Shown here: positions 1 through 64,000 of the stretch, in pieces
How positions within the stretch are numbered: position 1 is the first letter of the stretch
Layout: the number at the start of each line of letters is the position of its first letter
Source: Candidatus Woesebacteria bacterium UBA1430
GTDB taxonomy: Bacteria; Patescibacteriota; Microgenomatia; UBA8517
Direction: 5' to 3'
DNA: 64,000 bases
NCBI GenBank assembly: GCA_002329465.1
Contig: DCTW01000004.1
Coordinates: 66,933-130,932 of the forward strand
Notes under the pieces: model-generated
What the model saw: the letters and a program-made list of their open reading frames with translations, nothing else
The model's database searches: none
Told to the model about the DNA's origin: nothing
Translations under genes and position numbers: made by a program

Positions 1-526
1 TTCTTAAAACTTCGACCACTTGTAAAGCCCGGACATCACCGGGGAAAAGATAAGTATCGGGGAACAAATATCCCTCCATTCCGGCAGAAGCCTCCAAAAA
101 GCTCTCAACAAACTCTTCTGCGCGCTCTCCCTTAATGTCCAAGGATTCGATAAACAACATCGGGTACTGTTCACGCCTCAATCCTTCGGGAATAGTTACC
201 CAAAACTCACTTGGCCCGGATAAAAGTTCGTTTACAAGCCTAAAAAGAGAAAGATTATTCTTCAAATTAAACTCACCCGGGGGTATGCTTTTTGACAAAC
301 CTTTAAATTGTACATAAACCTTAAACGCCAATTTACTTTTAATTAAACCCTGATCATAAAGATCCTCGGCTATTTCTTCAGCCGAAGAACCCTTAACAAC
401 AACAAATCGTTTTTCAATAGGTTCTACACCCGGTGCTTCTGTAGCATTTGTCCACCAAAACACAAAACCACTAACAAATAAAACAAAAAATAAAATAACT
501 GTTATAAATAATTTAAGAAACTTCAT
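1..526 (-). CDS. mltG: Endolytic murein transglycosylase MltG/YceG family, N-terminal part (gene runs off the window start)
   Basis: Absent from the ORF track because it has no stop inside the window. My reverse-complement reading from ATG 526..524 gives MKFLKLFITVILFFVLFVSGFVFWW (TM anchor) ...VVKGSSAEEIAEDLYDQGLIKS...PPGEFNL...MEGYLFPDTYLFP, a YceG-like pattern. It lies downstream of ruvX, as in Firmicute alaS-ruvX-mltG clusters. Confidence 0.8.
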   Translation of the reverse strand, partial: MKFLKLFITVILFFVLFVSGFVFWWTNATEAPGVEPIEKRFVVVKGSSAEEIAEDLYDQGLIKSKLAFKVYVQFKGLSKSIPPGEFNLKNNLSLFRLVNELLSGPSEFWVTIPEGLRREQYPMLFIESLDIKGERAEEFVESFLEASAGMEGYLFPDTYLFPGDVRALQVVEVLR

Positions 527-719
527 CAAGAAGCGCCCTGCGATATGTTTTCTTTTTCTCATCAAAAATAAAAATCCTGCCGCATTTTTTGCAAGTAACC
601 TTTTTGTATCCCTTTTTAAAATTCTCCACCTTCCCTTTGCTAAGCTCACGCCCGCATCCTACACACTTTCCCTGGCTCAAAAGCCAAGCTTGAATTGGAG
701 CAATTACGCTTTTAATCAT
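513..719 (-). CDS. Small zinc-ribbon protein (CVGC...x22...CKKC), function unknown
   Basis: The ORF track gives 513..740, but that start is TTG; the first ATG is at 719 (MIKSVIAP...). Two CxxC pairs and a basic composition. Its 3' end overlaps the mltG start by 14 nt. Confidence 0.55.
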   Translation of the reverse strand: MIKSVIAPIQAWLLSQGKCVGCGRELSKGKVENFKKGYKKVTCKKCGRIFIFDEKKKTYRRALLDEVS

Positions 720-726
720 AAATTTT

Positions 727-1116
727 CTAATTATAATCAAAAAACCTCTCCAAAATCAACGAGGCAGAATATGCATCCAAAAAATTTCTCCTTTTTTTCC
801 TACTCTTTCCGGCTTTAATAGCCTTATCCAAAGCCTCAACACTACTTAAAGTCTCATCAACAAGATGAACTTTTTTACCGCTTTTACGCTTTAGTAAATT
901 AGCAAACTCCCTTTGTTTCACACTCATCTCGCCCTCGGATACGCCCACCACAATCTCATCAATTTTTTTTTCTTTTATAATTCCTGTTATCTTTGCGATA
1001 AGCTCTAAATCATCTTTATGCTCCAACACGCAATAAGGCTCTCCAAACTTCCCAAAAGACAAAGCCACACCCGTTCTTTTCTTACCATAATCAATGCCCA
1101 AATAATTTCTCATCAT
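727..1116 (-). CDS. ruvX: Holliday-junction resolvase-like nuclease YqgF/RuvX
   Basis: N-terminal LGIDYGKKRTGVALS motif, about 130 aa, C-terminal DAYSASLILERF. ATGATGA overlap with the sortase stop. Confidence 0.85.
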   Translation of the reverse strand: MMRNYLGIDYGKKRTGVALSFGKFGEPYCVLEHKDDLELIAKITGIIKEKKIDEIVVGVSEGEMSVKQREFANLLKRKSGKKVHLVDETLSSVEALDKAIKAGKSRKKRRNFLDAYSASLILERFFDYN

Positions 1117-1781
1117 ATCCTCTCGCCAAAAGGAACAACTCTTGCACGCACAATCAATCTTTTAGGACGAAGCGGATGCCCAGGCGGCACGCAGGTTACA
1201 AGCGTTAAAAACGAATCGCTTGTATTCTGCTCAAGTATCTGAATGTCAGTAGGCAGCACCTCAAACGAACTTTCCACTTTATATTCATAAGTAATCCCGT
1301 CATGTTCAATAAAAATAGAATCATTCTTCTTAATAGTAGGTAAGGTCGAAAATATTGTAAGATAATCCTCGGGATTAAAAAATTGCGGAAGCACCGAATG
1401 CCCAAATACCACGGCATTGCCACGCCTACCCGGATAAGCAGTGCCTGGATACTGTACCAACGACTTAGACAAATCCTCCCCGCCTATCGAAACAGTTGCA
1501 TTCTTTATGTCCAATGAAGGTATTGATAAAGTATAATATTTAGCACTTGCTTCATCAAAATTCGTTTCTTTCAAGGGCAACCAGTTGCTTGCTTTTGTAA
1601 AATCGACAGCTTGCCTGCTAGGTTCAAGGCCCTGTCCTTCAGGAACCGGAGACAAATAAGTAGGATATTTTAAACTACTTACTATCTCATAAGAAAAAAT
1701 AGGATATAAAACATAAAAAAGCAAACCAATCCCGGATAAAAAAGACACTATTCCCAAAAACCTTATTGACTTTTTCTTCAT
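1113..1781 (-). CDS. Sortase family transpeptidase with N-terminal TM anchor
   Basis: Catalytic His (VVFGHS), Cys in TLVTC (FLTLVTCVPPG) and Arg (RLIVRAR). The track start at 1787 is TTG; the ATG is at 1781, 2 nt after the orf728 stop. Confidence 0.85.
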   Translation of the reverse strand: MKKKSIRFLGIVSFLSGIGLLFYVLYPIFSYEIVSSLKYPTYLSPVPEGQGLEPSRQAVDFTKASNWLPLKETNFDEASAKYYTLSIPSLDIKNATVSIGGEDLSKSLVQYPGTAYPGRRGNAVVFGHSVLPQFFNPEDYLTIFSTLPTIKKNDSIFIEHDGITYEYKVESSFEVLPTDIQILEQNTSDSFLTLVTCVPPGHPLRPKRLIVRARVVPFGERI

Positions 1782-1783
1782 CT

Positions 1784-3970
1784 TCAAACATTTCTATCGG
1801 CTATTGTCTCTATATTTATATTCTTATGCATCCTTGGGATAACTCCAAAAATCCAAGGAAATTTGTACTTTACACTAATCTCGGAACGCGTAAACCCGGG
1901 TATCGTCTCCAAATATTCATTAACCCTATCAAAACTTTTACCGGCTATATTTTTCTTTATCTCATCAGGTTCCACTCGCGGAAGAAGATTTGCTTTAATA
2001 GTAACATCAAAATCCCAATAAGAAGACCCAGAGCCTTGAAAAGAATAACTTATATTAAGCTGTTCCTCTTTCAAAGTATATCCCTCAGGCACTTGAGACT
2101 CAAGCCGTCTTTTTGAGAGCTCATTCATAGCGCTCTTTGAAATTACCAGTCCTTCAAGCTTCAGAGTCATCAATAGCTCCACGCTCCCGCTCTCCTCTCC
2201 CACCTCGTGACTATACTCTTCTGACACAATTTCGTACTCAAAAGCCTCGTCCTCTTCAATAAAAATCTTATCTTTCCCTATTTGTCCACTAATTTTATCC
2301 ATACCCTGTTTTTTAAGCTCATCTATAAGATCCTCCTTTAACTTATCGATATCGTCTTGTGATACCGCCACAATATCTTTGCTCGAGCCACCGCTGAAAT
2401 CTTCTTTCGCCACAGCATCAACCTCGCTTTTGGGATAATTACCAACCGAAAAAGATTCGTCTTTTGCAAGATTGTATTCTGCGCCAATATCTTCTGCAGT
2501 AACATTTATATCATCAGTTCCGGGTGACGAGGGACTCTCGGCAGCAGAAACCGACGCCGACTCGTCCAAACTAAACTTTAGTTCTCCCGGGCCAACCAAA
2601 ACAGTCCCCTCAGAAAGCTTAATAGAGGATGAGGTTCCGTTTCTAACTATTACAACACCCTTTGCCTTATCGCCAACCGTCTTAGTCCCGCTTGCATCTT
2701 TTGTTTTTTCTCCGCTAACCTCAACGGTTACAATCTCGGCAGGCAACAAAAATTCATCATAATTAGCCTGAGCCAAATCCTTCTCAAAAGTAACGCCGAC
2801 ACTCTCTGAAAGAAGCTTTGGAGAAACAAAAACAACAACATTAGCCTTCGGCAAAAACCACCAAGCCGCAAAGAACCCTATAATACCCAAAACCAATACA
2901 ATAAATAAAATCCTGCCAAAACCTCCAAAAGGCAGCACCTTCCTAGGAAAACTTCGGAATCTTAAAACAGGTTTTCTAAACCTCGGCAAATGGATAAAAC
3001 CTGCAACTCTTTTTAAAAAACCCTTTTTCTTTTCAGGCACATACTCCTGCTCCGCACCCGCTTCTTCAGGCTCAACAGTTGTTTTTTTTATTTTCGATAC
3101 ATCACCACCAAAAACAAATCCTACATCCCGTGGATCAACCGAGTTTATTTCGGAAAAATTCATCTCATTGCTGCCTTCAACATCCTCCTCGGCTTGTAAA
3201 TTCTCATTCTCTTCATTTTCCGCTTTCGCAAGACCTTCTATCTCTCCGAATTCGGATGCTCCTGCAAGACAAACCGCTGTTAATTTTTTCTCTGGAGGAA
3301 ATATCTCAATCTTAGGAGTATGTAAAAATTTCACTTTACCCGCACTCTTTTCAGACCAATCTACATCAATAATAAGCTGCCTTGCTTCCTCAAGCTCGGC
3401 TTCTTTTCCATTGTAAATAATTATTCTTGAAGGAAAATTCTCGCCTGTATAAAACCTTGCAAGCCCCTCGATAACATCATCTGCAAAAGAAACACTTCTT
3501 CCGATATTTACAGTACCTGCAATATTTCCAAGCTTAAACAAAGTTACATCAAGCATTTCCTTGCCATAACCGATTACAATCCCGGAAAACGGTGTTCCCT
3601 CATCAAGCTTAATCGCATGAGAAATTGCCTCTGGTAAAACCACAAAACCCGATGGCTCCAAAGAAAGTTTCGAACACACCTCTTTTATCTTCTCCAAATA
3701 CTCTTTTTTAATCTGCCCATCAGAAACCCAAAAAGGAGCCACACCAAAAACAGTCTTACTTGGCTCAATCAATTCTTCTGGATAATTCTGTGAAGCGGAC
3801 GAAAGCGCTGAATTACATGCCTCAACAAGCTCGGTATCATCACCCCAGGCAACAGAAGAACTAGTAATCATTACTTTTGCCCGCCTTTCTTCTATTGTCC
3901 AAATTGCAGCTTGAACCCACCCTGGTTCAATTACAAGCGACCAATAATATTCTTGTTTTTTGCTATCCAT
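1784..3970 (-). CDS. Hypothetical 728-aa bitopic envelope protein: N-terminal degenerate actin/FtsA/PilM-like region, acidic linker, one TM (ILFIVLVLGIIGFFAAWWFLP), large extracytoplasmic C-terminal domain
   Basis: Long uninterrupted ORF. The N-terminus WSLVIEPGWVQAAIW...GIVIGYGKEMLDVTLFKLG...VNIGRSV resembles FtsA/PilM strand patterns, but the phosphate-binding Asp/Gly motifs are replaced. The fold assignment is inference only. Confidence 0.6.
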   Translation of the reverse strand: MDSKKQEYYWSLVIEPGWVQAAIWTIEERRAKVMITSSSVAWGDDTELVEACNSALSSASQNYPEELIEPSKTVFGVAPFWVSDGQIKKEYLEKIKEVCSKLSLEPSGFVVLPEAISHAIKLDEGTPFSGIVIGYGKEMLDVTLFKLGNIAGTVNIGRSVSFADDVIEGLARFYTGENFPSRIIIYNGKEAELEEARQLIIDVDWSEKSAGKVKFLHTPKIEIFPPEKKLTAVCLAGASEFGEIEGLAKAENEENENLQAEEDVEGSNEMNFSEINSVDPRDVGFVFGGDVSKIKKTTVEPEEAGAEQEYVPEKKKGFLKRVAGFIHLPRFRKPVLRFRSFPRKVLPFGGFGRILFIVLVLGIIGFFAAWWFLPKANVVVFVSPKLLSESVGVTFEKDLAQANYDEFLLPAEIVTVEVSGEKTKDASGTKTVGDKAKGVVIVRNGTSSSIKLSEGTVLVGPGELKFSLDESASVSAAESPSSPGTDDINVTAEDIGAEYNLAKDESFSVGNYPKSEVDAVAKEDFSGGSSKDIVAVSQDDIDKLKEDLIDELKKQGMDKISGQIGKDKIFIEEDEAFEYEIVSEEYSHEVGEESGSVELLMTLKLEGLVISKSAMNELSKRRLESQVPEGYTLKEEQLNISYSFQGSGSSYWDFDVTIKANLLPRVEPDEIKKNIAGKSFDRVNEYLETIPGFTRSEISVKYKFPWIFGVIPRMHKNINIETIADRNV

Positions 3971-3978
3971 GAGGTAAT

Positions 3979-5775
3979 TTATTCAATAGTAGCATATATC
4001 CTTCGTACTCCGTGAGAAACGGATTTTTCCTTAATAATTTTAACACGTCCGTCGATTTCCGAAAGCCTTTTAACATGAGGGCCGCCGCAAACCTCCTTTG
4101 AGAATACTTCTCCGCTTTTTTCATCTTCGATAAAATAAACCTTCACTACTTCACCATATTTATGCTTAAAAAAAGCCAAAGCACCCTGCTTTTGTGCCTT
4201 TTCAATAGGCATTAATTTACATCTCACTACAAGATTTTTATCAATCTGTTTATTAACCATTGCCTCAATTTTTTTTATCTGCTCATGGCTCAAGGCAGTC
4301 GGATAAGTAAAATCAAATCTCAACCGGCTCGGATTAATATTACTGCCTTTCTGAACTGCTTCCTTACCTAAAACCCTCCTCAAGGACTCGTGCAATAAAT
4401 GAGTAGCCGTATGAAGCTTTACGCTCTCCGCTTTTGAATCTGCCAACCCCCCTTTAAAAACTCCGGCACTCAAAGTCTTACTTTTCTCTTTATGTTCAGC
4501 AAGCATGCTATCAAAAGCGCTCCTTTCCAAATTCAAGCCCTTTTTTTCAAAAATCTCCTGCATCAATTCGAAAGGAAACCCAAAAGATTGATATAAATCA
4601 AATACCGTCTTCGCATCCACTCTTTCAAGCTTTTCAACTATTTTTAACCCTCGCGAAAGAGTTTTGGAAAACTTCTCAATCTCGACACGAATTATTTCAA
4701 CGACGTTTTCCTTTTTAGTCTCATCAAGAAGCACCCCCACATAAGTTTGGTAAACAGTTAACACAATATCCGAAAAAAGCTTAGTAACAAACAAATCCTG
4801 ATTAAGATTCATCCCCATCAAAGCCGCCCTTCTCAAAAGCCTCCTCATAACATATCCCTGAAGTTTATTAGAAGGAGTAATACCCGAATCCGCCAAAAAC
4901 ACGCACGCCCTTAAATGGTCTGCCATTATTCTCATCTCTCGAGAATTATCCCCATAACTTTTGCCGGAATACTTTTCAATAGCGTTAATAATTTTCTCAA
5001 AAACATCAATCTTAAATATATCCGGATTATTGTTGGAGGCAGCCGTCAACCTCTCAAGACCTCCTCCAAAATCTATATTCTTCTGCGGCAACTCTGAAAA
5101 AACTCCACCATCCCTTTTTAAATATTGCATAAAAACACTGTTTCCAATTTCAAGAAACCTGCCACAATTACATGCTGGATGGCACTCTCTCCCATACTTT
5201 GAATCGTGCTTAACTTCGTCAAACTCAAAAAAAACCTCACTATCCGGTCCTCCTATCTCCCCGACAGGCATATCATCTGGTTTTCCGGATCTGCTCCACC
5301 AATTATCTTTATAATAAAATATGCGCCGAGAAGGCACCCCAAGCTTACGCCACAAAAAATATGATGTCTCATCTTTCGGTATTTTTCCGTCACCCTCAAA
5401 CACACTAACCCATAGCTTCTCTTTAGGCAAATTAAGCTTTTTGGTCAAAAATTCCCAAAACCAAGAAAGCTGCTCTTCCTTAAAATAATCCCCCAATGAC
5501 CAGTTTCCAAGCATTTCAAAAAAGGTAGTATGCCTATTATCTCCAACCTCCTCAATATCCTGGGTACGCAATGAAGGTTGCGAATTCACAAGCCTTCTGC
5601 CCAAAGGATGCGCTTCACCCATAAGATAAGGAACTAAAGGCTGCATCCCCGACGATGTAAAAAGTGTAGTTGGATCATTTTCAATCACCAAAGGAAATGC
5701 GGATATTTCCTTGTGATTTCTGGGTGGAGCTTTAAAATAATTAAGATATAAAGCTCTTACCTCATCTACTTTCAT
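3979..5775 (-). CDS. alaS: Alanine--tRNA ligase, short form (598 aa; catalytic, tRNA-binding and editing domains, no C-Ala domain)
   Basis: FTSSGMQPLVPY, RTQDIEEVGDNRHTTFFEMLGNWSLGDYFK, editing-site HTATHLLH and CGGPHV. Confidence 0.93.
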   Translation of the reverse strand: MKVDEVRALYLNYFKAPPRNHKEISAFPLVIENDPTTLFTSSGMQPLVPYLMGEAHPLGRRLVNSQPSLRTQDIEEVGDNRHTTFFEMLGNWSLGDYFKEEQLSWFWEFLTKKLNLPKEKLWVSVFEGDGKIPKDETSYFLWRKLGVPSRRIFYYKDNWWSRSGKPDDMPVGEIGGPDSEVFFEFDEVKHDSKYGRECHPACNCGRFLEIGNSVFMQYLKRDGGVFSELPQKNIDFGGGLERLTAASNNNPDIFKIDVFEKIINAIEKYSGKSYGDNSREMRIMADHLRACVFLADSGITPSNKLQGYVMRRLLRRAALMGMNLNQDLFVTKLFSDIVLTVYQTYVGVLLDETKKENVVEIIRVEIEKFSKTLSRGLKIVEKLERVDAKTVFDLYQSFGFPFELMQEIFEKKGLNLERSAFDSMLAEHKEKSKTLSAGVFKGGLADSKAESVKLHTATHLLHESLRRVLGKEAVQKGSNINPSRLRFDFTYPTALSHEQIKKIEAMVNKQIDKNLVVRCKLMPIEKAQKQGALAFFKHKYGEVVKVYFIEDEKSGEVFSKEVCGGPHVKRLSEIDGRVKIIKEKSVSHGVRRIYATIE

Positions 5776-5788
5776 GCCAAATTATAAA

Positions 5789-6049
5789 CTATTCAACCAA
5801 ACTTTCATCCGAAACTCCATGCTGCTTCATTTTCTTATGTTTTTTTCTTCTAAACATCTCAACAATTCCGGTAAGTCTTCCCGGGCTGATCAACCCTCCA
5901 CCAAGTATCGCATCATCAAGAATGCTGTTTAATCTCTTAAGCGCCCTTCTCATATCGGCAATAATCAAAACAACCTGTATCCCCACAATTATCAAAAGCA
6001 AAGTAAGCGCAACCACAACTACTATTAAAACTGTTTGAATATCCCCCAT
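5789..6049 (-). CDS. Small single-TM membrane protein, unknown function
   Basis: 86-aa ORF with an N-terminal hydrophobic helix (VLIVVVVALTLLLIIVGIQVVLII) and a basic tail. Tightly packed between the rodZ-like gene and alaS. Confidence 0.5.
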   Translation of the reverse strand: MGDIQTVLIVVVVALTLLLIIVGIQVVLIIADMRRALKRLNSILDDAILGGGLISPGRLTGIVEMFRRKKHKKMKQHGVSDESLVE

Positions 6050-6051
6050 AG

Positions 6052-6678
6052 TTATTCTAAAACAACATCTATATTCCTTTCAGCCGAAACGGCTTTTCCC
6101 GTTCGCGAAACAGCCCTAACGTTTATTTTATCTGTATCCGGTGAAACCTCAACCTCTGTTTCAAAATTACCCTCATCGTCAACAAACGCAGGCTGATTAT
6201 TCACCACAACGCTTGATCCGGAATCTGTCTTTCCCGAAACCTTTACAACCCTTTGCACAATAATCTCACCTTCCTTTGGGGTATCTATCACAAGCTCCGG
6301 CGGCGAATTAAACCGCATATACTGAAACATCAAATAAAAAACTGCAGCGCTTACAATCAAAAATACTCCCAAAAAAAAGGTAAGTTTAGGGCTCCACCTA
6401 AAACCTCCGGTTGCATCTGGTTTAGGATTTACACTCTCATGCCCAGGTGGATAGTCTCGTCTCAAAAAAGCAGTCACCTTACCTTTATCAAGCTCGAACT
6501 GTGACGCTATGTTTTTTACAAAACCCATAGTAACAGCCATCTCGGGAAGCTTGTTCCAATCTTCATCTTCCAAAGCTTTTATAAATTCCTTTTTAATTTT
6601 TGTTTCCTCCGAAAGTCTATCAAGGCTTATCCCCTTTTTAATTCGAATTTCTTTTAAATATTTCCCTATTGTTTTCAT
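6052..6678 (-). CDS. RodZ-like HTH (XRE-type) membrane protein
   Basis: GKYLKEIRIKKGISLDRLSEETKIKKEFIKALEDEDWNKLP...GFVKNIA, followed by one TM and a beta-rich C-terminal domain. This is the RodZ architecture. Confidence 0.65.
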   Translation of the reverse strand: MKTIGKYLKEIRIKKGISLDRLSEETKIKKEFIKALEDEDWNKLPEMAVTMGFVKNIASQFELDKGKVTAFLRRDYPPGHESVNPKPDATGGFRWSPKLTFFLGVFLIVSAAVFYLMFQYMRFNSPPELVIDTPKEGEIIVQRVVKVSGKTDSGSSVVVNNQPAFVDDEGNFETEVEVSPDTDKINVRAVSRTGKAVSAERNIDVVLE

Positions 6679-6693
6679 CTTTTATTCTGCCCT

Positions 6694-8847
6694 TTAAGAT
6701 ATACCGGATTCACCGGAAGAGCCAAATATCTCAGAAGGAGACTGAATAAGCACTTCCCTTGGCTTAGAAGCATCTGCAGCGCCCACAACACCCGCATCTT
6801 GAAGCTGGTCGATTATCCTGGCCGCTCTGGAATAGCCAATCGCAAGCCTTCTCTGAAGAAGAGAGGCAGAAGCTTTTTCATACTGGCAAACTATTTCAAC
6901 TGCCTCTTTAAAAAGCTCATCCACATCCCCATCTACACCGGATACAGACGTTGATCCGGGTTTTGGCATCGAAACCACCTCATCTGTGTATTGCGGACTA
7001 ATTCCTTGGTTTTTCAAAAAAGAAGTTAATGTCTGCGTATCTTTATCAGATATAAAAGCGCCTTGTATTCTTGTTGGCTTTGCCTGATCGGGAGCAAGAT
7101 AAAGCATATCTCCTCGCCCCAAAAGCTTTTCGGCTCCTTGTGTATCAAGAATAACTCTTGAATCAACCTGGCTCGACACGGCAAAAGCAATTCTACAAGG
7201 AATATTAGCTTTTATAAGTCCTGTTATTACATCAACCGAAGGCCTCTGTGTAGCAAGAACCATATGAATACCGGTAGCACGGCTCATCTGTGCAATCCTG
7301 GTAACAGAATCCTCTACCTCAACTGGCGAAAAAAGCATCACATCAGCAAGCTCATCAACAACCAAAACAATGTAAGGAAGAGCCTGAAATCCGCTCATTT
7401 CGTTATATCCGGCAATATTTCTCACGCCGGCTTGAGCAAAAAGCTTATATCTTCTATCCATTTCACTCAAAATCCAACGAAGCGCCGAAACAACCTTCTC
7501 GGGCTCAACAATTACAGGAGCAAGCATGTGTGGAATATCATTGTACCCTGTCAGCTCAACACGCTTTGGATCGACCAATATTAATTTAACCTCACTAGGG
7601 GATGCTCTAAAAAGAATGGATGACAAAAATGCGTTCAAACACACGCTCTTTCCCGAACCCGTCTGCCCGGCAATCAAAACATGAGGCATTTTTGAAATAT
7701 CGGCAGCTATAGGATTACCGGCAACATCAAGGCCCAAAGCAACAGTTAGCTTAGACTTATCACTATCCATTGCGCTTGAAGTCAACATCTTTTTCATAGG
7801 AACAAACTCGGGCGATCTATTCGGAAGTTCAATGCCCACCAAATTTCTTCCGGGTATCGGAGCCTCAATTCGTACCGTTCCTGTGGGAGCAGCCAAAGAA
7901 AGCGCCAAATCTCGCTCAAGAGCTGTAATTTTGGATAACTTTGTGCCCAAAGCCACTTCCAACGCATACTGAGTAACGGCCGGCCCCAAATTTACCTCTA
8001 CTACATTAGCCTTTATTCCAAAAGATCCCAAAGTCTCCTCTATTGTATCCGCGTTTCCTTTAATATCCCCCCTATCGGCCTTACCCGCTTGAGTATCGCT
8101 AAGCAAACTCAATGGCGGATGACTCCAAAGCCTCTCTTCCCCGGGCATATTACTAACAAGCTTCTGGCTAAGCTCATCGCTTCCTTTTTCTTTAACCTGC
8201 CTTACCTGAGTAGAATCAATAGATTTCTCATCCTGCTGGTTATAATTCTGCCCTCCACCCACAACCCTCAACTCACTTCTCCGCTTCTGGAAAACACTTT
8301 TACTACCAACCGAAGCGGTCCCGGGCTCACCCACCAAATACTTTCTCAAAAGCTTAAGAAATGACGCAAAAACAAGAAGAACTCTATCAAACGAAGTATT
8401 AAAAAGTATTATTATTCCTGTTAACGTAGTCCCCGCCAAAACAACTGCTGCACCGGGTGCTGTTATCAAAGTTACCACTCCGTCCCACGAAGACCGGCCA
8501 AAAAACCCCGCTCTGGTCAACGTAGCCACTGAAACAAAAAAAAGTATCGATCCGACTATCACATTCGGCTCGCCCAAAGGTACTCTTACGAGCTTTGTGA
8601 AAGAAAAGCCCAGTGACAACAATATAAAAGGTATAAAAATAGAAGACCAACCAAAATATAAAACCAAATAATCATTTAGCCTTACCAGTACATTTCCCTG
8701 CCTGGAAAAAGACACAAGAACCAAACCCGATAATGAAATAAGGCTGATCTGAATAATCCCCAAAGCAGTATGTTTTTTAAAAGGCAGTCTCAATTTTAGG
8801 CCTTTTGTTCTTTCGCTTTTTGTTTTTCTCTTTCGTCTTCTGGCCAT
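6694..8847 (-). CDS. ftsK: DNA translocase FtsK/SpoIIIE
   Basis: N-terminal multi-TM region, Walker A GQTGSGKS, LVVDELADVM, ATQRPSVDVITG, and a C-terminal gamma winged-helix (SASLLQRRLAIGYSRAARIIDQL). Confidence 0.93.
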   Translation of the reverse strand: MARRRKRKTKSERTKGLKLRLPFKKHTALGIIQISLISLSGLVLVSFSRQGNVLVRLNDYLVLYFGWSSIFIPFILLSLGFSFTKLVRVPLGEPNVIVGSILFFVSVATLTRAGFFGRSSWDGVVTLITAPGAAVVLAGTTLTGIIILFNTSFDRVLLVFASFLKLLRKYLVGEPGTASVGSKSVFQKRRSELRVVGGGQNYNQQDEKSIDSTQVRQVKEKGSDELSQKLVSNMPGEERLWSHPPLSLLSDTQAGKADRGDIKGNADTIEETLGSFGIKANVVEVNLGPAVTQYALEVALGTKLSKITALERDLALSLAAPTGTVRIEAPIPGRNLVGIELPNRSPEFVPMKKMLTSSAMDSDKSKLTVALGLDVAGNPIAADISKMPHVLIAGQTGSGKSVCLNAFLSSILFRASPSEVKLILVDPKRVELTGYNDIPHMLAPVIVEPEKVVSALRWILSEMDRRYKLFAQAGVRNIAGYNEMSGFQALPYIVLVVDELADVMLFSPVEVEDSVTRIAQMSRATGIHMVLATQRPSVDVITGLIKANIPCRIAFAVSSQVDSRVILDTQGAEKLLGRGDMLYLAPDQAKPTRIQGAFISDKDTQTLTSFLKNQGISPQYTDEVVSMPKPGSTSVSGVDGDVDELFKEAVEIVCQYEKASASLLQRRLAIGYSRAARIIDQLQDAGVVGAADASKPREVLIQSPSEIFGSSGESGIS

Positions 8848-8895
8848 TTATTAACTACCATTATAAACCAGGGTTTAAAAGCTTAAAAGTAAGGA

Positions 8896-10551
8896 TTAAA
8901 TCTCAATAACAACAGGGAGTATCATTGGTCTTCTTCCGGTCTCACGGAAAAAAAACTGCTCCAAAATTTCAACTGTCTCATTTTTTATCTGTCTTGCATC
9001 CCGTGCCCTTATCAAAGAAAGTTTTTTAGCCAATAATTTCGAAGCGTCGTTAAGAAAATGCTTAGTCTGCTTTTCAAAAACAAACCCGCGGCTTATTATC
9101 TCTGGGTTTGCAAAAAGTTTCTCTCTTGCTTTATCTATCTGAACTATAGCCACCACTATCCCGTCTTGCGAAAGTATCCTTCTGTCGCGAAGCACGACAT
9201 TGCCAACATCGCCAATACCAAGCCCATCAACAAGGACATTTTTCACCCAAACCCGCCTCCCAAGACGCGCTCCGTTCTGGCTAAATTCAATAACATCACC
9301 CGAGAGCAGTTCAAACACATCGCTTTCTTTAGCTCCCATATCAACAGCCAAACGCCTATAAGCTCTCATGTGCCTAATTGTTCCCCCGATCGGTACAAAG
9401 TACTTCGGCTTAGCAATGCCAAAAAGCATTTGAATATCCTGCTGGCTTCCATGTCCGGAAACATGAAGGTCCTCCTGCATATCATAATAATGAACATCAA
9501 CATTAAGCTCAAAAAGCCTATCAACTACAAAGTCCACATTTGCCTTTGATCCAGGAGGAGCAGGATCACCGGAAAATATCACTGTATCACCCTCTTCTAT
9601 TTTCAAAAATTGATGCTCATCCATAGCAGTTCTATATAACGCACTCCCAGGCTGTCCGTAAGACCCGGAAATAACATAAAGCACCTGATCTCTAGCGTAT
9701 TTTCCAATCTCTTTTGGGTTAATCATTAAATCATTAGGATAGTGTAGATAGCCCAAATTCTTTGCGATATCGCTTTTGGCAACCACGGATCTTCCCACCA
9801 TGCAAACTTTTCTATTAAGCCTACCCGCGACATTAATAGCCTGCTGCATCCTTGAAATATTCGATGAAATTGTGGTAAAAAACACTCTCCCATCGGCTTT
9901 TTCAACAATATCCTCAATTCGATCCTCAATCATCCTCTCGCTCTCTGTATATCCGGGGCTAGTCGAACCCAAACAATCCGACGCCAAGCACATTACACCC
10001 TTTGATGAAAGATATGCAGCTTTATTAACATTAAACGGTTTATTATCAACAGGAGTCCAGTCAAATTTATAATCCGATACATGAAGCATATTTCCAACAG
10101 GAGTTTCTATAAAAAAAGCAATAGAATCCGGCACTGAATGAGAAACACGAAAAGAAGTAAGTTTAAAAACTCCAAGCTCTAAAGGAGTATCTTTCTCAGG
10201 ATCAACCTCATTAATTTCGAAATCTTTTATATCATAATCGGCAAACTTATCTTTAATAAATCCCGCAGTTAGCTTCGAAGCGTAGATCGGAGCTTTTACC
10301 TCCCGCAACAAAAAAGGCAAAGCGCCAAAATGGTCCTCATGGCCATGGGTGATAACAATTCCTCTCAATTTTGAAGAATTTTCCTTAATGTAAGAAAAAT
10401 CAGGAATCACCAAATCCACTCCATACATTTCAGGATCCGGAAAACCTACCCCACAATCAATTACAATCATATCGCCGCCATACTCATAAACATAAAAATT
10501 TTCGGTAACGGCAGTAGTCCCCGATAACGCAATAAATTTTAATCTATCCAT
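8896..10551 (-). CDS. rnj: Ribonuclease J (metallo-beta-lactamase / beta-CASP)
   Basis: VITHGHEDHFGALP, SDYKFD, LHVSGHGSQQD; 551 aa. Confidence 0.9.
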   Translation of the reverse strand: MDRLKFIALSGTTAVTENFYVYEYGGDMIVIDCGVGFPDPEMYGVDLVIPDFSYIKENSSKLRGIVITHGHEDHFGALPFLLREVKAPIYASKLTAGFIKDKFADYDIKDFEINEVDPEKDTPLELGVFKLTSFRVSHSVPDSIAFFIETPVGNMLHVSDYKFDWTPVDNKPFNVNKAAYLSSKGVMCLASDCLGSTSPGYTESERMIEDRIEDIVEKADGRVFFTTISSNISRMQQAINVAGRLNRKVCMVGRSVVAKSDIAKNLGYLHYPNDLMINPKEIGKYARDQVLYVISGSYGQPGSALYRTAMDEHQFLKIEEGDTVIFSGDPAPPGSKANVDFVVDRLFELNVDVHYYDMQEDLHVSGHGSQQDIQMLFGIAKPKYFVPIGGTIRHMRAYRRLAVDMGAKESDVFELLSGDVIEFSQNGARLGRRVWVKNVLVDGLGIGDVGNVVLRDRRILSQDGIVVAIVQIDKAREKLFANPEIISRGFVFEKQTKHFLNDASKLLAKKLSLIRARDARQIKNETVEILEQFFFRETGRRPMILPVVIEI

Positions 10552-10568
10552 TATTCACTTTCACTCCT

Positions 10569-11609
10569 TCACCAGGTAGGTAAATATTCTTTTACATTAT
10601 CCTTGGTAATTTTAAACTTTTCACCCTTTCCTTCTACTATCATTCTGGCAATTTTTCTAACCATTCCCTTAATTGTCCTCTCAAGAGTTCTTATACCCGC
10701 ATCGTACCCTAAAGGCCTCACAAACTGTGACCAAACAACGTCATCTATCTCAATAACGTCAGTAGAAATACCGGATTCTGAAAGAGCTTTTGGCAAAATG
10801 TAATCGCGCCCGATTACTATTTTTTCCTCATCCGTATAAGAGGGCATTTGTATTGGCTCAATTCTATCCATAACAGCAGTAGCAATATTTGTCGTATTAT
10901 TGGCAGTGGCAATAAATATCGCCTCACTCAAATCAAAAGGATAGTCAATATAGTGATCCGTAAAAGCGTTATTTTGCTCGGGATCCAAAAGTTCCACCAA
11001 AACTCCCATTATCGAAGCCCTGCCTTCATCTGTTACTCTATCAATCTCATCAAGAAGAATAACACAATTTTTGCTCTGGGTAGATCTCAGTGATTTTATT
11101 ATCTTTCCAGGCTCAGCCTCGGGATGAAGCTTCGACTGACCCCTCAAGTCAAGGGGGTCTCCCATACCGCCAAAAGGAATTCGCGCGATTTTCCTCCCCA
11201 AAGCTTCTGCCACCGAATAAGCAAAAGTTGTCTTTCCTGTTCCCACAAGACCTACAAAACAAAGGATCGGAGCACGAGCAATATTTTGCCCGCTTTCCTC
11301 TTTTAATTTCATAACAGCCAAGTATTCAAGTACGCGGTCTTTAAGCTGGTTTAAACCATAATGGTTCTTATTCATAATCTCAGAAGCATGGGGTAAATCT
11401 AGTGAATCCTCGGTTTTCTTATTCCAAGGAAGATCTGTAATCCAATCAACATATCTGTTAAGTCTGTCTAGCTCCGGCAAAAAGGTAGGAGACTGCGTTA
11501 ATTTAGCCAACTGCTCAAGCCTTGCCAAAACACTCTCGGCTAAATCCTCAGGGATATTACCCGCCTTTATTTTTTCTTCCAATGAAGTAATTAGCTCGTT
11601 TCCTTCCAC
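10569..11609 (-). CDS. Lon-type AAA+ ATPase module without LON N-domain or protease domain
   Basis: NHYGLNQLKDRVLEYLAV, Walker A GLVGTGKTT, Walker B ILLDEID, LLDPEQNNAFTDHY, IATANN...MDRIEPI, GIRTLER. These match the Lon A-type ATPase core. The ORF ends at 346 aa and the next gene is rnj. GTG start. Confidence 0.8.
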   Translation of the reverse strand: MEGNELITSLEEKIKAGNIPEDLAESVLARLEQLAKLTQSPTFLPELDRLNRYVDWITDLPWNKKTEDSLDLPHASEIMNKNHYGLNQLKDRVLEYLAVMKLKEESGQNIARAPILCFVGLVGTGKTTFAYSVAEALGRKIARIPFGGMGDPLDLRGQSKLHPEAEPGKIIKSLRSTQSKNCVILLDEIDRVTDEGRASIMGVLVELLDPEQNNAFTDHYIDYPFDLSEAIFIATANNTTNIATAVMDRIEPIQMPSYTDEEKIVIGRDYILPKALSESGISTDVIEIDDVVWSQFVRPLGYDAGIRTLERTIKGMVRKIARMIVEGKGEKFKITKDNVKEYLPTW

Positions 11610-11629
11610 ACTTTTAATATAACACTCTC

Positions 11630-13873
11630 TTAACGTCTAAAGCCACCTTTTTTATTATCAGAAGAAACTAGTCTACTTGCTGGAAAATGAGGACCGGATC
11701 TTTGTGTCGATTTTCCCCCGCTTCTTCTGTTTCTGCCCAGATTTCGTCTGTCAAAACCCCTGTCGTTTCTATTACCCCGTGAATTATTGTTTTTTTCTTT
11801 TGAAGGATCAAGTATCATCGAAAGATTAATTCGTCCCATGTCATCAATTTCTTTTACCCGAACGTCCACTTTATCATTTACATCTACAAGATCCGACGGT
11901 TCTTTCACAAATTCTGTTGACATATCGCCAATGCGTACAAGCCCTTCCTTGCTAGGCAATATTTCCACAAACACGCCAAAAGGCTGTATTCTTCTCACTG
12001 TACCGCTGTATATCTCGCCAATAACAACATCCTTCGTCAATCCCTCAATTTTTTCCAAAGCACTGTTAACTGATTCATCAGTCATGCCGGTTATGTTTAC
12101 AGTCCCATCGTCCTCTACCTCAACCTCCGCTCCCGTATCGGCAATTATCTTTTTAATAACCCTTCCTCCTGGCCCTATTACTTCGCCTATTTTCTCCACA
12201 TCAATCTTCAAAATTTTAATTTTTGGAGCATATGTAGAAACCTTTGCTCTTGGTTCCGAAATAGTTTTAAGCATAGACTCTAAAATATAAGCTCTTCCCT
12301 GTTTTGCCTGCTCCATTGCTTTAGATAATATCGGCAGAGTTAAATTAAGCGTCTTCACATCTAGCTGTAAAGCGGTAACCCCATTCTTAGTACCGGCAAC
12401 CTTAAAATCCATATCACCATTAAAGTCCTCAATCCCGGCAATATCGGAGACTACCGAGTATTCCTTCTCGTTATTTATCACAAGACCCATAGCTATCCCT
12501 GAAACCGGCGATTTAATAGGTACTCCCGCATCCATAAGAGACAAGGTAGATCCGCACACCGAAGCCATCGAAGTAGATCCGTTCGAGCTTAAAACCTCGG
12601 ACACAACACGTATGGCATAAGGAAACTCAGCCTCGAGCGGAAGAACAGGCTCCAATGCGCGCTCGGCCAAAGCCCCATGACCGATTTCTCGTCTTGACGG
12701 AGAACCGATTCTACCGGTTTCACCGGTCGAATAAGGAGGCATTGAATAGTGATGTATGTAACGCTTCTCCTCTTCACCCTCCGCAGATTCAATAAGTTGC
12801 CCCAAAGAAGGTGAACCCAAAGTGGTCACAGTCAGAACCTGTGTCATTCCTCTTGTAAAAACAGCAGACCCATGTGTCCTAGGAAGCACACCAACCTCGG
12901 AAGATAGCTTTCTAATTTCATTCAGTTTCCGTCCGTCTGGTCTTTTACCTGATAAAATCATTTCCCTTACTCTCCGCTTCACCAATAAATCAAGGGTTTC
13001 AGCAGCTTCTTTTTTATTCTCTTCACCAACAGACTCAAAAACCGCTTCTCGAAGATCCAAAAAATCGGCAAATCCACCCTCCTTTGAAGACATTCTCAAA
13101 ATCAAAGAGTCAAGATCCTTCTCAACAATTTTCTTAATCTGATTCTCTAAAGAAGCGTTATGAGACGTTTTTTCGACCTTTTCTTTCTTATTTCCTACCG
13201 CTTTTGCAAATTCTTCGATAAAATCAATTATGTGAACTAGTTCTTTTTGTGCAAACTCAATTCCACCCAAAATGTCCTTTTCAGTTACTTCATTCGCACC
13301 GGCTTCAATCATAACTACTGAATCTCGCGTCGTCGCAACTACCAAGTCCATATCCGAATAAGCCCTTTCCGATTCACGCGGGTTCAAAAAATAAGCTTTG
13401 TCCTTTACTCCAACGGAAACAACTCCCACAGGTCCCATCCAATAAAGCTTCGATGCCGCCAAAGCGGCTGAAACAGCAATAGAAGCAGGATAAATTGGAT
13501 CATTCTCCAAATCAACCGACAAAACAGTAACGGTAATTTGTACATCCTTTTTGTAATCCTTTGGGAATAACGGCCTTATAGATCTATCAATAAGCCTTCC
13601 TTTTAAAACTTCGTCATCTGAAGGACGACCCTCCCTTTTTACCCACCTGCTACCCTTTATACGACCACCCGCATAAAGCCTCTCCTGATACTCAACGCTC
13701 AACGGAAAATAGCCACGGTCTTCAAACAAATCCGAACTAGCAACAGTCACAAGCACCACCGTTTCACCATACTGAGCAAGAACACTACAATCCGCCTGTC
13801 CGGCTAAATTTCCAGTAGAAAGAGTTAATTTTCTCTCCCCCAATTCAATTGTCTTCTCTATTTTTTTACCCAT
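11630..13873 (-). CDS. pnp: Polyribonucleotide nucleotidyltransferase (PNPase) with Arg/Gly-rich C-terminal tail
   Basis: Two RNase PH domains (PLSVEYQERLYAGGRIKG; REIGHGALAERAL), KH (IGPGGRVIKKI) and S1 (GTVRRIQPFGVFVEI). Starts directly after the rpsO stop. Confidence 0.95.
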   Translation of the reverse strand: MGKKIEKTIELGERKLTLSTGNLAGQADCSVLAQYGETVVLVTVASSDLFEDRGYFPLSVEYQERLYAGGRIKGSRWVKREGRPSDDEVLKGRLIDRSIRPLFPKDYKKDVQITVTVLSVDLENDPIYPASIAVSAALAASKLYWMGPVGVVSVGVKDKAYFLNPRESERAYSDMDLVVATTRDSVVMIEAGANEVTEKDILGGIEFAQKELVHIIDFIEEFAKAVGNKKEKVEKTSHNASLENQIKKIVEKDLDSLILRMSSKEGGFADFLDLREAVFESVGEENKKEAAETLDLLVKRRVREMILSGKRPDGRKLNEIRKLSSEVGVLPRTHGSAVFTRGMTQVLTVTTLGSPSLGQLIESAEGEEEKRYIHHYSMPPYSTGETGRIGSPSRREIGHGALAERALEPVLPLEAEFPYAIRVVSEVLSSNGSTSMASVCGSTLSLMDAGVPIKSPVSGIAMGLVINNEKEYSVVSDIAGIEDFNGDMDFKVAGTKNGVTALQLDVKTLNLTLPILSKAMEQAKQGRAYILESMLKTISEPRAKVSTYAPKIKILKIDVEKIGEVIGPGGRVIKKIIADTGAEVEVEDDGTVNITGMTDESVNSALEKIEGLTKDVVIGEIYSGTVRRIQPFGVFVEILPSKEGLVRIGDMSTEFVKEPSDLVDVNDKVDVRVKEIDDMGRINLSMILDPSKEKNNNSRGNRNDRGFDRRNLGRNRRSGGKSTQRSGPHFPASRLVSSDNKKGGFRR

Positions 13874-14140
13874 TTACTTCAAACCCAAAATTTTCTTAAG
13901 ATCAACAAAGCGCTTTTCGTCGCGCTTTTGAAGATAGCTCAAAAGCCTCCTTCTCTTTGCAACCATGCTTAAAAGTCCCCGCCTTGAGTGAACATCTTTC
14001 TTGTGTAGCTTAAGATGTTCGGAAAGTTTATTAATTTTCTCTGTCAACAAGGCTATCTGTACTTCAGGAGATCCAGTATCCCCTTTCTCTCTTGCGTACT
14101 TTTTAATTATGGTCTGTTTTTCTTTAGTAGTTAATGCCAT
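13874..14140 (-). CDS. rpsO: 30S ribosomal protein S15
   Basis: [51 protein letters not shown]; 88 aa. Confidence 0.95.
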
Positions 14141-14201
14141 ATTGTCATGCCAAGCCGAGATGAGGTTTTATACCACCTCCCAGTCATGCATCGCGAAACT
14201 T

Positions 14202-14229
14202 ATAATAGCATACAAAAAAGTCTTGTCAA
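14202..14229 (-). promoter_or_regulatory. Sigma70-like promoter for rpsO-pnp (TTGACA-16 nt-TATTAT), followed by a ~60-nt leader
   Basis: Read on the minus strand: TTGACA (14229..14224) and TATTAT (14207..14202). The leader holds a GAGGT-N8-ACCTC hairpin and a duplicated GCATGAC. Confidence 0.5.
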
Positions 14230-14248
14230 ACACAAATTTTTTCGCCTT

Positions 14249-15109
14249 TTAAGAAATATTTTTAGTTCCTTTATAAATCTTTGGAGTTTGCATCCACTCG
14301 GAAGGTGGATTTGTACTCTCAACTTGAGGTTTCTCCATAGAAAAAGCACTCCTTAAATCAGCCGGGTTAAACCTCATTTGCTGCCTTGCAGGCTCGTTTG
14401 TTGAAGGAATTCTGCCCCCGGCACCAAAAAGCTCCCCGCTGATTTTAAAAGTATCAACACCAACTCTGGAACTTGTAAAGTTCTTGCTTCCGCTATAAAT
14501 CCCTGTCAACAAATTTGAAGCAATATCGGAATCAAATTCTGTAAATTCTTTAATATAAAAGGCGACAAGCTCCGATACAGATGAAGAATGCCTGGCAAAA
14601 GAAATTATCTCTAAAGAGGAAGGTAGAGAAATTTCAGTCACTCCAATATGTACAATTTTTACACCCTCAAACTCGCTGGAAGTTATTTGTGGAAAATCTT
14701 TCTGATTTGTCCCACCTATCAAAATAACAAGCTGAGAAGACACACCCGAATACGAAATTTTCAAATTCTCATCAAGCGGCGGATCATAATTCTCTTTCGT
14801 AACTACGGTTAACTTAAACAAACCATCATCACTATCGGCTGAAACACGCTCTATTGCCGTAGCATCATAGTTTTCAAAACTAATCACCAAATTTTTGTTC
14901 CCGTAACTTTCCCTAATCTTATCAACGCCGACAAGCCTATTAAAAGCAACCGTCATAGGGCTTGGGCAAGATATATTAACTTCGTGTTCCTTTTTAAGGG
15001 CTAAAAAAAGCGATAGCCCCGAGGCAACAAAATCAAGCTGCGGATTCTGGGGTAATAGTATCAGCGCTGATTTATAATTTTTAATAAAATTACCAAACGA
15101 ATTTTCCAT
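14249..15109 (-). CDS. Degenerate DHH-family (NrnA-like) domain protein, probably catalytically inactive
   Basis: ALILLPQNPQLDFVASGLSLFLAL aligns to DHH motif I (H-x-N-P-D-G-D-A-x-G-S), with His and the first Asp lost. No DHH triad. DIASNLLTGIYSGSKNF aligns to the GI-x-TDT-x-F motif, with the Asp lost. Its position after infB matches the actinobacterial infB-rbfA-DHH order. Confidence 0.5.
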   Translation of the reverse strand: MENSFGNFIKNYKSALILLPQNPQLDFVASGLSLFLALKKEHEVNISCPSPMTVAFNRLVGVDKIRESYGNKNLVISFENYDATAIERVSADSDDGLFKLTVVTKENYDPPLDENLKISYSGVSSQLVILIGGTNQKDFPQITSSEFEGVKIVHIGVTEISLPSSLEIISFARHSSSVSELVAFYIKEFTEFDSDIASNLLTGIYSGSKNFTSSRVGVDTFKISGELFGAGGRIPSTNEPARQQMRFNPADLRSAFSMEKPQVESTNPPSEWMQTPKIYKGTKNIS

Positions 15110-15121
15110 ACTACTATCGGA

Positions 15122-16519
15122 TTAAAATCCTAATGATACTATCACATCTCCCCTATCAAAATCAAGCTGTGGAACAAATATTAATCCACACTCCTCACCC
15201 GCAGAAACCACTTTCACCTCAACTTTTTGTTTTCTCATAGAAATAATCTTGGCAACACCAATCTGTTTTCCACCCTCTAAAATTTTGACGGTATCACCCA
15301 AAGCAATTTTTCCCTCCTTAACTTTAATTCCGGCAACCTTTTTATTTTCATAAGGAAAAACCTGAAGAACTTCACCCTTTCCCAAAATTTTCTTTTTTTT
15401 AGAATCAACAATCTCAGCAAGTCTCTTAATAAGCTCATAAATTATCTCAAAGCTCTCAATCTTAACGCCTTCTGTTTCAGCTAGCTTCTTTACCAAAGAA
15501 CCTAACTTTACATCAAAAGTGAATATCATTGCCCCAGCGGCTTTAGCAAAAAAAATATCGGCATCATTAATCTCACCCACATCGGCACGGATAACTATCA
15601 CATCCTCGGGCAAACTTCCCAATACTGCTTCAAGGCACCCTGCACTACTGGCTTTAATCACCACTGCTATTTGCTCCTCTTTAGCTTTAGCAACGACATT
15701 GCCGCTTAAATTATCTACATTCTTCTCCCTTTCGCCGATCAAATCATCTTTTTTAATTTCGCTTCCCACACTTGGTGAAACAGAAAAACCCATTATCGCA
15801 ACAGGATCAGACGGACCAGCCCTTTCAACCGCCTTATTTCCCTCATCAAAAAGTCCTCTCACCCTAGCTTGTATGCCCCCGGATTCAATATCATCCCCTC
15901 TTCTTAAAGTACCGTTTCTAATAACACCGAAAACCAAAAGGCCGCGCTTATCCTTTCTGGTCTCTATAACAACGCCCTCGAGCTCACCATCGGGATCTCC
16001 TTTAATTTCATTTACTTGCGCAAACAAATTAATAAGTTCCAAAAGATCCTCAATACCCTCTTGCCTTTTAGCTGAAACAGAAATATAAGGAGTATCTCCG
16101 CCTCGCCCCTCAAAAAATACTCCCAACGCCTCAAGTTCACCCAAAGATTTTTCAATATTGCTTGTAGGTAAATCAGTCTTTGTAAATACAACCATAAAAG
16201 GCGTTTTTGACTCTTTAATATAACTTAAAGCTTCTTGCGTTTGAGGTTTAACTCCGTCATCTGATGCCACGACCAAAAGAGCAATATCGGCAATCTTCGC
16301 ACCCCGTTGCCTCATCTCGGAAAAAGCGGCGTGCCCGGGAGTATCTATAAATACTACCTCACCCTGCTTAGTATTAACCTTTGAAGCTCCTATGCCCTGA
16401 GTTATTCCTCCAGCTTCCCGATTGGCCACATTTGTCTTTCTGATAGCATCAAGAAGCGTAGTCTTTCCATGATCCACATGGCCCAAAACAGTTACAATCG
16501 GGTTTCTCGTCTTTAACAT
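15122..16519 (-). CDS. infB: Translation initiation factor IF-2, short form starting at the G domain
   Basis: IVTVLGHVDHGKTTLLD, DTPGH, TKTD; 465 aa with no N-terminal extension. Confidence 0.93.
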   Translation of the reverse strand: MLKTRNPIVTVLGHVDHGKTTLLDAIRKTNVANREAGGITQGIGASKVNTKQGEVVFIDTPGHAAFSEMRQRGAKIADIALLVVASDDGVKPQTQEALSYIKESKTPFMVVFTKTDLPTSNIEKSLGELEALGVFFEGRGGDTPYISVSAKRQEGIEDLLELINLFAQVNEIKGDPDGELEGVVIETRKDKRGLLVFGVIRNGTLRRGDDIESGGIQARVRGLFDEGNKAVERAGPSDPVAIMGFSVSPSVGSEIKKDDLIGEREKNVDNLSGNVVAKAKEEQIAVVIKASSAGCLEAVLGSLPEDVIVIRADVGEINDADIFFAKAAGAMIFTFDVKLGSLVKKLAETEGVKIESFEIIYELIKRLAEIVDSKKKKILGKGEVLQVFPYENKKVAGIKVKEGKIALGDTVKILEGGKQIGVAKIISMRKQKVEVKVVSAGEECGLIFVPQLDFDRGDVIVSLGF

Positions 16520-16545
16520 AATTATTCGCCTTTCTAAGCCCCATG

Positions 16546-17562
16546 CTAATCCTCTTTTTGAGACTCTTCGCTCTCGTCCGCCTTTTCAACCTCAATTTTG
16601 TAGCCTGTAATCTCAGAGGCAAGCCTTGCATTCTGTCCCTCTCTGCCTATTGCAAGCGAAAGTTCATCTTCGCTTACGCTTACAACAGCAACTTTTGCAT
16701 CTTCATTAATTTTAATAGACAAAATATTTACAGGTGACAAAGAAGCTTTTATAAACTCCTTCTTATCCTCCGTCCAAGCAATAATATCAACTCTTTCGCC
16801 ACCAAGCTCGTTAGTCACAGCTTGAACGCGCACCCCCTTTTGGCCAACGCAAGATCCAACCGGATCAACCCCGGTTTGCGACGAAGAAGCAACAGCAATC
16901 TTTGTTCTTACCCCCGGCTCTCTTGCAATGCCTTTAATCTCAACGCTGCCGGTCGCAATTTCAGGCACCTCCCTCATAAATACTTTTCTCACAAACTCAG
17001 TATCGGCTCTCGATAACAAAACCTGCTTTCCTCTCGGAGTATCCTCTATATCTTTCAAAAGAAAAGTCAACCTCTGTCCTGGATTAAGCCTCTCATTAGG
17101 TATCCTGTCCGAAGCAAGCAAAAGTCCCTCCGTCCTTCCCAAATCCACTCGGACATTCGGCCCATCAAACCTTAAAACAATCCCCGAAATCAAACTTCCT
17201 ATCTTTCCACTAAACTCATCCATAATCGCGCCCTTCTCAGCTTCCCTAATTTTCTGATGAATAACCTGCTTAGCAGTCTGAGCTGCTATCCTTCCAAATC
17301 CCGGTGGAGTAACATCCTTTTTTTCATCAGGCTTATCCTCAGACCAAGCCACAATTCTTGCCTCACCGGTAACAGGATCTATTTCCGCATCATATTCTAA
17401 ATCTTCAACTTCCTCTCCAAGCTCTTTCGCGTCTTTTTTATATGCCGCCACATAAGCCTGCTTTATAGCATCCATAACCACGTCAAGATCAAGCCCGCGC
17501 TCGGTCACTATTGCCTTAAGGGCTTGACTAAACTCTGTCCTTTTTGTCATTTGTCCCGCCAT
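16546..17562 (-). CDS. nusA: Transcription termination/antitermination factor NusA (no AR repeats)
   Basis: S1 domain (GIVLRFDGPNVRVDLG), KH1 (VGSCVGQKGVRVQAVTNELGGERVDII) and KH2 (AIGREGQNARLASEITGYKIEV). Confidence 0.93.
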   Translation of the reverse strand: MAGQMTKRTEFSQALKAIVTERGLDLDVVMDAIKQAYVAAYKKDAKELGEEVEDLEYDAEIDPVTGEARIVAWSEDKPDEKKDVTPPGFGRIAAQTAKQVIHQKIREAEKGAIMDEFSGKIGSLISGIVLRFDGPNVRVDLGRTEGLLLASDRIPNERLNPGQRLTFLLKDIEDTPRGKQVLLSRADTEFVRKVFMREVPEIATGSVEIKGIAREPGVRTKIAVASSSQTGVDPVGSCVGQKGVRVQAVTNELGGERVDIIAWTEDKKEFIKASLSPVNILSIKINEDAKVAVVSVSEDELSLAIGREGQNARLASEITGYKIEVEKADESEESQKED

Positions 17563-17575
17563 ATATCTAATTTTT

Positions 17576-17608
17576 CATTAAAAAATAAGGTGGGCATTTC
17601 ATCCCACC
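17576..17608 (-). terminator. Rho-independent terminator after dnaJ
   Basis: Minus strand: GGTGGG-ATGAAATG-CCCACC hairpin (17608..17589) followed by TTATTTTTTAATG. It ends only about 14 nt upstream of the nusA ATG. Confidence 0.75.
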
Positions 17609-17666
17609 CCAATACTACTTAAACTTACTTATTTTAAGATAACGCCACAATGAAGTCAACAAGTGC

Positions 17667-18533
17667 TCAAAGGCCTTTTCTGCTCAACTGCTCAAGAAGT
17701 CTCCTTTGCTCACGACTCAACTCCTTTGGCACATCAACTATTAACCTTATATACTGATCTCCCCTCCCGCGTCCATGAAGAATAGGTATTCCCTTTCCTC
17801 TAAGTCTCATCATTGTCCCAGACTGAACACCTTTTCTAACTTTTATCTTTATTTCTCCATCTAAAGTAGGCACTAAAATCTCTCCTCCCAAACAAGCAGT
17901 TGAAAAGGGAATAAAAATTTTTACAAAAACATCAGATCCATCTCTTTCAAAAAGGGAATGTGGCTTAACATTAATGGATAAAATAAAATCGTCAAATCTG
18001 ATCCTGCTTCCGTCGTCAACTCCGGCGGGAATCTTAATTTTATGCTTTTTACCTTCAATACTAACCTCCTTCTCTGCACCGGAAACAGCTTCCATAAAAT
18101 CAATGTCTATGCTGTAGCGCGGAATACGAGTAGAACGGGTACCAAAAGGAGATCCGCCGCCAAAAAACTGCTCAAATATTTCAAAAGGGTCACCAAAATC
18201 AAATCCGGAAAAAGGATTCTCTCCTCCCGTGTTCGTCGAATAAGTATATGTAAACGGCCCCCACCTACTCTGAGCAGAACCAAAAGGCTGTCCTCCAGGT
18301 GAAAAAGCCTGATGCCCAAAATTATCATACGCCCTCTTTTTCTCAGGGTCGGATAAAACCTGATAAGCCTCGTTAATTTCCTTAAAACGCTTCTCTGCAG
18401 CCTCCTTATCATCTTTATGTTTATCCGGGTGCCACAAAAGAGCTTGCTTTTTATAAGCAGCCTTTATCTCCCCCGCACTCGCAGACTTATCAATCCCTAA
18501 AATATCGTAATAATCAGCCTTTCCATTAGCCAT
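17667..18533 (-). CDS. dnaJ: J-domain co-chaperone DnaJ/CbpA type (no Cys-rich zinc-finger domain)
   Basis: DYYDILGIDKSAS...AYKKQALLWHPDKH (HPD), a G/F-rich region and two C-terminal beta domains. No CxxCxGxG repeats. Confidence 0.85.
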   Translation of the reverse strand: MANGKADYYDILGIDKSASAGEIKAAYKKQALLWHPDKHKDDKEAAEKRFKEINEAYQVLSDPEKKRAYDNFGHQAFSPGGQPFGSAQSRWGPFTYTYSTNTGGENPFSGFDFGDPFEIFEQFFGGGSPFGTRSTRIPRYSIDIDFMEAVSGAEKEVSIEGKKHKIKIPAGVDDGSRIRFDDFILSINVKPHSLFERDGSDVFVKIFIPFSTACLGGEILVPTLDGEIKIKVRKGVQSGTMMRLRGKGIPILHGRGRGDQYIRLIVDVPKELSREQRRLLEQLSRKGL

Positions 18534-18541
18534 AATTTAAA

Positions 18542-18570
18542 ATTGTATCAAATTCATGCCCACCTGTTAA
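18542..18570 (-). promoter_or_regulatory. Candidate promoter for dnaJ (TTAACA-17 nt-TACAAT), with the ATG 8 nt after the -10 (leaderless geometry)
   Basis: Minus strand: TTAACA (18570..18565), TACAAT (18547..18542), then TTTAAATT and ATG (18533). No Shine-Dalgarno sequence. Confidence 0.45.
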
Positions 18571-18594
18571 GCACTCAATCAATATGATTGCTAA
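18568..18594 (-). promoter_or_regulatory. CIRCE-like HrcA operator upstream of dnaJ
   Basis: Minus strand TTAGCAATC-N9-GAGTGCTTA versus consensus TTAGCACTC-N9-GAGTGCTAA (one mismatch per arm). Overlaps the putative -35. Confidence 0.6.
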
Positions 18595-18599
18595 CACAC

Positions 18600-18974
18600 T
18601 CACTCATCAGAAGAAAAATAAAGATCTCTCAAACCACTTCCAATCTTAAAACCATAACATTCTAAATTTTCTAAAAGCCTGGCTACTTTTTCCCTTCCAA
18701 CATCTCCGGGAAAAGTACCTGAGTCTTTCGAAATTCTTTTGATTTCACCTCCCTGGGCATCTATTACCAACCCGCCTTTTACTTTTGCACTCTTATCAAT
18801 CAAATCTGCTCTTTGCGCTTCTAGCAAAATCCTCTCGTGCATTGGTCCATTCTCATAAGAATTAGCTCCCCAAATAATTAAATCAGCCCCACCTGTTCCC
18901 ACTACGAGTGAAGAAATTCCTCGCAACCTATCAATTGAAGCGCCATCGTCAAAAACTCTCTCAACCCTACTCAA
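18600..18974 (-). CDS. Hypothetical 124-aa soluble protein inserted between dnaK and dnaJ
   Basis: The only long ORF in a 367-nt stretch of an otherwise gapless genome. TTG start embedded in the dnaK stop context (GTTGAGTAG). I recognise no motif. Confidence 0.5.
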
Positions 18975-20871
18975 CTATCTCTCCCTCTTCCACCCGACCA
19001 TCCGAATTCTTTTTATCATCATCTTTTTTATCACCGGACTCAGAAGTCTTCTCCTCCTTGCTCTTATCCTGACTCCCATACATTGCCTGTCCCACTTTCG
19101 AAAGTTCCTCTGATAATTCTTGTGTCTTTTTCTCTAAATCTTCCTTATTCAACTCCGTTTTTGCCAACTCATCTTTTACCGCTTTAATCTTTTCGTTGAT
19201 CTTCTCAACAATATCAGAGGGAACCTTTTCGCCAGCATCTTTTAGAGCCTTTTCGGCAGCAGCCACCAACCCGTCCGCCTTATTTCTTATCTCAATCTCT
19301 TCGGCTTTTCGCTTATCCTCCTCTTTATGCGCTTCAGCCTCCTTCTTCATTTTTTCAATTTCCTCATCGCTCAAGCCTACCGCTCCCGTTATAGTAATAT
19401 CCTGACTTTTACCCGTTGCCTTGTCTTTAGCAGTTACTTTCAATATGCCGTTGCTATCAATGTCAAAAGTTACCTCAATTTGAGGAATACCACGAGGAGC
19501 AGGTGGAATTCCGTCCAGCGTAAATGTCCCCAAAACTTTGTTGTCTGCGCTCATTGGCCTCTCACCCTGAGTTACAACTATCTGTACTTGAGTCTGGTTG
19601 TCAGAAGCAGTCGAAAAAACCTCGGTTTTAGAAGTAGGAACAGTCGTATTTCGAGGAATCATCGGGGTAGCCACACCACCCAACGTCTCAATAGCTAACG
19701 TAAGTGGAGTCACATCCAAAAGCAAAACATCCTTTACTTCACCCGCTAAAACTCCCCCTTGAATAGCAGCTCCTATAGCTACAACTTCATCGGGGTTTAC
19801 GCTCTTATTCGGCTCTTTTCCAAAATACCCCTTTACCGCCTCGACAATCTTCGGCATCCTCGTCATTCCACCAACCATAATAACCTCGTCTATATCTTTC
19901 GGATCAAGCTTTGCGTCCTTCAAACATTCATTCACAGGCTTCATGGTTCTTTCAATTAAATCATCAACCAAAGACTCAAGCTTTGCTCTTGTTATTTTTA
20001 ATGTAAGATGAAGCGGTGCACCATCCTTCTGGGTTATATAAGGCTGGTTAACTTCGACCTCGGAAGCGCTCGAAAGCTCAATTTTAGCTTTCTCGGCCGC
20101 ATCCCGAATTCTTTGAAGAGCCTGCTTATCATCCCTTAAATCAACTCCATGCTCTTTCTTAAATTCCTCCGCTATATAATCAACCAGTCTCTCGTCAAAA
20201 TCATCCCCTCCAAGATGTGTGTCTCCATTCGTCGCCTTCACCTCAAAAACGCCATCGCCAAGCTCAAGAATCGATATATCAAAGGTGCCTCCTCCAAGAT
20301 CATAAACAGCAATTTTTTCACTCTTTTTCTTATCAAGCCCATAAGCAAGCGAAGCGGCCGTAGGCTCATTTATGATTCTCTCAACTGTAAGTCCGGCTAT
20401 CTCACCGGCCTGCTTGGTAGCCTGTCTTTGAGAATCATCAAAATAAGCAGGCACTGTAATTACAGCCTTTTCAACGCTCTCTCCCAAATAAGTCTCGGCA
20501 TCTTTCTTAAGCTTCATTAGTATCCTCGCAGAAATCTCCTGTGGAGTATAAGTTTTGCCTTCTACTTCGACAACAGCGCCGCCGTCTTTTCCTTTAACAA
20601 CCTCATATGAAACCATTTTTTGAGTCTTTTTAACCTCCTCGGAGTCAAATCTTCTTCCCATCAGTCTCTTAACGGAGTGTATTGTTTTTTTAGGATTAAG
20701 TATCATTTGTCGCTTTGCCACATCCCCAACCAAATTTTTAACAGGTTCAACCACCGACGGAGTAATATTTCTCCCCGTATCGGAAGCTGAAATAACCTTT
20801 GCCTGCCCACCCTCCATCACGGAAACCACAGAATTTGTTGTACCCAAGTCTATCCCAATAATTTTACTCAT
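18967..20871 (-). CDS. dnaK: Chaperone DnaK (Hsp70)
   Basis: [30 protein letters not shown]. The probable ATG is at 20871 (the track start 20895 adds 8 residues), overlapping the grpE stop by 8 nt. Confidence 0.97.
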
Positions 20872-21322
20872 CTTTATCCCTCCTTTTTGCAACAATCACC
20901 TTAGCAGGTCTCAAAACAAAATCGTTCATAATCCACCCCTTTAATACTGTCTCCAATATTTGTCCGTCTGATAATTTATCCTGTTCTAAAGAGTCAACGG
21001 CTTCGTGCAATTCTCCGTCAAACCGGTCTCCTCTTTTGGGTTCAATTCTGGCGACACCTTCCTCCTTTAATTTAGAAAAAAGCTCATCAATCGCAATAGC
21101 AAGCCCGGAATCATTAAGATGGTTCTGTGCATTTTCAATCATATCAAAAACAGGCAACAATTTGCCAACAAATCTTGCGTTCAGTATCTTTTCAAAACTC
21201 TCTTTCTCCTTTTCACTGCGTTTTCTCAAATTATCATAATCTGCAAGCGCCCTTGCAAGCTGATTTTTAAGCTCCTCTACTTCTTTTGTCTTGTTTTTAT
21301 TTAGCCGTTTTTGTTTAGCCAT
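20864..21322 (-). CDS. grpE: Nucleotide exchange factor GrpE
   Basis: [23 protein letters not shown], then the C-terminal beta domain ([14 protein letters not shown]). ATG 21322 lies 1 nt after the hrcA stop. The track start 21358 would overlap hrcA. Confidence 0.88.
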
Positions 21323-21323
21323 A

Positions 21324-22052
21324 CTATTTTTTAGCAACTTGCTCGACCAGATCACCAAAATATCTTACCACAGGAATCACCGCAGAATAATTAAGTCTAA
21401 AAGGACCAATTACGCCAATAGCCCCCTCATGACCACCCGCATTAAAGCGTGTAGCCACTATACCCACAGGATCAAAATATTCCCAACCCAACTCTTCTCC
21501 AAACAAAACTTCAATCTGACTCAAACCGGTAAACTTGCCAAAAAACAGCTCAACAAGCCTTTTTTCTTGTTCTATCAAAGAAAAAAGAGTTTGACAAACC
21601 TGAAAATTATTAAATTCCGGATTATTAAATACCTGCGAATACCCATGGCTCCAAGTTGAACCGTCAACCGTAGCCGCTACGGACAAAATTTTAGTTTTCT
21701 GAGAAAGCGCCCTTGTTGCCTGATCCATCAATACATCAAAATCATTTCTTACCTCCCAAACACCCTCTTTTGCTCGCACCTCATCCGCAACAGACAATTT
21801 CTTCTCCTCCATTAGTTGATTTATATAAAACTTCATCGCCGGCGGAGTGGGCACCCGTCCGGCAGAGGTGTAGGGCTGTTTAAGAAAACCCGCTTTTGTT
21901 AACGCTACCATCTCGTTTCTTATGGTAGCTGGAGAAATTCCAAGGTTATACTTTTTTTCCAATGCCAAAGATCCGACTGGCAAAGCGGTTTCAATATACT
22001 CATCAATCAAAGCCTTTAAAATCTGTGTCTGTCTTGCAGATAAAGCTTCCAT
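21324..22052 (-). CDS. hrcA: Heat-inducible transcription repressor HrcA (short form)
   Basis: LSARQTQILKALIDEYIETALPVGS...ISPATIRNEMVALTKAGFLKQPYTSAGRVPT. I place the start at MEALSARQ (22052), because the 15 upstream codons of the track ORF are encoded by the CIRCE palindrome. Confidence 0.85.
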   Translation of the reverse strand: MEALSARQTQILKALIDEYIETALPVGSLALEKKYNLGISPATIRNEMVALTKAGFLKQPYTSAGRVPTPPAMKFYINQLMEEKKLSVADEVRAKEGVWEVRNDFDVLMDQATRALSQKTKILSVAATVDGSTWSHGYSQVFNNPEFNNFQVCQTLFSLIEQEKRLVELFFGKFTGLSQIEVLFGEELGWEYFDPVGIVATRFNAGGHEGAIGVIGPFRLNYSAVIPVVRYFGDLVEQVAKK

Positions 22053-22054
22053 TA

Positions 22055-22081
22055 TTAGCAGTAAAATACCACGAGTGCTAA
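22055..22081 (-). promoter_or_regulatory. CIRCE operator immediately upstream of hrcA
   Basis: Minus strand TTAGCACTC-GTGGTATTT-TACTGCTAA (perfect left arm, two mismatches in the right arm). Lies between the murJ stop and the hrcA ATG. Confidence 0.8.
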
Positions 22082-22091
22082 ACCGTGTCAA
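22063..22091 (-). promoter_or_regulatory. Candidate hrcA promoter (TTGACA-17 nt-TATTTT) wrapped around CIRCE, with the ATG 10 nt after the -10
   Basis: Minus strand TTGACA (22091..22086) lies right after the murJ stop; TATTTT is at 22068..22063. No SD before ATG 22052. Confidence 0.4.
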
Positions 22092-22093
22092 TA

Positions 22094-23824
22094 TCAAAAT
22101 TCCGTATTATCCTTTGCAGAAGGGGATACTGTTTCGGATTCTCGAAGAGGTGGAGAAGATATCTTTTTTCTCCTTTTAATAAGGCTTGTTAAAGTAAACA
22201 GTTCCTGCGATTTCAGTAAATAACTTGCCAAAAAGTAAAAAACACCACCCACAAAAAAGGTTACCAAAGTAAGAATTAATAAATTTGTAGTATATCGGGT
22301 ATCCAATACAAATTTCTCAAAATCAAGTCTTTTATGCGCATCCAAACTCCCCAAAAAAGACAGTCGCTTAACCCAAACCGATCTATCAAAAAACTTGAGA
22401 ATAAAGTACATCACTCCGCTTGATACCAAACTTGAAACAACCGTCTTGAAAAAAGGATATAAATTTATCAAAACTCCACCGTTTATCCTATTGCTCAATA
22501 TATAAAAAAGTACAATGGATTGAACAATTACCCCCGACGAAAAGGATGCGGACAGTGCCCAAGTTGGAAGGTCTAAAAGCAGTATCCCGATAAAAGAAAA
22601 AATAATTGCAATTGTCGTACCAATAAGAGAAATAAAAACAGGAGTTTTTGTGTCATTTAGCGCATAAAACGCCCTATTAAGAAGCATTACGGCAGCTTGA
22701 AAAGGAACTCCCAATGCAAAAGCGGATAAAACAAGCCCTGTCTGTACAGTAGCCTCCCAATCAAAAATATCCGTGCCAAATAACAATCTGACAATTGGTA
22801 TTCGAAACACAATCAACCCACCCGCGATAGGCATCACTAAAAAAACCACCTGATACAAAGTCGAGAGAAAAGTGCTTTTAAATCTGGCGAGATCATCCGA
22901 CTGACTGGTCAGAGTAGGAAGCGCAGCTTTTGCCAAACTCACGCCAAAAAGTCCCACAGGTATAAGTTGCACGGAATTTGCAAGAGTGTAATAAGTATAC
23001 GATGCGGTAGAAATAAGAGAGGCCAAAAAAAGCTCTACAGTTTTCGAAATCTGCAAAACCGAAAGCTCAAATATCCTAGGCATCGCAAGCCTACCAATCT
23101 TTTTTACTTCTTTTGTAGGTCTTAACGAAATCTCAAACCTAAACCCAAGCTTATATGACAAAGGAAGCTGTATTAAAAAGTGAGCAAATGCACCCATAAG
23201 TACGCCCAGCGAAGGAGCAAGAAGATGAAATCTGCTCGAAAAAAGCACGGTTCCCGCTATAATTCCGAGATTATAAAAAAGAGGAGCCAGCGCCGGGATC
23301 AAAAATCGTCTTAATGACTCCAAAACTCCGGTTAAAACATAGCTAATTACAAAAAACCCCTGAGCGGCAAACAAAACTCGTGCCAAATATCCAATCTTCT
23401 CCGTTTGCTCTGAACTAAACCCTGGAGCCACTATCCTATATAAATCTTCGGCAAATATACCAAACACTATGGATATCAGGGCAAATATCAAAAGCCCAAG
23501 ATTAAGCATCCTTCCAGCAGTTTTCCAAGCAAGCTGCTGATCTTTCTTAAAAAGTTTTGTAAAAACAGGTATAAAAGCACTAGATAAGGTACCCAGCGTA
23601 AGCACCTCAAACACAAGGTCGGGAAATCTAAACGCAGCAAAAAAAAGGCTAAGCTCATCCGGAACAAAAAAACTCAAAAGCACCCTTTGTCTAACTAACC
23701 CCAAAATCTTTGAAAAGACAATCATCACCATAATAATGCTCGCGGCAGAAAGTATCGAAGTCTGCTCAGAAAAAATAAGTCTTTTACCCCTCAAAACAAT
23801 TCCTCTTGGTATTTTTATTATCAT
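22094..23824 (-). CDS. murJ: Lipid II flippase MurJ/MviN
   Basis: 576-aa polytopic protein. N-terminus AASIIMVMIVFSKILGLVRQRVLLSFFG-like, FRFPDLVFE, and the MOP-superfamily pattern throughout. Confidence 0.88.
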   Translation of the reverse strand: MIIKIPRGIVLRGKRLIFSEQTSILSAASIIMVMIVFSKILGLVRQRVLLSFFVPDELSLFFAAFRFPDLVFEVLTLGTLSSAFIPVFTKLFKKDQQLAWKTAGRMLNLGLLIFALISIVFGIFAEDLYRIVAPGFSSEQTEKIGYLARVLFAAQGFFVISYVLTGVLESLRRFLIPALAPLFYNLGIIAGTVLFSSRFHLLAPSLGVLMGAFAHFLIQLPLSYKLGFRFEISLRPTKEVKKIGRLAMPRIFELSVLQISKTVELFLASLISTASYTYYTLANSVQLIPVGLFGVSLAKAALPTLTSQSDDLARFKSTFLSTLYQVVFLVMPIAGGLIVFRIPIVRLLFGTDIFDWEATVQTGLVLSAFALGVPFQAAVMLLNRAFYALNDTKTPVFISLIGTTIAIIFSFIGILLLDLPTWALSASFSSGVIVQSIVLFYILSNRINGGVLINLYPFFKTVVSSLVSSGVMYFILKFFDRSVWVKRLSFLGSLDAHKRLDFEKFVLDTRYTTNLLILTLVTFFVGGVFYFLASYLLKSQELFTLTSLIKRRKKISSPPLRESETVSPSAKDNTEF

Positions 23825-23828
23825 CTAT

Positions 23829-23857
23829 TTGATATTTTATATCGCATGCTTTATACT
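23829..23857 (+). promoter_or_regulatory. Candidate rpsT promoter (TTGATA-17 nt-TATACT)
   Basis: Hexamers at 23829..23834 and 23852..23857, in the 78-nt divergent murJ/rpsT spacer. Confidence 0.45.
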
Positions 23858-23902
23858 CACAATCGACAATCCACAACAAATTGCTATTAAAGTTTATAAT
23901 TT

Positions 23903-24151
23903 ATGCCTATAACAAAAACAGCCAAAAGAGCTCTCAGAAGCTCAAAAAGAAAAACAAAAATAAACAAAAAAATAATATCCTCAATGGAGGCTTCGTTACG
24001 CATTGCTAAAAAAAGCAAAAAGGTAAAAGATATCTCAAAAGCAATATCCCAAGCCGATAAAGCCGCTAAAAAGAAAATAATTCACAAAAACAAAGCGTCC
24101 CGCATCAAAAGCACTCTCTCCAAACTTCAAATCTCTAAAAAACAAAAATAA
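23903..24151 (+). CDS. rpsT: 30S ribosomal protein S20
   Basis: MPITKTAKRALRSSKRKTKINK...; 82 aa, highly basic helical protein. Confidence 0.9.
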   Translation: MPITKTAKRALRSSKRKTKINKKIISSMEASLRIAKKSKKVKDISKAISQADKAAKKKIIHKNKASRIKSTLSKLQISKKQK

Positions 24152-24211
24152 TCTACCAGAGCGGGCTTACTCTGTGTTATATTTACATAAAGCACAAAGA
24201 AAGCAAAGGAT

Positions 24212-24784
24212 ATGCCTGTCCGTTCTAAAAAAAGACAAATAAATCTTCTCCCACAAAGCGAATTCGAATCATCGCCAACGGGACGAGTGTTAAAATGGAT
24301 TCTAACAACATTTAGGTTCATAGTTATATTTGTAGAATTAATAGTTATAATGGGCTTTATTGCACGCTTCTGGCTAGATATTAAACACTCAAACCTAAAC
24401 GACGAAATAGAACAAAAAGAAAATCTAATAAAGTCTTACTCCAATTTTGAAAAAGAGTTTAAGCTTACCCAGAAAAAACTCGCCATCTATAAATTTCTAA
24501 ACGACGAGAAATATAAACCAGCACCAAGCTTGGAAAAAATAGTCAAAAGGCTGCCGCAAGAAATAACGCTTACTTCCTATTCCAAAAAACCCGAGGAAAT
24601 AATAATTAAAGGACAAAGCCTGGGGGAACAAAACATATCTCAATTCGTAGCAAACTTAAAAGCCGAAGGCGAATTTGAAAACATCACAATCTCTCAAATA
24701 GAATCAAACGAAGAATCTATCTTTATAGATTTTACAATCAATATTAGCCCAATATTTTCGGAAAACGCAGAAAATGAAACTTAG
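24212..24784 (+). CDS. pilN: Type IV pilus assembly protein PilN-like
   Basis: N-terminal QINLLP motif, one TM, a coiled coil, then an alpha/beta domain. AAGGA SD upstream. Confidence 0.65.
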   Translation: MPVRSKKRQINLLPQSEFESSPTGRVLKWILTTFRFIVIFVELIVIMGFIARFWLDIKHSNLNDEIEQKENLIKSYSNFEKEFKLTQKKLAIYKFLNDEKYKPAPSLEKIVKRLPQEITLTSYSKKPEEIIIKGQSLGEQNISQFVANLKAEGEFENITISQIESNEESIFIDFTINISPIFSENAENET

Positions 24785-24797
24785 TTAAAATAAAAAA

Positions 24798-25463
24798 ATG
24801 AAACAAACAAAGTGGCAGCAAAACTACGAAGTTTACAAAAAGTATCTAAGAAACGTCGCTACGCTTTATAAAAGCCGGCAAGACCTAAAAATGTTTACCG
24901 AGCTTTTGCTTTCGATGGCAACCGTAATAACCTTCGGACTTTTTGCAATTAAACCCACTCTTGTAACAATAGCCAAACTATATAGACAAATGACCGAAAA
25001 AGAAGAAACAATAAAAACAATGGATCAAAAAATAAGCAATCTCGTAAAGGCAAAAGAGCTCTACGACTCTCAAACCCAAAGCATCAATCTCCTAAACGAA
25101 GCAGTCCCTACCGAACCCGAAGTTCACAAGTTTGTTAGACAAATCGAAGGTTTATCACAAAAAAACGGGGTAAATCTAATCGAATTTTCAATATCTGACG
25201 CCACCATTATCGGCAGAAAAGATACACAAGAAGAACTCGATGATAATTTAGTAATCATTCCTGAAGACGCACAAAACATTCCCGTCATAATAGGAGCAAC
25301 CGGGGATTATTCCTCTCTCTTTTCATTTATTTCCGATCTTCAGATACTAAAAAGACCAGTCTTTTTTGATATATCATTAGTAAGCATCTCTAATGAAGAA
25401 ACAGCTTTTTCTCTTACCGCAAACATAACAGGAAGAATAGTTTATATAAATAAAAATGAATAA
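24798..25463 (+). CDS. pilO: Type IV pilus assembly protein PilO-like
   Basis: Short cytoplasmic head, one TM, a coiled coil, then LNEAVPTEPEVHKFVRQIEGLSQKNGVNLIEFSI, which is typical of PilO. Confidence 0.55.
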   Translation: MKQTKWQQNYEVYKKYLRNVATLYKSRQDLKMFTELLLSMATVITFGLFAIKPTLVTIAKLYRQMTEKEETIKTMDQKISNLVKAKELYDSQTQSINLLNEAVPTEPEVHKFVRQIEGLSQKNGVNLIEFSISDATIIGRKDTQEELDDNLVIIPEDAQNIPVIIGATGDYSSLFSFISDLQILKRPVFFDISLVSISNEETAFSLTANITGRIVYINKNE

Positions 25464-25791
25464 AAAAAACTCGCCCACCATAGTCAAGCTAGGAATTCTT
25501 ACTGTAATAACAACCTTTATCTGGATAGGTTTCGAGGTCTATAGAGCATTAAGTACCGAGCCCGAACCGATCGTATCCGAAGAAACACTCGCAAAAGTCG
25601 AACCAAACTTGGATACTAATGAAATGGACTCACTCCAACAAAGAATATACATAAACGAGGAAAACATAGCACCCATAAACATTGTTTCAAACACGCAAAC
25701 ATCACAAGAAGAACAAGAAGAAAATGCAGTTGAATCCGAAGAAGCAACAAATTCTGCACAAGAACAAATAGAGGAATCGGCAAATGAATAA
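25456..25791 (+). CDS. Small bitopic protein with acidic C-terminal tail, unknown function
   Basis: 111 aa with one TM (LGILTVITTFIWIGFEV). 8-nt overlaps with both neighbours, so it is co-translated with pilO and orf457. Confidence 0.45.
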   Translation: MNKKNSPTIVKLGILTVITTFIWIGFEVYRALSTEPEPIVSEETLAKVEPNLDTNEMDSLQQRIYINEENIAPINIVSNTQTSQEEQEENAVESEEATNSAQEQIEESANE

Positions 25792-27157
25792 ATCAAAAAT
25801 TCCCACAATATTAGGCATACTAATACTTATTACCGGAGTTGCCATGGGCGTTTTCATACTTCAGCAACAACAAACTTTTAAACTGGGGGCATCTCCCGAG
25901 GCATCTCCCAAAAACATAGAAATAACCAATATAACAAGCGAGTCATTTACAGTTTCCTGGACCACGGACAAAAAAACTGTAGGCTATCTCAAATGGGGCA
26001 AGGAAAAGCCTAGCGAAAATAACTCATATCAAGCCGAAAAAACGGCAAAAAACATACATCAAATATCACTTCACAACCTCGAGCCAAACACAAACTATTC
26101 CTTTATAATCAACTCGGACGGCAAAGACCACGATAACAACAATATTCCCTGGCAGGTAAAAACAGGCCCACCGCTTCCTCCTCCCCAAAAAACAAACATT
26201 ATCTCAGGAAAAGTCATACTTCCAACTGGACAACCCGCATCAAATACACTTATATATCTAAACGCAGCTGGTATATCACCGCTATCAACGCTAACCTCCT
26301 CAAATGGTGACTGGGTTATAGCAATATCAAACGCAAGATCAAACTCACTTAATTCATATGCGAACATCGATGAAAACACGCTTCTTGAAATTCTTGTTCA
26401 AGGAGGACCAAGTGGAATTGCCTCAGCACAAATTTATTTAAAAGCCGCAAATCCAACTCCACCGATAACCCTCGGGAAAATCCACGACTTTAGATCGGAA
26501 ACAGGAAACCCCCAAGAAGAAATCCCCGCATCGCAAATAAATCTTCCGGAGGAAACGGAAAAAGATATCGAATCAAAATTCGTCGTCCCGGAAGTTGAAA
26601 AAGAAGAAGAAACAAGCTCGGTTACCCTAGATAGCATCGAAGATAACGAAATAATATTCACAAACGACCCGGAATTCTTTGGAAAAGGCCCATCAGGAAA
26701 CTCAATTAAAATAACTGTTGAATCAGAACTCATAAGCGACGAGTTAACAATCCCCAGCTCGGGTGCATGGAAATGGAGCCCGCCTGAAAACTTGGAGCCC
26801 GGAGAGCACAAAATAACCCTCTCCTGGGTTGATAAAACAGGAATATTAAGAACACTCACAAGAACTTTTATAGTTCAAGCTGCGGAAAGCGAACCTGCAT
26901 TTGAATCTACACCGTCAGGCAACGAACCTTCGCCAACCCCCACCGTCAAACCAACGCAAACTCCCAAACCTACAGCAACAGCCACACCCGTATCTACAGC
27001 TACACCCAAAGCAACCGCCTCACCAACAAGTACCCCCAGAGTTAGTATCCCGTCAACCGATTCGGCTACGCCAATAGCAGGAAACCCCATACCAACAATA
27101 ATAATGCTTTCATTCGGAGCCGTATTTCTATTCTTAGGACTCTTTCTGGCAGTTTAA
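25784..27157 (+). CDS. Multidomain surface protein: signal anchor, FN3-like domain, CarboxypepD_reg-like domain, Ig-like domain, Pro/Thr-rich stalk, C-terminal sorting-signal-like TM
   Basis: ITNITSESFTVSWTTDKKTVGYLKWG...LEPNTNYSF (FN3), ISGKVILPTGQPASNTLIYLN...SSNGDWVI, a PTPTVKPTQTPKPTATATP stalk, and the end TPIAGNPIPTIIMLSFGAVFLFLGLFLAV. Confidence 0.7.
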   Translation: MNKSKIPTILGILILITGVAMGVFILQQQQTFKLGASPEASPKNIEITNITSESFTVSWTTDKKTVGYLKWGKEKPSENNSYQAEKTAKNIHQISLHNLEPNTNYSFIINSDGKDHDNNNIPWQVKTGPPLPPPQKTNIISGKVILPTGQPASNTLIYLNAAGISPLSTLTSSNGDWVIAISNARSNSLNSYANIDENTLLEILVQGGPSGIASAQIYLKAANPTPPITLGKIHDFRSETGNPQEEIPASQINLPEETEKDIESKFVVPEVEKEEETSSVTLDSIEDNEIIFTNDPEFFGKGPSGNSIKITVESELISDELTIPSSGAWKWSPPENLEPGEHKITLSWVDKTGILRTLTRTFIVQAAESEPAFESTPSGNEPSPTPTVKPTQTPKPTATATPVSTATPKATASPTSTPRVSIPSTDSATPIAGNPIPTIIMLSFGAVFLFLGLFLAV

Positions 27158-27184
27158 TCCCAAAAACCCAAAAACTTCAAAAAC

Positions 27185-29644
27185 TTATCGCCAAGACTCT
27201 ATCCAATAATAACTCTCATTAATCCATCGTGGAACAAAAATTCCTGTCCAGTGTGGATAAAAATACAAAAAAGCCAGCGCTCCAAGGAAAAAAAATACAA
27301 AAACATACTTAGGTCTCATTCGTAAAAAAACACCTATACCCATCGAAAGAAATGGAATAGAAGGCAAATAATGATAAAAAAACATTATTCTTGGGGAAAA
27401 AGCCCAAGGTACAAAAAACACTAAATAAGATAGCACAACAAATCCTAATCTTTTACTTTTAGTCCTAAACGAATAAAAAGAAAGGAAAGCAATACTTAAA
27501 AGCCCAAACCAAACAACAACAGGATTGCCCATCGCATAAATATTTGATACTAATCCAGAATCATTCGAACCCGTATAAAGCCAAACAGGCCTAATAAGCA
27601 AAGGCCAGCTCCACCATGGCGAAGTGTACGCGTGCTCCGCCTCCAAATTGGTGTGGTACCACCACATCTGCTTTTGCATGCCAGTAAATATACTAAAATC
27701 ATGTCCCGTCAAAAACATTGGGATGTAACTAGCAACATAAAGGGTAGCCGGAATCAATAAATACCAAAAATAACCTAAAGAAAATTTCTTTTTAAAAGAA
27801 AAGTGAGCAACGACAAGAAGCGGAAAAAACCAAAAAGCCGTCCATTTCGACGCTAAAGAAAATCCAAAAGCTAAAGATGAAAAAAAGTACTTTGATCTTA
27901 AAAACATATATAAACTCAAGAGCATAAAAAACAAAAAATAAATATCGTTCATCCCAATCCTGCTCATAACCAAAAACAGCCCCTCAAGCGAAAGCGCACC
28001 CACCGAAAAAAGCGCCGTCTTTCTATCCTTAAATATTTCATAAGAAATAAAATAAACCAGTATTCCCGCTCCGACCCCGAAAATAGCAGCAGGCACTCTA
28101 TAGCCATAAGAACTCTCACCCATAAAATGCATCCCCACGGCCATAATTTCCTTCGCCAACGGCGGGTGAGTCCATTCGTAAGCAAACCCTTCAGGGTGAG
28201 GGTTCCACCACTCCCAAGCCTTAGGATCACCATGAAGTATAAGCTTTGCAGTAAAAGCATGATAAATCTCATCAAAATACTCATGCTTCGGAAGGCCAAT
28301 CCCGTAAATTCTCGAGACCAAAAGAAACAAAGTCATCGCTATCAATACTCGCTTAGCCCTTCTTGAATCAAGATCCTTTCCCTTAAAAAGGGTAGTTTTT
28401 ACAGCTCCCCCGCGCTCTTTAAATAAGCCTGACAAATTCTTAACATCAAAGTCTCCAAAACTCTCCCTCATTAAAGAAAAAACAAAAAGGAAAATACTAC
28501 ACAACGAAAAAAGGATAATTGCGGGTGCATTAAACACCTCTCTAAAGCCGTCGGTTATCCAAACGTAAGAATAATAAAGGTTCACAACATATAAAAAAGA
28601 AAGCCCCACATAAACAATCATCAAAAAAGGGTTAAACGCAACGGCTATAAGCAAAGGGGCAATAACAGGCAAAAGATGTCTCTCGTGCATTCGTGTCATA
28701 AAAAGATATAAAGTAAAAAACACAATCGAAGCGTAATAATATTTATCTTTTTCAACCAGCAAAGAACTCCTCCTCCAAGCTTTATAAAAAATACCCGAAA
28801 GAATAATAAAACTAATAAAATAACCTATTAAAAAAGGAGGGATAATCCCGCTTGTGTCACTTTTCCAAAATCCAAAAATACTCCAAAAATTAATAGCGTT
28901 TACACTTGTATAAGGATACTGTCCCAAAGACAAAAACACCCGCCGAAAAACAAACTCAACCAAATTCCCCGATGAAAAGGGAATAAACATCATAAAGAAA
29001 AAAATAGCAGAAGATAAAATATATAAAAACATATTTTTAACTATCCATTTCTTCTTCCAAAAAACAAATAAAATAATGGGTAGGATAAACAAAGTCTGGG
29101 GTTTAACCAGCACTCCATAAGAAAACAAAACACTTGATACAAAAAACGAACTCTTATCTAAAAAGTACAAAGCTGCAATCGAAAAAAACGAAGTAAGCGA
29201 ATCCACCTGTCCCCACAAAGAAGAATTTGCAAAAACCGCCGGATTAAAAATATAAAAACTTGCGACGATTAAAGAAAAATTCTTACTTTTGTATCTTCTG
29301 ACGATTTTATAAATCAAATAACCGGTTGCTATATCGGCAATTATCGCAGGCAGTTTATAAATTAAATGGGGATCTAAAAAACTAAACCAAACGCTTATTT
29401 TTCCCAAAAAATAAAGCACATAAAGATATCCGGGCAAGTAATCAGACCAGCCGTTATAAAATTCGCTAAATCCATGCTCCGAAAGCGTTCTGCTCCAGGA
29501 AACAAAAGTATTAAAATCAAGCTCTAAAGTACCAAAAGGCGAAAGAAAAATTCTCAACAAAAACCCAACAGCAAGAAAAAATAATATTTCATATTCTAAT
29601 TTTTTCATTTTACTAACCATGGCTTTATACATAATATAACCCAT
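27185..29644 (-). CDS. Fused double GT-C glycosyltransferase: N-terminal DUF2029/PIG-V-like mannosyltransferase module plus C-terminal GT39 (PMT-type, polyprenyl-phosphate-sugar dependent) module
   Basis: The C-terminal half has YFDEIYHAFTA...WTHPPLAKEIMAVG...YRVPAAIFG...MSRIGMNDIY (bacterial Pmt pattern). The N-terminal half has about 11 TMs with WSDYLPGYLYVLY. The track start 29755 would overlap the receiver gene; in-frame Met codons lie at 29644, 29632, 29620 and 29608. Confidence 0.82.
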   Translation of the reverse strand: MGYIMYKAMVSKMKKLEYEILFFLAVGFLLRIFLSPFGTLELDFNTFVSWSRTLSEHGFSEFYNGWSDYLPGYLYVLYFLGKISVWFSFLDPHLIYKLPAIIADIATGYLIYKIVRRYKSKNFSLIVASFYIFNPAVFANSSLWGQVDSLTSFFSIAALYFLDKSSFFVSSVLFSYGVLVKPQTLFILPIILFVFWKKKWIVKNMFLYILSSAIFFFMMFIPFSSGNLVEFVFRRVFLSLGQYPYTSVNAINFWSIFGFWKSDTSGIIPPFLIGYFISFIILSGIFYKAWRRSSLLVEKDKYYYASIVFFTLYLFMTRMHERHLLPVIAPLLIAVAFNPFLMIVYVGLSFLYVVNLYYSYVWITDGFREVFNAPAIILFSLCSIFLFVFSLMRESFGDFDVKNLSGLFKERGGAVKTTLFKGKDLDSRRAKRVLIAMTLFLLVSRIYGIGLPKHEYFDEIYHAFTAKLILHGDPKAWEWWNPHPEGFAYEWTHPPLAKEIMAVGMHFMGESSYGYRVPAAIFGVGAGILVYFISYEIFKDRKTALFSVGALSLEGLFLVMSRIGMNDIYFLFFMLLSLYMFLRSKYFFSSLAFGFSLASKWTAFWFFPLLVVAHFSFKKKFSLGYFWYLLIPATLYVASYIPMFLTGHDFSIFTGMQKQMWWYHTNLEAEHAYTSPWWSWPLLIRPVWLYTGSNDSGLVSNIYAMGNPVVVWFGLLSIAFLSFYSFRTKSKRLGFVVLSYLVFFVPWAFSPRIMFFYHYLPSIPFLSMGIGVFLRMRPKYVFVFFFLGALAFLYFYPHWTGIFVPRWINESYYWIESWR

Positions 29645-29679
29645 ACTGACCACTTGGACTATATAATATAATAAATAAA

Positions 29680-30072
29680 GTGGACACAAACCCAAAAAAC
29701 CCAACGGTGTTAATAATAGAAGACGATCAAGCCCTGGCAAAAATGTATTCGACAAAATTCCAAATGGAAGGCTTCAACTCAATAGTTGCAAAAGACGGTA
29801 AAAGCGGTATGGATTTTCTAAATACAAAAAGCCCTGACGCGATACTTCTCGACATCATGCTTCCCGGATATTCGGGATTGGATCTTCTCTCAAGCCTCCA
29901 ATCAAACCCCAAAGCCAAAAATACTGTTATATTAGCGCTCACAAATCACCCTCAAAAAGAAAGCGCTCAAAAAGCACTAAACCTCGGAGTAAAAGAATAT
30001 CTTGTAAAAGCAATGCAAACACCCGAAGAAGTAGTAGAAAAAGTCAAAAAATACCTAAATCTTCCACAATGA
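29680..30072 (+). CDS. Stand-alone response-regulator receiver domain (CheY-like)
   Basis: VLIIEDD, phospho-acceptor context AILLDIMLPGYSG, ILALTN, EYLVKA. All five conserved receiver positions are present. GTG start. ATGA overlap with the next gene. Confidence 0.85.
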   Translation: MDTNPKNPTVLIIEDDQALAKMYSTKFQMEGFNSIVAKDGKSGMDFLNTKSPDAILLDIMLPGYSGLDLLSSLQSNPKAKNTVILALTNHPQKESAQKALNLGVKEYLVKAMQTPEEVVEKVKKYLNLPQ

Positions 30073-31226
30073 GTCTTCAGGCCAAAACAAAACTGCCGTA
30101 TATCATTTTTATTTTTACTTTTTTAATCTATCTATTAACCTCAGGAGGCAACACTCCCTATAACTACTTTGTACTTTTCGCAGAAAGTTTCACAAAAGGC
30201 AAATACTGGATCGAGTCGGCGCCACCCTGGCTAAACGAACTCGTACCCACCGGCAGGGGACGCTACTATCTTGTCTATCCGCCAATGCCTTCTATCCTTC
30301 TTATGCCCTTCGTTCTATTCTTCGGCACCGCCTTTCCACAACAAATTCTGGCACACCTGTTGGGAGCTGGTTCAGTAACCTTAACATACCAAATAGCTCA
30401 AAAAAAACTGAAGTCGGCAAAAAAAGCACTTTGGGTATCCACGCTGACGGGATTTGGAACAATCATATGGTTTCTCTCAGCTACAGGCTCCGCCTGGTAT
30501 TTGGGACAAATATCAGCGTATTTTTTTGTAACGGCTGCAATTTACGAAACCGTCTCAAAAAAACGCCCAATTGCAATAGGGCTTTTCCTGGGAGCAGCCT
30601 ATCTTTCACGACTCCAAACTATACTTACTCTGCCTCTTATACTTTACCTTACCAATAAAGAAAGATTTAGTACTTGGCCAAAAATTTTAATCATACTAAG
30701 TATTTTTCTATCAATAAACTTCGGGTATAATTTCATTCGCTTCGGATCAATTCTTGATAAAGCATATATACTAATCCCGGGCGTTTTGAATGAACACTGG
30801 TACTCCAAAGGTCTTTTCCACCCAAGCTACATACCAAGACATATCAAAACAATTCTGCTGGAATTGCCCAAATTCTCAAAAAACCCTCCATTCATATGGC
30901 CGTCATGGGCCGGACTTGCTATTTGGATCACAACACCCGCATTTATATTTTCTCTATTCGCACCTCTCAAAAAAGCCGAGGTGGCTTTTTCTTGGCTGGT
31001 AATTTTTCTAGTATCAGCAGTAATATTTATGCACGGAACAGTAGGGTTCAGTCAATTCGGATACCGCTTTGCTGTCGACTTCTATCCGGTACTAATTTTT
31101 TTAATCATCATCTATCTTAAAAAAACAAATCTAAACTTCATCCACTGGACTCTTCTTACAATTTCGGTAATAGTTAACACATGGGGAGTACTGTGGATAA
31201 ACAAATTTGGCTGGGTATCCTTCTAA
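30069..31226 (+). CDS. GT-C fold membrane glycosyltransferase (ArnT/PMT_2-like)
   Basis: 385 aa with about 10 TMs; YYLVYPPMPSILLMPF loop motif. Translationally coupled to the receiver gene. Confidence 0.65.
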   Translation: MSLQAKTKLPYIIFIFTFLIYLLTSGGNTPYNYFVLFAESFTKGKYWIESAPPWLNELVPTGRGRYYLVYPPMPSILLMPFVLFFGTAFPQQILAHLLGAGSVTLTYQIAQKKLKSAKKALWVSTLTGFGTIIWFLSATGSAWYLGQISAYFFVTAAIYETVSKKRPIAIGLFLGAAYLSRLQTILTLPLILYLTNKERFSTWPKILIILSIFLSINFGYNFIRFGSILDKAYILIPGVLNEHWYSKGLFHPSYIPRHIKTILLELPKFSKNPPFIWPSWAGLAIWITTPAFIFSLFAPLKKAEVAFSWLVIFLVSAVIFMHGTVGFSQFGYRFAVDFYPVLIFLIIIYLKKTNLNFIHWTLLTISVIVNTWGVLWINKFGWVSF

Positions 31227-32608
31227 TACCTGCCTCTTTGGCGCTATATTCCTTAACTTTACTAAAAGACGTCGGCTTTTGGGACACGGCAGAATTCCAA
31301 ACCATCCTCTACACGCTCGACATCGCACACCCCACAGGCTACCCCACTTACATACTTTTAGGAAAACTGTTTCTTATTTTACTCCCGCTAAAAAATGTAG
31401 CACTTCAAATCAATTTTCTCTCAAGCATCCTTATATCTCTAGGATTATACTTTATTTCAAATTCAATATTCACAATCACCAAAAACAAATATGTCTCAAT
31501 ACTCACACCCTTTTTAATAATGACTTCCTCCGTTGTTTGGTCGCTCTCAACAGCTGCAGACCCTCACGCACTCCACTTTCTTTTTACATCTCTTTTTATA
31601 TATCTCTCCACCAAAATATTAATCCAAAATAGAACAAATTTTCTGCCAACTATTTTTCTTATTACAGGGCTATCGCTCGGAAATCACTTATTATCAATAT
31701 TTTTCTTATTGCCTCTTTTTTTAATTCTGGCAACAAAAGCCAAAAAAGCCCGGCCTTTTATAATAAAATCAATTCTTTTATTCTTTCTTGGTCTAAGCGT
31801 CTATGCGCTACTGCCGATAATTTCTTACTTTAAACCTCCCCTAACTACCGATTATTCTATAAACAGTCTTGATTCCTTTAGCCGCCACGTTTTCGGCAAA
31901 GATTTTAGTCCCCACTCCGGAAAATGGATCGGAGGAAGCGTGCTTTCAGCCCTTCAATTTTATTCGATTCAACTAAAACAATTTATCTCAATCGTTTTTC
32001 TGCCTCTTGCTTTAATTGGAATTGTCTCTCTTAAAAAAGAAAATCGCATTCTAAACTTTTCTCTATCATTTATTTTTCTCGGTACACTCCTTTTCAGCCT
32101 TAGATATCAAAACGCCGTTATAGAAAGATATTTCGCACCCTCTTTTGTTGTTATTCTTATCTGGATATCCTCATCAATCAACCCAATTTTACGTCTCTCT
32201 AAAAAATTCAAATTTATAGCTCTCCTTAGTTTTATACTTATTATCACAGTCCAAACAACAAAAAACATAAAAACAGTCTTTCCCTTAGTAAAACAAAACG
32301 GGTCAAACTCAGCGCGCACTTTTGCCGAAAAAACCATGGATCTGCTTCCGAAAAATTCGGCAATTATCTCTTGGTGGAGTTATTCTACACCGCTTTGGTA
32401 TCTACAAAAAGTCGAAGGAAAAAGGCAAGACGTTTTAATAATTAACGCGTCACAAAACGAATGGGAACAAATTGCGCTTAATCTTTATTCAAAAAAAGAA
32501 ATTTTCTTAATCAATTACATCGATCTTAAAAACCCTTCCTTTAAACTAATACACAAAGAGCACCTCTATCAATTTACTCCCCTGTCTTATGAGAATTCTC
32601 CCCAATAA
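31181..32608 (+). CDS. DUF2723 (TMEM260-like) GT-C glycosyltransferase
   Basis: GFWDTAEFQTILYTLDIAHPTGYPTYILLGKLF is the hallmark DUF2723 N-terminal loop. Polytopic, followed by a soluble C-terminal domain. Confidence 0.75.
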   Translation: MGSTVDKQIWLGILLIPASLALYSLTLLKDVGFWDTAEFQTILYTLDIAHPTGYPTYILLGKLFLILLPLKNVALQINFLSSILISLGLYFISNSIFTITKNKYVSILTPFLIMTSSVVWSLSTAADPHALHFLFTSLFIYLSTKILIQNRTNFLPTIFLITGLSLGNHLLSIFFLLPLFLILATKAKKARPFIIKSILLFFLGLSVYALLPIISYFKPPLTTDYSINSLDSFSRHVFGKDFSPHSGKWIGGSVLSALQFYSIQLKQFISIVFLPLALIGIVSLKKENRILNFSLSFIFLGTLLFSLRYQNAVIERYFAPSFVVILIWISSSINPILRLSKKFKFIALLSFILIITVQTTKNIKTVFPLVKQNGSNSARTFAEKTMDLLPKNSAIISWWSYSTPLWYLQKVEGKRQDVLIINASQNEWEQIALNLYSKKEIFLINYIDLKNPSFKLIHKEHLYQFTPLSYENSPQ

Positions 32609-33686
32609 TCTTGCCAACCCACTCATGCATTCCGCTCCAATCTCCAGCGATGGGAACTAAAACATACAAATTATTATAATCAGAAAATGGCGGGTTTTTA
32701 AGTAAACTTTCCTCAAAATCATGCATCTTTATCTTATCCCTAAAATCATAAGCTTTCCGCGCCAAAAAAACCTGGGCATATTCATCCATATCAGTCTCCG
32801 AAATAGATTTTATTAAATCCCAAAAACCAAAAAGTTTCCGCGGATGATACAAAAAATCACGACTTACTAACTTATCTTTAATCGCCACCATCACAAGCTG
32901 TGCACGTCTTGTCCTTGCAAAATCAGTGCCTTCTTCCAAATCCTCCGAATGCCTCGAACGCACATACTTTAAAGCAGTACCTCCATCCATGGTTGTCAGC
33001 CCTTTTTCAAACCTTATCGTCTCATACCGGCAAGCATACTCAGGGTCTCCATCACACAAATCTTCCCCTCTCCCCTCGATGGGATATTTTTTATCTTCAA
33101 AGCTCCTTGGTACGTCAACTTCCACCCCACCCAAATAATCAACGACCTCTTTAAATCCGTCAAAATTCATAGAAAAACCGTAATGAATAGGTATTCCCAA
33201 TATCTCCTCAACATAAGACTTGGCAAGAACAATTCCACCACCCGCCCTTCTTTCATTACCTATGCGATAAGCTCCATTAAGCTTGTCTCCAAGCTCCTCA
33301 ATCCATATATCACGAGGAACAGGTATTAAATCCACGCCAGAGCCGTAAATATCAAAAGAAGCAACTATCATAGTATCTGATAAAATTGGATTTTTTTCTC
33401 CGTCACCCGATAAGCCGAGAAAAAGCAAATTAGTTCTTCCGTCTGTAGATTTTACTTTTTTATTACTTGCAAAAATAAATGTAAAGCCCAATTCAGCGTA
33501 TTTATAATAACCGCTGAATTTCAGAAAAAAAACACCCACAGCCACAAAAAGGCTCAAAAAAACAAATATAGATAAAAAAACGCCGAAACGAACAAACAAA
33601 ATATGTCTTGCCAAAATTCTTCTTTTTACTCTCGCCAAAAACCTTTTCCTTCTCTCTGATAAAAATTTATGCCTTCTTTTTTCCAT
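32574..33686 (-). CDS. LytR-CpsA-Psr (LCP) family glycopolymer-to-peptidoglycan phosphotransferase
   Basis: N-terminal TM; TNLLFLGLSG...SDTMIVASFD...VDLIPVPRDIWI; RSRH...DFARTRRAQ. The ATG is at 33686 (the track start 33710 is TTG). The 3' end overlaps the DUF2723 gene convergently by 35 nt. Confidence 0.85.
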   Translation of the reverse strand: MEKRRHKFLSERRKRFLARVKRRILARHILFVRFGVFLSIFVFLSLFVAVGVFFLKFSGYYKYAELGFTFIFASNKKVKSTDGRTNLLFLGLSGDGEKNPILSDTMIVASFDIYGSGVDLIPVPRDIWIEELGDKLNGAYRIGNERRAGGGIVLAKSYVEEILGIPIHYGFSMNFDGFKEVVDYLGGVEVDVPRSFEDKKYPIEGRGEDLCDGDPEYACRYETIRFEKGLTTMDGGTALKYVRSRHSEDLEEGTDFARTRRAQLVMVAIKDKLVSRDFLYHPRKLFGFWDLIKSISETDMDEYAQVFLARKAYDFRDKIKMHDFEESLLKNPPFSDYNNLYVLVPIAGDWSGMHEWVGKIIGENSHKTGE

Positions 33687-33742
33687 GTTAGAATAAGTCT
33701 TGCAAAACAAAAACGCTTTTAATTATTGTATTTTATACCAAA

Positions 33743-35605
33743 ATGGCAGACAAGCTAACTGATAATCTTAATAAGGAACAAATCAAAGCAGTTACCTTCG
33801 ACGGAAAAGCGCTTCTTATTTTAGCAGGCGCCGGTTCCGGCAAAACAAAAGTCCTAACACACAGAGCCGCTTGGTTTATCAAAAACAAAAAAATAAATCC
33901 GGACCAAATCCTCCTTCTGACATTCACAAATAAGGCATCGGATGAGATGAAACTTCGCATAGCAAAACTATCAGGAAATGTACCTAAATATTCGGGTACA
34001 TTTCACAGCTTTTGCGTCAAAGTATTAAGAATAGACGGCCAAAAAATCAATATTCCAAAAAATTTTATAATCTACGACCAAACCGATCAAAAAGAAATTA
34101 TTAAAAGCATCATTGAAAAGCGCAATTTCAACAAAGACAGCTTCAAACCCGAGGCCTTTCTATCACAAATATCTGACGCAAAAAACCAAATGATAAGTCC
34201 GGTTCATTACGCTGAAATTGCAAATGGAGAATTCCAAGAAAAAGTATTCGCAATATATGTAGAATACGAAAAATATCTTAAAAAAGCAGGGGGGTTAGAT
34301 TTTGATGATTTACTTCTTAAAACAGTAGCTCTGTTTCAAGAAAAACCAGAGGTACTAAATATTTGGCAGGAAAAAACAGCTCAAATTCTAGTTGACGAAT
34401 GGCAAGACACAAACAAAATTCAGTATCAACTTACAAAACTGCTAATTGGGCACAGAAAAAATATCACAGCAGTAGGCGATGCCTCGCAATCAATATATAG
34501 CTGGAGAGGGGCAGATTACAGAAACATCAACTATCTCACAAAAGATTTTCCCGACATAAAAATAATAAATCTTGAACAAAATTACCGCTCCACCCAGACA
34601 ATATTAAACGCCGCAAATTCGGTAATATCCAAAAATACCACGCATCCAATTCTTAAACTCTGGACTCGTAACGCCCAAGGAGAAAAAATAAAACTTTTTA
34701 GGGCAAACAGCGGACAAGACGAAGTCCGCTACATTGTGGAAAAAATTAACGAACTCACGCGCACAGGCTACAATTACAGCGACGTTGCAATTCTTTATAG
34801 AACCAACGCCCAGTCCCGCACGATCGAAGAAGCACTTCTTCAAAACGGAATTCCTTATCGATTAGTTGGAGGAATACGATTCTACGATAGAACAGAAATT
34901 AAAGATATCATCTCTTATCTAAGACTAATAATTAATCCTAAAAATCCGGTATCCCTAAAAAGAGCACTCAAGACAGGAAAAAAAAGGACGCAAAACCTTC
35001 TCTTGCTCCAAAAAAGTCTGAATACGCAAAAACTAACTACTCTGGAAATTATGGACAAAACACTTAACAAAACTGATTACCTTTCAAAATTTGCCCAAGA
35101 AACGGATGAAAATTTTGCTAGGCTGGAAAACATAAAAGAGCTACGTTCTGTCGCGGCTGAATTCCAAAACATCGATGAATTTTTGGAAAACGTAGCCTTA
35201 GTTGAGGCCGAACAACTCTCGACCTCCAAATCACTCCATCAGTCATCAGTCACTAGTCATCAGTCACTAGTCACTCTCATGACTCTACATGCAGCAAAAG
35301 GGCTTGAATTTCCCGTTATATTCATAACTGGCCTTGAAGAAGGCCTTTTCCCACACTCAAGGTCGCTTTTTGACCCGGGACAATTGGAAGAGGAAAGAAG
35401 GCTCGCATACGTAGGTATAACAAGAGCAAAAGAAATCTTATTTCTCACATACGCTCAACAAAGGCTCTATTTCGGACAAAAAACAAGCAATCCTCCAAGT
35501 CGTTTCCTTTCGGACATACCAGAAGACCTATTAAACACATCAGATAATTCTGGCTATTCCCAAACGGTTAGATACGACTTCAACGATATTAACGACATAC
35601 TCTGA
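33743..35605 (+). CDS. pcrA: UvrD/PcrA-type SF1 DNA helicase (620 aa)
   Basis: LNKEQIKAVT, AGAGSGKTKVLTHR, VDEWQDTN, GDASQSIYSWRGA, NYRST, MTLHAAKGLEFPVIFITG, RRLAYVGITRAK. Confidence 0.9.
   Translation: MADKLTDNLNKEQIKAVTFDGKALLILAGAGSGKTKVLTHRAAWFIKNKKINPDQILLLTFTNKASDEMKLRIAKLSGNVPKYSGTFHSFCVKVLRIDGQKINIPKNFIIYDQTDQKEIIKSIIEKRNFNKDSFKPEAFLSQISDAKNQMISPVHYAEIANGEFQEKVFAIYVEYEKYLKKAGGLDFDDLLLKTVALFQEKPEVLNIWQEKTAQILVDEWQDTNKIQYQLTKLLIGHRKNITAVGDASQSIYSWRGADYRNINYLTKDFPDIKIINLEQNYRSTQTILNAANSVISKNTTHPILKLWTRNAQGEKIKLFRANSGQDEVRYIVEKINELTRTGYNYSDVAILYRTNAQSRTIEEALLQNGIPYRLVGGIRFYDRTEIKDIISYLRLIINPKNPVSLKRALKTGKKRTQNLLLLQKSLNTQKLTTLEIMDKTLNKTDYLSKFAQETDENFARLENIKELRSVAAEFQNIDEFLENVALVEAEQLSTSKSLHQSSVTSHQSLVTLMTLHAAKGLEFPVIFITGLEEGLFPHSRSLFDPGQLEEERRLAYVGITRAKEILFLTYAQQRLYFGQKTSNPPSRFLSDIPEDLLNTSDNSGYSQTVRYDFNDINDIL
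35241..35275 (+). repeat. 14-bp tandem repeat (AGTCATCAGTCACT x2.5) inside pcrA
   Basis: Read directly: agtcatcagtcact agtcatcagtcact agtcact. It encodes SVTSHQSLVT just before helicase motif V/VI (LMTLHAAKG). Confidence 0.85.
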
Positions 35606-35616
35606 AAAATTAATGC

Positions 35617-35625
35617 TGTTATAAT
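35617..35625 (+). promoter_or_regulatory. Extended -10 promoter (TGtTATAAT), with the fem-gene ATG 6 nt downstream (leaderless geometry)
   Basis: tgTTATAAT at 35617..35625, then AAGCTC, then ATG 35632. No SD. Confidence 0.45.
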
Positions 35626-35631
35626 AAGCTC

Positions 35632-36576
35632 ATGCTACCGCGACACCCCCTTCAATCCAAATCTTGGGCGGACTTTAGGCGTACTTGGGGTAACGAAGTC
35701 ATCAAAACCAAATATGGATATATTACTTGTCACAAGTTACCGGTTACTAGCTACAAAGTAGGCATGTTTATCCGAGGCCCCAAACCCACTCAACCAATGC
35801 TCACCGACCTTAAAAAAATTGCTAAAGAAAACAATCTAATATTTATCAAGCTCGAGCCCTTCGCCCTCAAAGAGCAAGGGCTTGAAAATCTCCTCAAGAA
35901 AAACAATTGCCTCCCGGGTAAAACTCTCTTTACTCCAACCTCCTTTTGGATCGACCTAACCAAATCCGAAGAAGAGTTAATGCAAAGCTTCTCCCCCAAA
36001 ACCCGCTACAACATCCGCCTGGCTCAAAAAAAAGGAGTCATTGTAAAAGAAGACAATTCCGATCAAGCCTTCGAGACCTACCTCAGGCTCACCCGCGAAA
36101 CCATCCAAAGGCAAGGCTTCTATGCCCACTCCGAGCGCTACCACCGCCTCATGTGGAACCACCTTCACACCAAGCCACAAGCCATAAGCCATAAGCCTTT
36201 AGCCTTCCTTCTGACCGCGACCTACCAAAAAAAAATAATAACTGCTTGGATATTATTCGCCTATAAAGGATTCCTGTATTACCCCTACGGCGCCTCCTCC
36301 GATAAATATAAAAATGTCATGGCCAATAACCTTATGATGTGGGAGGCAATCCGCTTTGGGAAAAAAAGAAACCTTAAAATATTCGATCTCTGGGGCAGGG
36401 AAGAAGGCAAGGGATTTACCCGCTTCAAAGAAGGCTACAATCCCAAAGTCGTCGAATTCGTCGGCACTTGGGATCTGATCATTAACAAACCCCTTTACAA
36501 CACCTACCGCACCATAGACTTTCTCCGCTGGATCCTCCTGCGCACCAAATCCCGCCTTATCAAGCCAAAATTCTAA
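35632..36576 (+). CDS. FemAB/FemX-family peptidoglycan interpeptide-bridge aminoacyltransferase
   Basis: PLQSKSWADFRRTWG, TRYNIRLAQKKG, YPYGASSDKYKNVMANNLMMWEAIRFGKKRNLKIFDLWG, FKEGY. Confidence 0.8.
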   Translation: MLPRHPLQSKSWADFRRTWGNEVIKTKYGYITCHKLPVTSYKVGMFIRGPKPTQPMLTDLKKIAKENNLIFIKLEPFALKEQGLENLLKKNNCLPGKTLFTPTSFWIDLTKSEEELMQSFSPKTRYNIRLAQKKGVIVKEDNSDQAFETYLRLTRETIQRQGFYAHSERYHRLMWNHLHTKPQAISHKPLAFLLTATYQKKIITAWILFAYKGFLYYPYGASSDKYKNVMANNLMMWEAIRFGKKRNLKIFDLWGREEGKGFTRFKEGYNPKVVEFVGTWDLIINKPLYNTYRTIDFLRWILLRTKSRLIKPKF

Positions 36577-37406
36577 TGGATATTCGCCAGTCCCCATCCT
36601 ATGCCCGCTTCATGTCCTTAGAAGGCTGGACAGCCGATAAATCCGAAGGCACTTACTCCTACATCAAAAAGCTCCCCCTGCTCGGCCACTTCATAAAAAT
36701 CCAGCGCCCCGCCACCATCACGCCCAAGCTAATCAAAACACTCGAAGGCAAATACCACCCCTTCCAAATCCTCCTCGAGCCCTCATTAAATACCGATTAC
36801 AGTTTACTTCTTACTGATCACGGATTTCACAAAATGAAATCTCCTTACCTACCGTCAAAAACCTTAACCTTAGATCTCACCCAATCGGAAGAAAAGCTCT
36901 ATTCTAATCTCAAAAAAGACTGCCGCTATGCCCTGCGCAAAACAAAAGACTCACTGCTCACCACCCCTTCCTCACTCCCTAAAATTTATGAATTTCGTAA
37001 AGCCTGGAAACGCTCTGTCCCCTTCACTCGCTACGTCCCCTCTCGCAAAAATCTGGAAAACCTTAAAAACTCGTTTAAAAAAACCTCCCTTTTTCTAACT
37101 ACCCCAGACTTTACAGCAGGCGCCATTTTTCTAAAAGCCGGCCCTACAGCCTACTACTGGCAAGCATTCACCGATAAAGAAGCCAGAAAAACGCTCATCC
37201 AGTACCAAATTGTCTGGCAGGGAATCCTCTGGGCAAAAAAGGAAGGAGCAAAAACATTCGATTTCGAAGGCATCTATGACAATCGCTTTCCCAACAAAAG
37301 CTGGATCGGCTTCACCTATTTCAAAAAAGGTTTCGGAGGTATAGAAATTATTTATCCGCAAAGCCTCAGCAAAACTTATTTCAAAAATCTGCTTTACAAA
37401 AAATAG
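36576..37406 (+). CDS. Second FemAB-family paralogue
   Basis: DIRQSPSYARFMSLEGW, CRYALRKT, AYYWQAF...YQIVWQGILWAKKEGAKTFDFEGIYD...FKKGFGG. TAATG overlap with the upstream paralogue. Confidence 0.72.
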   Translation: MDIRQSPSYARFMSLEGWTADKSEGTYSYIKKLPLLGHFIKIQRPATITPKLIKTLEGKYHPFQILLEPSLNTDYSLLLTDHGFHKMKSPYLPSKTLTLDLTQSEEKLYSNLKKDCRYALRKTKDSLLTTPSSLPKIYEFRKAWKRSVPFTRYVPSRKNLENLKNSFKKTSLFLTTPDFTAGAIFLKAGPTAYYWQAFTDKEARKTLIQYQIVWQGILWAKKEGAKTFDFEGIYDNRFPNKSWIGFTYFKKGFGGIEIIYPQSLSKTYFKNLLYKK

Positions 37407-40314
37407 AATACTCACAATTCCGACAAATATAGTTTCCGCTACATCTAAAATCGCTCTTTTCTATCTCTCTTTTAACCTCAAAAATTCTCTTTTTTGCCTC
37501 TTCAAGCTGCGCTCTGCTCCTTTTGGTAACTATTTTTGTTTGGTCCTCAAAATAATAAAGCGATAACTTGATATCCTCAACATCCTTACCGAACGGTTCT
37601 GTATTTATACCTGTTGCGGCCAAAGCATAAATACTAAGCTGAAGATCTTTATCAGCCTCCTTCTGCGTCGGAATTTTTTCTCCTGTTTTATAATCAACAA
37701 TCTCTATCCCCCCATTACTCAATAAATCAACCCTATCCATCTTTCCGCCAATTCTTACCTTCTCCCGTCCGCTTTCCGTTTCTTCATAAAGCGGAATAGA
37801 AAAATCCTGTTCAACCAATACAGGCAAATTTGCATAATCAAACTCTTTATCATAATACTCTCTCAAAAAGACAAGCGCTTTTTCAAAAGCCTCTTTTTCA
37901 TGTCTTTTGCTTTTATATCCGGCTGTGATCCAATCATCCTCAAAAATCTCTTCAAGCAACTTTTTACTAGGCTTTCTACCCAACTTTACTAAATTATAAA
38001 AATCTTTCAATGTTTCATGAACGCTTGTACCAAGGCTCATTGAAGGTGATGGAGAAGTAGGAATCTTCAAAATATAAGAAAGCTTATAATGAAGAGGGCA
38101 AATTTCAAACGTCCTTATCTGGGAATACGAAAGATAGTAAACCACGTGCCTTACCTGGGAACCAGACAAACCGGCCTTTTTTTCTCCTGAATAATCAAGA
38201 AAGGATAGCTGTTTTACGCTTTTCTGCTCCAAAAAAGAAATGTCCTCACCCAAAGCTTCAAATAAAAAAGGCGACAAACGCCTTTGCCTTTTACCCTCAG
38301 AATAATAGTCGGCTGCGCTAAAAAACAAATACTTCTGAGCTCTTGTCATACCCACATAAAAAAGTCTTCTTTCCTCCTGAAGATGATAATCACCCGAAGG
38401 CAGAGTCTCCTTTATAAGGTCATCGGGAATCGGTATAGGCTCGCGCCTCTCAACCGAAGGAAATCTCTGCTCAACAAGGTTTACCAAAAAAACAACAGGA
38501 AACTCAAGCCCCTTACTCGAATGTACAGTCAATATGTTTACAGCATTATTCTCACCCCAATCTTCTGTCGAAGCCAAAGGAGACTCACCAAGCTCCATGG
38601 ACAAATCTACCCAGTCAACAACGCTGTAAACATCGGCTTTTTCATAATCTGTTTCAAAAGATTTTAATTTATCAAAAAACTTAGATATATTCTTAGCTTC
38701 GCTTTCCGCTTTTTCGCTGGAGGGATCAACCAAATTTTTAATAATACCCGTGTCTTCCAAAAAATAATACAATATCTGTCCCGCAGTCTCTTTTTTTATT
38801 AAACCCAAATGACGCTTAATAATTTTAACCAAATCTAAAACCTTTTTTTTGGATTTTTCGCTTATATTATTTATCTCCCCAACGCGCTCTGCAGCCTCAT
38901 ACAAAGACATATTATTTTTCTTTGCATAACTACCAATAAACGAAACATCTCTAGAATCAAGCTTCAAATAATCCAAAGAAAGAACCCTGTAAAAAGAAAC
39001 TGAATCAGTAGGATCATAAAGCACCTTTAGATACGAAATAAAATCTACCACCTCGGGCTGTCTAAAAAGCCGCCCCGGCCCCAAAAACTGATAGGGCACC
39101 CCCGCCCTTGAAAAGGCACGAACAAAAGCCTCAGCCTGATTATTTGCTCGAACAAGCACTGCAAAATCTCTAAACTCAAAATTTTCCAAATCCACAAGTT
39201 CTAAAACCTTTTTAGCCACAAGCTCAGCCTCTTCTTCACCCCTTTGCGCATGTATAAAAAATACTCCACCGGAATCACTTTCTAAATCACAGGAAAGCTT
39301 TTTCTCAATCCCTTCAATCGCCTCGAGCCTATCCGGATTGTTATTCTGAATCAATTTATACGATGCATCCAAAATTTTCTGTATTGACCTGTAATTTTTA
39401 GTCAAAACAACAACCTTAGCCTTAGGAAAAGTTCTGCGAAACTGAAAAATATTACTAACGGCAGCACCCCTAAATCTATATATGCTTTGGTCATCGTCTC
39501 CACAAACAGTAATATTGGCTCGATTACCAGAAAGCAAAATTGCAAGCTCATTTTGAGCAAAATTAGTATCCTGAAACTCATCAACAAGTATATATTTAAA
39601 CTGCTCCCTGTACCTCGAAAGTATATTTGGCCGCTTTCTAAAAAGATCAAGGGTCTTTACTATCAAATCGCCAAAATCCATTAAACCCTCACGAATTTTT
39701 ATCTTGTCGAATTTTTTATAAGCCTGCGCAAGTTCGCTCCATTTCTCAATCTCCAGCTTTTCTTCCTTATCCGGTTTGGAATTTAACGTTTTTATTTTAG
39801 AATTTACCCAGGCAATATATTCACCCGGGGCTATATCCTCGTCCTGAAGTCTGGAAAAATGCTTCAAAATAGCGTCCAAAAATTTGTTTGGATTCCCAAG
39901 TGGTCTAAAATAAGACAAACCAAGCTCAAAAATATTCTCTCTCAAAAGCCCGACAGACTCTGCTCCTGTTAATAATCTATATCTTGGATTAAGCCCAACC
40001 TCCAAAGCTTCTGCCCTCAAAACTTTGTCGCAAAAAGAATGAAAAGTAGATATCCACATCTGCGTATATCCGTATGGCATCTCCTGATCAACGCGCTCAA
40101 CCATCTCAAAAGACGCCTTCTCGGTAAAACTCAAAGCAAGTATCTCATTAGGCCTCGCCAACCCGGAAGAAATAAGATATTTAATTCTTTCTGTTATCAC
40201 GGTTGTCTTACCCGTACCCGCCCCCGCAATAATAAGAAGCGGCCCTTTTTTATGTTCAACCGCGTCAATTTGCTGCCTATTAAGAGTCCTGCTCGTCAAG
40301 AAGTTTTTCCCCAC
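37381..40314 (-). CDS. UvrD-type helicase fused to a C-terminal PD-(D/E)XK (RecB/Cas4-like, 4-Cys) nuclease; AddA-like single-chain helicase-nuclease
   Basis: AGAGTGKTTVITER, VDEFQDTN, GDDDQSIYRFRGA, NYRS, VHSSKGLEFPVVFL, RRLFYVGMTRAQ. Nuclease part: ICPLHY...GKMDRVD...IEIVDYKTG...QLSIYALA...CRNCEYSIFC (C-x2-C-x5-C). Confidence 0.88.
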   Translation of the reverse strand: MGKNFLTSRTLNRQQIDAVEHKKGPLLIIAGAGTGKTTVITERIKYLISSGLARPNEILALSFTEKASFEMVERVDQEMPYGYTQMWISTFHSFCDKVLRAEALEVGLNPRYRLLTGAESVGLLRENIFELGLSYFRPLGNPNKFLDAILKHFSRLQDEDIAPGEYIAWVNSKIKTLNSKPDKEEKLEIEKWSELAQAYKKFDKIKIREGLMDFGDLIVKTLDLFRKRPNILSRYREQFKYILVDEFQDTNFAQNELAILLSGNRANITVCGDDDQSIYRFRGAAVSNIFQFRRTFPKAKVVVLTKNYRSIQKILDASYKLIQNNNPDRLEAIEGIEKKLSCDLESDSGGVFFIHAQRGEEEAELVAKKVLELVDLENFEFRDFAVLVRANNQAEAFVRAFSRAGVPYQFLGPGRLFRQPEVVDFISYLKVLYDPTDSVSFYRVLSLDYLKLDSRDVSFIGSYAKKNNMSLYEAAERVGEINNISEKSKKKVLDLVKIIKRHLGLIKKETAGQILYYFLEDTGIIKNLVDPSSEKAESEAKNISKFFDKLKSFETDYEKADVYSVVDWVDLSMELGESPLASTEDWGENNAVNILTVHSSKGLEFPVVFLVNLVEQRFPSVERREPIPIPDDLIKETLPSGDYHLQEERRLFYVGMTRAQKYLFFSAADYYSEGKRQRRLSPFLFEALGEDISFLEQKSVKQLSFLDYSGEKKAGLSGSQVRHVVYYLSYSQIRTFEICPLHYKLSYILKIPTSPSPSMSLGTSVHETLKDFYNLVKLGRKPSKKLLEEIFEDDWITAGYKSKRHEKEAFEKALVFLREYYDKEFDYANLPVLVEQDFSIPLYEETESGREKVRIGGKMDRVDLLSNGGIEIVDYKTGEKIPTQKEADKDLQLSIYALAATGINTEPFGKDVEDIKLSLYYFEDQTKIVTKRSRAQLEEAKKRIFEVKREIEKSDFRCSGNYICRNCEYSIFCKADF

Positions 40315-41275
40315 CTTCCTTCAAATTATTAGTAGCGTCTATTTTTCTCCCCAAATGACTAAAATAAGTCAAAACATTACCCATCATATTATAAGAATTA
40401 TTTATATGCCTCTGAAGAGTAGCCAAACTTTCTTCCACTCTTGAATAATCCTTTCTTATTGCCCTAAGCATCCCAAACACCTCACGAGCTTGTGTTTCAA
40501 TTTTCTTTCCTTCAAACGACAAAAGAATAGTTTGAAGATGTGAATATAAAGTAGTAGGGGAGACCGGATAAACCCTCGCCCTTTGTGCAATCTCTAAAAG
40601 CTCCTGCTCTCTCACAAGCTCATAATAAACCGCTTCACTAGGCACATACATAAGCGCAAAATCCATGGTTCCTTCATCGGGCAATATATACTTCCGACTA
40701 ATATCTTTTATGTGCTTTTTAATATCTCTTATAAAAGCTTTTCGATGTAAATTTACATCTTCTCCCTCGGCTTTAGACATTTTCTGAAAATTTTCCATTG
40801 GAAATTTAGAATCAATAGGAAGTATACCGGCACCAGTTTTTATAGCAGCGTCAACCTTTTCACCGGATTTAAAAGTGTACTGAAGAAAAAAACTGCTCTT
40901 CGGAAACATCTGGGCAATCAAATCCTTCAAAACTTGCTCTCCAATATTTCCTCTAAGCTTCGGGCTCTGAAGAAATTCTTGAAGCTCCTTCATTCCTCTT
41001 CCGATTTCACTAAACTCACCAATATTTCTCTGAACTTGTCCTATCACCTTCGCAGCATTATCAAGCCTCTCATTAAGAGATTGAGTATTTTTCTGTAAAG
41101 ACTCAAGTAGTGTCTTTCTATCCTCCTTAGAACCCTCCTGAAGAAGCTTTACTATTTCCATCAATTCGTTAGAAGGCTTTTGTTTTTCAGAAATATCGTT
41201 AAGTTTCTTGTTTACCCACAATCCCAAAATCAAAATCCCGCCCAAAATTAATATCAGAATTATAATCGGATCCAT
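40280..41275 (-). CDS. rmuC: DNA recombination protein RmuC
   Basis: N-terminal TM, long coiled coil, then the nuclease-like core (LPIDSKFP, FALMYVPSEAVYYE, YPVSPTTLYSHLQTI). The 3' end overlaps the helicase-nuclease start by 35 nt. Confidence 0.85.
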   Translation of the reverse strand: MDPIIILILILGGILILGLWVNKKLNDISEKQKPSNELMEIVKLLQEGSKEDRKTLLESLQKNTQSLNERLDNAAKVIGQVQRNIGEFSEIGRGMKELQEFLQSPKLRGNIGEQVLKDLIAQMFPKSSFFLQYTFKSGEKVDAAIKTGAGILPIDSKFPMENFQKMSKAEGEDVNLHRKAFIRDIKKHIKDISRKYILPDEGTMDFALMYVPSEAVYYELVREQELLEIAQRARVYPVSPTTLYSHLQTILLSFEGKKIETQAREVFGMLRAIRKDYSRVEESLATLQRHINNSYNMMGNVLTYFSHLGRKIDATNNLKEGGEKLLDEQDS

Positions 41276-41319
41276 GTTTCAACAAGCATTTTAGCACCCT
41301 CTTAGGTTAAAATAAAATA

Positions 41320-41640
41320 ATGAAATCAAAAAAAAGCCACTCAAGCGGTTTAATACTTTCTTTAATAATTATAATTCTCTGGACACTGCTCTCGGTTATT
41401 ATAGTCTTTACAAGCCCCAAAGATTTTGCCGCCATACCAATATTTTTTTCAGTTCTTTTTCTCGCTCTTTTCTTTACTCTTTCAGTAATATTCACAAACT
41501 CCAAAAAAGGTTTTTTATTCAGCTTATCCATAGTTTTTGCACTCATCCTTAGATATTTTGGCATAGGCAACCTTCTCAATATTCTCCTGCTTTTTGGATC
41601 AACCATAGCTTTCAACCTTTATATTTCAAAACACAATTGA
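41320..41640 (+). CDS. Small polytopic membrane protein (about 4 TM), unknown function
   Basis: Four regular hydrophobic helices. The mirror ORF on the minus strand looks like an antisense artefact. Confidence 0.5.
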   Translation: MKSKKSHSSGLILSLIIIILWTLLSVIIVFTSPKDFAAIPIFFSVLFLALFFTLSVIFTNSKKGFLFSLSIVFALILRYFGIGNLLNILLLFGSTIAFNLYISKHN

Positions 41641-41676
41641 CACACTCTGTTATACTTCAATTAAAGAAACAAACAA

Positions 41677-42030
41677 ATGAAAATCTCTCAAAAAAGAATA
41701 AACATCTCTTTAAAAAAAGAAATCGAAAAAGCTTTTGTTCAAAGTATTGCCGATATAAAAACGATTAATGAATCAAAAGTCTTTCTCGCGGATTTTCTAA
41801 CAAAATCAGAATTTGAAACTTTCTCCAAAAGATTGGCAGTAGCTTATTGGCTAAAAAAGGGTAGAAGCTACGAAAATATAAAACAAAACCTTAAAGTATC
41901 AAGCGCGACCATAGCCTCTGTTCAAGAAAATTTAGAAAAAAAGGGGTTTCAAATAGTACTAAAAAAGCTCGAGGCAGAAGAGTGGGCAAATCAATGGTCT
42001 GTAAAAATTAAAAAATTTGTTAGAAGATAA
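41677..42030 (+). CDS. TrpR-like YerC/YecD family DNA-binding protein
   Basis: FLTKSEFETFSKRLAVAYWLKKGRSYENIKQNLKVSSATIASV matches the YerC/YecD HTH pattern. Confidence 0.65.
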   Translation: MKISQKRINISLKKEIEKAFVQSIADIKTINESKVFLADFLTKSEFETFSKRLAVAYWLKKGRSYENIKQNLKVSSATIASVQENLEKKGFQIVLKKLEAEEWANQWSVKIKKFVRR

Positions 42031-42046
42031 ACCTTCTTGATACAAT
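42017..42046 (+). promoter_or_regulatory. Candidate metG promoter (TTGTTA-18 nt-TACAAT), with the ATG 8 nt after the -10
   Basis: Hexamers at 42017..42022 and 42041..42046; ATG at 42055; no SD. Lies inside the 3' end of the upstream gene. Confidence 0.35.
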
Positions 42047-42054
42047 ATTCCCAC

Positions 42055-43464
42055 ATGCGCTACTACATAACAACCACGCTTCCTTACGTCAACGCAGATC
42101 CGCATATCGGTTTCGCAATGGAGATAGTTGAAGCAGATTGCTTAGCTCGCTTTCACCGGTCTCTCGGGTATAGGGTAATATTCAATTTCGGAACCGACGA
42201 ACATGGCCAAAAAATATATCAAAAAGCGCTTGAGAAAAACCAAAACCCTAAAGCATATGTCGATGAATACGCCAAAAAATTCAACAATCTCAAAAAAGCT
42301 CTAAACTTAAGTTACGACAAATTCATAAGAACAACAGATCAAAACCACATAAAAGCTGCACAAAAATTTTGGGAATTATGTGACCAAAAAGGACTCATCG
42401 ATAAAAAAACATATGAAACTAAATATTGCGTCGGATGCGAAATGGAAATAACCGATTCGGAGCTTGTAAACGGGCGCTGCCCGTTACACCCGGACAAAAA
42501 AATAGAGTTAAGGCAGGAAGAAAACTATTTTTTTAAATTTTCCAAGTTTCAAAAACCCCTTCTGGAATTTTATAAAAAAAATCCAGACTTTGTTTTACCA
42601 AAAGAAAAATACAACGAAGTCATAAAATTTGTAGAATCGGGTATCAAAGACTTCAGCATATCTCGCCTAAAATCCAAAATGCCATGGGGGATTGAGGTGC
42701 CAAACGACCCAGACCATGTCATGTACGTTTGGTTTGACGCACTAATAAACTATATTTCAACCCTCGGCTGGCCGGACAAAAAAATTTCCGATTGGTGGCC
42801 TGGAATACAAATAGCAGGCAAAGACAATCTTCGCCAACAATCTGCAATATGGCAGGCAATGCTTATGGCGGCAGACATACCGAATACAAAACAAATATTT
42901 ATCCACAGCTTCGTCACACAAAATGGGCAAAAAATCAGTAAAAGCCAAGGTATCTTTGTCAATCCATATGATCTAATCAAAAAATACGGAACCGATGCGT
43001 TAAGGTATTATCTGCTTGCCAAACTCAACCCTTACCTCGATAGCGACTTTACAGTAAAAAAATTTGAAAACACCTATCAAGCAGATCTTGCAAACGGGCT
43101 CGGGAACCTCGTATCCAGGGTCTTTAAACTCGCAGATCAAAACAAAATCAAATTCAAAAAAAACAAAACTAAAAACCCGATTATAGACGAACTGAAAAAC
43201 CATCTTGAAATCTACAGATTTGATCTTGCAACCAAATCTATATGGGCTTTAATTAAAAAAACTGATAAATATCTTAACGAAAACAAGCCGTGGGAAAAAA
43301 AATCCAAAAACAAAAAATTTGTCATCTCAAACTCACTTACAAATATCTACTTCATCTCAGAAGCACTTAGTGCATTTCTACCCGAAACATCAGAAAAAAT
43401 TATATCGAGACTAATATCCGAAGAAAAACTGTCTGGCATGGTCTTATTTCCTAGGTTAAAATAA
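42055..43464 (+). CDS. metG: Methionine--tRNA ligase (short, MetG1-type without C-terminal tRNA-binding domain)
   Basis: YYITTTLPYVNADPHIGF (HIGH), the CVGC...CPLH zinc knuckle, KISKSQG (KMSKS). Start taken at ATG 42055 (the track start 42037 is TTG). Confidence 0.93.
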   Translation: MRYYITTTLPYVNADPHIGFAMEIVEADCLARFHRSLGYRVIFNFGTDEHGQKIYQKALEKNQNPKAYVDEYAKKFNNLKKALNLSYDKFIRTTDQNHIKAAQKFWELCDQKGLIDKKTYETKYCVGCEMEITDSELVNGRCPLHPDKKIELRQEENYFFKFSKFQKPLLEFYKKNPDFVLPKEKYNEVIKFVESGIKDFSISRLKSKMPWGIEVPNDPDHVMYVWFDALINYISTLGWPDKKISDWWPGIQIAGKDNLRQQSAIWQAMLMAADIPNTKQIFIHSFVTQNGQKISKSQGIFVNPYDLIKKYGTDALRYYLLAKLNPYLDSDFTVKKFENTYQADLANGLGNLVSRVFKLADQNKIKFKKNKTKNPIIDELKNHLEIYRFDLATKSIWALIKKTDKYLNENKPWEKKSKNKKFVISNSLTNIYFISEALSAFLPETSEKIISRLISEEKLSGMVLFPRLK

Positions 43465-43476
43465 ATCTATTCCAAT

Positions 43477-44958
43477 ATGCTCAGAAAATTTTTAATCAAA
43501 CACAAATCTAAATCCCTTAGATTCTTTGAAATTTTGCCCGGGTTCGTTTCTTGGAATCTAATACTTTTTCCATATTGGGGGATATTTATAATTCCGGAAA
43601 TAGTCGCCTATTTTATTCTACTTTTTAATGTCTATTGGTTCTATCAAGCTTTCGGAATTGCAATAACGGCGACGATATCTCACTTCAGAATTGAAGCAAC
43701 AAAACACTACAATTGGATATCAGATATTAAAAACTTTCCCGATTACAAAAAAGTTCACCACATAGTCATTATCCCAACATACAAAGAACCAATTCACATT
43801 CTCGACCGAACAATAAACTCACTAGCCAATCAAGAAATCTCCAAAAAACAAATCTCCGTAGTTCTGGCCATGGAATTTAAAGAAGATTCTAAAGAAAGAG
43901 AGAGAAAAGTGAATTTTCTGCAAAAAAAATTTGGAAATATTTTTGCAAATTTTTTAGTAACCGTTCACAAGCTAGCTCCGGGTGAAGCAGTCGGAAAAGC
44001 ATCAAACGAATGCTACGCTGCTATAACCGCCAAAAAAAGAATAAAAATCGACATGAACTATACAACAGCTACAAGTTGTGACGCCGATCATGTATTTCAT
44101 CCTAAACATTTTTCTGTCCTAACCTACAAATTTCTTGACGACCCAAATCGCTACAAAAAATTTTGGCAACCGGCAGTCCTTCTTTACAATAATATATGGC
44201 GTTTGCCTGCAATAACGCGCGTGCCAAATATTCTAGCCTCCATCTTTATACTCTCAATGCTTCCAAGAAAAGACAGATTAATAAACCAACAAAACTACTC
44301 ACTCTCTTTCAAACTATTAGACAAAACAGGCTACTGGGACCCGGATAGAATTCCGGAAGACTGGGGCATTTTCTTCAAAGCGTTTTTCAAAAACAAAGGA
44401 AAAATCGAAGTAGAACCTCTTTACCTGCCCCTCTATGCAGACGCCATGGAATCTACCACAACCATCAAAACTCTCAAAGGCCAATACACCCAAGTAAAAC
44501 GCTGGGCATGGGGCGTATCCGACTCTTCTTGGGTTCTCTATAACTTTTTTGTCACTCCGGGCATGTCTTTCTGGGATAAAATCACCCGCGTTTCCACTTT
44601 CGTCCATGGACACTTTCTTTGGCCTGTACACTGGTTTATAATTACAATCGGCCTTACTCTTCCCGCCATAATCAACCCGGCATTCGGCAGGACCACTCTT
44701 GGTTATATGACTCCAAAAATATCCTCGGCTATTCTTACCATTGCTCTTGCATTTCTAGTCATCCTTCTTATTCTAGACTACCTCTACAAACCCAAACGAC
44801 CCAAAAATTTTCCTTTCTGGCGCGCCATTCTAGTTCCATTCGAATTCATTCTTATGCCAATTGCAACGTTTTTCTTTACCACCCTCCCGGGTTTAGACGC
44901 CCACACCAGATTAATGCTGGGAAAATATATCGAATATAAAGTAACAGAAAAAGTTTAA
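43477..44958 (+). CDS. Membrane-embedded processive family-2 glycosyltransferase (cellulose/chitin/PNAG-synthase-like)
   Basis: IIPTYKEP, TSCDADHVF (DxD), QVKRWAWG (QxxRW). TM helices on both sides of the catalytic domain. Confidence 0.8.
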   Translation: MLRKFLIKHKSKSLRFFEILPGFVSWNLILFPYWGIFIIPEIVAYFILLFNVYWFYQAFGIAITATISHFRIEATKHYNWISDIKNFPDYKKVHHIVIIPTYKEPIHILDRTINSLANQEISKKQISVVLAMEFKEDSKERERKVNFLQKKFGNIFANFLVTVHKLAPGEAVGKASNECYAAITAKKRIKIDMNYTTATSCDADHVFHPKHFSVLTYKFLDDPNRYKKFWQPAVLLYNNIWRLPAITRVPNILASIFILSMLPRKDRLINQQNYSLSFKLLDKTGYWDPDRIPEDWGIFFKAFFKNKGKIEVEPLYLPLYADAMESTTTIKTLKGQYTQVKRWAWGVSDSSWVLYNFFVTPGMSFWDKITRVSTFVHGHFLWPVHWFIITIGLTLPAIINPAFGRTTLGYMTPKISSAILTIALAFLVILLILDYLYKPKRPKNFPFWRAILVPFEFILMPIATFFFTTLPGLDAHTRLMLGKYIEYKVTEKV

Positions 44959-45001
44959 GTTGAAGACAGCAAAACAACTGGATATACTGAAATAAAGACA
45001 A

Positions 45002-46498
45002 ATGGTTAAAAAGGGGATAAAAAATTTTTTGATTTTTTGCCACATTCCTAATTGGTTATTCTTTGTCCTGATAGCCACACTTCTATTGCGCATTCCAAGC
45101 TTTTTCGAGCCTTACTACTACGGAGATGAGATGATCTATTTAACCCTTGGTCAAGGAATTAAAAACGGCCTCACTCTCTACAAAGACATCCACGACAACA
45201 AACCCCCCCTGCTTTATTACACGGCAGCTATTGCCGGAAGCGTATTCTGGTTTCGAGCAATTTTAACCATATGGATGTTAATAACTACAACCATTTTCTG
45301 GAAACTGGTTGTTAAATTATTTCCCAAAAACACACTGCTCCAAATTACATCCGTTATCTCCTTTGCCATATTAACTACAATACCGCTACTCGAAGGTCAA
45401 ATATCAAACGCTGAGCTTTTCATGATAGGCCCAACAATCCTTGCTTTTTATCTCCTACTAGATAAAAAACTTACTACAACAAAGCTTTTTCTATCGGGAG
45501 TTCTTTTTTCAATTTCAACGCTTTATAAAGTACCAGGGGCTTTCGACTTAGGAGCAATAATCTTCTTTTGGATCATTTACAAAAAGCTAAACCTTAAAAA
45601 ATCAATTCTTATCTTACTCGGCTTTCTCACCCCAATTATTTTAACAACAATTTGGTTCGCCTCCAAAAACTCCTTAAACGAATATATTAAAGCGGCTTTT
45701 CTCCAAAACATAGGCTATCTTTCCTCCTGGCGCCCATCTGATGTAGAAAGACCTTTTCTCCTAAGAAATTTGCCCCTTATCATAAGATCTGCTTTACTGA
45801 TATTAGGAATTTGTATTCTCTACATCAAAAAAACAAAAATCTCCAAAGAATTTGTCCTTACCGCTCTCTGGCTTCTTTTTAGCCTTTTTGCGGTCACACT
45901 TTCGGAAAGGCCATACCCGCACTATCTCATCCAATCGGTAGCCCCGGTATCAATCTTTGTCGGTATGCTTGTAGCACGAAAAAACAAAGAACAAGTCCTA
46001 TCAATTATCCCGCTTACACTAGCAATATTTGTGCCTGTATATTACGGATTCTGGCTTTATCCTTCGTTCCCTTATTATCAAAGGTTCATAAAATTCGCAA
46101 CCAAAAGCATCACCAAAGAAGAATATTTCAATCTTTTTGACCAAAATACCCAAAAAAACTACAAAATTGCAGAATATGTGCTCACATCCACAAACAAAAA
46201 CGACAAAATATTCGTCTGGGGTGACACATCAGTAATATATGCCCTAACCAAAAGACTTCCTCCAATCAAATATACGACCGATTATCATATAAAAGATTTT
46301 TATTCAATCAACGCTGCTATAGCCGAAATCAAAAAAACAAACCCTAAAATTATCATAATCATGACAGAAAACAGCGAAATATTAACATCGGAGTTTAAAC
46401 AGTTTCTTGATATAAATTATATTAAAGTTATACAAATCGAAAAAGCAATAATCTATAAATCCCTAAGCCCCATAGTTAAAAAAGCTCTCTTTTATTAA
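45002..46498 (+). CDS. GT-C fold glycosyltransferase, ArnT/GT39-like
   Basis: YYGDEMIYLTLGQGIKNG...IHDNKPPLLYY first-loop motif, about 11 TMs and a soluble C-terminal domain. Confidence 0.75.
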   Translation: MVKKGIKNFLIFCHIPNWLFFVLIATLLLRIPSFFEPYYYGDEMIYLTLGQGIKNGLTLYKDIHDNKPPLLYYTAAIAGSVFWFRAILTIWMLITTTIFWKLVVKLFPKNTLLQITSVISFAILTTIPLLEGQISNAELFMIGPTILAFYLLLDKKLTTTKLFLSGVLFSISTLYKVPGAFDLGAIIFFWIIYKKLNLKKSILILLGFLTPIILTTIWFASKNSLNEYIKAAFLQNIGYLSSWRPSDVERPFLLRNLPLIIRSALLILGICILYIKKTKISKEFVLTALWLLFSLFAVTLSERPYPHYLIQSVAPVSIFVGMLVARKNKEQVLSIIPLTLAIFVPVYYGFWLYPSFPYYQRFIKFATKSITKEEYFNLFDQNTQKNYKIAEYVLTSTNKNDKIFVWGDTSVIYALTKRLPPIKYTTDYHIKDFYSINAAIAEIKKTNPKIIIIMTENSEILTSEFKQFLDINYIKVIQIEKAIIYKSLSPIVKKALFY

Positions 46499-46552
46499 TC
46501 CATAATAATTGCCACAATTAAAACCAATACGCTAAAATAGGTAAACCTGTTT

Positions 46553-46903
46553 ATGAAATTAAAAAAACCCAATCTAAACTTTCTGCCCAAACCTGCTGTT
46601 ACAATAACAATATTTCTACTAAACATAATTGTACTTATTTTTATCTTCGCGGTTAAAAACCTCCTGCCCCCGGAAATACCGCTTCTTTACGGCAAACCAA
46701 GTGGGGAAGAGCAGCTTGTACCAAAAATTTACCTTTTTATACCGCCATCTCTTGCAATCGTCTTTCTACTTCTTAACTTAATTTTAATAAAATTCATTAA
46801 AGATAAATTTCTTCAATATTCGCTTTTATCCCTCTCCTTAATTATTACGATCCTTTCAACAATCACAGTATTAAAAATAATTTCAATAGTTGGGAATCTT
46901 TAA
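46553..46903 (+). CDS. Small 3-4 TM membrane protein, unknown function
   Basis: 116-aa hydrophobic ORF. TAATG overlap with the WecA-like gene. Confidence 0.45.
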   Translation: MKLKKPNLNFLPKPAVTITIFLLNIIVLIFIFAVKNLLPPEIPLLYGKPSGEEQLVPKIYLFIPPSLAIVFLLLNLILIKFIKDKFLQYSLLSLSLIITILSTITVLKIISIVGNL

Positions 46904-47967
46904 TGATAATAGATATTTTTTTTATCCCTTTTCTATTGGCCACCGTCATATCTCTCTTGTCCACATATCCGACAATTAAATTGGCATGGAAGCTAAATCT
47001 TATCGACGATCCCCAAAAGAACAAACATCCCAAAGTTATCCATAAAATCAAAACTCCGCGAGGAGGCGGTCTGGCAATATTTATATCAATCCTGCTTACA
47101 AGCTTAATTTTCCTGCCACTCGACAAACATCTCAAAGGAATTATCTGTGGGGCAACAATTCTAACAGCACTGGGCCTGCTCGACGACAAATATAATCTAA
47201 ACCCGTATCTAAGACTGATAGTACAATTTACAGCCGCAAGCATGCCAATTATAGCCGGAATAGGCATCGCCTTTTGGAAAAGCCCTTTCGGCAATATAAT
47301 TGATCTTTCACAACCCCAAATAAATCTATTTCTTTTAGGAGAAACAAGATCAATCTGGATTCTATCTGATTTATTTGCGCTTTTCTGGATCGTAGCTATT
47401 ATGAATTTTCTGAACATGGGAGCTAAAGGCGTTGACGGCCAGCTAACCGGAGTTGTTGCAATCGCGGCACTAACAATAAGCCTGCTTTCGCTTAAATTTT
47501 CAGCAGATATCACCGAATGGCATACAACCACTCTCGGCGCAATTACCTTCGGAAGCTTTTTAGGTTTCTTACCTTGGCACATCTATCCTCAAAAAATAAT
47601 GCCAAGCTTCTCTGGGTCGAACCTTGGAGGCTATATGCTTGCAATTCTTTCAATTCTTACAACAGCAAAAGTAGGAACACTTGCATTAGTTCTCGCAGTG
47701 CCGCTTGTAGATACTACATATATAATAATCAGACGAGTTCTTTCTGGTAAATCACCTGTCTGGGGTGACAATAGGCATTTGCACCACAAACTTCTAGAAA
47801 GCGGCCTAAGCATTAAACAAGTTGCCGCCTTCTATTGGGCTGTAACGGCTGTCTTCGGAATACTCTCGCTGTTTTTGAACTCGGAAAATAAACTGTATAC
47901 TATGATAGGAGTAGCCCTCCTTACAGGAGGAATTACCTTATGGCTAAATCACAAACAAAAACAATAA
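46903..47967 (+). CDS. Polyprenyl-phosphate HexNAc-1-phosphate transferase (MraY/WecA/TagO family, GT4)
   Basis: LIDDPQKNKHPKVIHKIKTPRGGG, LGLLDDKYNLNP, NFLNMGAKGVDGQ; 10-11 TMs. Confidence 0.85.
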   Translation: MIIDIFFIPFLLATVISLLSTYPTIKLAWKLNLIDDPQKNKHPKVIHKIKTPRGGGLAIFISILLTSLIFLPLDKHLKGIICGATILTALGLLDDKYNLNPYLRLIVQFTAASMPIIAGIGIAFWKSPFGNIIDLSQPQINLFLLGETRSIWILSDLFALFWIVAIMNFLNMGAKGVDGQLTGVVAIAALTISLLSLKFSADITEWHTTTLGAITFGSFLGFLPWHIYPQKIMPSFSGSNLGGYMLAILSILTTAKVGTLALVLAVPLVDTTYIIIRRVLSGKSPVWGDNRHLHHKLLESGLSIKQVAAFYWAVTAVFGILSLFLNSENKLYTMIGVALLTGGITLWLNHKQKQ

Positions 47968-48887
47968 TAGGCATCATAAAAATTTCCAGACCCATCCACT
48001 GGGTTAAAAATTTCGGAATTTTCGCAGCACTTATATTTTCAAACAATCTCTTTAACAAGCCCATGTTTATCAAAACTTTCTGGGGATTTTGGATATTCAA
48101 CGTCGCGGCAAGCGCAACCTACACATTCAACGATATTCTCGATGCAAAAAGAGACCGCCTCCACCCAATCAAAAAGGAAAGACCAATAGCAAAAGGGGAT
48201 ATTAAACCCCAAACCGCACTTTTTCTTTCTGGAATACTTGCGCTAATATCACTCACCAGCGCACTTTATCTCTCTGAAATATTTTTCTTACTAATCCTTG
48301 CTTATCTATTAATTCAGATTTCGTATTCGCTCTTTCTCAAAAGCCTCCATGTTATAGACATTCTGATTATCGCAACAGGCTTTATTATTCGAGTATATTC
48401 TGGCGCTTTTCTTATTAATGCTCACTTATCCGTATGGTTCTTGTTGTGTGTAATCTCGGTAGCACTTTTTCTCGCATCAGGTAAAAGAAGAGCAGAGCTA
48501 AGCATAATGGGTAGATCAGCAAAAACAAGGCAAAGCCTTTCAAAATACAGCCCCGAGCTTCTAAATTCCTACGTTACAATGTTTGGTAACGCTGCGTGGA
48601 TGAGCTGGGCTCTTTTTTCATTTTTTGAATCTCCACAAGCATCGCTTCCTCTGTGGCTAATCTTGGCCGAATTTTCAAAAACCACAACGGTAAACAAATT
48701 AATGATGATAACAATACCCATTGCAATCTTCGGCATTATGCGGTACGAAAGCTTAATATTCGAAGGCAAATCCGAAACTCCTGAAAAACTTCTTCTCTCG
48801 GATAAATCGCTCATCGCCTCTGTGGCAATATGGGTTGCAATTATAATTTGGATTCTTTACGGCAACATCGCGGCCTATTCGGCCTAA
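47940..48887 (+). CDS. UbiA-family prenyltransferase resembling decaprenyl-phosphate phosphoribosyltransferase (DPPR synthase)
   Basis: SRPIHWVKNFGIFAALIF, NDILDAKRDRLHPIKKERPIAKG (NDxxDxxxD). AGGAGG SD 10 nt upstream, inside the wecA-like 3' end. Confidence 0.78.
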   Translation: MAKSQTKTIIGIIKISRPIHWVKNFGIFAALIFSNNLFNKPMFIKTFWGFWIFNVAASATYTFNDILDAKRDRLHPIKKERPIAKGDIKPQTALFLSGILALISLTSALYLSEIFFLLILAYLLIQISYSLFLKSLHVIDILIIATGFIIRVYSGAFLINAHLSVWFLLCVISVALFLASGKRRAELSIMGRSAKTRQSLSKYSPELLNSYVTMFGNAAWMSWALFSFFESPQASLPLWLILAEFSKTTTVNKLMMITIPIAIFGIMRYESLIFEGKSETPEKLLLSDKSLIASVAIWVAIIIWILYGNIAAYSA

Positions 48888-49738
48888 TCATCGGCGATTT
48901 CTGCCGATTCTGTGGCATATTCCGAAGATATCCAACCTTCAATTCCCTCGTCAAATTTAATCTTATACCATCCGGCAACGCTATCGCGATCCAAAAGCTC
49001 ATACTTTTCACCCGGATCAACCCTTCCAACCTCTTCAGAACTGGTAGAGGGCTCCTCCCTCACTCTTAAAAACCCGGTAGGAGTATTAAGTATTTCAACT
49101 TCTAGTGGGGAAGAGGGCCAAGAATTGTTAATTTCTTCCAAAACATCACTTTGTGCATTTTCATCTTTTTCTAAATCAACCAAAGCTGTCAAAGTATATC
49201 CAGAATAGGCATTAACCGAAAAAGCTCTTTCAAAATAGCCGTCCAAAAAAAGTCTAATTTCATGAACACCCTCTGAAACATCTTCAATTAATAAAGGAGT
49301 TAGATCAACTATCCTGTCATCAAAATAAACTTGCGCACCGTCTGGTCTCGAAATAACGGAAACATTTGCATTTTTCCCACCTGTTTTTTCAAAAGATATC
49401 TCTTCGCCGGAAGAATCCTCCACCGACTCCCCAAGTTTGCGTCGCACAATAGTTTTAACACCACGAACTAACTCTATTTTAGTATCATATGCCATTAAAG
49501 GCTTATCCAAAGCCTCCGGTACAAGCCTAACCGCTACCTCTCGTGCCGCAAACTCTCTCTCAAAAGGAGTCCTACCCACCTGTTCACCGTTAATATATAC
49601 CTGTGCAACAGGGTCAGATTCAATTAATAAAGAGGCTTTCCTATTTTTATGGTAAAACCAAACCCCAAAAGACAGAAAAAAAACCAATAATATAAAAAAA
49701 AACAAAAAAAATATTTTTTTTCTAGAGGTCACGTTCAA
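48884..49738 (-). CDS. Membrane-anchored PEGA-repeat / SH3b-domain wall-associated protein
   Basis: N-terminal TM; two PEGA-like units (ESDPVAQVYINGEQVGRTP; SRPDGAQVYFDDRIVDLTP); C-terminal SH3b (LRVREEPSTSSEEVGRVDPGEKYELL...GWYKIKF...GWISSEY). Confidence 0.7.
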   Translation of the reverse strand: MNVTSRKKIFFLFFFILLVFFLSFGVWFYHKNRKASLLIESDPVAQVYINGEQVGRTPFEREFAAREVAVRLVPEALDKPLMAYDTKIELVRGVKTIVRRKLGESVEDSSGEEISFEKTGGKNANVSVISRPDGAQVYFDDRIVDLTPLLIEDVSEGVHEIRLFLDGYFERAFSVNAYSGYTLTALVDLEKDENAQSDVLEEINNSWPSSPLEVEILNTPTGFLRVREEPSTSSEEVGRVDPGEKYELLDRDSVAGWYKIKFDEGIEGWISSEYATESAEIADD

Positions 49739-49781
49739 AAGTTTATAATCTTAAAAACAAAATTACAAGTATATATTTATC

Positions 49782-49810
49782 TTGACAAATAAAAAGATTT
49801 TTTCTACTAT
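49782..49810 (+). promoter_or_regulatory. hsp20 promoter (TTGACA-17 nt-TACTAT)
   Basis: Hexamers at 49782..49787 and 49805..49810. CIRCE starts 5 nt downstream. Confidence 0.7.
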
Positions 49811-49814
49811 ATAT

Positions 49815-49841
49815 TTAGCACTCAATTAGCGGGAGTGATAA
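49815..49841 (+). promoter_or_regulatory. CIRCE operator in the hsp20 leader
   Basis: TTAGCACTC-AATTAGCGG-GAGTGATAA (one mismatch to the consensus). Confidence 0.85.
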
Positions 49842-49879
49842 ACCACTTCCCCATCAACCAATAAAAGGAGGTGATAAAT

Positions 49880-50266
49880 ATGGCAATCACAAGATGGGAT
49901 CCGTTTTTACGATTTCCAAGAATCTTCGAAGACCTCGAAGAACCATTCCAAAAAGGGCTAAAAATAAAAGAAACGGACAACGACATAATCGCTGAAGCCG
50001 TTGTTGCAGGAGTACCTGCAAAAGACGTTGAAGTTAACATCGAAGACGGCGTACTTGCCATCAAAGCAAAGGCAAGCGAAAAAACCAAAAAAGAAAACGA
50101 AAAGCGCTATGCCCAATATGACTACTATTATTCTGCTGCTCTTTCGGGAGGCCAGTGGGATAAAGCCGAAGCTGAGGTAGAAAACGGAGTTGTCTATGTA
50201 ACAATTCCCAAAGCCGAAGCTGCAAGGCCAAAAAAAATCACAGTAAAAGAAAAAAAGTCAGAATAA
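49880..50266 (+). CDS. Small heat-shock protein, Hsp20/alpha-crystallin family
   Basis: RWDPF, IIAEAVVAGVPAKDVEVNIEDGVLAIKA, ENGVVYVTIPK. ATG 49880 is preceded by AAAGGAGGTGA (the track start 49871 is the GTG inside the SD). Confidence 0.9.
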   Translation: MAITRWDPFLRFPRIFEDLEEPFQKGLKIKETDNDIIAEAVVAGVPAKDVEVNIEDGVLAIKAKASEKTKKENEKRYAQYDYYYSAALSGGQWDKAEAEVENGVVYVTIPKAEAARPKKITVKEKKSE

Positions 50267-50284
50267 TCTAAATTATCTTTTACG

Positions 50285-50318
50285 CCCCCCCCCGAGCTTG
50301 GCTTGGGGGGGGAATTTT
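50285..50318 (+). terminator. GC-clamp hairpin terminator after hsp20 (possibly shared with the convergent orf118)
   Basis: C9-GAGC-TTG-GCTT-G8 gives a roughly 12-bp stem with a 3-nt loop, followed by AATTTT. Confidence 0.75.
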
Positions 50319-50325
50319 ACAAAAA

Positions 50326-50682
50326 TCAATCAGGTAATCCAGTCCCACCTTGTATATTTCCTCCTCCTAAAACATAAGCTTCTATAACCCCGCAAGCCCG
50401 GTTAAACAACACATTTTGAGATTCATCAAATCTTTCTTGTCCTAATTGTTCAACTATTTTTCGGGACAAAACAAAAGTGTCCACCCGTCCTTCATCCAAT
50501 AAAGTTTCTAAAACCCTTTCCTTCCACCATGCATCATGTAGTTCAGGGGCTATATGAATGTCTCTTTCTTCAAGTCTCTGTCTATATTCTTTAAGCTTTG
50601 TCCCCAATCTCTGAGCTAATATAGAATCTTCAGGTAGCTCAATAACATGCGATTTATTTCCTGAATCAAATTCTCCTGTCAT
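50326..50682 (-). CDS. Hypothetical 118-aa soluble protein
   Basis: ORF only; no motif recognised. Ends with a Gly-rich tail (GGGNIQGGTGLPD). Confidence 0.45.
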   Translation of the reverse strand: MTGEFDSGNKSHVIELPEDSILAQRLGTKLKEYRQRLEERDIHIAPELHDAWWKERVLETLLDEGRVDTFVLSRKIVEQLGQERFDESQNVLFNRACGVIEAYVLGGGNIQGGTGLPD

Positions 50683-50800
50683 ATTCTCACCCCCTACTTT
50701 TTAGGCAGAAAATTAAAGTCACTCTTTATAAATCAAATAAAAAAGAGTGTCAATAAATTTCTTTATGTTTAAAAGAAAATAGATTAAAATATACTCATTC

Positions 50801-50872
50801 GATCCGGTGGCGAAGTGGAAACGCTGCGGTCTGCAAAACCGCGATGCGCGGGTTCGATTCCCGCCCGGATCT
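50801..50872 (+). tRNA. tRNA-Cys (anticodon GCA); CCA not encoded
   Basis: Hand-folded. Acceptor GATCCGG/CCGGATC, anticodon stem GCGGT/ACCGC with loop CTGCAAA, T arm GCGGG-TTCGATT-CCCGC, discriminator T followed by CAA. Confidence 0.9.
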
Positions 50873-50896
50873 CAAAAACAATTAAGCCCAATGCCG

Positions 50897-50905
50897 TGTT
50901 ATAAT
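50897..50905 (+). promoter_or_regulatory. Extended -10 promoter (TGtTATAAT) for galU, with the ATG 13 nt downstream
   Basis: The same TGTTATAAT nonamer as upstream of the fem gene. No SD. Confidence 0.4.
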
Positions 50906-50918
50906 AATCTTCACTTCT

Positions 50919-51827
50919 ATGGCAAAAGTGAAAAAACATAAAAAAATTACAAAGGCTGTTATAACTGCCGCCGGATACGGGACCAGGTTTTTACCAGCTA
51001 CAAAAAATATACCCAAAGAGCTTCTACCAATTATTAATAAACCGACAATAAGCTATGTTGTTGATCAGTGTATTGAAGCAGGAATTAAAGATATAATTAT
51101 TGTCACAAGATTTGGTAACCACGCCGTTGAAGACTATTTTGACTCCGAACCTGCACTTGAGAAATATTTAATAGATAAAGGAAAACAAGAGCTGACAAAG
51201 GAGATCAGGGGAGTTTATAAGGGAGCAAACTTTATTTTTGTCCGCCAAAATCCTGATTTGCCTTATGGCAATGCCGCGCCGCTTTATTCGGTCAGAAATC
51301 TTATCCAGGATGAACCATTTATCTATTCTTGGGGTGACGACATTATCCTTGGTAAACAGGTCGGAGTTGTCGAGCTAGTAAAAAGCTACAAAAAAGACCC
51401 CTGCGACATAATTTTAAATTGTATCAGAACCACTAAAGAAGAAATTTCAAAAACAGGTGCTGAAGTCAAAATAAAAAAAGGGACGCTCGATCAAGTGGAG
51501 GCTTTACCGGAAAAACCGCCGGTTGAAAAAGTAAAAAGCGATCTGCTTTCAACCGCTCCTTACTTGGTTACACCTAAAATATTCAAATATCTTGACCCCA
51601 GAAAAGATGCGAGAACTGGAGAATTTCTTTTTCAAAAGGGTGTTGAGGGGATCATTAAGGATGGTGGATATGTCCGAGCCAGCGTGACCAAGGGTCGCTG
51701 GCTAACCATGGGTGATCCGCTTAATTATCTTAAAGCCACTGTTGAAATTGCGCTCTACCGCGATGATCTGCGTGAAAGTTTTATTAATTACCTAAAGTTA
51801 AGAGTAAAAGAACTAAATGGAATCTAG
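50919..51827 (+). CDS. galU: UTP--glucose-1-phosphate uridylyltransferase-like sugar nucleotidyltransferase
   Basis: KAVITAAGYGTRFLPATKNIPKELLPI. N-terminal NTP-transferase fold. Confidence 0.82.
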   Translation: MAKVKKHKKITKAVITAAGYGTRFLPATKNIPKELLPIINKPTISYVVDQCIEAGIKDIIIVTRFGNHAVEDYFDSEPALEKYLIDKGKQELTKEIRGVYKGANFIFVRQNPDLPYGNAAPLYSVRNLIQDEPFIYSWGDDIILGKQVGVVELVKSYKKDPCDIILNCIRTTKEEISKTGAEVKIKKGTLDQVEALPEKPPVEKVKSDLLSTAPYLVTPKIFKYLDPRKDARTGEFLFQKGVEGIIKDGGYVRASVTKGRWLTMGDPLNYLKATVEIALYRDDLRESFINYLKLRVKELNGI

Positions 51828-52720
51828 TATTGCAAAGATTTTTCCACTAGAAAGAATTTACCCCCGCTTTCTCCTATAATTCCCTTTATTGTCATTACTG
51901 TCAAAGCCGAAGACACCCTTGAAATATCCTCAGATAAAGCTTGAGAAATTTCATCCGCCCCCAAAGGCTCGCGCGCCAAAAGATTTAAAATCTTCTTTTC
52001 AAAAAAATCTAAATTAGATTTTTCATACTCCCTCTTTGCCGTCCTTTTCATTGATAAAATATCATAAGGCTCTGTCGCCATCTTAGCAAAACCTTTCTTA
52101 ATAAAATAATTAGTCCCCTGCGAAGTCAACGAATCAATAGGTCCGGGCACTGCCCATATCTTTCTACCCATAGAGCGGGCAAGCCTCGCAGTAATCAAAG
52201 AACCGCTCTTAATTCCAGCCTCAATAATCAAAACGCCCACAGAAGTTACTCCTGCTACAATTCTATTTCTTTGAGGGAACTTCCACAAATGAGGCTTTGC
52301 ATTTTTCTCATATTCGCTCAAAACAAGCCCATCGTTTTCAAGTATTTGAGCATAAAGCTTTTTATTCTCAGGCGGATAAACTACATCAAGCCCACAGCCA
52401 AAAACCGCCACGGTTTTGCCGCCGACCTCAAGCGTTTCACTAGCAACTTCCGTATCAACGCCGTACATAAACCCACTTACAGTCACAACTCCCTCCGAAA
52501 CGAGAGTTGGAATAAATCTCTTAACAACATTCCTTCCATATCGTGTCATTCTCCTGCTGCCGACAACACCAAGGATTTTAGATGTTAATATATCAATATT
52601 ACCTCTATAAAAAATCCTTTTTGGAGAATTTTTTATTTCAGACAATCTCTTAGGATAAATTTTATCTCCAATTTTTACGCTTTTAATCTCAAAATCTTGA
52701 TAATTCATGTATTTATACAC
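51824..52720 (-). CDS. dprA: DNA processing protein DprA (Smf)
   Basis: GSRRMTRYG, VSGFMYGVDT, VLIIEAGIKSGSLITARLA...RKIWAVPG, C-terminal winged helix. Confidence 0.88.
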   Translation of the reverse strand: MYKYMNYQDFEIKSVKIGDKIYPKRLSEIKNSPKRIFYRGNIDILTSKILGVVGSRRMTRYGRNVVKRFIPTLVSEGVVTVSGFMYGVDTEVASETLEVGGKTVAVFGCGLDVVYPPENKKLYAQILENDGLVLSEYEKNAKPHLWKFPQRNRIVAGVTSVGVLIIEAGIKSGSLITARLARSMGRKIWAVPGPIDSLTSQGTNYFIKKGFAKMATEPYDILSMKRTAKREYEKSNLDFFEKKILNLLAREPLGADEISQALSEDISRVSSALTVMTIKGIIGESGGKFFLVEKSLQY

Positions 52721-52725
52721 AAAAT

Positions 52726-53103
52726 CTAAAACCCCACGTTTTCATAATGGTCAATCCTGTCAACCCCTCCCATCTCATTAAATACTATGGCAACGACATC
52801 AATGCGGTATTTTTCATACTTTCGCGCCAAATCAGCTCTCGCAACAAGAAAACTATCGGCTATTCTTTGAATTTGATTTATTTTTCTTTTGTCCACCATC
52901 TCCTCCGGAGTACCAAAGTCATCCCCCACCTTTGCCTTTACTTCTACAAAAATTATTTCATCCCCATCCAAAAAAATTAAATCTATCTCGCCATACCTCG
53001 TCCTATAATTCCTAGCAAGCAAGCCGTAGCCCTTTTTACAAAGATAATCCTCACCAACCTCCTCTCCATATCTGCCTTTCGGCAAATTATATCGTTTACT
53101 CAT
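52726..53103 (-). CDS. yraN: YraN family (UPF0102) PD-(D/E)XK endonuclease
   Basis: GEEVGEDYLCKKGY, YGEIDLIF, IIFVEVKAK, YRIDVVAI. Confidence 0.85.
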   Translation of the reverse strand: MSKRYNLPKGRYGEEVGEDYLCKKGYGLLARNYRTRYGEIDLIFLDGDEIIFVEVKAKVGDDFGTPEEMVDKRKINQIQRIADSFLVARADLARKYEKYRIDVVAIVFNEMGGVDRIDHYENVGF

Positions 53104-54636
53104 TTAATCGCTTGACCGCACTCTATACTGAAGCGCTTCGGCAACACAAGTAGCATCAATATCCTTTCTTCCTGCCAAATCGGCAATCGTTCTTGCCACT
53201 TTTATAATCCTAAAATATGTTCTTGCGGATAATCCATAGGTATTAACCGCCTGTTTTAAAATTGCCTGTCCCGCGCTATCAAGCACGCAGTACTTCTTAA
53301 TATGCTTATTTTTCATGTCCGAATTTGTATAAATCCCGTCTTTCTCAAACCTTTTTAATTGTATTTTTCTCGCCCTCAAAACACGCTCCCGCACAGAAAT
53401 CGATCGTTCAGGTTTCTTTACAACACCTCTCTCCATCAGCTCATCAACATCCAAAGCGGGAACATTAATGTGTATATCAATTCTATCCATCAAAGGTCCA
53501 GAGAGCTTTGTCTGATACCTCATTATCTGCCTAGGGCTACATTTACACTCACGCTTAGCATCCCCCAAATAGCCGCACGGGCAAGGATTACTGGCCGCAA
53601 CAAGCATAAAAGAAGCCGGAAACTTTACACTTCCGGCAGCCCTTGTTATAGAAACTTCACCATCCTCCATTGGCTGCCTCAAAGCCTCAAGCGTTCCTCT
53701 GCTAAATTCAGGAAACTCATCCAAAAACAAAACTCCACGGTGAGCAAGCGAGATCTCCCCGGGGTGAGGATTGCTTCCACCGCCTATAAGCCCAATCCTG
53801 CTTGTTGTATGATGAGATACTCGAAACGGCCTGTCATAAACAAGGCTTGCCCCAGCAGGCAAATTCCCCGAAACCGAATATATCTTAGTTACTTCAAGAC
53901 TTTCCTTTTCGCTCAATGGAGGCAAAATTCCGGCCATCGCTCTTGCAAGCATGGTTTTCCCCGATCCCGGAGGACCTTGCATATGAACATTGTGCCCACC
54001 GGAAGCAGCAATCTCCAAAGCCCGCTTTGCGCTCTCCTGCCCCAGTATGTCGGAAAAATCAATCTCCGGAAATATATCTTCATGAATATCGATTTCTTTC
54101 AAACCACGAAACACGCCAATTTGCCCTCCTCCATTAAAATGAGAAAGAATTTGTGCCAAATTCTCAACCGGATAAACCCGCACTCCACTCACCACAGCAG
54201 CCTCAAATGAAGAATCTTTAGGAACAAATAAACTTTTTATTCCACGCTCTTTTGCATAAAGAGCAAGAAGTAAAACCCCCTTAGTATGTCTTAAACTTCC
54301 ATCCAGCGAAAGCTCTCCATAAAAAAACATCTTTTCCGAAGGCAAGCTTATAGCTTCCAAAGATCTTAAAATCCCGCATGCAATTGGCAAATCATAACTG
54401 CTTCCTTCCTTGGGAATATCGGCAGGAGCAAGATTAACCACTATCTTTGCGTTCGGAAACTCAACTCCACTATTAACAAGCGCCGTCTTCACTCGCTCCT
54501 TCGCTTCCTCAACAGACTTACTGGGAAGCCCAATAATATTAAATCCCGGAAAACCTTTTTTAGCAATATTTACCTCAACTTCAACAGGCAACGTATCAAG
54601 TCCAAAGTGCGTAGCAGACATTACCTTCGTAAGCAT
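53104..54636 (-). CDS. comM: Mg-chelatase-like AAA+ ATPase YifB/ComM
   Basis: Lon-like N-domain, DFSDILGQESAKRALEIAASGGHN, GPPGSGKTMLA, GVLFLDEFPEF, a CxxC zinc motif and a C-terminal ChlI helical domain. Confidence 0.92.
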   Translation of the reverse strand: MLTKVMSATHFGLDTLPVEVEVNIAKKGFPGFNIIGLPSKSVEEAKERVKTALVNSGVEFPNAKIVVNLAPADIPKEGSSYDLPIACGILRSLEAISLPSEKMFFYGELSLDGSLRHTKGVLLLALYAKERGIKSLFVPKDSSFEAAVVSGVRVYPVENLAQILSHFNGGGQIGVFRGLKEIDIHEDIFPEIDFSDILGQESAKRALEIAASGGHNVHMQGPPGSGKTMLARAMAGILPPLSEKESLEVTKIYSVSGNLPAGASLVYDRPFRVSHHTTSRIGLIGGGSNPHPGEISLAHRGVLFLDEFPEFSRGTLEALRQPMEDGEVSITRAAGSVKFPASFMLVAASNPCPCGYLGDAKRECKCSPRQIMRYQTKLSGPLMDRIDIHINVPALDVDELMERGVVKKPERSISVRERVLRARKIQLKRFEKDGIYTNSDMKNKHIKKYCVLDSAGQAILKQAVNTYGLSARTYFRIIKVARTIADLAGRKDIDATCVAEALQYRVRSSD

Positions 54637-54684
54637 TAAAAAATATTTTACTTTAAAAAAACTCCCCTTTTCCAGAGATAATCG

Positions 54685-54713
54685 TTGATTTAAATTTCAA
54701 AACATCCTATAAT
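54685..54713 (+). promoter_or_regulatory. Near-consensus promoter (TTGATT-17 nt-TATAAT), with the orf171 ATG 6 nt downstream (leaderless geometry)
   Basis: Hexamers at 54685..54690 and 54708..54713; ATATTT, then ATG 54720; no SD. Confidence 0.55.
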
Positions 54714-54719
54714 ATATTT

Positions 54720-55235
54720 ATGGTTGAATATAAACCATCACTACCCCTACCAAAACACATTATCAATCGCAAAAACGCCAACGATAAAGGAGTCGTAATT
54801 CCAATACCTATAATCGAAAGGAAATTAACAATTAAAATCCCCGATTTGTTAAAAACAGAAGCTCTGGGAGCAGCGAACATAGCATCCATGACGCCGGATG
54901 TATTGGGTCATTGTGAAAAATTATACGCAGTAAAATTGAATAAAATGATTGGTGATTCGCCGTTACGCCTTTTACTTCCCCAAAAACGTCTGTTATACGA
55001 ATACAAATATTCCGGCAACCCAAGCACTTTTTTCCAAATTATTTCAATTACCGATCCCATAACAGCAAGTGCTATTGTCTGCACTCGCCCTTTTTTTTGT
55101 GCCAATCAACCAATTGATCCAAATAATCTAGACCTTGTCAAAATCTATCGTTTTTATCCAATGGGAAATTTCCCGGAACCCACGTTTAAAGATACTGAAA
55201 CGGGTGAAGTATTAAATGAGCTAAAACTGCATTAA
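54720..55235 (+). CDS. Hypothetical 171-aa soluble protein
   Basis: ORF with its own promoter; no TM and no recognised motif. Confidence 0.45.
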   Translation: MVEYKPSLPLPKHIINRKNANDKGVVIPIPIIERKLTIKIPDLLKTEALGAANIASMTPDVLGHCEKLYAVKLNKMIGDSPLRLLLPQKRLLYEYKYSGNPSTFFQIISITDPITASAIVCTRPFFCANQPIDPNNLDLVKIYRFYPMGNFPEPTFKDTETGEVLNELKLH

Positions 55236-55253
55236 AGTTTTGAACATCTTTTC

Positions 55254-56453
55254 TTACTCATATCTTATAGCCTCAATAGGCGTCAAATTGGCAGCCCTTC
55301 TTGCCGGGAACACACCGAAAAATACTCCGATAAAAGAAGATATCCCAATAGCGGCAAAAACAGCCAAAAAATTTAAAGCCACAGGAAAAAATGGCCTGAC
55401 AACTAAAACAATAAGCGCGGAGGCAACAAGCCCCATTATCCCTCCAAGCCCGGATAAAAGCACACTTTCTGCAACAAACTGAACCAAAATATCCTTCTTT
55501 GTTGCGCCAATCGCCCGTCTTATCCCAATCTCCTTAGTTCTCTCGGTCACATTAGCATACATTATATTCATAATTCCAATACCGCCGACTATCAAAGATA
55601 TCGATCCAATAGCTACCAAAACCGAATTTATCATCCCAAAAATCTGGTTTACAACATCCAAAAGCTCAGACTGTTCGGATACCGAAAACTCATCTTCTTC
55701 ATATCTTTTTAAAAGAGCTTCTTCAATATCGCTCTTAACTCCCTCTATTGCGCCCTCGGAATCTACTCCGACATAAATCGTAAAAAAATTTTTATCCGGA
55801 TTAATGCTTCCAAAAGTAGTTTTATATGACATAAAAATCCCGCCATCCATCTCAGGATCCCCCATCTTTTCAACAACGCCTATTACTTTAAATCTCTGAT
55901 TACCCAGGCGCACCGTTTTTCCGATAGCATTTCCCGCATCATCAAAAAGTTTCTCAGCAATGCTTATACCCAAAACTACATCCTTAGACCTGCTTGAAAT
56001 ATCTTGTCCTTCAAGTATCCTTCCCTCAACAGCTTTAAGATCCATAAGCTTAAACAAGTCTTCGTTCGTCCCCATAAGTGACGCCAACTCCTCTTTTTCT
56101 AAAGAAGTAACAACCATAGATTTCATAAATATCGGCACAACATAGTCAATGTTATCCACCCGGCTAATCGTATTCAAATCCCGCTCATCAAATCTTATTC
56201 CCGTAGCAAGGCTTGATCCAAAAGATGAAAAACCTCCCTCACTAAGGTCGTTTCCCGGCATAATCATAACCAAATTGCTCCCCATATTCTCAAACTGCTG
56301 CCTAATATAATTTTTAAGCCCTATCCCAAGAGCAATAAGCATAACCACCGAAAAAACGCCTATCGTTATACCCAAAGAAGCAAGAATGGTTCGCGTTTTA
56401 TTTCGCTTAAAATCCTCAAAAGCATTTTTTAACAAAAAAGAGTAATAATTCAT
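55254..56453 (-). CDS. ABC transporter permease, MacB/FtsX type
   Basis: TM1, a large extracytoplasmic MacB_PCD-like domain, then three C-terminal TMs with RTKEIGIRRAIGATKKDI. ATG 56453 lies 1 nt after the ATPase stop. Confidence 0.88.
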   Translation of the reverse strand: MNYYSFLLKNAFEDFKRNKTRTILASLGITIGVFSVVMLIALGIGLKNYIRQQFENMGSNLVMIMPGNDLSEGGFSSFGSSLATGIRFDERDLNTISRVDNIDYVVPIFMKSMVVTSLEKEELASLMGTNEDLFKLMDLKAVEGRILEGQDISSRSKDVVLGISIAEKLFDDAGNAIGKTVRLGNQRFKVIGVVEKMGDPEMDGGIFMSYKTTFGSINPDKNFFTIYVGVDSEGAIEGVKSDIEEALLKRYEEDEFSVSEQSELLDVVNQIFGMINSVLVAIGSISLIVGGIGIMNIMYANVTERTKEIGIRRAIGATKKDILVQFVAESVLLSGLGGIMGLVASALIVLVVRPFFPVALNFLAVFAAIGISSFIGVFFGVFPARRAANLTPIEAIRYE

Positions 56454-56454
56454 T

Positions 56455-57129
56455 CTAATATTTATCAACAATAACACCGTCTTTTACGTATATTTTTCTT
56501 TTTGTTCTCTCGGCCACCTCGCTCTCATGAGTAACAACAACAATAGTTACACCAAGATCCTTGTTCAAACTCTCAAGAAGCTTCATAATCTCATCCCCCG
56601 TTTTACTGTCAATATTGCCCGTAGGCTCATCAGCCAAAATAAGCTTGGGTTTCATTATCAACGCTCTAGCTATGGCGGTTCTTTGCTGCTGTCCTCCGGA
56701 AATTTTATTGGGATAAAAATTAGCCCTATCTTCAATGCCAAATCTCTCCAAAAGCTCAAGCGCATACTCCCGTGGGTTAAAAGAAAGCTTATTCTTTGCA
56801 TACTGCGCTGGAAGCATTACATTCTCAAGCACGCTAAACTTCTCAATCAGATTGAACTGTTGAAATACAAATCCTATATTTTCATTCCTTAAAGAAGAAA
56901 TTTCCGAATCGTTTAATTTGCTCGTATCTTTGTCAAACAAATAAACCGCACCGCTCGTCGGTTGATCCAAAAGACCTATAATGTGCATTAAGGTTGACTT
57001 GCCGCTTCCCGAAGATCCCAATATTCCCACATAATCTTTATCTTTAATCTCAATATTTACGCTCTTTAGCGCCTCTACTTTCTCCTCACCAAGCCAATAA
57101 GTTTTATCGACATTTTTAAGTTTAATCAT
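56455..57129 (-). CDS. ABC transporter ATP-binding protein (MacB/LolD-type)
   Basis: GSSGSGKST, ISGGQQQRTAIARAL, LILADEPTGNID, THE. Confidence 0.93.
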   Translation of the reverse strand: MIKLKNVDKTYWLGEEKVEALKSVNIEIKDKDYVGILGSSGSGKSTLMHIIGLLDQPTSGAVYLFDKDTSKLNDSEISSLRNENIGFVFQQFNLIEKFSVLENVMLPAQYAKNKLSFNPREYALELLERFGIEDRANFYPNKISGGQQQRTAIARALIMKPKLILADEPTGNIDSKTGDEIMKLLESLNKDLGVTIVVVTHESEVAERTKRKIYVKDGVIVDKY

Positions 57130-58132
57130 CCCAGATTAAATCTCCCTCGTTAAAATCTCCCTTTATTTCAACGCGGTCTTCACCCTCTACACCAATCTCG
57201 ACTTCTACTTTATCCTTCTTTTTATTTATATAAACAAAACTTTTCCCATCTTCGTCTCTATTTATAAATTTAGGATCAACATAAAGGACATCTTTTACCT
57301 CTTCAAGCACAAAACTCGCATCTCCTGTCATTCCAAGCCTATATTCAAAATCTTCATTCGAAACGCCATCAAATTCCACTTTCACGGCATACGATACTCC
57401 TATTTCCTCCTGGCTAGGTGAAATCGCTATTTCCGAAATACTGCCCGAAAACTCCTTCTCGGAAAAAGAATCAAGAACAATTCCTACATAGTCCCCCTCC
57501 TTTAACCTAACAACCTCTGTTTGATCCGCGGTAACCTCAAAATATATTGTTTCAGGATCAACTATCTCATATTGAGCCTGGTTATAAATAATATTCACCC
57601 CGGGATTCGGATGACTAACGTAAGCAACAACCCCATCAAAAGGAGCATAAATAGTAGCATCATTCAAAGCAGAAAGAGCTTTAAGATAGTTCTCATACGC
57701 CTTATCTTTAGCAACCTCAGCAGCAGTCCTAGTTTCTTTTTCTGTAAAAGTCTCATCTGATTCGCTATCCTTTACACCATCATAAACTCTCTCAAGCGTT
57801 GCCTCAGCGCTTCTTAAATCAGACTTGGCCTGCTGAAAAGTTGAATTTAAAAGTGCTGTATCAAGCTTAGCAATCGCTTGCCCACGCCTAACTCTATCGC
57901 CCTCACTTACTCCAACCCACGCAATCTTCCCGCTACTGGAAAACTGCAAAACCGCATGTTTCTTCGCCACAACCTCACCGGTCAAGATAAGCTCCTCCTT
58001 AACATCACCTCGCATTACAAACGTACTTTCCATTCCGTCCCCATCTCTTAAAACAAAGTACCAAACGCCAGCTATTAAGACAGCTCCCGCAAACACCACC
58101 GCTATATACTTTTTCTTCAAAAACCTTCTCAT
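57122..58132 (-). CDS. HlyD/MacA-type membrane-fusion (periplasmic adaptor) protein
   Basis: N-terminal TM, lipoyl-like VSEGDRVRRGQAIAKLD, coiled-coil hairpin, IYAPFDGVVAYV, beta-barrel and MP domains. Confidence 0.75.
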   Translation of the reverse strand: MRRFLKKKYIAVVFAGAVLIAGVWYFVLRDGDGMESTFVMRGDVKEELILTGEVVAKKHAVLQFSSSGKIAWVGVSEGDRVRRGQAIAKLDTALLNSTFQQAKSDLRSAEATLERVYDGVKDSESDETFTEKETRTAAEVAKDKAYENYLKALSALNDATIYAPFDGVVAYVSHPNPGVNIIYNQAQYEIVDPETIYFEVTADQTEVVRLKEGDYVGIVLDSFSEKEFSGSISEIAISPSQEEIGVSYAVKVEFDGVSNEDFEYRLGMTGDASFVLEEVKDVLYVDPKFINRDEDGKSFVYINKKKDKVEVEIGVEGEDRVEIKGDFNEGDLIWDD

Positions 58133-58182
58133 AAATTAATTCTAGCGTATATTCTACATCCAAACCCCATTAATAACAAAAA

Positions 58183-58210
58183 TTGACACAACGGGGAAAT
58201 ACCGTATAAC
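58183..58210 (+). promoter_or_regulatory. Candidate promoter (TTGACA-16 nt-TATAAC), with the orf279 ATG 9 nt after the -10
   Basis: Hexamers at 58183..58188 and 58205..58210; ATG at 58220; no SD. Confidence 0.5.
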
Positions 58211-58219
58211 ATTATAGAT

Positions 58220-59059
58220 ATGGATCAACCTGTCCAAGATAATAACGCATCATCTACAAATCCACAAAACGGACCGATATTTACACCCAATCCGGAAGCA
58301 ACACAACCATCCACCGATTCCACGACCGCTCCCCAAAGCCCGCCCCAACAAAATAGCGATCCTGTCAACATAGTAACATCAGAACCACCACAATCAGGCA
58401 ACGGAAACGGCAAAAAGGCTATATTTGCAATAGCAGGAATTACGGTTTTAATAACAGGTCTTGTTACAGGAGTCTTCCTTATAGGAAGAACCAACCTCAG
58501 AAAAAGCAGCGCGTGGGATTGTAGTGGCTATACTTTTAAACTGGAAAAAACAGGAGAAGTTATAGCAAGCAATCTTTCTGCCTATAACGAACCTCCCCAA
58601 CAAGCAAGAGTTATTATAAATTCCCAAGAAGTAGCAGTTTTTGATGTACCGGCATTAGCCTCGGGAGACACAGCCTCTCTCGGTAATGTTCAACCTCCAA
58701 CTGGTAGCTATAGCTGGGAAATAGTAGGCACTGTTGACTGCAGCAATTCAGGCTCCCACGAACAAGAAATTACGGCACGATGCGAAATCATCAAAGCATA
58801 CGACACCGAAGGCAACCTTCTCAACTTGGACGAGCTAAGCGCACTTCCAGGGGGAAGTACGGTAAGATTTACTGTTTTGGGAAGTACAAGCGAAGGAATT
58901 TTTGATAAAGCAAAATTTATCATTAACGACAGCCCACAAGAAGTAACTAATAAAAACGAATCTGGCGAATTCTACATAGATTACCAAATTCCCGAAGGCA
59001 CAAACACCATAAAAGTTGATGCCCAAGTCCACCACTCGACACTAGACAATTGGTACTAA
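58220..59059 (+). CDS. Bitopic surface protein: Q/P/T-rich N-terminus, one TM, Cys-containing beta-rich ectodomain
   Basis: ORF; TM at AIFAIAGITVLITGLVTGVFLIG; four Cys in the ectodomain. Confidence 0.55.
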   Translation: MDQPVQDNNASSTNPQNGPIFTPNPEATQPSTDSTTAPQSPPQQNSDPVNIVTSEPPQSGNGNGKKAIFAIAGITVLITGLVTGVFLIGRTNLRKSSAWDCSGYTFKLEKTGEVIASNLSAYNEPPQQARVIINSQEVAVFDVPALASGDTASLGNVQPPTGSYSWEIVGTVDCSNSGSHEQEITARCEIIKAYDTEGNLLNLDELSALPGGSTVRFTVLGSTSEGIFDKAKFIINDSPQEVTNKNESGEFYIDYQIPEGTNTIKVDAQVHHSTLDNWY

Positions 59060-59060
59060 T

Positions 59061-59588
59061 ATGAAATATATAAAACAAAACTTATTTACAATCTTAATAG
59101 TATTAGCAACAGTTATTCTTGCCGTTATTGCCGTATTTACAGCTATAAAACTCTATACAGGCGAGCAAAAACCACAAGCTCCGACAGCGCCGCAAAGCGT
59201 TCCTGAAGCAAAAGTAGAAACACAAAACACCCAATGCCAATCGCTGGTATTTACTCTGTCAACCCCCACAGCCACTCCAACAGCTACTCCCGAGGCAACA
59301 CCAAGCCCATCAGCCACACCAAAAGAAACCTCTACACCGTCTCCTACGCCGACATCTACACCCGAAGAAACATCTACTCCGTCACCGTCTCCTACTCCTA
59401 CTTCTACATCAACGCCGTCAGGAACATCAACTCCCGCGCCGACATCTACACCCACAGATACGCCGGCAACCGCGACTCCCACACCCACCCAAGAAGCCAT
59501 GCCGGCTGCTGGCGTAGCATTACCAACGATTATCGGAGTAAGCGCGGGTGTAATTCTAATCCTTGGAGCACTTCTCTTGGCTCTATAA
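59061..59588 (+). CDS. Thr/Pro-rich stalk surface protein with signal anchor and C-terminal sorting-signal-like TM
   Basis: N-terminal TM, about 80 residues of (T/S/A/E)P repeats, and the end MPAAGVALPTIIGVSAGVILILGALLLAL. Confidence 0.6.
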   Translation: MKYIKQNLFTILIVLATVILAVIAVFTAIKLYTGEQKPQAPTAPQSVPEAKVETQNTQCQSLVFTLSTPTATPTATPEATPSPSATPKETSTPSPTPTSTPEETSTPSPSPTPTSTSTPSGTSTPAPTSTPTDTPATATPTPTQEAMPAAGVALPTIIGVSAGVILILGALLLAL

Positions 59589-59592
59589 AAAA

Positions 59593-61206
59593 TTAAAACA
59601 AATCAATTTGCGTAGTTTTAGAACGTTTAGAACTCTTTTTTCGAAACACTCTCTCTACCTCAACACCTTCTAATTCATAATAATATCTTGAGATCTGACA
59701 ATTAGCACCATCCCTATTCAACGAACTCATCAAATAAAGCTCGTCTTTTGCTCTTGTCATAGCTACATATAAAAGCCTTTTTTCTTCATCCAACCGCCCA
59801 TCATCTTCTCCTGCCTTTAAATAAGGGATTGCACCCTCTTCAAATCCGATTACAAAAACAAATCTAAACTCAAGGCCCTTAGAAGCATGCATGCTCATAA
59901 TCGTCAAAAGATCTGCATTTTTATCGTAGTATTCATTTCTCCTTACATCCTCAACTATGTTTAAAAACGCACCCACATCTAAATCTAAATACAAAGAAAC
60001 ATAATTCAAAAAATCATCAAATTTTTTAGATTTTTTAACAAATTCACCCTTTTTTAAAATTTCCTCAAGACAAACACCAAGCTTCATATGAAAATAGCGC
60101 TTTTCGGAAAGAATTGATAAAACTTTTTTCACCTCACTATTTTCAAAAATAGATTCCTCACCCACAACCTGGTGTGGCATACCAGACTCCTCAATCATTT
60201 TTCGCACAATTCTACCAATCCTATGAGTTCTGTAAACTATTGCAAAATCGCCAAACCCGACATCAGCTGAGCCTTGCGCACCCACCTCATTCAAATCAAG
60301 TCCCCCCATCCTTTTTTTAATAAAATTAACAACCCATCTTGCCTCTGCATATTCGTTTGCCACATACATAACACACACCCGGCCAGGTTCCTGTCTTACC
60401 GGCTCGTGTTTATAAGCTTCACTTTCAAACAGCCGGCTGCTAAATCCAATTATCTCCCTACTATTTCTGTAATTCTTGTCAAAAAAAATTCTTTCGGAAT
60501 CCGGAAAATCAAGCTCAAATCTTTTAAAAACACTCTGTATGGAACCTCTAAAAGTATAAATAGACTGGTTTGGATCCCCAATTACATTAATATTTCTCGT
60601 TTCCTTCTCGAATTTCTTCAATATCTCATACTGAACGTCATTCACGTCCTGAAACTCATCTACAAGCACCCATTTATAACCCATCTTTGCCTTTTTCAAA
60701 TATCTTAAATAATCAAGCAAAAGATCATCATAATCCTTTAGTCCTCTCTGTTTAAGTAATCTGTTATAATCTTTAAGAACGTTTTCCACAAACCCACCCG
60801 CACTAGCTAATAAATTAGCCTTTTTATTCGACACAGCCAAAGAAACCTCCCGATCGGAAAGGTCCAAACCGTATTTCTTCTTTAAATTTCTAAGCATCTT
60901 AGACCTTTCATCATTGTTTACAATATCAATGTCGGAAAAACGATTCAAATACTCATAAGCCAGAGAGTGAAACGTATGTACCCCACACCCCTTATCCTCA
61001 AATCCGGAAAGCCTCTCTTTTATCTCAAAACAAGCCTTTCTGGTAAAAGTTAATGCCAGTATTTCATTTCCCCCCACACCGTTTCGAAGAAGCTTCTCGA
61101 TCCGGCAAACCAAAGCACGCGTCTTTCCGGTTCCAGGTCCGGCAATAACAAAAAGCGGCCCCTCACCATAATCTACAAATTTAGCCTGATTACTATTAAG
61201 CTCCAT
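59593..61206 (-). CDS. Short UvrD-family SF1 helicase (537 aa)
   Basis: AGPGTGKTRALVCR, VDEFQDVN, GDPNQSIYTFRGS, NYRNS, MSMHASKGLEFRFVFV, KRLLYVAMTRAK. Starts directly after the EndoQ-like stop. Confidence 0.85.
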   Translation of the reverse strand: MELNSNQAKFVDYGEGPLFVIAGPGTGKTRALVCRIEKLLRNGVGGNEILALTFTRKACFEIKERLSGFEDKGCGVHTFHSLAYEYLNRFSDIDIVNNDERSKMLRNLKKKYGLDLSDREVSLAVSNKKANLLASAGGFVENVLKDYNRLLKQRGLKDYDDLLLDYLRYLKKAKMGYKWVLVDEFQDVNDVQYEILKKFEKETRNINVIGDPNQSIYTFRGSIQSVFKRFELDFPDSERIFFDKNYRNSREIIGFSSRLFESEAYKHEPVRQEPGRVCVMYVANEYAEARWVVNFIKKRMGGLDLNEVGAQGSADVGFGDFAIVYRTHRIGRIVRKMIEESGMPHQVVGEESIFENSEVKKVLSILSEKRYFHMKLGVCLEEILKKGEFVKKSKKFDDFLNYVSLYLDLDVGAFLNIVEDVRRNEYYDKNADLLTIMSMHASKGLEFRFVFVIGFEEGAIPYLKAGEDDGRLDEEKRLLYVAMTRAKDELYLMSSLNRDGANCQISRYYYELEGVEVERVFRKKSSKRSKTTQIDLF

Positions 61207-62490
61207 CTAAATATCAAGTGCGAGCTGGTTAGAAGAATCCTTTCCCTCAAAAACCTTTACCACCCCAAACACACCGTCATACCCCGGCTCAATCTTTAAA
61301 TTTCCGCTTCTCATTCTTTCAATAGCTTCCTTAAGCCTAACTCCACCCGCCTTCTCAATATCTGCCAAATTCACATCCCTTAATATACTAAACTCACTCC
61401 CCAGCAAAGCACAAAGCTCGTTATAAACTCCGGTTACGCTCTTTGCATTAACGGAAACAATCCCCAGAGTTTCCGCTATTATATTGTCAAGAGGAACAAT
61501 ATATTCAACACTTTTATGTTTTTTGGGTTTATATTCGCTACTTCTATCCGAAAGATCATTCACTCTATGCATTACCCCCAAAACCAAAGGCTCACCACAC
61601 TTCGGACAAATATTATTATTTTTCAACGCCTCCTCGGGTGCCATGCATACACTACACATTCTATGTCCGTCATAATGATATTTACCCTCCTCTGGATAAA
61701 ATTCAATAGTACCAACAAAACGCTCATCTCCGCTTTTTATTGCACCCATAATTTGATCGTAATCAATCCCGCAATCAATAACATTCGCCTCTCGCCCCAA
61801 TTTTTTTGGCGAATGAGCATCGGAATTGGAAACCAAGGTCAAACCATCCAAATCCTTAACCCTCCAATTCATATAAGGATCGGATGAAAGGCCTGTTTCA
61901 ACCGCGTAGATGTATTTCGAACTCTCCCCAAAAGCTTCTTCAACCGAATCAAAACCGCTTTTACTTCCAAACATCGAAAACCAAGGAGTCCAAATATGAG
62001 CCGGTATAAAAAAATTGCCAGATCCGCTGTCAAGAGCAATTTTTAGCAACTCCTCACTATCAAGTCCAAGTATCGGCCTCCCGTCTGACTTTAAATTCCC
62101 GATTTTTGAAAGTTTGGCATTTAGCCTGTCAACACTTTTGAATTCGGAAGAAATAACTACATTGTGTACCTTCCTTACCTTTCCCCCTCTTTTGTATATA
62201 TTACTTATCTCAACAGTCAAAACAAACCGCAAAACACTATCCCGTACGCTTTTTGGTAAAGCCCTGTCCAAAGAATCCGAAAATTTTTTCTTTAGCTTAA
62301 AAAGGCCATTCTCGGCAGGTTCAAGTTTCTCTTTTAACTCGGCCAGCCACAAAGGATGTGTAAAATCGCCGCTACCGATTATGTTTATGCCCTTAAGCTT
62401 TCCCCAGCTATAAAGCGAGGAAAGATCCATATCACGGCTAGTTGCCCGCGAATAATGAGAATGTAAATGCAAATCTACAATCAGTTTCAC
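61207..62490 (-). CDS. Endonuclease Q (EndoQ, TIGR00375-like) family PHP-domain nuclease with zinc ribbon
   Basis: DLHLHSHYSRATS, GSGDFTHP, IPAHIWTPW, SNSDAHSPKKLGREAN, GKYHYDGH, CPKCGEPL, GSEF, PGYDGVFG. This follows the P. furiosus EndoQ motif order as I recall it. Confidence 0.78.
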   Translation of the reverse strand: MKLIVDLHLHSHYSRATSRDMDLSSLYSWGKLKGINIIGSGDFTHPLWLAELKEKLEPAENGLFKLKKKFSDSLDRALPKSVRDSVLRFVLTVEISNIYKRGGKVRKVHNVVISSEFKSVDRLNAKLSKIGNLKSDGRPILGLDSEELLKIALDSGSGNFFIPAHIWTPWFSMFGSKSGFDSVEEAFGESSKYIYAVETGLSSDPYMNWRVKDLDGLTLVSNSDAHSPKKLGREANVIDCGIDYDQIMGAIKSGDERFVGTIEFYPEEGKYHYDGHRMCSVCMAPEEALKNNNICPKCGEPLVLGVMHRVNDLSDRSSEYKPKKHKSVEYIVPLDNIIAETLGIVSVNAKSVTGVYNELCALLGSEFSILRDVNLADIEKAGGVRLKEAIERMRSGNLKIEPGYDGVFGVVKVFEGKDSSNQLALDI

Positions 62491-62494
62491 ACCA

Positions 62495-63043
62495 TTAATA
62501 TCCCAAATCCTCCATCATGGAATTAACATCCACAAACTCCACATCCGAAGGAAGATCAAACATTGACTCAGAAATGTCGTAAGATTCGCAATTATAAACA
62601 ACATCACTACCGTAATCTACTTGTTCCCAAACATCGGATCCCTGGACACCAGGCTCAATTTCACTTTCATCATAACAAGCTTTTACTCCCTGGCTTTGCC
62701 CCTCAATCCAAGTATAGCTACAATTATCCTTAACTATTACTTGTCCCGTCTGTCCTTCTGCGGTATCAATACTGCCTTTATAATTTGCCCCCTTAATATA
62801 TCCCTCATAAACATTCCCCTCAATCCCATAACTACACTTCAATCCGGATCCACGGGCTATCATATCCTTCAAAGAACCCGTAACCATTTCGATCCCGCTC
62901 GGCTCATCGGCGGAACCGGTCTCCTCAACGTTGTTGGGCACAACAATGTCCTCAGTCGCTCCATCATCTTTCGAGAAAAAATATACTACTCCCAAAACAA
63001 TAATGACTGCCAAAACCAAAACCGGTATCAAAAATTTTTTCAT
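62495..63043 (-). CDS. Secreted or membrane-anchored acidic protein with 4 Cys, unknown function
   Basis: ORF with an N-terminal signal/TM (FLIPVLVLAVIIVLGVVYFF). Confidence 0.5.
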   Translation of the reverse strand: MKKFLIPVLVLAVIIVLGVVYFFSKDDGATEDIVVPNNVEETGSADEPSGIEMVTGSLKDMIARGSGLKCSYGIEGNVYEGYIKGANYKGSIDTAEGQTGQVIVKDNCSYTWIEGQSQGVKACYDESEIEPGVQGSDVWEQVDYGSDVVYNCESYDISESMFDLPSDVEFVDVNSMMEDLGY

Positions 63044-63045
63044 CC

Positions 63046-63696
63046 TTAATCACCCCCAATTTCTCTAAAGTTTAACACATTCTCTTTTGAAAAACTTGAA
63101 AGCATTTTATCTAATATTTCCTCAAATCCCTGGTTCTTAGGATCCTCAAGAAGATAAAAGATATTTAGATAACCCCCCTCATCACCCCAAGGCAAATAAA
63201 TATTTGTAAATTCACCCAAAGCAGACTCGGTAAACCGATATCCGGATATTCCCCCGATATCCACTTCTTCAACATCACCAACCTCTATATATATCGGGTC
63301 ATTTCTTTTCTCAGAAACAAGCTGATCTACATATTCCAATAAGCTATCATCAGAATAATTGCCCAGAAAAAAAGTCAAAATAATTCCATCATAGACCTCT
63401 GTTCCCCTTGTTTGACTGGGCCCAATAAGCAAAAAACGCACACTTCCGTCCTCATTCTCGGCCACTTCCATTTCGGGAGGATATCTCAAAGAAAAACCGA
63501 AAGCCTCTGATTCAAACATTTTCCAACCATCCAAAACAGGGGGTATATCACTTTCAACCGCAGAAGACATAGAGGTTGGTATAATGCCCGTATTTTGATC
63601 CGAAAAATCATTTCTTCCGAAATTCCCGAAATAACGCCAAAAAACTGTAGCACCTACCAACAAAATCACGAAAACGATTAAAAACACTTTTTTCAT
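63046..63696 (-). CDS. Secreted or membrane-anchored protein, unknown function
   Basis: N-terminal TM, then W-x-x-F-x-S-E-A-F-G-F-S-L-R-Y-P, typical of uncharacterised extracytoplasmic proteins. Confidence 0.5.
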   Translation of the reverse strand: MKKVFLIVFVILLVGATVFWRYFGNFGRNDFSDQNTGIIPTSMSSAVESDIPPVLDGWKMFESEAFGFSLRYPPEMEVAENEDGSVRFLLIGPSQTRGTEVYDGIILTFFLGNYSDDSLLEYVDQLVSEKRNDPIYIEVGDVEEVDIGGISGYRFTESALGEFTNIYLPWGDEGGYLNIFYLLEDPKNQGFEEILDKMLSSFSKENVLNFREIGGD

Positions 63697-63796
63697 CTAT
63701 CAAATTGTATGTTTATCCCCCACTAATTAACAAGCAGCATTTGACATTAACCAATTTACAATGAAAAAATTAATAAAAGAAAGGAGGTGAAAATAA

Positions 63797-64000
63797 ATGA
63801 AAAAAATATATATTGGTTTAGCTGCCGTTTTAATTTTAATAGGAGCAATGCTTTTAAATACAAATGTATCTAGCGCCAAAAAACCAGAGGCTTGCACCAC
63901 AATTCAAGACGGTGTACTTACATACTCGGCTACTCATTACCTAAACCCAAACCCGCTTAAAATAGGTTACGATGAATACGGATATAACTACCAAGCACAC
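63797..64000 (+). CDS. Secreted protein, N-terminal fragment (runs off the window end)
   Basis: AAGGAGGTG SD at 63781..63789; ATG 63797. My reading gives MKKIYIGLAAVLILIGAMLLNTNVSSAKKPEACTTIQDG..., a signal peptide. Open to the last base. Confidence 0.55.
   Translation, partial: MKKIYIGLAAVLILIGAMLLNTNVSSAKKPEACTTIQDGVLTYSATHYLNPNPLKIGYDEYGYNYQAH

Follow-up and report, generated by a model that had tools for sequence, protein, structure and literature searches.

The pilN-pilO operon and its products

We analysed a 64-kb stretch (hereafter the window) from Candidatus Woesebacteria bacterium UBA1430 (GCA_002329465.1, contig DCTW01000004.1), an ultra-small bacterium of the CPR/Microgenomates, a group with no member in culture to our knowledge. 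On the forward strand, the ribosomal protein S20 gene rpsT (23903..24151; Pfam Ribosomal_S20p, E=2e-7) is followed, after 60 nt that include a weak terminator-like hairpin (24157-24174), by four genes that encode PilN (24212..24784; 190 aa), PilO (24798..25463; 221 aa), a small bitopic acidic protein of 111 aa (orf111, 25456..25791) and an FN3/beta-sandwich/Ig-like protein of 457 aa with a sorting-signal tail (orf457, 25784..27157). These reading frames are exactly those of the original prediction, and the four genes are translationally coupled, the last two junctions (pilO/orf111 and orf111/orf457) overlapping by 8 nt each through an identical octamer (ATGAATAA). Indeed, the overlapping stop and start codons found here, together with the 4-nt overlaps or tiny gaps found in relatives, indicate co-translation of pilO, orf111 and orf457.

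By profile, PilN and PilO are bona fide members of their families, as had been proposed, and both exceed the Pfam gathering scores. PilN matches PF05137 (E=2.8e-12, 46.9 bits for a cut-off of 22.8), and the profile of its family matches the PilN of M. xanthus (PDB 3jc8, E=7e-8). It is a predicted bitopic inner-membrane protein that crosses the membrane once (TM segment at aa 26-44) and has its PilN domain (aa 107-177) on the extracytoplasmic side, and its cytoplasmic N-terminus contains the INLLP peptide (aa 10-14, nt 24239-24253), in which N11-L12-L13-P14 shows no variation among 19 homologues. Karuppiah & Derrick reportedly established in 2011 the role of this N-terminal motif in PilM binding, and in PDB 5eou, which appears in our Foldseek listing, PilN(1-12) is the peptide bound by PilM. 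PilO matches PF04350 (E=2.6e-6, 28.1 bits for a gathering score of 22) and is likewise predicted to be bitopic; its single TM segment (aa 32-50) is followed by a coiled-coil region and, at the C-terminus, by a globular domain. The PilO profile search retrieved 266 homologues, each of 196-246 aa, many of which carry a precomputed PF04350 annotation or the source-given name PilO; among the 120 matches listed, there is one PilO match per large contig.

The third gene encodes a protein of pI 4.06. Its N-terminus is basic, and a conserved Trp lies in its one N-terminal TM segment; the extracytoplasmic part carries a conserved motif (L-x-P-[LI]-x-P-x-L-D-x3-L-x2-L-x2-R) and ends in an acidic, disordered tail. 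No match was found for orf111 in NCBIfam or in Pfam, even at E<=1. An HMM of the orf111 family identified the third gene at five more loci (E=1e-18 to 1e-26), and a family member is present in every relative examined.

From its N- to its C-terminus, orf457 displays a conserved TM helix (aa 5-27), an FN3 domain (aa 43-126; Pfam Pur_ac_phosph_N/fn3), a prealbumin/CarboxypepD_reg-like beta-sandwich (aa 139-235; weak Pfam CarboxypepD_reg match), an acidic disordered linker (aa 246-275), an Ig-like domain with an invariant PEFFGxGP motif (aa 289-364; Pfam Big_13), a Pro/Thr-rich linker (aa 370-430) and a sorting signal formed by T-P-I-A-G and a hydrophobic tail (aa 429-457, nt 27068-27154). The AlphaFold2 model (pLDDT 81) places a TM helix at both ends and three beta-sandwich domains between them, and a Foldseek search with this model returned generic FN3/Ig tandems only. 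Among 67 aligned sequences of this family, which has more than 600 homologues, P430 is near-invariant, G433 invariant and T438 (near-)invariant, and a hydrophobic stretch follows [LIVT]PxxG in all 67. The family resembles LPXTG sortase substrates in its C-terminal Pro-x-x-Gly, hydrophobic stretch and mostly present basic residues, in the Pro/Thr-rich, wall-spanning linker that precedes the motif, and in the presence of a sortase gene in the genome. In contrast to these substrates, the motif reads [LIVT]P-x-[AS]-G instead of LPxTG, the basic tail found in most homologues is missing from the window's copy (TPIAG...LFLAV) and from a few others, and conservation of the N-terminal hydrophobic segment matches that of the folded domains (0.64 for the N-terminal TM, 0.61-0.69 for the domains and 0.42 for the C-terminal TM). 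This conservation suggests that the N-terminal helix persists as a membrane anchor and is not cleaved off as a signal peptide would be.

Gene order and envelope neighbourhood in Microgenomates

Using a sample of 15 distinct Microgenomates-type genomes, in which gene order was scored wherever the contig reached, we found the order [murJ, rpsT]-pilN-pilO-small protein-FN3 protein intact in 15/15, with PilN identity falling to 34%. The four-gene order is therefore kept in relatives, a check that the original prediction had itself set, and the recurrence of the arrangement is far beyond chance. Moreover, the four-gene core persists in lineages whose flanks differ, with murJ inverted and with GH18 plus PBP1A or polysaccharide genes downstream. 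Note that synteny is generally strong here, as the whole dnaK-grpE-hrcA-murJ-rpsT...PMT-LCP-uvrD-femAB region is collinear across relatives. The description of orf111 and orf457 as lineage-specific overstated their narrowness, since orf457 has its several hundred homologues and orf111 occurs in every relative, so that both are class-wide in Microgenomates.

The proposed four-gene operon needs a similar adjustment: its order is conserved, but many relatives have a larger unit. Indeed, most relatives carry two further module genes, whose UBA1430 orthologues lie at 58220-59588, displaced by ~31 kb from orf457. One of them, orf279 (58220..59059, forward strand), has a disordered N-terminus and an orf457-like TM segment, and its C-terminal domain is beta-rich; it has no Pfam match, and phmmer relates it (E=2e-9 to 3e-21) to genes of loci L003/4, L008, L009 and L010 that always lie immediately 3' of the orf457 homologue. 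The other, orf175 (59061..59588, forward strand), is homologous to the sixth gene of the same loci; its N-terminal TM segment is followed by a Pro/Thr-rich region and by a tail of the orf457 type, in which M-P-A-A-G precedes a hydrophobic stretch. A scan of the 64 kb for sorting tails retrieved orf457 and orf175 only.

The sole sortase found in the window (1113..1787, reverse strand; Pfam Sortase, E=1e-22) is the candidate for acting on the [LIV]PxxG tails that these two proteins carry. It exceeds the cut-off of NCBIfam TIGR01076, and its best subclass scores, class C (56.7 for a cut-off of 160) and a similar one for class E, both remain below their cut-offs. A sortase is near-ubiquitous in Microgenomates (PMC6744442).

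The module sits within a wall and glycan neighbourhood, its constant neighbours being murJ, PMT-type glycosyltransferases, LCP and DUF2298. The lipid II flippase gene murJ (22094..23824, reverse strand; Pfam MurJ in the loci of relatives) is an invariant neighbour, divergent from pilN in UBA1430, and co-directional and immediately 5' of it in the distant relatives L011-L014 and L017. On the other side, a PMT-type GT-C glycosyltransferase gene (27185..29755, reverse strand; Pfam PMT, PMT_2 and PMT_4TMC) is convergent with orf457 and precedes a further gene of the envelope-glycosylation neighbourhood (30069-31226), a TMEM260-like gene (31181-32608; Pfam TMEM260-like) and an LCP gene (32574-33710; Pfam LytR_cpsA_psr); the PMT, TMEM260-like and LytR_cpsA_psr families also flank the module in relatives. 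A monoderm-like toolkit had been anticipated for this organism, and sortase, LCP, FemAB and MurJ are indeed present in the window, without a secretin.

As for other pilus genes, the Pfam scan, which covered all larger ORFs (~100 aa and above) without obvious identity, detected no PilM, PilB, PilC, PilT, PilD or secretin among the scanned ORFs of the 64 kb, and no type IV prepilin signal motif was found in the six frames of the window. In addition, up to a distance of 10 kb from the module, none of the 15 genomes has a pilM, pilB, pilC, pilT, pilD or pilin gene. Likewise, no pilM-pilN-pilO array was found, as rpsT or murJ precedes pilN throughout this sample; rpsT, a conserved upstream neighbour, adjoins pilN in all relatives. 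The claim that rpsT instead of pilM stands next to pilN is thus confirmed.

Comparison with known pilus systems and a candidate PilM-like partner

The two proteins resemble those of the PilM-PilN-PilO sub-complex of type IVa pili (T4aP) of Myxococcus, Pseudomonas and Thermus by their predicted bitopic topology and by the order of pilN and pilO, and this PilN carries the N-terminal INLLP peptide of the diderm type; unlike in T4aP loci, pilM is adjacent in none of the 15 genomes, and the vicinity contains no other pilus gene. In diderms, a lipoprotein or bitopic linker (PilP/GspC) and the outer-membrane secretin (PilQ/GspD) are encoded after pilO. The same operon positions, small gene then large gene, are taken here by orf111 and orf457, both predicted to be extracytoplasmic, and the pair could similarly link an inner-membrane ring to an outer envelope layer. 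In contrast, neither shows sequence or fold similarity to the diderm proteins. An identification of orf111 as PilP (PF04351) was rejected, since it has no Pfam match, no Cys/lipobox and no HR-type beta-sandwich domain, its TM segment being followed merely by the short motif and the acidic low-complexity tail. An identification of orf457 as a secretin was also rejected: Pfam, AlphaFold and Foldseek show FN3/Ig-type domains strung between two TM helices and no secretin match, and orf457 has no N0 or AMIN domain either. The suggestion that both proteins take over the role of PilP and PilQ therefore survives as a positional and functional analogy, not as homology. More generally, no similarity to any known pilus component was detected for orf111 (Pfam and NCBIfam) or orf457 (Pfam and Foldseek).

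The absence of PilP and PilQ, here from the 64-kb window, is shared with the monoderm T4aP of Streptococcus sanguinis. In that species PilO is enlarged (~57 kDa; PMC6916266), in contrast to the canonical PilO of UBA1430, which is followed by the separate conserved genes orf111 and orf457. Monoderm T4aP machines retain PilMNO, and their passage across peptidoglycan or anchoring to it is an open question (PMC6916266), for which the speculative role of the enlarged PilO is the only existing idea. CPR bacteria have PilB/C/T/M/N/O and no PilQ (PMC6744442), and surveys found PilM, PilN and PilO widespread among them (PMC6744442, PMC8672522).

The product of orf728 (1784..3970, reverse strand), a member of a family with 1252 cluster representatives, begins with a minimal cytoplasmic ASKHA domain (aa 1-250), which a disordered linker connects to a TM segment (~aa 351-372) and then a Baseplate_J-like ectodomain. 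Its N-terminus had been described as actin-like and as a possible PilM. The fold is confidently predicted (AlphaFold2 pLDDT 85 overall and >90 over aa 10-250), with the beta-beta-beta-alpha-beta-alpha-beta-alpha pattern occurring twice, as in a two-lobed ASKHA fold. The cytoplasmic domains of PilM, FtsA and GspL likewise belong to the actin-like ASKHA type and bind short peptides at the N-termini of bitopic partner proteins, and orf728 further resembles GspL in that a TM segment and an extracytoplasmic domain follow. The PilM part of the description fails at the level of profiles: aa 1-253 have no Pfam match at E<=10, none of 35 family members matches PilM (PilM_2), FtsA or GspL, and a PDB profile search returned no PilM. 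The ectodomain is Baseplate_J-like and not PilN-like, and the N-domain measures ~250 aa against ~350 aa in PilM, with no inserted subdomain in the secondary-structure map, so that orf728 appears, on this model, to lack a 1C-type subdomain forming the PilN-binding groove. Foldseek did retrieve Pseudomonas aeruginosa PilM (5eox/5eou, E ~5e-7, TM only ~0.45) and FtsA among the best structural matches, along with Ppx/GppA and EutJ, which match equally well. By profile, orf728 is not supported as PilM (PF11104/TIGR01175), and it is only a candidate as PilN-docking partner and as module member.

Possible roles of the module in the cell envelope

Pili are thought to be central to host attachment and DNA uptake in CPR bacteria, and the parts list of their machine therefore matters. 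We consider it about an even chance (probability ~0.5) that PilN and PilO are the pair of a T4aP-like machine that is tethered to the wall by its Microgenomates-wide extracytoplasmic partners; judged by gene context and predicted structures, the operon may tie a pilus machine to the cell wall in this way. PilN and PilO would assemble into their usual ring of bitopic heterodimers in the cytoplasmic membrane, and the NLLP peptide would dock a cytoplasmic actin-like PilM encoded elsewhere. The small protein orf111 would join this pair via its conserved TM segment and short extracytoplasmic motif, and orf457 would be held beside all three by its unusually conserved N-terminal helix, a sortase linking its C-terminus to the wall via [LIV]PxxG. 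With its three beta-sandwich domains and two flexible linkers, orf457 could then act as a membrane-to-wall staple that fixes the pilus machine in the wall, or guides it across, in a cell without outer membrane, PilP or secretin, and the Pro/Thr linkers would be plausible substrates of the neighbouring PMT-type O-glycosyltransferases. The operon would thus provide class-wide candidates for the wall anchoring of pilus machines in bacteria without an outer membrane, namely the small bitopic orf111 and orf457, of which the latter could sit in the membrane with one end and be covalently linked to peptidoglycan with the other. Both are translationally coupled to PilN-PilO.

Some observations count against a pilus role. 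The steady neighbours of the module are wall and glycan genes, with no pilus gene nearby, orf111 and orf457 are unlike known pilus components, and the orf457 of the window carries TPIAG, not LPxTG, with no basic residues after its hydrophobic tail.

It is possible, though we hold it unlikely, that PilN and PilO were co-opted away from pilus duty in Microgenomates and, together with orf111, orf457, orf279 and orf175, now scaffold a different structure of the envelope. Examples would be a platform for the placement, glycosylation and wall anchoring of surface glycoproteins, or a tether between membrane and wall that is tied to peptidoglycan export by MurJ. Such a scaffold would fit a module that in 15 genomes always lies beside murJ, GT-C/PMT glycosyltransferases, LCP and DUF2298 and never beside pilus genes, the co-directional murJ directly 5' of pilN in more distant relatives, and the sortase-type tails and Pro/Thr-rich linkers of two module proteins; a precedent is the reported co-option of PilMNO homologues by another machine, the flagellar cage (PMC10823254). 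It fits less well with the invariant NLLP, which argues for a retained PilM-type partner, with the wide occurrence of PilM, PilN and PilO in CPR surveys, and with the single PilO per large contig among the listed matches, since this pair is probably the one used if pili are made. The gene order could also be conserved without any shared function, orf111, orf457, orf279 and orf175 being ordinary sortase-anchored or membrane surface proteins (adhesins or S-layer-associated glycoproteins) that merely lie 3' of pilNO in a slowly rearranging, streamlined genome. The collinearity of the dnaK-to-femAB region, the generic, adhesin-typical FN3/Ig tandems and the 31-kb move of orf279 and orf175 without obvious consequence are all consistent with this, but the overlapping junctions indicate co-translation, the four-gene core persists in lineages with differing flanks and a disposable signal peptide would not be as conserved as the N-terminal TM of orf457, and we regard such a coincidence as improbable too. 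Finally, orf457, orf175 and possibly orf279 could be subunits of a sortase-assembled pilus or fibre of the Gram-positive type, with the PilN/PilO-like pair as its assembly site in the membrane. Class C, the best sortase subclass, is indeed the pilus-polymerising one, and Ig-like and prealbumin-like domains occur in Gram-positive pilins; but the class C score is far below its cut-off and that of class E is similar, the sortase gene is 22 kb away, outside the module, and sortase pilins have neither a conserved N-terminal TM helix nor long disordered linkers as features, which makes this option very improbable.

Returning to the wall-tethered pilus machine as the preferred reading, we also put forward, as a more speculative and rather doubtful proposal, that the Microgenomates-wide PilN/PilO pair, detached from the pilus locus, is the membrane core of an undescribed envelope staple complex. 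This complex would comprise PilN, PilO, orf111 and the sortase-linked orf457 families, usually with orf279/orf175, and would be genetically tied to murJ and GT-C protein glycosyltransferases; it might be the missing wall-anchoring or wall-crossing module of monoderm-type pili, or it might serve a pilus-independent assembly of a glycoprotein surface layer. If co-option is true, it would be the second example, after the flagellar cage, of PilMNO-type proteins reused elsewhere in the envelope.

The pilN-pilO operon and its conservation in relatives

After rpsT (23903-24151), the plus strand of the window carries pilN (24212-24784), pilO (24798-25463), orf111 (25456-25791), which encodes a small acidic bitopic protein, and orf457 (25784-27157), which encodes an FN3/Ig-like protein. 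The coordinates of the original prediction were exact for all four genes, and the operon it had described was confirmed. The octamer ATGAATAA forms the overlap at both last junctions (i.e., pilO/orf111 and orf111/orf457), and sequence inspection revealed a Shine-Dalgarno-like GAGGA upstream of the orf457 start codon. The PilN and PilO assignments were borne out by Pfam matches above the gathering score (E=2.8e-12 and E=2.6e-6, respectively), and a profile built from 19 PilN homologues matched M. xanthus PilN in the PDB (E=7e-8); NCBIfam added nothing for PilN, PilO, orf111 or orf457. A single N-proximal hydrophobic segment is present in each of PilN, PilO and orf111, and orf457 has two, one per end. 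The INLLP peptide is the PilM-binding part of PilN, and the alignment of homologues showed that its NLLP is invariant within the family. No PilO fused to orf111 or orf457 (Rosetta-stone evidence) occurs among the 120 PilO homologues listed, since all are 196-246 aa long, and among these matches each large contig carries only one PilO.

The window belongs to a genome of the Microgenomates (Woesebacteria-like) group of the CPR/Patescibacteria and corresponds to roughly 156-220 kb of a 265,992-bp JGI metagenome contig (Ga0209164_1000107). Its closeness to the complete genome CP055307.1 ('Candidatus Woesebacteria bacterium Ch104b') is seen in a protein identity of 93-96%. Using gene-context searches anchored on three genes, namely orf457, PilN (in a genome collection, where the scan from a six-sequence alignment gave 9 loci) and PilO (by profile search), we found the order [murJ, rpsT]-pilN-pilO-small bitopic protein-FN3 protein intact in 15/15 distinct genomes, as far as contigs extend, with PilN identity to the window copy down to 34%. 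Lack of conservation of orf111 and orf457 next to pilN-pilO in relatives had been named beforehand as refuting; the two genes are conserved there in every one of these genomes. The two proteins had also been regarded as lineage-specific; they are class-wide instead, with both found in the 15 genomes and more than 600 orf457 homologues detected at E<=1e-3. Among these homologues, the best 120 have E-values below 1e-113 throughout and lengths of 437-497 aa; those with a name are labelled Woesebacteria, Microgenomates or Patescibacteria. In the more distant group of the relatives' loci (L011-L014 and L017), pilN is immediately preceded by a co-directional murJ, and the core is followed either by a GH18 enzyme and PBP1A or by polysaccharide genes. 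The four-gene core outlasts such changes of flanking genes.

Note that several public MAG records with Microgenomates-type synteny (among L008-L015) are titled 'uncultured Gammaproteobacteria', 'Pseudomonadales' or 'Candidatus Bathyarchaeia archaeon', which are almost certainly wrong taxonomic labels. Gene calls also vary: rpsT is replaced by an opposite-strand ORF of 82-94 aa in three loci (L003 8114-8398, L005 4950-5234 and L021 6108-6356), and the PilN of CP055307.1 (L001 8393-9001) is called 12 codons longer than that of the window.

Architecture of orf111, orf457 and two further genes

An HMM of orf111 built from nine loci matched gene 3 in five additional loci (E=1e-18 to 1e-26), and orf111 therefore represents a real family. 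Its alignment displays a fixed Trp within the TM segment, a variable acidic tail and the conserved extracytoplasmic motif L-x-P-[LI]-x-P-x-L-D-x3-L-x2-L-x2-R. Identity with PilP was ruled out, as orf111 contains neither a lipobox nor an HR domain. Locus one of the Saccharibacteria strain TM7x has an unnamed gene, TM7x_00430, flanked by pilO1 and pilB1 (PMC12206443, supplementary table 3), which could be a counterpart of orf111.

For orf457, the AlphaFold2 model (67-sequence alignment, pLDDT 81) places a TM helix at aa 5-27, an FN3 domain at aa 43-126, a second beta-sandwich at aa 139-235, a disordered acidic linker at aa 246-275, an Ig-like domain at aa 289-364, a disordered Pro/Thr linker at aa 370-430 and a C-terminal helix at aa 435-456. 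Foldseek retrieved only generic FN3/Ig tandems and matched neither PilP nor PilQ nor anything related to pili, and a secretin substitute by homology was ruled out on this lack of similarity. The C-terminal consensus of the family, [LIVT]P-x-[AS]-G-x4-T and then a hydrophobic stretch, to which most members add basic residues, has the layout of a putative sortase sorting signal; the window copy reads TPIAG and lacks a basic tail. A sortase gene lies at 1113-1787 of the window, and sortase is reported to be near-ubiquitous in Microgenomates (PMC6744442). Because conservation reaches 0.64 in the N-terminal hydrophobic region (0.61-0.69 in the folded domains) against 0.42 in the C-terminal one, the alignment suggests that the N-terminal helix is a retained, specific membrane anchor and the C-terminal one a generic, removable signal. 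In addition, phmmer matched the N-terminal segment of orf457 to the corresponding TM region of the orf279 homologue of L003 (Woesebacteria).

The module exceeds four genes in many relatives. Indeed, two more co-directional genes follow the orf457 homologue in at least L003/4, L008, L009 and L010, and L018, L020 and L021 also carry downstream co-directional genes, these having no Pfam matches. In the window, the orthologues of genes 5 and 6, orf279 (58220-59059, plus strand) and orf175 (59061-59588, plus strand), are displaced 31 kb from the pilN-pilO module. The tail of orf175 (MPAAG and a hydrophobic stretch) is of the same type as that of orf457, and a tail scan identified such a tail in these two ORFs only. 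Cys is strikingly abundant in the Woesebacteria homologues of orf279 and orf175 (542 and 294 aa).

Other pilus genes and a candidate partner of PilN

The lack of pilM and of a secretin gene in the window, as first read from the sequence, was upheld by Pfam, which assigned none of the window's larger ORFs to PilM, PilB, PilC, PilT, PilD or a secretin. No pilus gene occurs in the 10 kb beyond the right end of the window. A six-frame search for class III prepilin signal motifs found none in the window and, over the window and loci L001-L015, a single chance match, inside a membrane protein. Published work, which bears on the rest of this genome only indirectly, reports PilM as widespread in CPR (PMC6744442), pilM as conserved across most Patescibacteria classes (PMC12206443), and PilC, PilM and PilO in ~88% of those Patescibacteria genomes that showed enrichment in the 0.1-um filter fraction, the one in which Microgenomates and Woesebacteria were also enriched (PMC8672522).

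As a candidate partner for PilN, the original prediction had pointed to the actin-like N-terminus of orf728 (1784-3970, minus strand), a gene immediately upstream of the sortase gene. The actin-like reading is structurally correct: the model displays a two-lobed ASKHA fold (pLDDT 85, >90 in the N-domain), and the Foldseek matches include P. aeruginosa PilM, FtsA, EutJ and Ppx/GppA, with PDB entry 5eou ('PilM:PilN1-12') among the results. Profiles of Pfam and the PDB gave no PilM, FtsA or GspL match to the N-domain; HIV gp41 matches in the PDB search look spurious. A disordered linker and a TM segment join its cytoplasmic minimal ASKHA domain to a Baseplate_J-like ectodomain, and the protein belongs to a very large, uncharacterised family (1252 cluster representatives). 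The identification of orf728 as PilM was rejected, since it fails all PilM profile tests, its actin-like part is ~100 aa shorter than PilM, and it carries the TM segment and the ectodomain.

Possible roles of the module and its surroundings

The host organisms are uncultured and the evidence is contextual: families, architecture, conserved motifs and synteny are observed, and the rest we infer. The interpretation given in the original prediction is partly supported. We read the module as a PilN-PilO sub-complex whose conserved partners are new, as our full-text literature search found no published description of the pilN-pilO-orf111-orf457 module. The mechanism that we judge most likely (probability about 0.5) is a T4aP-type machine in which PilN and PilO would form the usual membrane ring and the NLLP peptide of PilN would dock a PilM encoded elsewhere. 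Within the membrane, orf111 and the N-terminal helix of orf457 would join PilN/PilO, and the C-terminus of orf457 would then be fixed to peptidoglycan by sortase, giving a membrane-to-wall staple or collar to a machine that lacks PilP and a secretin in a cell without an outer membrane. How monoderm pili are anchored in or cross the wall has been explicitly raised as a question, for which only a speculative role of an enlarged PilO was proposed (PMC6916266); in contrast, the organism studied here has a PilO of canonical size followed by separate genes. The module offers concrete candidates for this open question.

The main weakness of the pilus reading is the absence of nearby pilus genes: in none of the genomes examined was another one found less than 10 kb from the module, whose constant neighbours across genomes are wall and glycan genes. 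Both observations would fit PilN/PilO having been co-opted into a different envelope device, for which the flagellar cage (PMC10823254) provides a precedent; we consider such a co-option rather unlikely. Conserved synteny might also exist with no shared function, because the region as a whole is collinear among relatives. However, codons overlap between the module genes, the core persists although its flanks are rearranged, and the N-terminal helix of orf457 is conserved, so that this explanation appears rather unlikely as well. That the module serves a sortase-assembled fibre seems very improbable.

Next to the module, an envelope-biogenesis island (27185-37406) comprises a GT-C glycosyltransferase of the PMT type (856 aa), an LA_3751/2-like putative glycosyltransferase, LCP, two FemAB-family genes and a TMEM260-like protein O-mannosyltransferase homologue; a stand-alone response-regulator receiver (29680-30072) overlaps the PMT gene with its start. 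Since the Pro/Thr linkers adjoin conserved PMT-type and TMEM260-like GT-C glycosyltransferases and LCP, it is reasonable to suppose that they are O-glycosylated. Ig-like (IPT) domains are the mannosylation targets of TMEM260 in animals, a suggestive parallel in view of the neighbouring Ig/FN3 protein orf457.

Elsewhere in the window, the ORFs at 14249-15109 (minus strand, 286 aa), 45002-46498 (plus strand, 498 aa) and 18600-18974 (minus strand, 124 aa, between dnaK and dnaJ) have no Pfam match, and the first has no NCBIfam match either. Base composition is extremely asymmetric between the strands: the plus strand of the window (1-64000) contains 15970 C and 9240 G (GC skew -0.27), with a negative skew in all 2-kb bins. 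On the coding strand, the third-codon-position GC skew ranges from +0.36 to +0.52 in minus-strand genes and from -0.26 to -0.49 in plus-strand genes, which shows that the bias goes with the DNA strand rather than with transcription.

What the first reader, a model, noticed from the sequence alone, without database searches (positions are those of the whole stretch)
27185..32608. Lone CheY-like receiver domain translationally coupled to GT-C glycosyltransferases
A complete receiver domain (acidic pocket EDD, acceptor Asp in LLDIMLPG, the conserved T and K) with no output domain sits between a divergent 800+-aa double GT-C gene and two further GT-C genes. Its TGA overlaps the ATG of the next glycosyltransferase (ATGA at 30069..30072), and no histidine kinase is present in the window. 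Single-domain receivers usually act through protein-protein contact, so this context suggests phospho-dependent control of membrane glycosyltransferases. I do not know of a described example.
Basis: partly seen in the sequence, partly recalled or inferred. Interest (0 to 1): 0.65.

Follow-up and report, generated by a model that had tools for sequence, protein, structure and literature searches.

The report
Orphan receiver in GT-C glycosylation locus
A small phosphorylation-switch protein with no output domain shares an operon with membrane sugar-transferases in a minority of Woesebacteria (ultra-small CPR bacteria), which hints at direct phospho-control of surface glycosylation but does not prove it.

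Summary
Window 29680..30072 encodes a complete 130-aa stand-alone receiver. Its stop overlaps the start of the next gene (ATGA). It sits between a fused double GT-C gene (819 aa, minus strand) and two more GT-C genes, and the 64-kb window has no histidine kinase.

The adjacency is not unique to this genome. A receiver subgroup ("B-type") lies in this same locus in 12 loci, about 10 species-level lineages in 2-3 Woesebacteria clades. In 9 of the 12 it is within 30 nt of the 385-aa GT-C on the same strand, upstream in some clades and downstream in others.

Only 6 of about 50 Woesebacteria species with the same conserved envelope locus carry the receiver. Its closest paralogs ("A-type") sit next to a 7TM histidine kinase elsewhere. 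One B-type genome has that kinase about 180 kb away.

A precedent exists: in Myxococcus, EpsW~P, an orphan single-domain regulator encoded in the eps locus, binds and activates the phosphoglycosyl transferase EpsZ (mBio 2025). No GT-C example was found.

Best reading (confidence about 0.4): an accessory, kinase-distal receiver that modulates GT-C glycosylation after translation. The main rival is a hitchhiking paralog in the locus's variable slot. Interest is moderate.

The parts
27185..29644 (-). Fused double GT-C glycosyltransferase ('GTC819', 819 aa). The N-half is a divergent GT-C module. The C-half is PMT-like and carries the conserved YFDE[IV]YHAFTA segment.
   Evidence: Pfam PMT, PMT_2 and PMT_4TMC on the C-half. 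hhalign N-half vs C-half 97.8%, E=1e-12, and the halves are split genes in other phyla. That the FDE segment corresponds to the catalytic Asp-Glu motif of protein O-mannosyltransferases is from general knowledge, not tested.
29645..29679 (.). Short AT-rich divergent intergenic region between GTC819 and the receiver (35 bp if GTC819 starts at 29644; up to about 71 bp with a later Met).
   Evidence: Sequence. The consensus scan found no significant promoter: 2 sites against 2.4 expected. One minus-strand site at 29740-29713 lies inside the receiver gene.
29680..30072 (+). Single-domain response-regulator receiver (130 aa, 'B-type'). E14-D15-D16, D58, T88, Y107 and K110 are all present.
   Evidence: Pfam. 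RR468 alignment. AF2 model, pLDDT 91.5. Family alignment and conservation.
30069..31226 (+). 'GT385', a 385-aa polytopic GT-C-fold protein with no Pfam family. Its start overlaps the receiver stop (ATGA).
   Evidence: Sequence. AF2 model. Foldseek top hits all GT-C. Weak NCBIfam LA_3751/2 putative GT hit. 912 homologs at E<=1e-3; the 120 best listed are about 360-410 aa.
31181..32608 (+). 'GT475', a TMEM260-like/DUF2723 GT-C. It overlaps the end of GT385 by 46 nt (34 nt if it starts at 31193). It is an accessory gene, present in only a few related loci.
   Evidence: Pfam PF11028 E=2.4e-19. Among related loci it is found only in L014, L036, L041 and L068.
32574..33686 (-). LCP (LytR-CpsA-Psr) glycopolymer-to-peptidoglycan transferase, convergent with GT475.
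   Evidence: Pfam PF03816 E=1.8e-27. NCBIfam TIGR00350 86.8 bits against a cut-off of 62.3.
25784..27157 (+). fn3/Big_13 surface protein with a Pro/Thr-rich C-terminal linker and a TM anchor. It is convergent with GTC819 and syntenic in nearly all related loci. It is a candidate glycosylation substrate (inference only).
   Evidence: Pfam. Sequence. Synteny.

Best explanation
The gene encodes a real, phosphorylatable single-domain response regulator. It belongs to a subgroup ('B-type') of the single-domain receiver family that dominates Woesebacteria signalling. The A-type relatives are encoded beside a 7TM histidine kinase. The B-type copy is encoded away from any kinase, inside the conserved envelope locus MurJ / PilN-PilO / surface protein / GTC819 <> GT385 / LCP / UvrD / FemAB, and usually in one transcription unit with GT385.

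Most likely mechanism. The distal HisKA_7TM kinase phosphorylates D58. The phosphorylated receiver then docks through its diverged alpha4-beta5-alpha5 face on the cytoplasmic side of one of the GT-C enzymes, or on their complex. This tunes lipid-linked-sugar-dependent glycosylation of surface proteins or wall polymers after translation. The logic parallels EpsW~P acting on EpsZ.

Shown: domain identity and intact catalytic residues, operon context, conservation of the linkage in about 10 lineages, absence of a kinase locally, and presence of the kinase elsewhere in one B-type genome.

Inferred: which kinase phosphorylates it, that it binds a GT-C, and the direction of the effect.
For: (1) The phospho-acceptor site is intact, there is no output domain, and the receiver fold is predicted with confidence.

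(2) Every B-type receiver whose context could be read lies in this locus: window, L014, L011, L178, L179 (upstream of GT385; overlaps of 4-14 nt or a 16-nt gap), L022, L026, L180 (divergent from GTC819, convergent with a DUF2298-like membrane protein), and L037, L052, L059, L177 (9-27 nt downstream of GT385). At least one immediate neighbour is always a GT-C.

(3) The contexts of P0013 and P0016 were predicted from their position in the receiver tree and then confirmed.

(4) Across about 0.8 Mb of flanks from about 50 Woesebacteria loci, the only receivers found lie between GTC819 and UvrD.

(5) A-type paralogs sit next to a HisKA_7TM kinase. Seventeen receiver hits share a contig length with kinase hits, and none of the B-type do.

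(6) Genome GCA_040961665.1 carries both a B-type receiver in the GT-C locus and the 7TM kinase about 180 kb away on the same 925-kb contig.

(7) B-type and A-type share invariant catalytic residues and invariant alpha1 positions (M22, Y23, K26, F27). I read alpha1 as the kinase-docking helix from general knowledge. They differ at the start of alpha4 (92-96) and in the beta5-alpha5 loop (113), which is the classical output face.

(8) The mechanism has a precedent: EpsW~P binds and activates EpsZ (PMC12802240).
Against: Only 6 of about 50 species-representative loci with the same backbone have the receiver, so the GT-C enzymes work without it.

The whole neighbourhood is very strongly syntenic. 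Persistence of the linkage inside 2-3 clades (UvrD tree) could be plain vertical inheritance, which gives only 2-3 independent events.

The slot between GTC819 and UvrD is the variable part of the locus and accepts other genes too.

Monophyly of the B-type group has only 37/100 bootstrap support.

No GT385 column and no feature of the GTC819 linker separates receiver-positive from receiver-negative loci.

In the GT385 model, successive membrane helices are only a few residues apart, so cytoplasmic docking surface looks small (inferred from the helix boundaries).

In three loci the receiver is not co-transcribed with GT385. In the 'downstream' clade it is equally close to UvrD.

No complex prediction could be run.
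Confidence: 0.4

Rival explanations
1. Hitchhiking paralog. The receiver is one more branch of the 7TM-kinase pathway, acting as a phosphate sink or connector, or as an output towards type IV pili or another target. Its place in the GT-C locus reflects a duplicate landing in the locus's variable slot, followed by vertical inheritance. There is no functional tie to the glycosyltransferases.
For: The receiver is absent from about 44 of 50 loci with the same backbone. The receiver-positive species form only 2-3 clades. The slot is gene-content variable. A-type and B-type share the highly conserved beta5-alpha5 segment KEYLVKAMxTPExVV and the alpha1 positions, which could mean a shared partner. 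The kinase neighbourhoods are rich in pilus genes: PilM_2, N_methyl pilin-like genes and a VWA protein. No GT-C feature co-varies with receiver presence.
Against: The receiver occupies two different sides of GT385 in different clades, yet stays on the same strand within 30 nt. Chance predicts this poorly for a roughly 0.9-Mb genome. No B-type receiver was found outside this locus. B-type sequences differ from A-type on the output face.
Confidence: 0.35
2. The receiver targets a non-GT-C envelope protein encoded nearby, such as the LCP ligase, MurJ, FemAB or the PilN/PilO pilus platform. It would coordinate wall or pilus assembly rather than glycosyl transfer itself.
For: The locus is a conserved envelope-biogenesis block. 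In L177 the receiver abuts the LCP gene.
Against: The LCP gene is missing from the 'downstream' clade loci L037, L052 and L059, which keep the receiver. MurJ, PilN/O and FemAB are never immediate neighbours. A GT-C gene always is.
Confidence: 0.12
3. The receiver is phosphorylation-independent: a pseudo-receiver or structural subunit, or one charged by small-molecule donors such as acetyl phosphate, with no dedicated kinase.
For: There is no kinase in the window. The ComM neighbourhood, which holds the kinase/receiver cluster in three of the five kinase-linked loci read (L013, L174, L175), lacks it here. The lysine is followed by Ala, not Pro, in the whole family; that Pro is the usual residue there is from general knowledge. 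B-type sequences are less conserved than A-type.
Against: All phospho-chemistry residues (D15, D16, D58, T88, K110) and the switch residue Y107 are invariant or nearly so across B-type members. A B-type genome does carry the family's kinase.
Confidence: 0.08

Closest known systems
EpsW / EpsZ of Myxococcus xanthus (PMC12802240, mBio 2025; PMC4671073, Sci Rep 2015)
   Same: A single-domain response regulator encoded inside a surface-glycan biosynthesis locus. Its kinase (DifE) is encoded elsewhere. It acts after translation by binding a membrane glycosyl-transfer enzyme. It is present in only some orthologous loci (9 of 15 in myxobacteria).
   Different: The partner there is a large monotopic phosphoglycosyl transferase that acts on the cytoplasmic face. 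Here the neighbours are polytopic GT-C enzymes, whose catalytic sites face outward as a rule. The window receiver is not an EpsW ortholog: NCBIfam NF041866 scores 51 bits against a cut-off of 200. In myxobacteria a structural feature of EpsZ (a missing beta-hairpin) tracks EpsW presence. No such correlate was found here. Here the interaction is only inferred.
A-type single-domain receivers of Woesebacteria with the HisKA_7TM histidine kinase (loci L013, L174, L175, L176, L181)
   Same: Same receiver family at 44-63% identity. They share the catalytic residues, the alpha1 positions and the KEYLVKAMxTPExVV tail. They are probably charged by the same kinase.
   Different: A-type genes lie within a few kb of the kinase, often beside glycogen phosphorylase and pilus-related genes. 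The window receiver lies in the GT-C locus with no kinase nearby, and it differs at the start of alpha4 and at position 113.
Stand-alone receivers such as Thermotoga RR468 and CheY (PDB 3dge, 6azr)
   Same: Best solved sequence relatives (E about 5e-15). Same length, same fold, same active-site residues, no output domain.
   Different: RR468 is encoded with its kinase HK853, and CheY works in chemotaxis (general knowledge). No cognate kinase and no chemotaxis or flagellar gene was found among the window proteins scanned.
PmrA/PmrB control of ArnT (established knowledge, not tested here)
   Same: Two-component signalling that governs a GT-C enzyme modifying the envelope.
   Different: That control is transcriptional, through a DNA-binding regulator. 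The window receiver has no DNA-binding domain.

Membership tests
Response-regulator receiver domain (Pfam PF00072, CheY-like) | Profile match above the curated threshold and a (beta-alpha)5 fold | tested here: met
   81 bits against a cut-off of 30.2, E=9e-23. AF2 model pLDDT 91.5 with five strand-helix units.
Response-regulator receiver domain (Pfam PF00072, CheY-like) | Acidic pocket (Asp-Asp), phospho-acceptor Asp, conserved Thr/Ser, conserved Lys, aromatic switch residue | tested here: met
   D15-D16, D58, T88 and K110 align with the DD, D, T and K of RR468. Y107 sits three residues before the lysine. All are invariant or nearly so in the family.
Response-regulator receiver domain (Pfam PF00072, CheY-like) | Actual phosphorylation by a histidine kinase | not testable with these tools
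   No kinase in the window. A candidate HisKA_7TM kinase exists in a related B-type genome.
Single-domain (stand-alone) response regulator | No output domain fused to the receiver | tested here: met
   130 aa, with the receiver covering residues 10-122. All 120 listed homologs are 108-188 aa and carry PF00072 (one also has a PF03709 hit).
EpsW-type regulator (NCBIfam NF041866) | Equivalog score at or above the curated cut-off | tested here: not met
   51.2 bits against a cut-off of 200. It resembles EpsW only as any receiver does.
EpsW-type regulator (NCBIfam NF041866) | Partner is a large monotopic phosphoglycosyl transferase in the same locus | tested here: not met
   The neighbours are GT-C enzymes and an LCP protein. 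The only PGT-like gene in the window (Glycos_transf_4, 46903..47967) is 17 kb away.
GT-C fold glycosyltransferases (for GT385, GTC819, GT475) | Polytopic membrane protein with the GT-C fold or a GT-C family profile | tested here: met
   GT385: Foldseek top 23 hits are all GT-C-type membrane proteins (glycosyltransferases, plus the PIG-U subunit of GPI transamidase); best is ArnT at E=1e-4. GTC819: PMT/PMT_2/PMT_4TMC, and N-half vs C-half hhalign 97.8%. GT475: PF11028.
GT-C fold glycosyltransferases (for GT385, GTC819, GT475) | Catalytic acidic residue in the first extracytoplasmic loop | tested here: inconclusive
   The GTC819 C-half keeps the conserved FDE motif. In GT385, E57 is invariant, but the consensus Asp of 'PYDYF' is Asn (N32) in the window protein. 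Activity was not tested.
Chemotaxis CheY | Co-occurrence with CheA/CheW/MCP or a flagellar switch | tested here: not met
   No such domains among the window proteins scanned or in the related loci read.

The most novel reading that the evidence does not exclude
In a subset of CPR bacteria, a two-component signal from a 7TM histidine kinase that is encoded with type IV pilus genes is relayed by a dedicated stand-alone receiver straight onto GT-C fold glycosyltransferases. Surface-protein, pilin or wall glycosylation would then be switched after translation. This would be the first case of phospho-receiver control of a GT-C enzyme, and the first two-component output pathway worked out in Woesebacteria.
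Probability: 0.2. Interest if true: 0.7.

Novelty: new variant of a known kind. Interest (0 to 1): 0.42.

Why it matters
GT-C enzymes (ArnT, PMT, STT3, Emb/Aft and others) build key envelope glycoconjugates. As far as I could find, none is known to be regulated by direct binding of a response regulator. The only described regulator-on-enzyme case in glycan synthesis is EpsW acting on the monotopic PGT EpsZ (2025).

If the B-type receiver really docks on a GT-C, that principle would extend to a second, unrelated enzyme architecture and to the CPR. In those organisms signalling is almost unexplored, and surface glycans and pili probably mediate host attachment.

If it does not, the locus still gives a clean example of how small genomes spread single-domain receivers of one family over different loci. 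It also defines a conserved three-module GT-C set (GT385 plus the two halves of GTC819), shared with Dadabacteria and Thermodesulfobacteriota, that has no assigned product.

Tried and rejected
(1) The metagenome-contig scan with the receiver alignment was saturated by generic receivers (identity 40% or lower). It gave nothing usable and spent the only scan.

(2) I tried to approximate a complex prediction by fusing receiver, Gly/Ser linker and GT385 with paired rows from 10 loci.

(3) I looked for GT385 alignment columns that separate receiver-positive from receiver-negative loci. The best columns are only 56-89% against 2-31%, and none is clean. The GTC819 inter-module linker is variable and K/R-rich in both groups.

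(4) The profile search of GT385 against PDB sequences found nothing (E=0.43). The fold search was needed.

(5) I looked for the kinase of the window's own species through contig-length matching. No kinase hit with contig length 901682 (CP055307.1) appeared among the 120 listed. The kinase could only be shown in the related genome GCA_040961665.1.

(6) The promoter/terminator scan of 29300-30300 gave no more than chance. Rfam found only tRNA-Cys in the window.

(7) The chemotaxis-CheY reading was rejected because there are no che or flagellar genes. EpsW orthology was rejected on score.

(8) Literature searches for Woesebacteria plus response regulator, and for single-domain regulators with glycosyltransferases or GT-C, found no described GT-C case.


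Full report
**What is there**

The window is from a Woesebacteria-type CPR bacterium. GT385 is 96% identical to a protein of the complete genome CP055307.1, Candidatus Woesebacteria Ch104b. Identical proteins occur on 20 metagenome contigs with the same gene order.

The region 27185-33710 holds these genes:
- GTC819 (27185..29644, minus strand)
- a 35-bp AT-rich gap
- the receiver (29680..30072, plus strand)
- GT385 (30069..31226, plus strand)
- GT475 (31181..32608, plus strand)
- an LCP ligase (32574..33686, minus strand)

Upstream lie MurJ, S20, PilN, PilO, a 111-aa gene and an fn3/Big_13 surface protein. Downstream lie UvrD, two FemAB genes, an AddA-like helicase and RmuC.

**Checking the observation**

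The receiver matches PF00072 at E=9e-23 over residues 10-122 of 130. Its alignment to the stand-alone receiver RR468 (PDB 3dge) pairs D15-D16, D58, T88 and K110 with RR468's aligned residues. The AF2 model (pLDDT 91.5) has the five strand-helix units.

The ATGA overlap at 30069-30072 is in the sequence.

GT385 has no Pfam family. Its AF2 model (pLDDT 85, pTM 0.89) hits only GT-C structures at the top of a PDB fold search: ArnT, ALG12, STT3, PMT, PimE, ALG3.

The GTC819 C-half is PMT-like. Its N-half has no Pfam hit alone, but it is homologous to the C-half (hhalign 97.8%, E=1e-12). The two halves occur as separate adjacent genes in Dadabacteria and Thermodesulfobacteriota, so 'double GT-C' is correct.

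GT475 is TMEM260-like.

No HisKA or HATPase_c domain occurs in 43 window proteins. phmmer with four CPR kinases found none.

**Is the adjacency conserved?**

I searched one genome per species (GTDB) with a GT385 alignment and obtained 80 loci. I annotated them with profiles made from the window proteins and from 120 receiver homologs.

About 50 Woesebacteria/Microgenomates loci share one backbone:
MurJ(-) S20 PilN PilO h111 fn3Big ... GTC819(-) <> GT385(+) ... LCP(-) UvrD FemA FemB AddA(-).

Between GTC819 and UvrD the content varies. It includes extra GT-C-like genes: PMT_2, YfhO, DUF2298-like and PIG-V-like.

A receiver occurs in only six of these loci. All six receivers lie in that interval, and none occurs elsewhere in about 0.8 Mb of flanks.

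Metagenome look-ups of receiver homologs added L011, L177, L178, L179 and L180.

Across all twelve receiver-positive loci there are three arrangements:
- Upstream of GT385: overlap of 4, 4, 8 or 14 nt, or a 16-nt gap (window, L014, L179, L178, L011).
- Divergent from GTC819 but separated from GT385 by a convergent DUF2298-like gene (L022, L026, L180).
- 9-27 nt downstream of GT385 (L037, L052, L059, L177).

**Two kinds of receiver**

Other close homologs (P0005, P0038, P0063, P0067) lie in a different, recurring context. It reads: a HisKA_7TM/HisKA/HATPase_c kinase, sometimes a first receiver, a 200-aa gene on the other strand, the receiver, then glycogen phosphorylase.

Seventeen receiver hits share their contig length with kinase hits. 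None of the GT-C-locus receivers does.

In an NJ tree, the GT-C-locus receivers ('B-type') group apart from these 'A-type' ones. I predicted from the tree that P0013 and P0016 would lie in the GT-C locus, and they do.

Bootstrap support for B-type monophyly is weak (37/100). The downstream trio has 100/100.

A UvrD tree used as a species proxy puts the upstream and divergent species in one clade, the downstream trio in another, and L177 apart. There are therefore only two or three independent events.

**The kinase**

Contig JBFOMY010000007.1 (925 kb, GCA_040961665.1) carries a B-type receiver in the GT-C locus at 710-723 kb. It also carries a HisKA_7TM kinase at 527-541 kb, followed by pilin-like genes, a VWA protein and another 125-aa receiver.

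So a B-type genome has the family's kinase about 180 kb away.

For the window's own species I could not see the rest of the genome. The ComM gene (53104..54636) neighbours the kinase cluster in L013, L174 and L175, but it has no such cluster beside it in the window.

**Sequence comparison of B-type and A-type**

The catalytic residues and the alpha1 positions M22, Y23, K26 and F27 are invariant in both groups.

Conserved-but-different positions fall at residue 17, at the start of alpha4 (92-96: QKEEA against EEEEK), at 104, and at 113 in the beta5-alpha5 loop (Q in 100% of A-type; Y, F, H or Q in B-type).

From general knowledge of receiver domains, alpha1 carries kinase specificity and alpha4-beta5-alpha5 is the usual output face. 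I read the pattern as 'same kinase, different target'. That is an inference.

**How it most likely works**

The best-supported model is an accessory branch of the 7TM-kinase pathway. Its receiver is co-expressed with GT-C enzymes and modulates them by contact when phosphorylated.

The model has a direct precedent. EpsW is a single-domain regulator encoded in the eps locus and phosphorylated by the distal kinase DifE. It binds and activates the phosphoglycosyl transferase EpsZ, and it co-occurs with only 9 of 15 EpsZ orthologs (PMC12802240; PMC4671073).

The window protein is not an EpsW ortholog (51 bits against a cut-off of 200), and its neighbours are GT-C enzymes, not a PGT. It resembles EpsW in logic, not in family membership.

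**Against the model**

- Most relatives keep the locus without a receiver.
- Synteny is so strong that inheritance alone could keep the linkage.
- The receiver sits in the variable slot of the locus.
- Nothing in GT385 or in the GTC819 linker tracks receiver presence.
- In the GT385 model, successive membrane helices are only a few residues apart, so its cytoplasmic loops look short.
- Complex prediction was not possible.

I therefore give the direct-control model 0.4, the hitchhiking-paralog model 0.35, another envelope target 0.12, and a phosphorylation-independent role 0.08.

**Novelty and verdict**

The receiver itself is ordinary. The association with GT-C enzymes is real, recurrent and, as far as the searched literature shows, undescribed. 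However, it is confined to a minority of one CPR class, and its function is untested.

It is a new variant of a known kind: an orphan single-domain regulator embedded in a surface-glycan locus. Interest is moderate (0.42).

Noticed in passing
window 1-64000: GC skew is negative in every 2-kb bin (-0.07 to -0.40), whichever strand the genes are on. AT skew rises to about +0.3 where genes are on the plus strand (22-30 kb). The strand bias is very strong and uniform, so the whole window probably lies on one replichore.
   Followed up: no
window 25784-27157 (+): An fn3/Big_13 surface protein with an N-terminal TM segment, a long Pro/Thr-rich C-terminal linker and a C-terminal TM anchor. It is convergent with the PMT-like GTC819 and syntenic with it in nearly all Woesebacteria loci. 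It is a plausible O-glycosylation substrate.
   Followed up: partly
loci L069-L084 (Dadabacteria, Thermodesulfobacteriota and contigs labelled Spirochaetia), e.g. L072 7944-12523: A GT385 homolog lies next to two separate genes of about 440 aa that match the N-half and the C-half of GTC819. The three-module GT-C set therefore occurs beyond the CPR, and the two halves are fused into one gene in Woesebacteria.
   Followed up: partly
L175 478-7432; L176 774-7414; L181 799-11118: The HisKA_7TM kinase of Woesebacteria is repeatedly encoded with type IV pilus-like genes: PilM_2, N_methyl pilin-like genes, and a weak VWA_2 match (E=1e-3, below the Pfam cut-off) in a 384-aa protein that recalls PilY1. 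One or two single-domain receivers lie alongside. This suggests the family's two-component system is tied to pili.
   Followed up: partly
window 43477-48887 (+): A second glycan gene group: a GT2 (Glyco_trans_2_3), a 498-aa protein with no Pfam hit, a Glycos_transf_4 phosphoglycosyl transferase and a UbiA-family prenyltransferase. These could supply the lipid-linked sugar donors that GT-C enzymes need.
   Followed up: no
window 53104-55235: ComM/Mg-chelatase-like gene (53104..54636, minus strand). In L013, L174 and L175 the kinase, receiver and glycogen-phosphorylase cluster lies beside this gene. In the window that cluster is missing at this position.
   Followed up: partly
window 1113-3970 (-): A 728-aa protein with a weak Baseplate_J-like hit (E=1e-4) lies directly upstream of a sortase gene. 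This is an odd pairing for a CPR genome.
   Followed up: no
L178 3248-4414; L179 1818-2978: In these two receiver-positive loci the gene after the receiver is a very divergent GT385-like paralog, on the longest branch of the GT385 tree. It still overlaps the receiver stop by 8-14 nt.
   Followed up: no
window 6052-6678 (-): A 208-aa protein that combines an HTH_25 domain (as in RodZ) with a glucodextranase domain-B-like C-terminus.
   Followed up: no

Follow-up and report, generated by a model that had tools for sequence, protein, structure and literature searches.

Probable in-place replacement, with continuing exchange, of a tandem FemAB-family gene pair in Candidatus Woesebacteria

The tandem FemAB-family genes fem1 and fem2 of Candidatus Woesebacteria bacterium UBA1430 have probably been replaced in place by homologous recombination from GC-richer Woesebacteria, with further exchange continuing. 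The window, that is, the whole stretch of DNA analysed here, comprises 64,000 nt of contig DCTW01000004.1 (positions 66,933–130,932, forward strand), and its features are collected in Table 1. The host is an ultra-small CPR bacterium. The pair would be an ancestral, translationally coupled set of FemX-type enzymes (tandem-GNAT, coiled-coil-less) that keeps one position, with PcrA on the left and a helicase-nuclease on the right, throughout Woesebacteria, and its resident alleles would have been overwritten in the lineage of the window and its sister species Ch104b (locus L052). The incoming DNA may have come from GC-richer Woesebacteria of the same habitats, taken up probably by natural transformation, and short-tract exchanges would still be ongoing within the window's species; DNA uptake machinery is encoded in the window (DprA, PilN and PilO). 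Allele replacement with ongoing exchange would explain why this locus is rich in GC3, diverges excessively at synonymous sites and carries mosaic blocks.

Table 1. Coordinates of the fem pair, its neighbours and the regions of divergence, in window positions.
Feature	Position	Strand	Remarks
PcrA/UvrD-type helicase	33743..35605	+	Conserved left neighbour of fem1; native GC3 0.349
TGtTATAAT, extended -10-like	35617..35625	+	Ends 6 nt upstream of the fem1 ATG
fem1	35632..36576	+	314 aa; FemX-like aminoacyl-tRNA-dependent transferase by homology, without coiled-coil arm; GC3 0.568; mosaic allele
Raised-divergence zone against Ch104b (L052)	35800..37600		9–22 per cent in most 300-nt bins, background 4–6 per cent
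Mosaic block 1, fem1	35838..36066	+	41 differences in ~230 nt, window against L001–L003
Mosaic block 2, fem1	36303..36390	+	21 differences in 88 nt
Smaller strain-difference clusters over the fem1/fem2 junction	36446..36620	+	36446–36480 and 36561–36620
fem2	36576..37406	+	276-aa paralogue of fem1; GC3 0.516
Convergent 26-nt overlap of the fem2 and helicase-nuclease 3' ends	37381..37406		
UvrD-type helicase fused to PD-(D/E)XK nuclease (AddA/AddB-like)	37381..40314	-	Conserved right neighbour; native GC3 0.356

The preliminary description had read the pair as a GC-rich island wedged between helicase genes, and this is not borne out by gene order. Of 80 Woesebacteria species genomes, about 71–79 share the order LytR–PcrA–fem1–fem2–helicase-nuclease–RmuC (PcrA lies upstream of fem in 79, the helicase-nuclease downstream in 72, and Fem2 after Fem1 in 69); by presence/absence comparison, practically all of them have the pair at this site. 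Fem1 identities across the syntenic species genomes of the class are 56–70 per cent, and the genome whose Fem1 comes nearest from outside the clade (72 per cent aa) has this order too. No tRNA, integrase or bracketing repeat flanks the pair, whose neighbours are housekeeping genes; the sole tRNA of the window is at 50801. Relatives of Fem1 were absent from viral contigs, which leaves phage carriage without support. Insertion of a foreign two-gene island that brought a new cross-bridge function would agree with the outlying GC3, the sharp edges of the anomaly at the gene ends and a possible promoter of its own upstream, but the shared site, the range of Fem1 identities, the missing mobility signatures and viral relatives, and the conserved order around the nearest outside Fem1 all speak against it and make it extremely improbable. 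What survives of the proposed horizontal acquisition is compositionally foreign DNA and a GC-rich lineage with a related fem2 allele, and not the island insertion or the gained function. No function is gained; a resident orthologous pair is overwritten in place, in several events.

The promoter attributed to the pair was overstated. The extended -10-like motif is present, but it has no -35 partner in a consensus scan and is not conserved, with TGnTAnnWT found upstream in 10 of 80 relatives. The promoter scan returned no sigma-70-type site upstream of fem1, and promoter-like and terminator-like sites are no more numerous than in shuffled sequence. Transcripts begun from TGtTATAAT, if it serves as a promoter, would have little or no leader.

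The compositional anomaly is strong and unambiguous, and is sited in codon third positions. GC3 is 0.568 in fem1 and 0.516 in fem2 against 0.347±0.034 (range 0.23–0.40) in the 54 other open reading frames of the window (z 6.4 and 4.9), the excess is carried by C3 (0.42 vs 0.24) with G3 not raised, and the edges are sharp and coincide with the ends of the fem genes. In raw GC the region is far less conspicuous: at 0.451, against 0.394±0.024 in sliding 1775-nt windows, it ranks first of 623 (z only 2.4), nearly tied with others at ~6.8 kb and 57.8 kb. The G+C values given earlier for single lines are exact (0.575 at 36061–36180, 0.517 at 36601–36660 and 0.25 at 45001–45060), although as picked extremes they are not representative, the GC of 60-nt lines having a standard deviation of 0.077 and 48 of 1066 lines reaching 0.52, four of these inside the fem genes. 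It was also wrong that stop-free artefact frames occur only here: 114 alternative-frame open reading frames of at least 60 aa are spread over the window, five of them in the fem region (1.78 per kb vs 2.82 per kb). Those lying antisense to fem (36253–36597 on the minus strand and others) were rejected as genes, given that synonymous sites vary freely between alleles and that overlapping frames of this kind are frequent throughout the window.

The foreign composition of the fem DNA is nonetheless supported by GC3. Orthologous fem genes in other Woesebacteria genomes with the same gene order have ordinary GC3, and outside the species of the window an excess of similar size in the two genes is confined to the sister species (L052/L170; z 4.5 and 4.1). 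Enrichment limited to third positions is also what translational selection would produce if high expression or special regulation of the fem genes favoured C-ending codons. However, DnaK, IF-2, NusA and PNPase of the window reach a GC3 of only 0.33–0.40, no comparable bias is seen in the orthologues of 70 other genomes, and such selection would leave the excess dS and the mosaic blocks unexplained; it is hardly to be credited here.

Synonymous divergence from Ch104b, for whose genome a literature search yielded nothing, is raised in the same two genes, dS being 0.44 in fem1 and 0.32 in fem2 against 0.11–0.26 in 13 flanking genes. Within the species, over window positions 25632–46576, the loci L001–L003 are 99.5 per cent identical to the window without indels, and 77 of the 110 mismatches fall in the fem genes, 73 within 35838–36620 and in blocks, whereas the flanks are ~99.9 per cent identical (differences of no more than 0.1 per cent on the right and ~0.4 per cent on the left). 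The blocks in fem1 diverge by 18–25 per cent, and fem1 is thus a mosaic gene, with divergent blocks set between near-identical flanks in different strains. In block 1 the window matches L166 and L167, and it is L001 that is similar to the sister species L052; in block 2 L001 is the recombinant, the window agreeing with L167 and L052 at most positions. This four-allele pattern implies at least two separate events. Among the differing fem1 codons of the window and L001 alleles 40 are synonymous and 16 are not, and the alleles differ without GC direction (33 AT-to-GC vs 28 GC-to-AT).

Given that all of these sequences are metagenome assemblies, consensus chimerism could account for some of the mosaicism: reads of co-occurring related species might have been merged at a conserved gene, the L166 and L167 contigs end inside fem2, and L167 shares one sample with the GC-rich contig L171 described below. 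Several findings argue against this as the general cause, first that the alleles turn up again in assemblies independent of one another. The L001 allele is carried on nine contigs, and essentially one fem sequence is present in the three loci inspected over their whole length (JGI, Logan DRR771679 and SRR35045362); the Ch104b allele is reproduced at 99.93 per cent by SRR6825879; and both frames are intact with mostly synonymous changes. An assembly artefact is therefore considered very improbable.

Comparable patterns in further Woesebacteria suggest that the fem locus behaves there too as a recombination hot spot. In L105/L165, an independent pair of close strains or species, nearly all of 293 mismatches fall within fem1, fem2 or the stretch immediately before fem1, with flanks differing by 0–1 per cent; local mismatch peaks occur in L040/L046 and L053/L159, and L068 is another Fem1 outlier. 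Import would not be needed if the locus were a hot spot of recombination, which is demonstrated, or of mutation, and GC3 had been raised in this lineage by GC-biased gene conversion or by a C-enriching mutational bias of the locus. The rise of C3 and not G3 speaks for this, and a slight systematic excess of fem GC3 (mean z +0.57, p 4e-7) over 70 other genomes leaves some room for gene conversion. Yet the 17–22-point excess observed here far exceeds that class-wide shift, the hot-spot pair L105/L165 has normal fem GC3 (0.33–0.35), the allele differences within the species are undirected, and a GC-rich genome with a closely related fem2 exists. Such an origin of the composition is unlikely, and replacement by imported alleles is preferred.

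The GC-rich genome in question, a candidate donor lineage, is represented by L171, a single 3.8-kb metagenomic contig without fem1 (GC 0.479) from the JGI sample that also yielded strain L167. Its fem2 is 82–83 per cent identical to that of the window in nucleotides and 78 per cent in amino acids, with blocks at 0.87–0.96, and over the 3' block the window lies nearer to L171 than to L052. The GC3 of the L171 fem2 (0.576) is akin to that of its own neighbours (0.63 and 0.54). The adjoining helicase-nuclease fragment is only 50 per cent identical in amino acids to the window's protein, which ranks 48th of 125, and when Fem2 is compared with the helicase over 5050 locus pairs, the largest residual (z 3.7) is that of the window with L171. 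Composition is what suggests the direction of transfer, from the GC-rich lineage to the window.

For fem1 the donor search returned no such lineage. Long stretches matched at no more than ~72 per cent when the fem DNA of the window, L001 and L052 was compared with 169 loci by blastn, and short matches of 80–88 per cent were confined to the conserved 3' end of fem2. A metagenome scan with Fem1 gave none above 68 per cent aa among the matches listed, and the best Fem1 matches outside the clade are at 72–74 per cent aa (P0002 and P0004). Incongruence of the Fem proteins is a matter of scale: it is absent at the coarse scale, where L004 is the nearest sampled genome outside the clade for Fem1, Fem2 and also PcrA, and visible only at the fine scale. 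Residuals of Fem1 against PcrA identity gave no discordant partner for the window.

Both open reading frames and their FemAB identity stand as first described, as does the convergent overlap with the helicase-nuclease gene, and the start of fem2 overlaps the stop of fem1 in TAATG (36574–36578). Fem1 (98.8 bits, E 3.9e-28) and Fem2 (31.6 bits, E 1e-7) pass the gathering cut-off of 24 bits for Pfam FemAB (PF02388), and their profiles align with each other over 248 columns (hhalign probability 99 per cent), as paralogues. Both stay far under the curated equivalog cut-offs, Fem1 scoring 23.7 bits against the cut-off of 500 for the NCBIfam FemX equivalog NF047883, and Fem1 and Fem2 scoring 55.8 and 15.2 against 260 for the PEP-CTERM FemAB family TIGR03019. 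In the PDB the only sequence matches at E ≤ 0.01 are 6snr and 1lrz, the former being Staphylococcus aureus FemX (E 1.8e-15 with Fem1).

The AF2 models of Fem1 (pLDDT 90.5) and Fem2 (pLDDT 93.5) predict for both proteins the Fem fold, with two GNAT-like domains as in the solved structures of FemX and FemA. The top Foldseek matches in the PDB are FemX (6snr, 1xf8 and 4ii9) and FemA for both models (E 1e-14 to 5e-19, TMq 0.74–0.78), the best being 6snr and Weissella viridescens FemX for Fem1 (TMq 0.77) and 1xf8 for Fem2 (E 1.4e-14). No long helical hairpin is present in either model, so that the coiled-coil helical arm of domain 2 is absent; the Fem1–6snr alignment passes over chain residues 223–308, and residues 181–206 of the query span that stretch. 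An FK dipeptide near the C-terminus (F265-K266 in Fem1, F249-K250 in Fem2) is conserved and aligns with the FK of S. aureus FemX, and would correspond to F304-K305 of W. viridescens FemX.

By homology, both enzymes would add successive aminoacyl-tRNA-derived amino acids to the peptidoglycan stem peptide in the manner of MurM and MurN, the acceptor being perhaps UDP-MurNAc-pentapeptide or lipid II. Such tRNA-dependent transfer to the stem peptide defines the interpeptide-branch transferases MurM/MurN, BppA1/A2 and FemXAB. The tRNA-dependent branched cross-bridge that was proposed is plausible, in that it fits the family and the predicted fold, although the Fem fold is also used in other pathways, whose enzymes (Sba18/Sbb17 and aaPGS) match the models too. 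MurJ (22094–23824) and LytR-CpsA-Psr are also encoded near the pair. A literature search for FemAB in Patescibacteria yielded incidental mention only.

The closest analogue is the murMN (fibAB) operon of Streptococcus pneumoniae, likewise two tandem FemAB-family genes with mosaic alleles of the first, in which transformation and homologous recombination have given murM alleles divergent blocks of related-species origin on an otherwise clonal background (PMC5487634). In Woesebacteria, a CPR host, the exchange extends to both genes, and the proteins are without the coiled-coil arm; in pneumococci mosaic murM has been tied to beta-lactam resistance and branched muropeptides. Unlike in the pneumococcal case, the putative donor differs in GC content, and thus the import would also be visible as a compositional anomaly. 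Mosaic pbp genes and orthologous replacements in transformable bacteria similarly show exchange in place, unchanged order, divergence in blocks and related-species donors (PMC5487634), in another gene family and another organism. Among characterized enzymes, W. viridescens FemX (1NE9, 1XF8, 4II9; 335 aa) has a similar size, the two-GNAT-domain fold and no coiled coil, and is among the best structural matches (TMq 0.74–0.77), but sequence identity is just 14–17 per cent. S. aureus FemX, FemA and FemB belong to the same Pfam family and are paralogues that act sequentially; they are ~420 aa long with a helical arm of ~85 aa, which Fem1 and Fem2 lack.

By analogy with pneumococcal murM, the fem replacement would be ordinary gene exchange of a known kind. 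A GC-rich patch can signal a resident gene that was overwritten and not one that was gained, and only gene order together with allele comparison separates the two. There is now evidence at the sequence level that uncultured CPR bacteria recombine homologously between species ~9 GC points apart, in an exchange centred on predicted cell-wall branching enzymes, a target class (murM) also remodelled by recombination in pneumococci. Should the alleles prefer different amino acids, the chemistry of the cross-bridge would vary among these organisms. A more tentative suggestion is that the fem pair of Woesebacteria is a diversifying locus at the population level, comparable to capsule or O-antigen loci, in which allele swaps by transformation alter cross-bridge chemistry; selection could then come from phage endolysins, from antibiotics, or from peptidoglycan hydrolases made by competitors or hosts. 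Were this so, episymbiotic CPR bacteria would vary at their surface in how the cell wall is branched.

The fem pair lies within low-GC, Woesebacteria-like CPR sequence (window GC 0.394), with the fem1 stop and fem2 start codons overlapping as TAATG, between two UvrD-type helicase genes, paralogues that converge on each other and share ∼30 per cent amino acid identity; a LytR-CpsA-Psr gene and MurJ also belong to the neighbourhood. The preliminary description took the pair for an island wedged between the helicases, but 80 loci, obtained by scanning a single genome for each species, mostly hold it in the same slot: PcrA stands immediately 5' of fem1 on the same strand in 79/80, the helicase-nuclease gene lies 3' on the opposite strand in 72/80, both are present in 71/80, and Fem2 follows Fem1 in 69/80; where these counts fall short, the contig usually ends. 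The conserved block also includes LytR-CpsA-Psr and RmuC. Homologues of Fem1 number in the thousands at 60–74 per cent identity, essentially all in Woesebacteria or Patescibacteria, and Fem1 is better conserved than its neighbours (∼63 vs ∼60 per cent for PcrA). No tRNA, integrase or bracketing repeat was found near the pair. The conserved synteny thus contradicts insertion and makes the pair ancestral at this position; it is not an inserted island. The 26-nt convergent overlap of fem2 with the helicase-nuclease gene is real, and an extended -10 element (TGtTATAAT) does stand 6 nt 5' of the fem1 ATG, though with no -35 partner and without conservation in relatives.

Features of the window
Feature	Position	Strand	Remark
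Alanyl-tRNA synthetase ORF	3979-5775	-	short, 598 aa; catalytic core and tRNA_SAD domain present
MurJ	22094-23824		fem neighbourhood
PilN/PilO	24212-25463	+	
PcrA/UvrD-type helicase	33743-35605	+	left neighbour of fem1
Inverted repeat	33810-33865 / 40186-40241		56 nt, 73% complementary
Inverted repeat	35390-35427 / 38339-38376		38 nt, 79% complementary
Extended -10 element	35617-35625	+	
fem1	35632-36576	+	314 aa
Mosaic block 1	35838-36066		in fem1; 41 differences, window vs L001-L003
Mosaic block 2	36303-36390		in fem1; 21 differences, window vs L001-L003
Smaller difference clusters	36446-36480 and 36561-36620		window vs L001-L003
fem2	36576-37406	+	276 aa
UvrD-type helicase fused to PD-(D/E)XK nuclease	37381-40314	-	right neighbour, convergent to fem2
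DprA	51824-52720	-	
ComM-like Mg-chelatase ATPase	53104-54636	-	

Both inverted repeats around the pair are probably conserved motifs common to the two helicase genes rather than mobile-element ends. The intergenic slots of the block are variable, as shown by extra genes in L004, the nearest sampled genome outside the clade (L004:10926-13554), and in the candidate donor contig L171 (L171:1-392 and 1869-2816); among such relatives, small unknown ORFs lie between fem1 and fem2, and a GH42-like glycoside hydrolase separates fem2 from the helicase-nuclease gene. The flanking helicase genes of several Woesebacteria are split by ∼1.1 kb inserts, of which those at L017:7035-9914 (PcrA) and L061:14825-15904 (helicase-nuclease) match Pfam Intein_splicing and Hint domains and are thus inteins; helicase matches are also split in L026, L055, L068 and L084, and both copies in the window are intein-free.

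The spot GC counts that first drew attention to the genes were arithmetically right (0.575, 0.517 and 0.25) but are extremes of a noisy statistic, since 60-nt lines of the window have a standard deviation of 0.077 and 48 of 1066 reach at least 0.52. The fem region (GC 0.451 vs 0.394±0.024) is the highest of 623 sliding windows, yet at a z of only 2.4, and the artefact ORFs thought peculiar to it number 114 across the window, with 5 in the fem region. The decisive compositional signal comes from third codon positions, with a GC3 of 0.568 in fem1 and 0.516 in fem2 (z 6.4 and 4.9) against 0.347±0.034, maximum 0.397, in the 54 other ORFs. GC1 and GC2 are ordinary, and a sliding GC3 plot has its rising step where fem1 begins and its falling step where fem2 ends. 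Translational selection on fem codons was considered as a cause, but GC3 does not exceed 0.40 in other housekeeping genes presumed to be strongly expressed. The surplus is in C3 (0.42 vs 0.24 in other + strand genes) and preserves the replicon's strong strand skew. The asymmetry is extreme: along the + strand (1-64000) G 9240 stands against C 15970, a skew of -0.27 of constant sign. Third-position skew follows gene orientation (+0.33 to +0.62 in - strand genes, -0.07 to -0.71 in + strand genes), so the bias is mutational or replicative rather than a coding effect, and L004 has the same asymmetry.

Across the 80-species set fem GC3 falls within the neighbours' spread, mostly at |z| < 2, and large outliers in both genes occur only in the window's species, whose other strains (L001-L003, L166, L167) are 99.3–99.8 per cent identical to the window, and in its sister species, represented by the complete genome Ch104b (CP055307.1; L052, L170; ∼94 per cent identical; fem GC3 0.467 and 0.455, z 4.5 and 4.1). 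In L004 (GCA_040961665.1; Fem1 72 per cent amino acid identity) gene order is unchanged and fem GC3 is ordinary (0.42 and 0.29). The mean excess over 70 Woesebacteria loci (L004-L085; z +0.57, p 4e-7 for fem1; +0.38, p 0.017 for fem2) is slight but systematic, and GC-biased gene conversion at a hot spot of recombination might account for it.

Within the species, L001-L003 match window 25632-46576 at 99.5 per cent identity with zero indels, and the fem genes hold 77 of the 110 mismatches, 73 of them within 35838-36620. Differing fem1 codons comprise 40 synonymous and 16 nonsynonymous changes, and the substitutions between the two alleles show no net shift towards or away from GC. A comparison of four alleles shows independent events: the window matches L167 in block 1 and L001 resembles Ch104b, whereas in block 2 L001 is the odd one out, the other three being alike at most positions. 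Assembly chimerism was also considered, but the same alleles were recovered in independent assemblies. Two independent contigs, L166 and L167, both break inside fem2 (at window 36899 and 37171), which suggests that strain heterogeneity breaks assemblies there. Outside the fem genes, SNPs between the window and L001 are unevenly spread, the 5.6 kb on the left (29976-35575) holding 27 of 33 and the 9 kb on the right (37407-46576) only 5; tracts of recombination may run further left, across the TMEM260-like, LytR and PcrA genes.

Against Ch104b, a background divergence of 4–6 per cent rises to 9–22 per cent in most bins from ∼35800 to 37600, dS is 0.44 in fem1 and 0.32 in fem2 vs 0.11–0.26 in 13 flanking genes, and dN in fem2 is roughly threefold that of the flanks. 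Codons 1–69 of fem1 show background divergence, yet their GC3 is already enriched (0.435), a combination suggesting that a replacement had occurred before the two species separated and that further imports came afterwards.

A candidate donor emerged from the Fem2 search, in which P0125 (79 per cent amino acid identity) lies on the 3.8-kb contig L171 from JGI sample 3300029288, also the source of strain contig L167. L171 has GC 0.479, and its fem2 (GC3 0.576; 82–83 per cent nucleotide identity to the window's) is in line with its neighbours, the GH42-like gene (0.627) and a helicase-nuclease fragment (0.541) that shares only 50 per cent amino acid identity with the window. Among 125 loci ranked for L171, the window is 48th by helicase-nuclease and first by Fem2, and the pair gives the largest positive residual of Fem2 on helicase identity among 5050 locus pairs (z 3.7). 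Identity between the two fem2 genes is 0.87–0.96 in three blocks and 0.56–0.70 in two others with loops or indels; over the 3' block L171 is nearer to the window (0.91–0.96) than the window's own sister species is (0.82–0.89). Composition thus points to a GC-rich Woesebacterium resembling L171 as the fem2 donor to the window lineage, with part of the transfer after the species split. For fem1 no comparable donor appeared among the matches listed or the fetched loci searched, and it is GC3, dS and the mosaic blocks that mark it as putatively foreign.

Other lineages show similar patterns. The flanks of L105 and L165 differ by 0–1 per cent, and nearly all of the 293 mismatches over the aligned region lie within fem1 or immediately before it (3901-4861) and in a single fem2 block (5410-5740). 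One fem2 bin of L040/L046 is 29 per cent divergent vs 5–8 per cent in most flanking bins, and L068 Fem1 is 64 per cent identical to relatives sharing 82 per cent PcrA identity. L053/L159 have one fem1 bin at 29 and one fem2 bin at 32 per cent vs ∼10 per cent upstream, but their whole right side, including the helicase-nuclease gene, is 16–33 per cent divergent, meaning that the excess extends beyond the fem genes. Across the class, the pair thus appears to be hit repeatedly by allelic exchange. GC-biased conversion alone is a weakened explanation for the window, because the L105/L165 hot spot has normal GC3 (0.33–0.35), alleles differ without GC direction, and L171 exists. The exchange in the window would show in its composition only because the donor was GC-richer. 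DprA, PilN/PilO and the ComM-like ATPase, all linked with natural transformation, fit the recombination at the fem genes and uptake by transformation, a route that we infer.

Fem1 matches Staphylococcus aureus FemX (6snr, E 1.8e-15), whose ∼85-aa coiled-coil arm is skipped in the alignment, and FemA. Profile alignment of Fem1 with Fem2 covers 248 columns at 99 per cent probability, making the two paralogues, and both proteins fall far under NCBIfam equivalog cut-offs. AlphaFold models (pLDDT 90.5 and 93.5) best match W. viridescens FemX, S. aureus FemX and FemA (TMq 0.74–0.78), then the aminoacyl-tRNA-dependent peptide synthases Sba18/Sbb17 and, after these, aaPGS/MprF domains. Their most likely function, predicted with somewhat better than even confidence, would be sequential tRNA-dependent stem-peptide branching of the MurM/MurN kind. 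The nearest known counterpart is the murMN operon of pneumococci, where transformation has brought in mosaic murM alleles from S. mitis (PMC5487634). Rather than a novel system, the fem locus represents this same known kind of event, here in a CPR bacterium.
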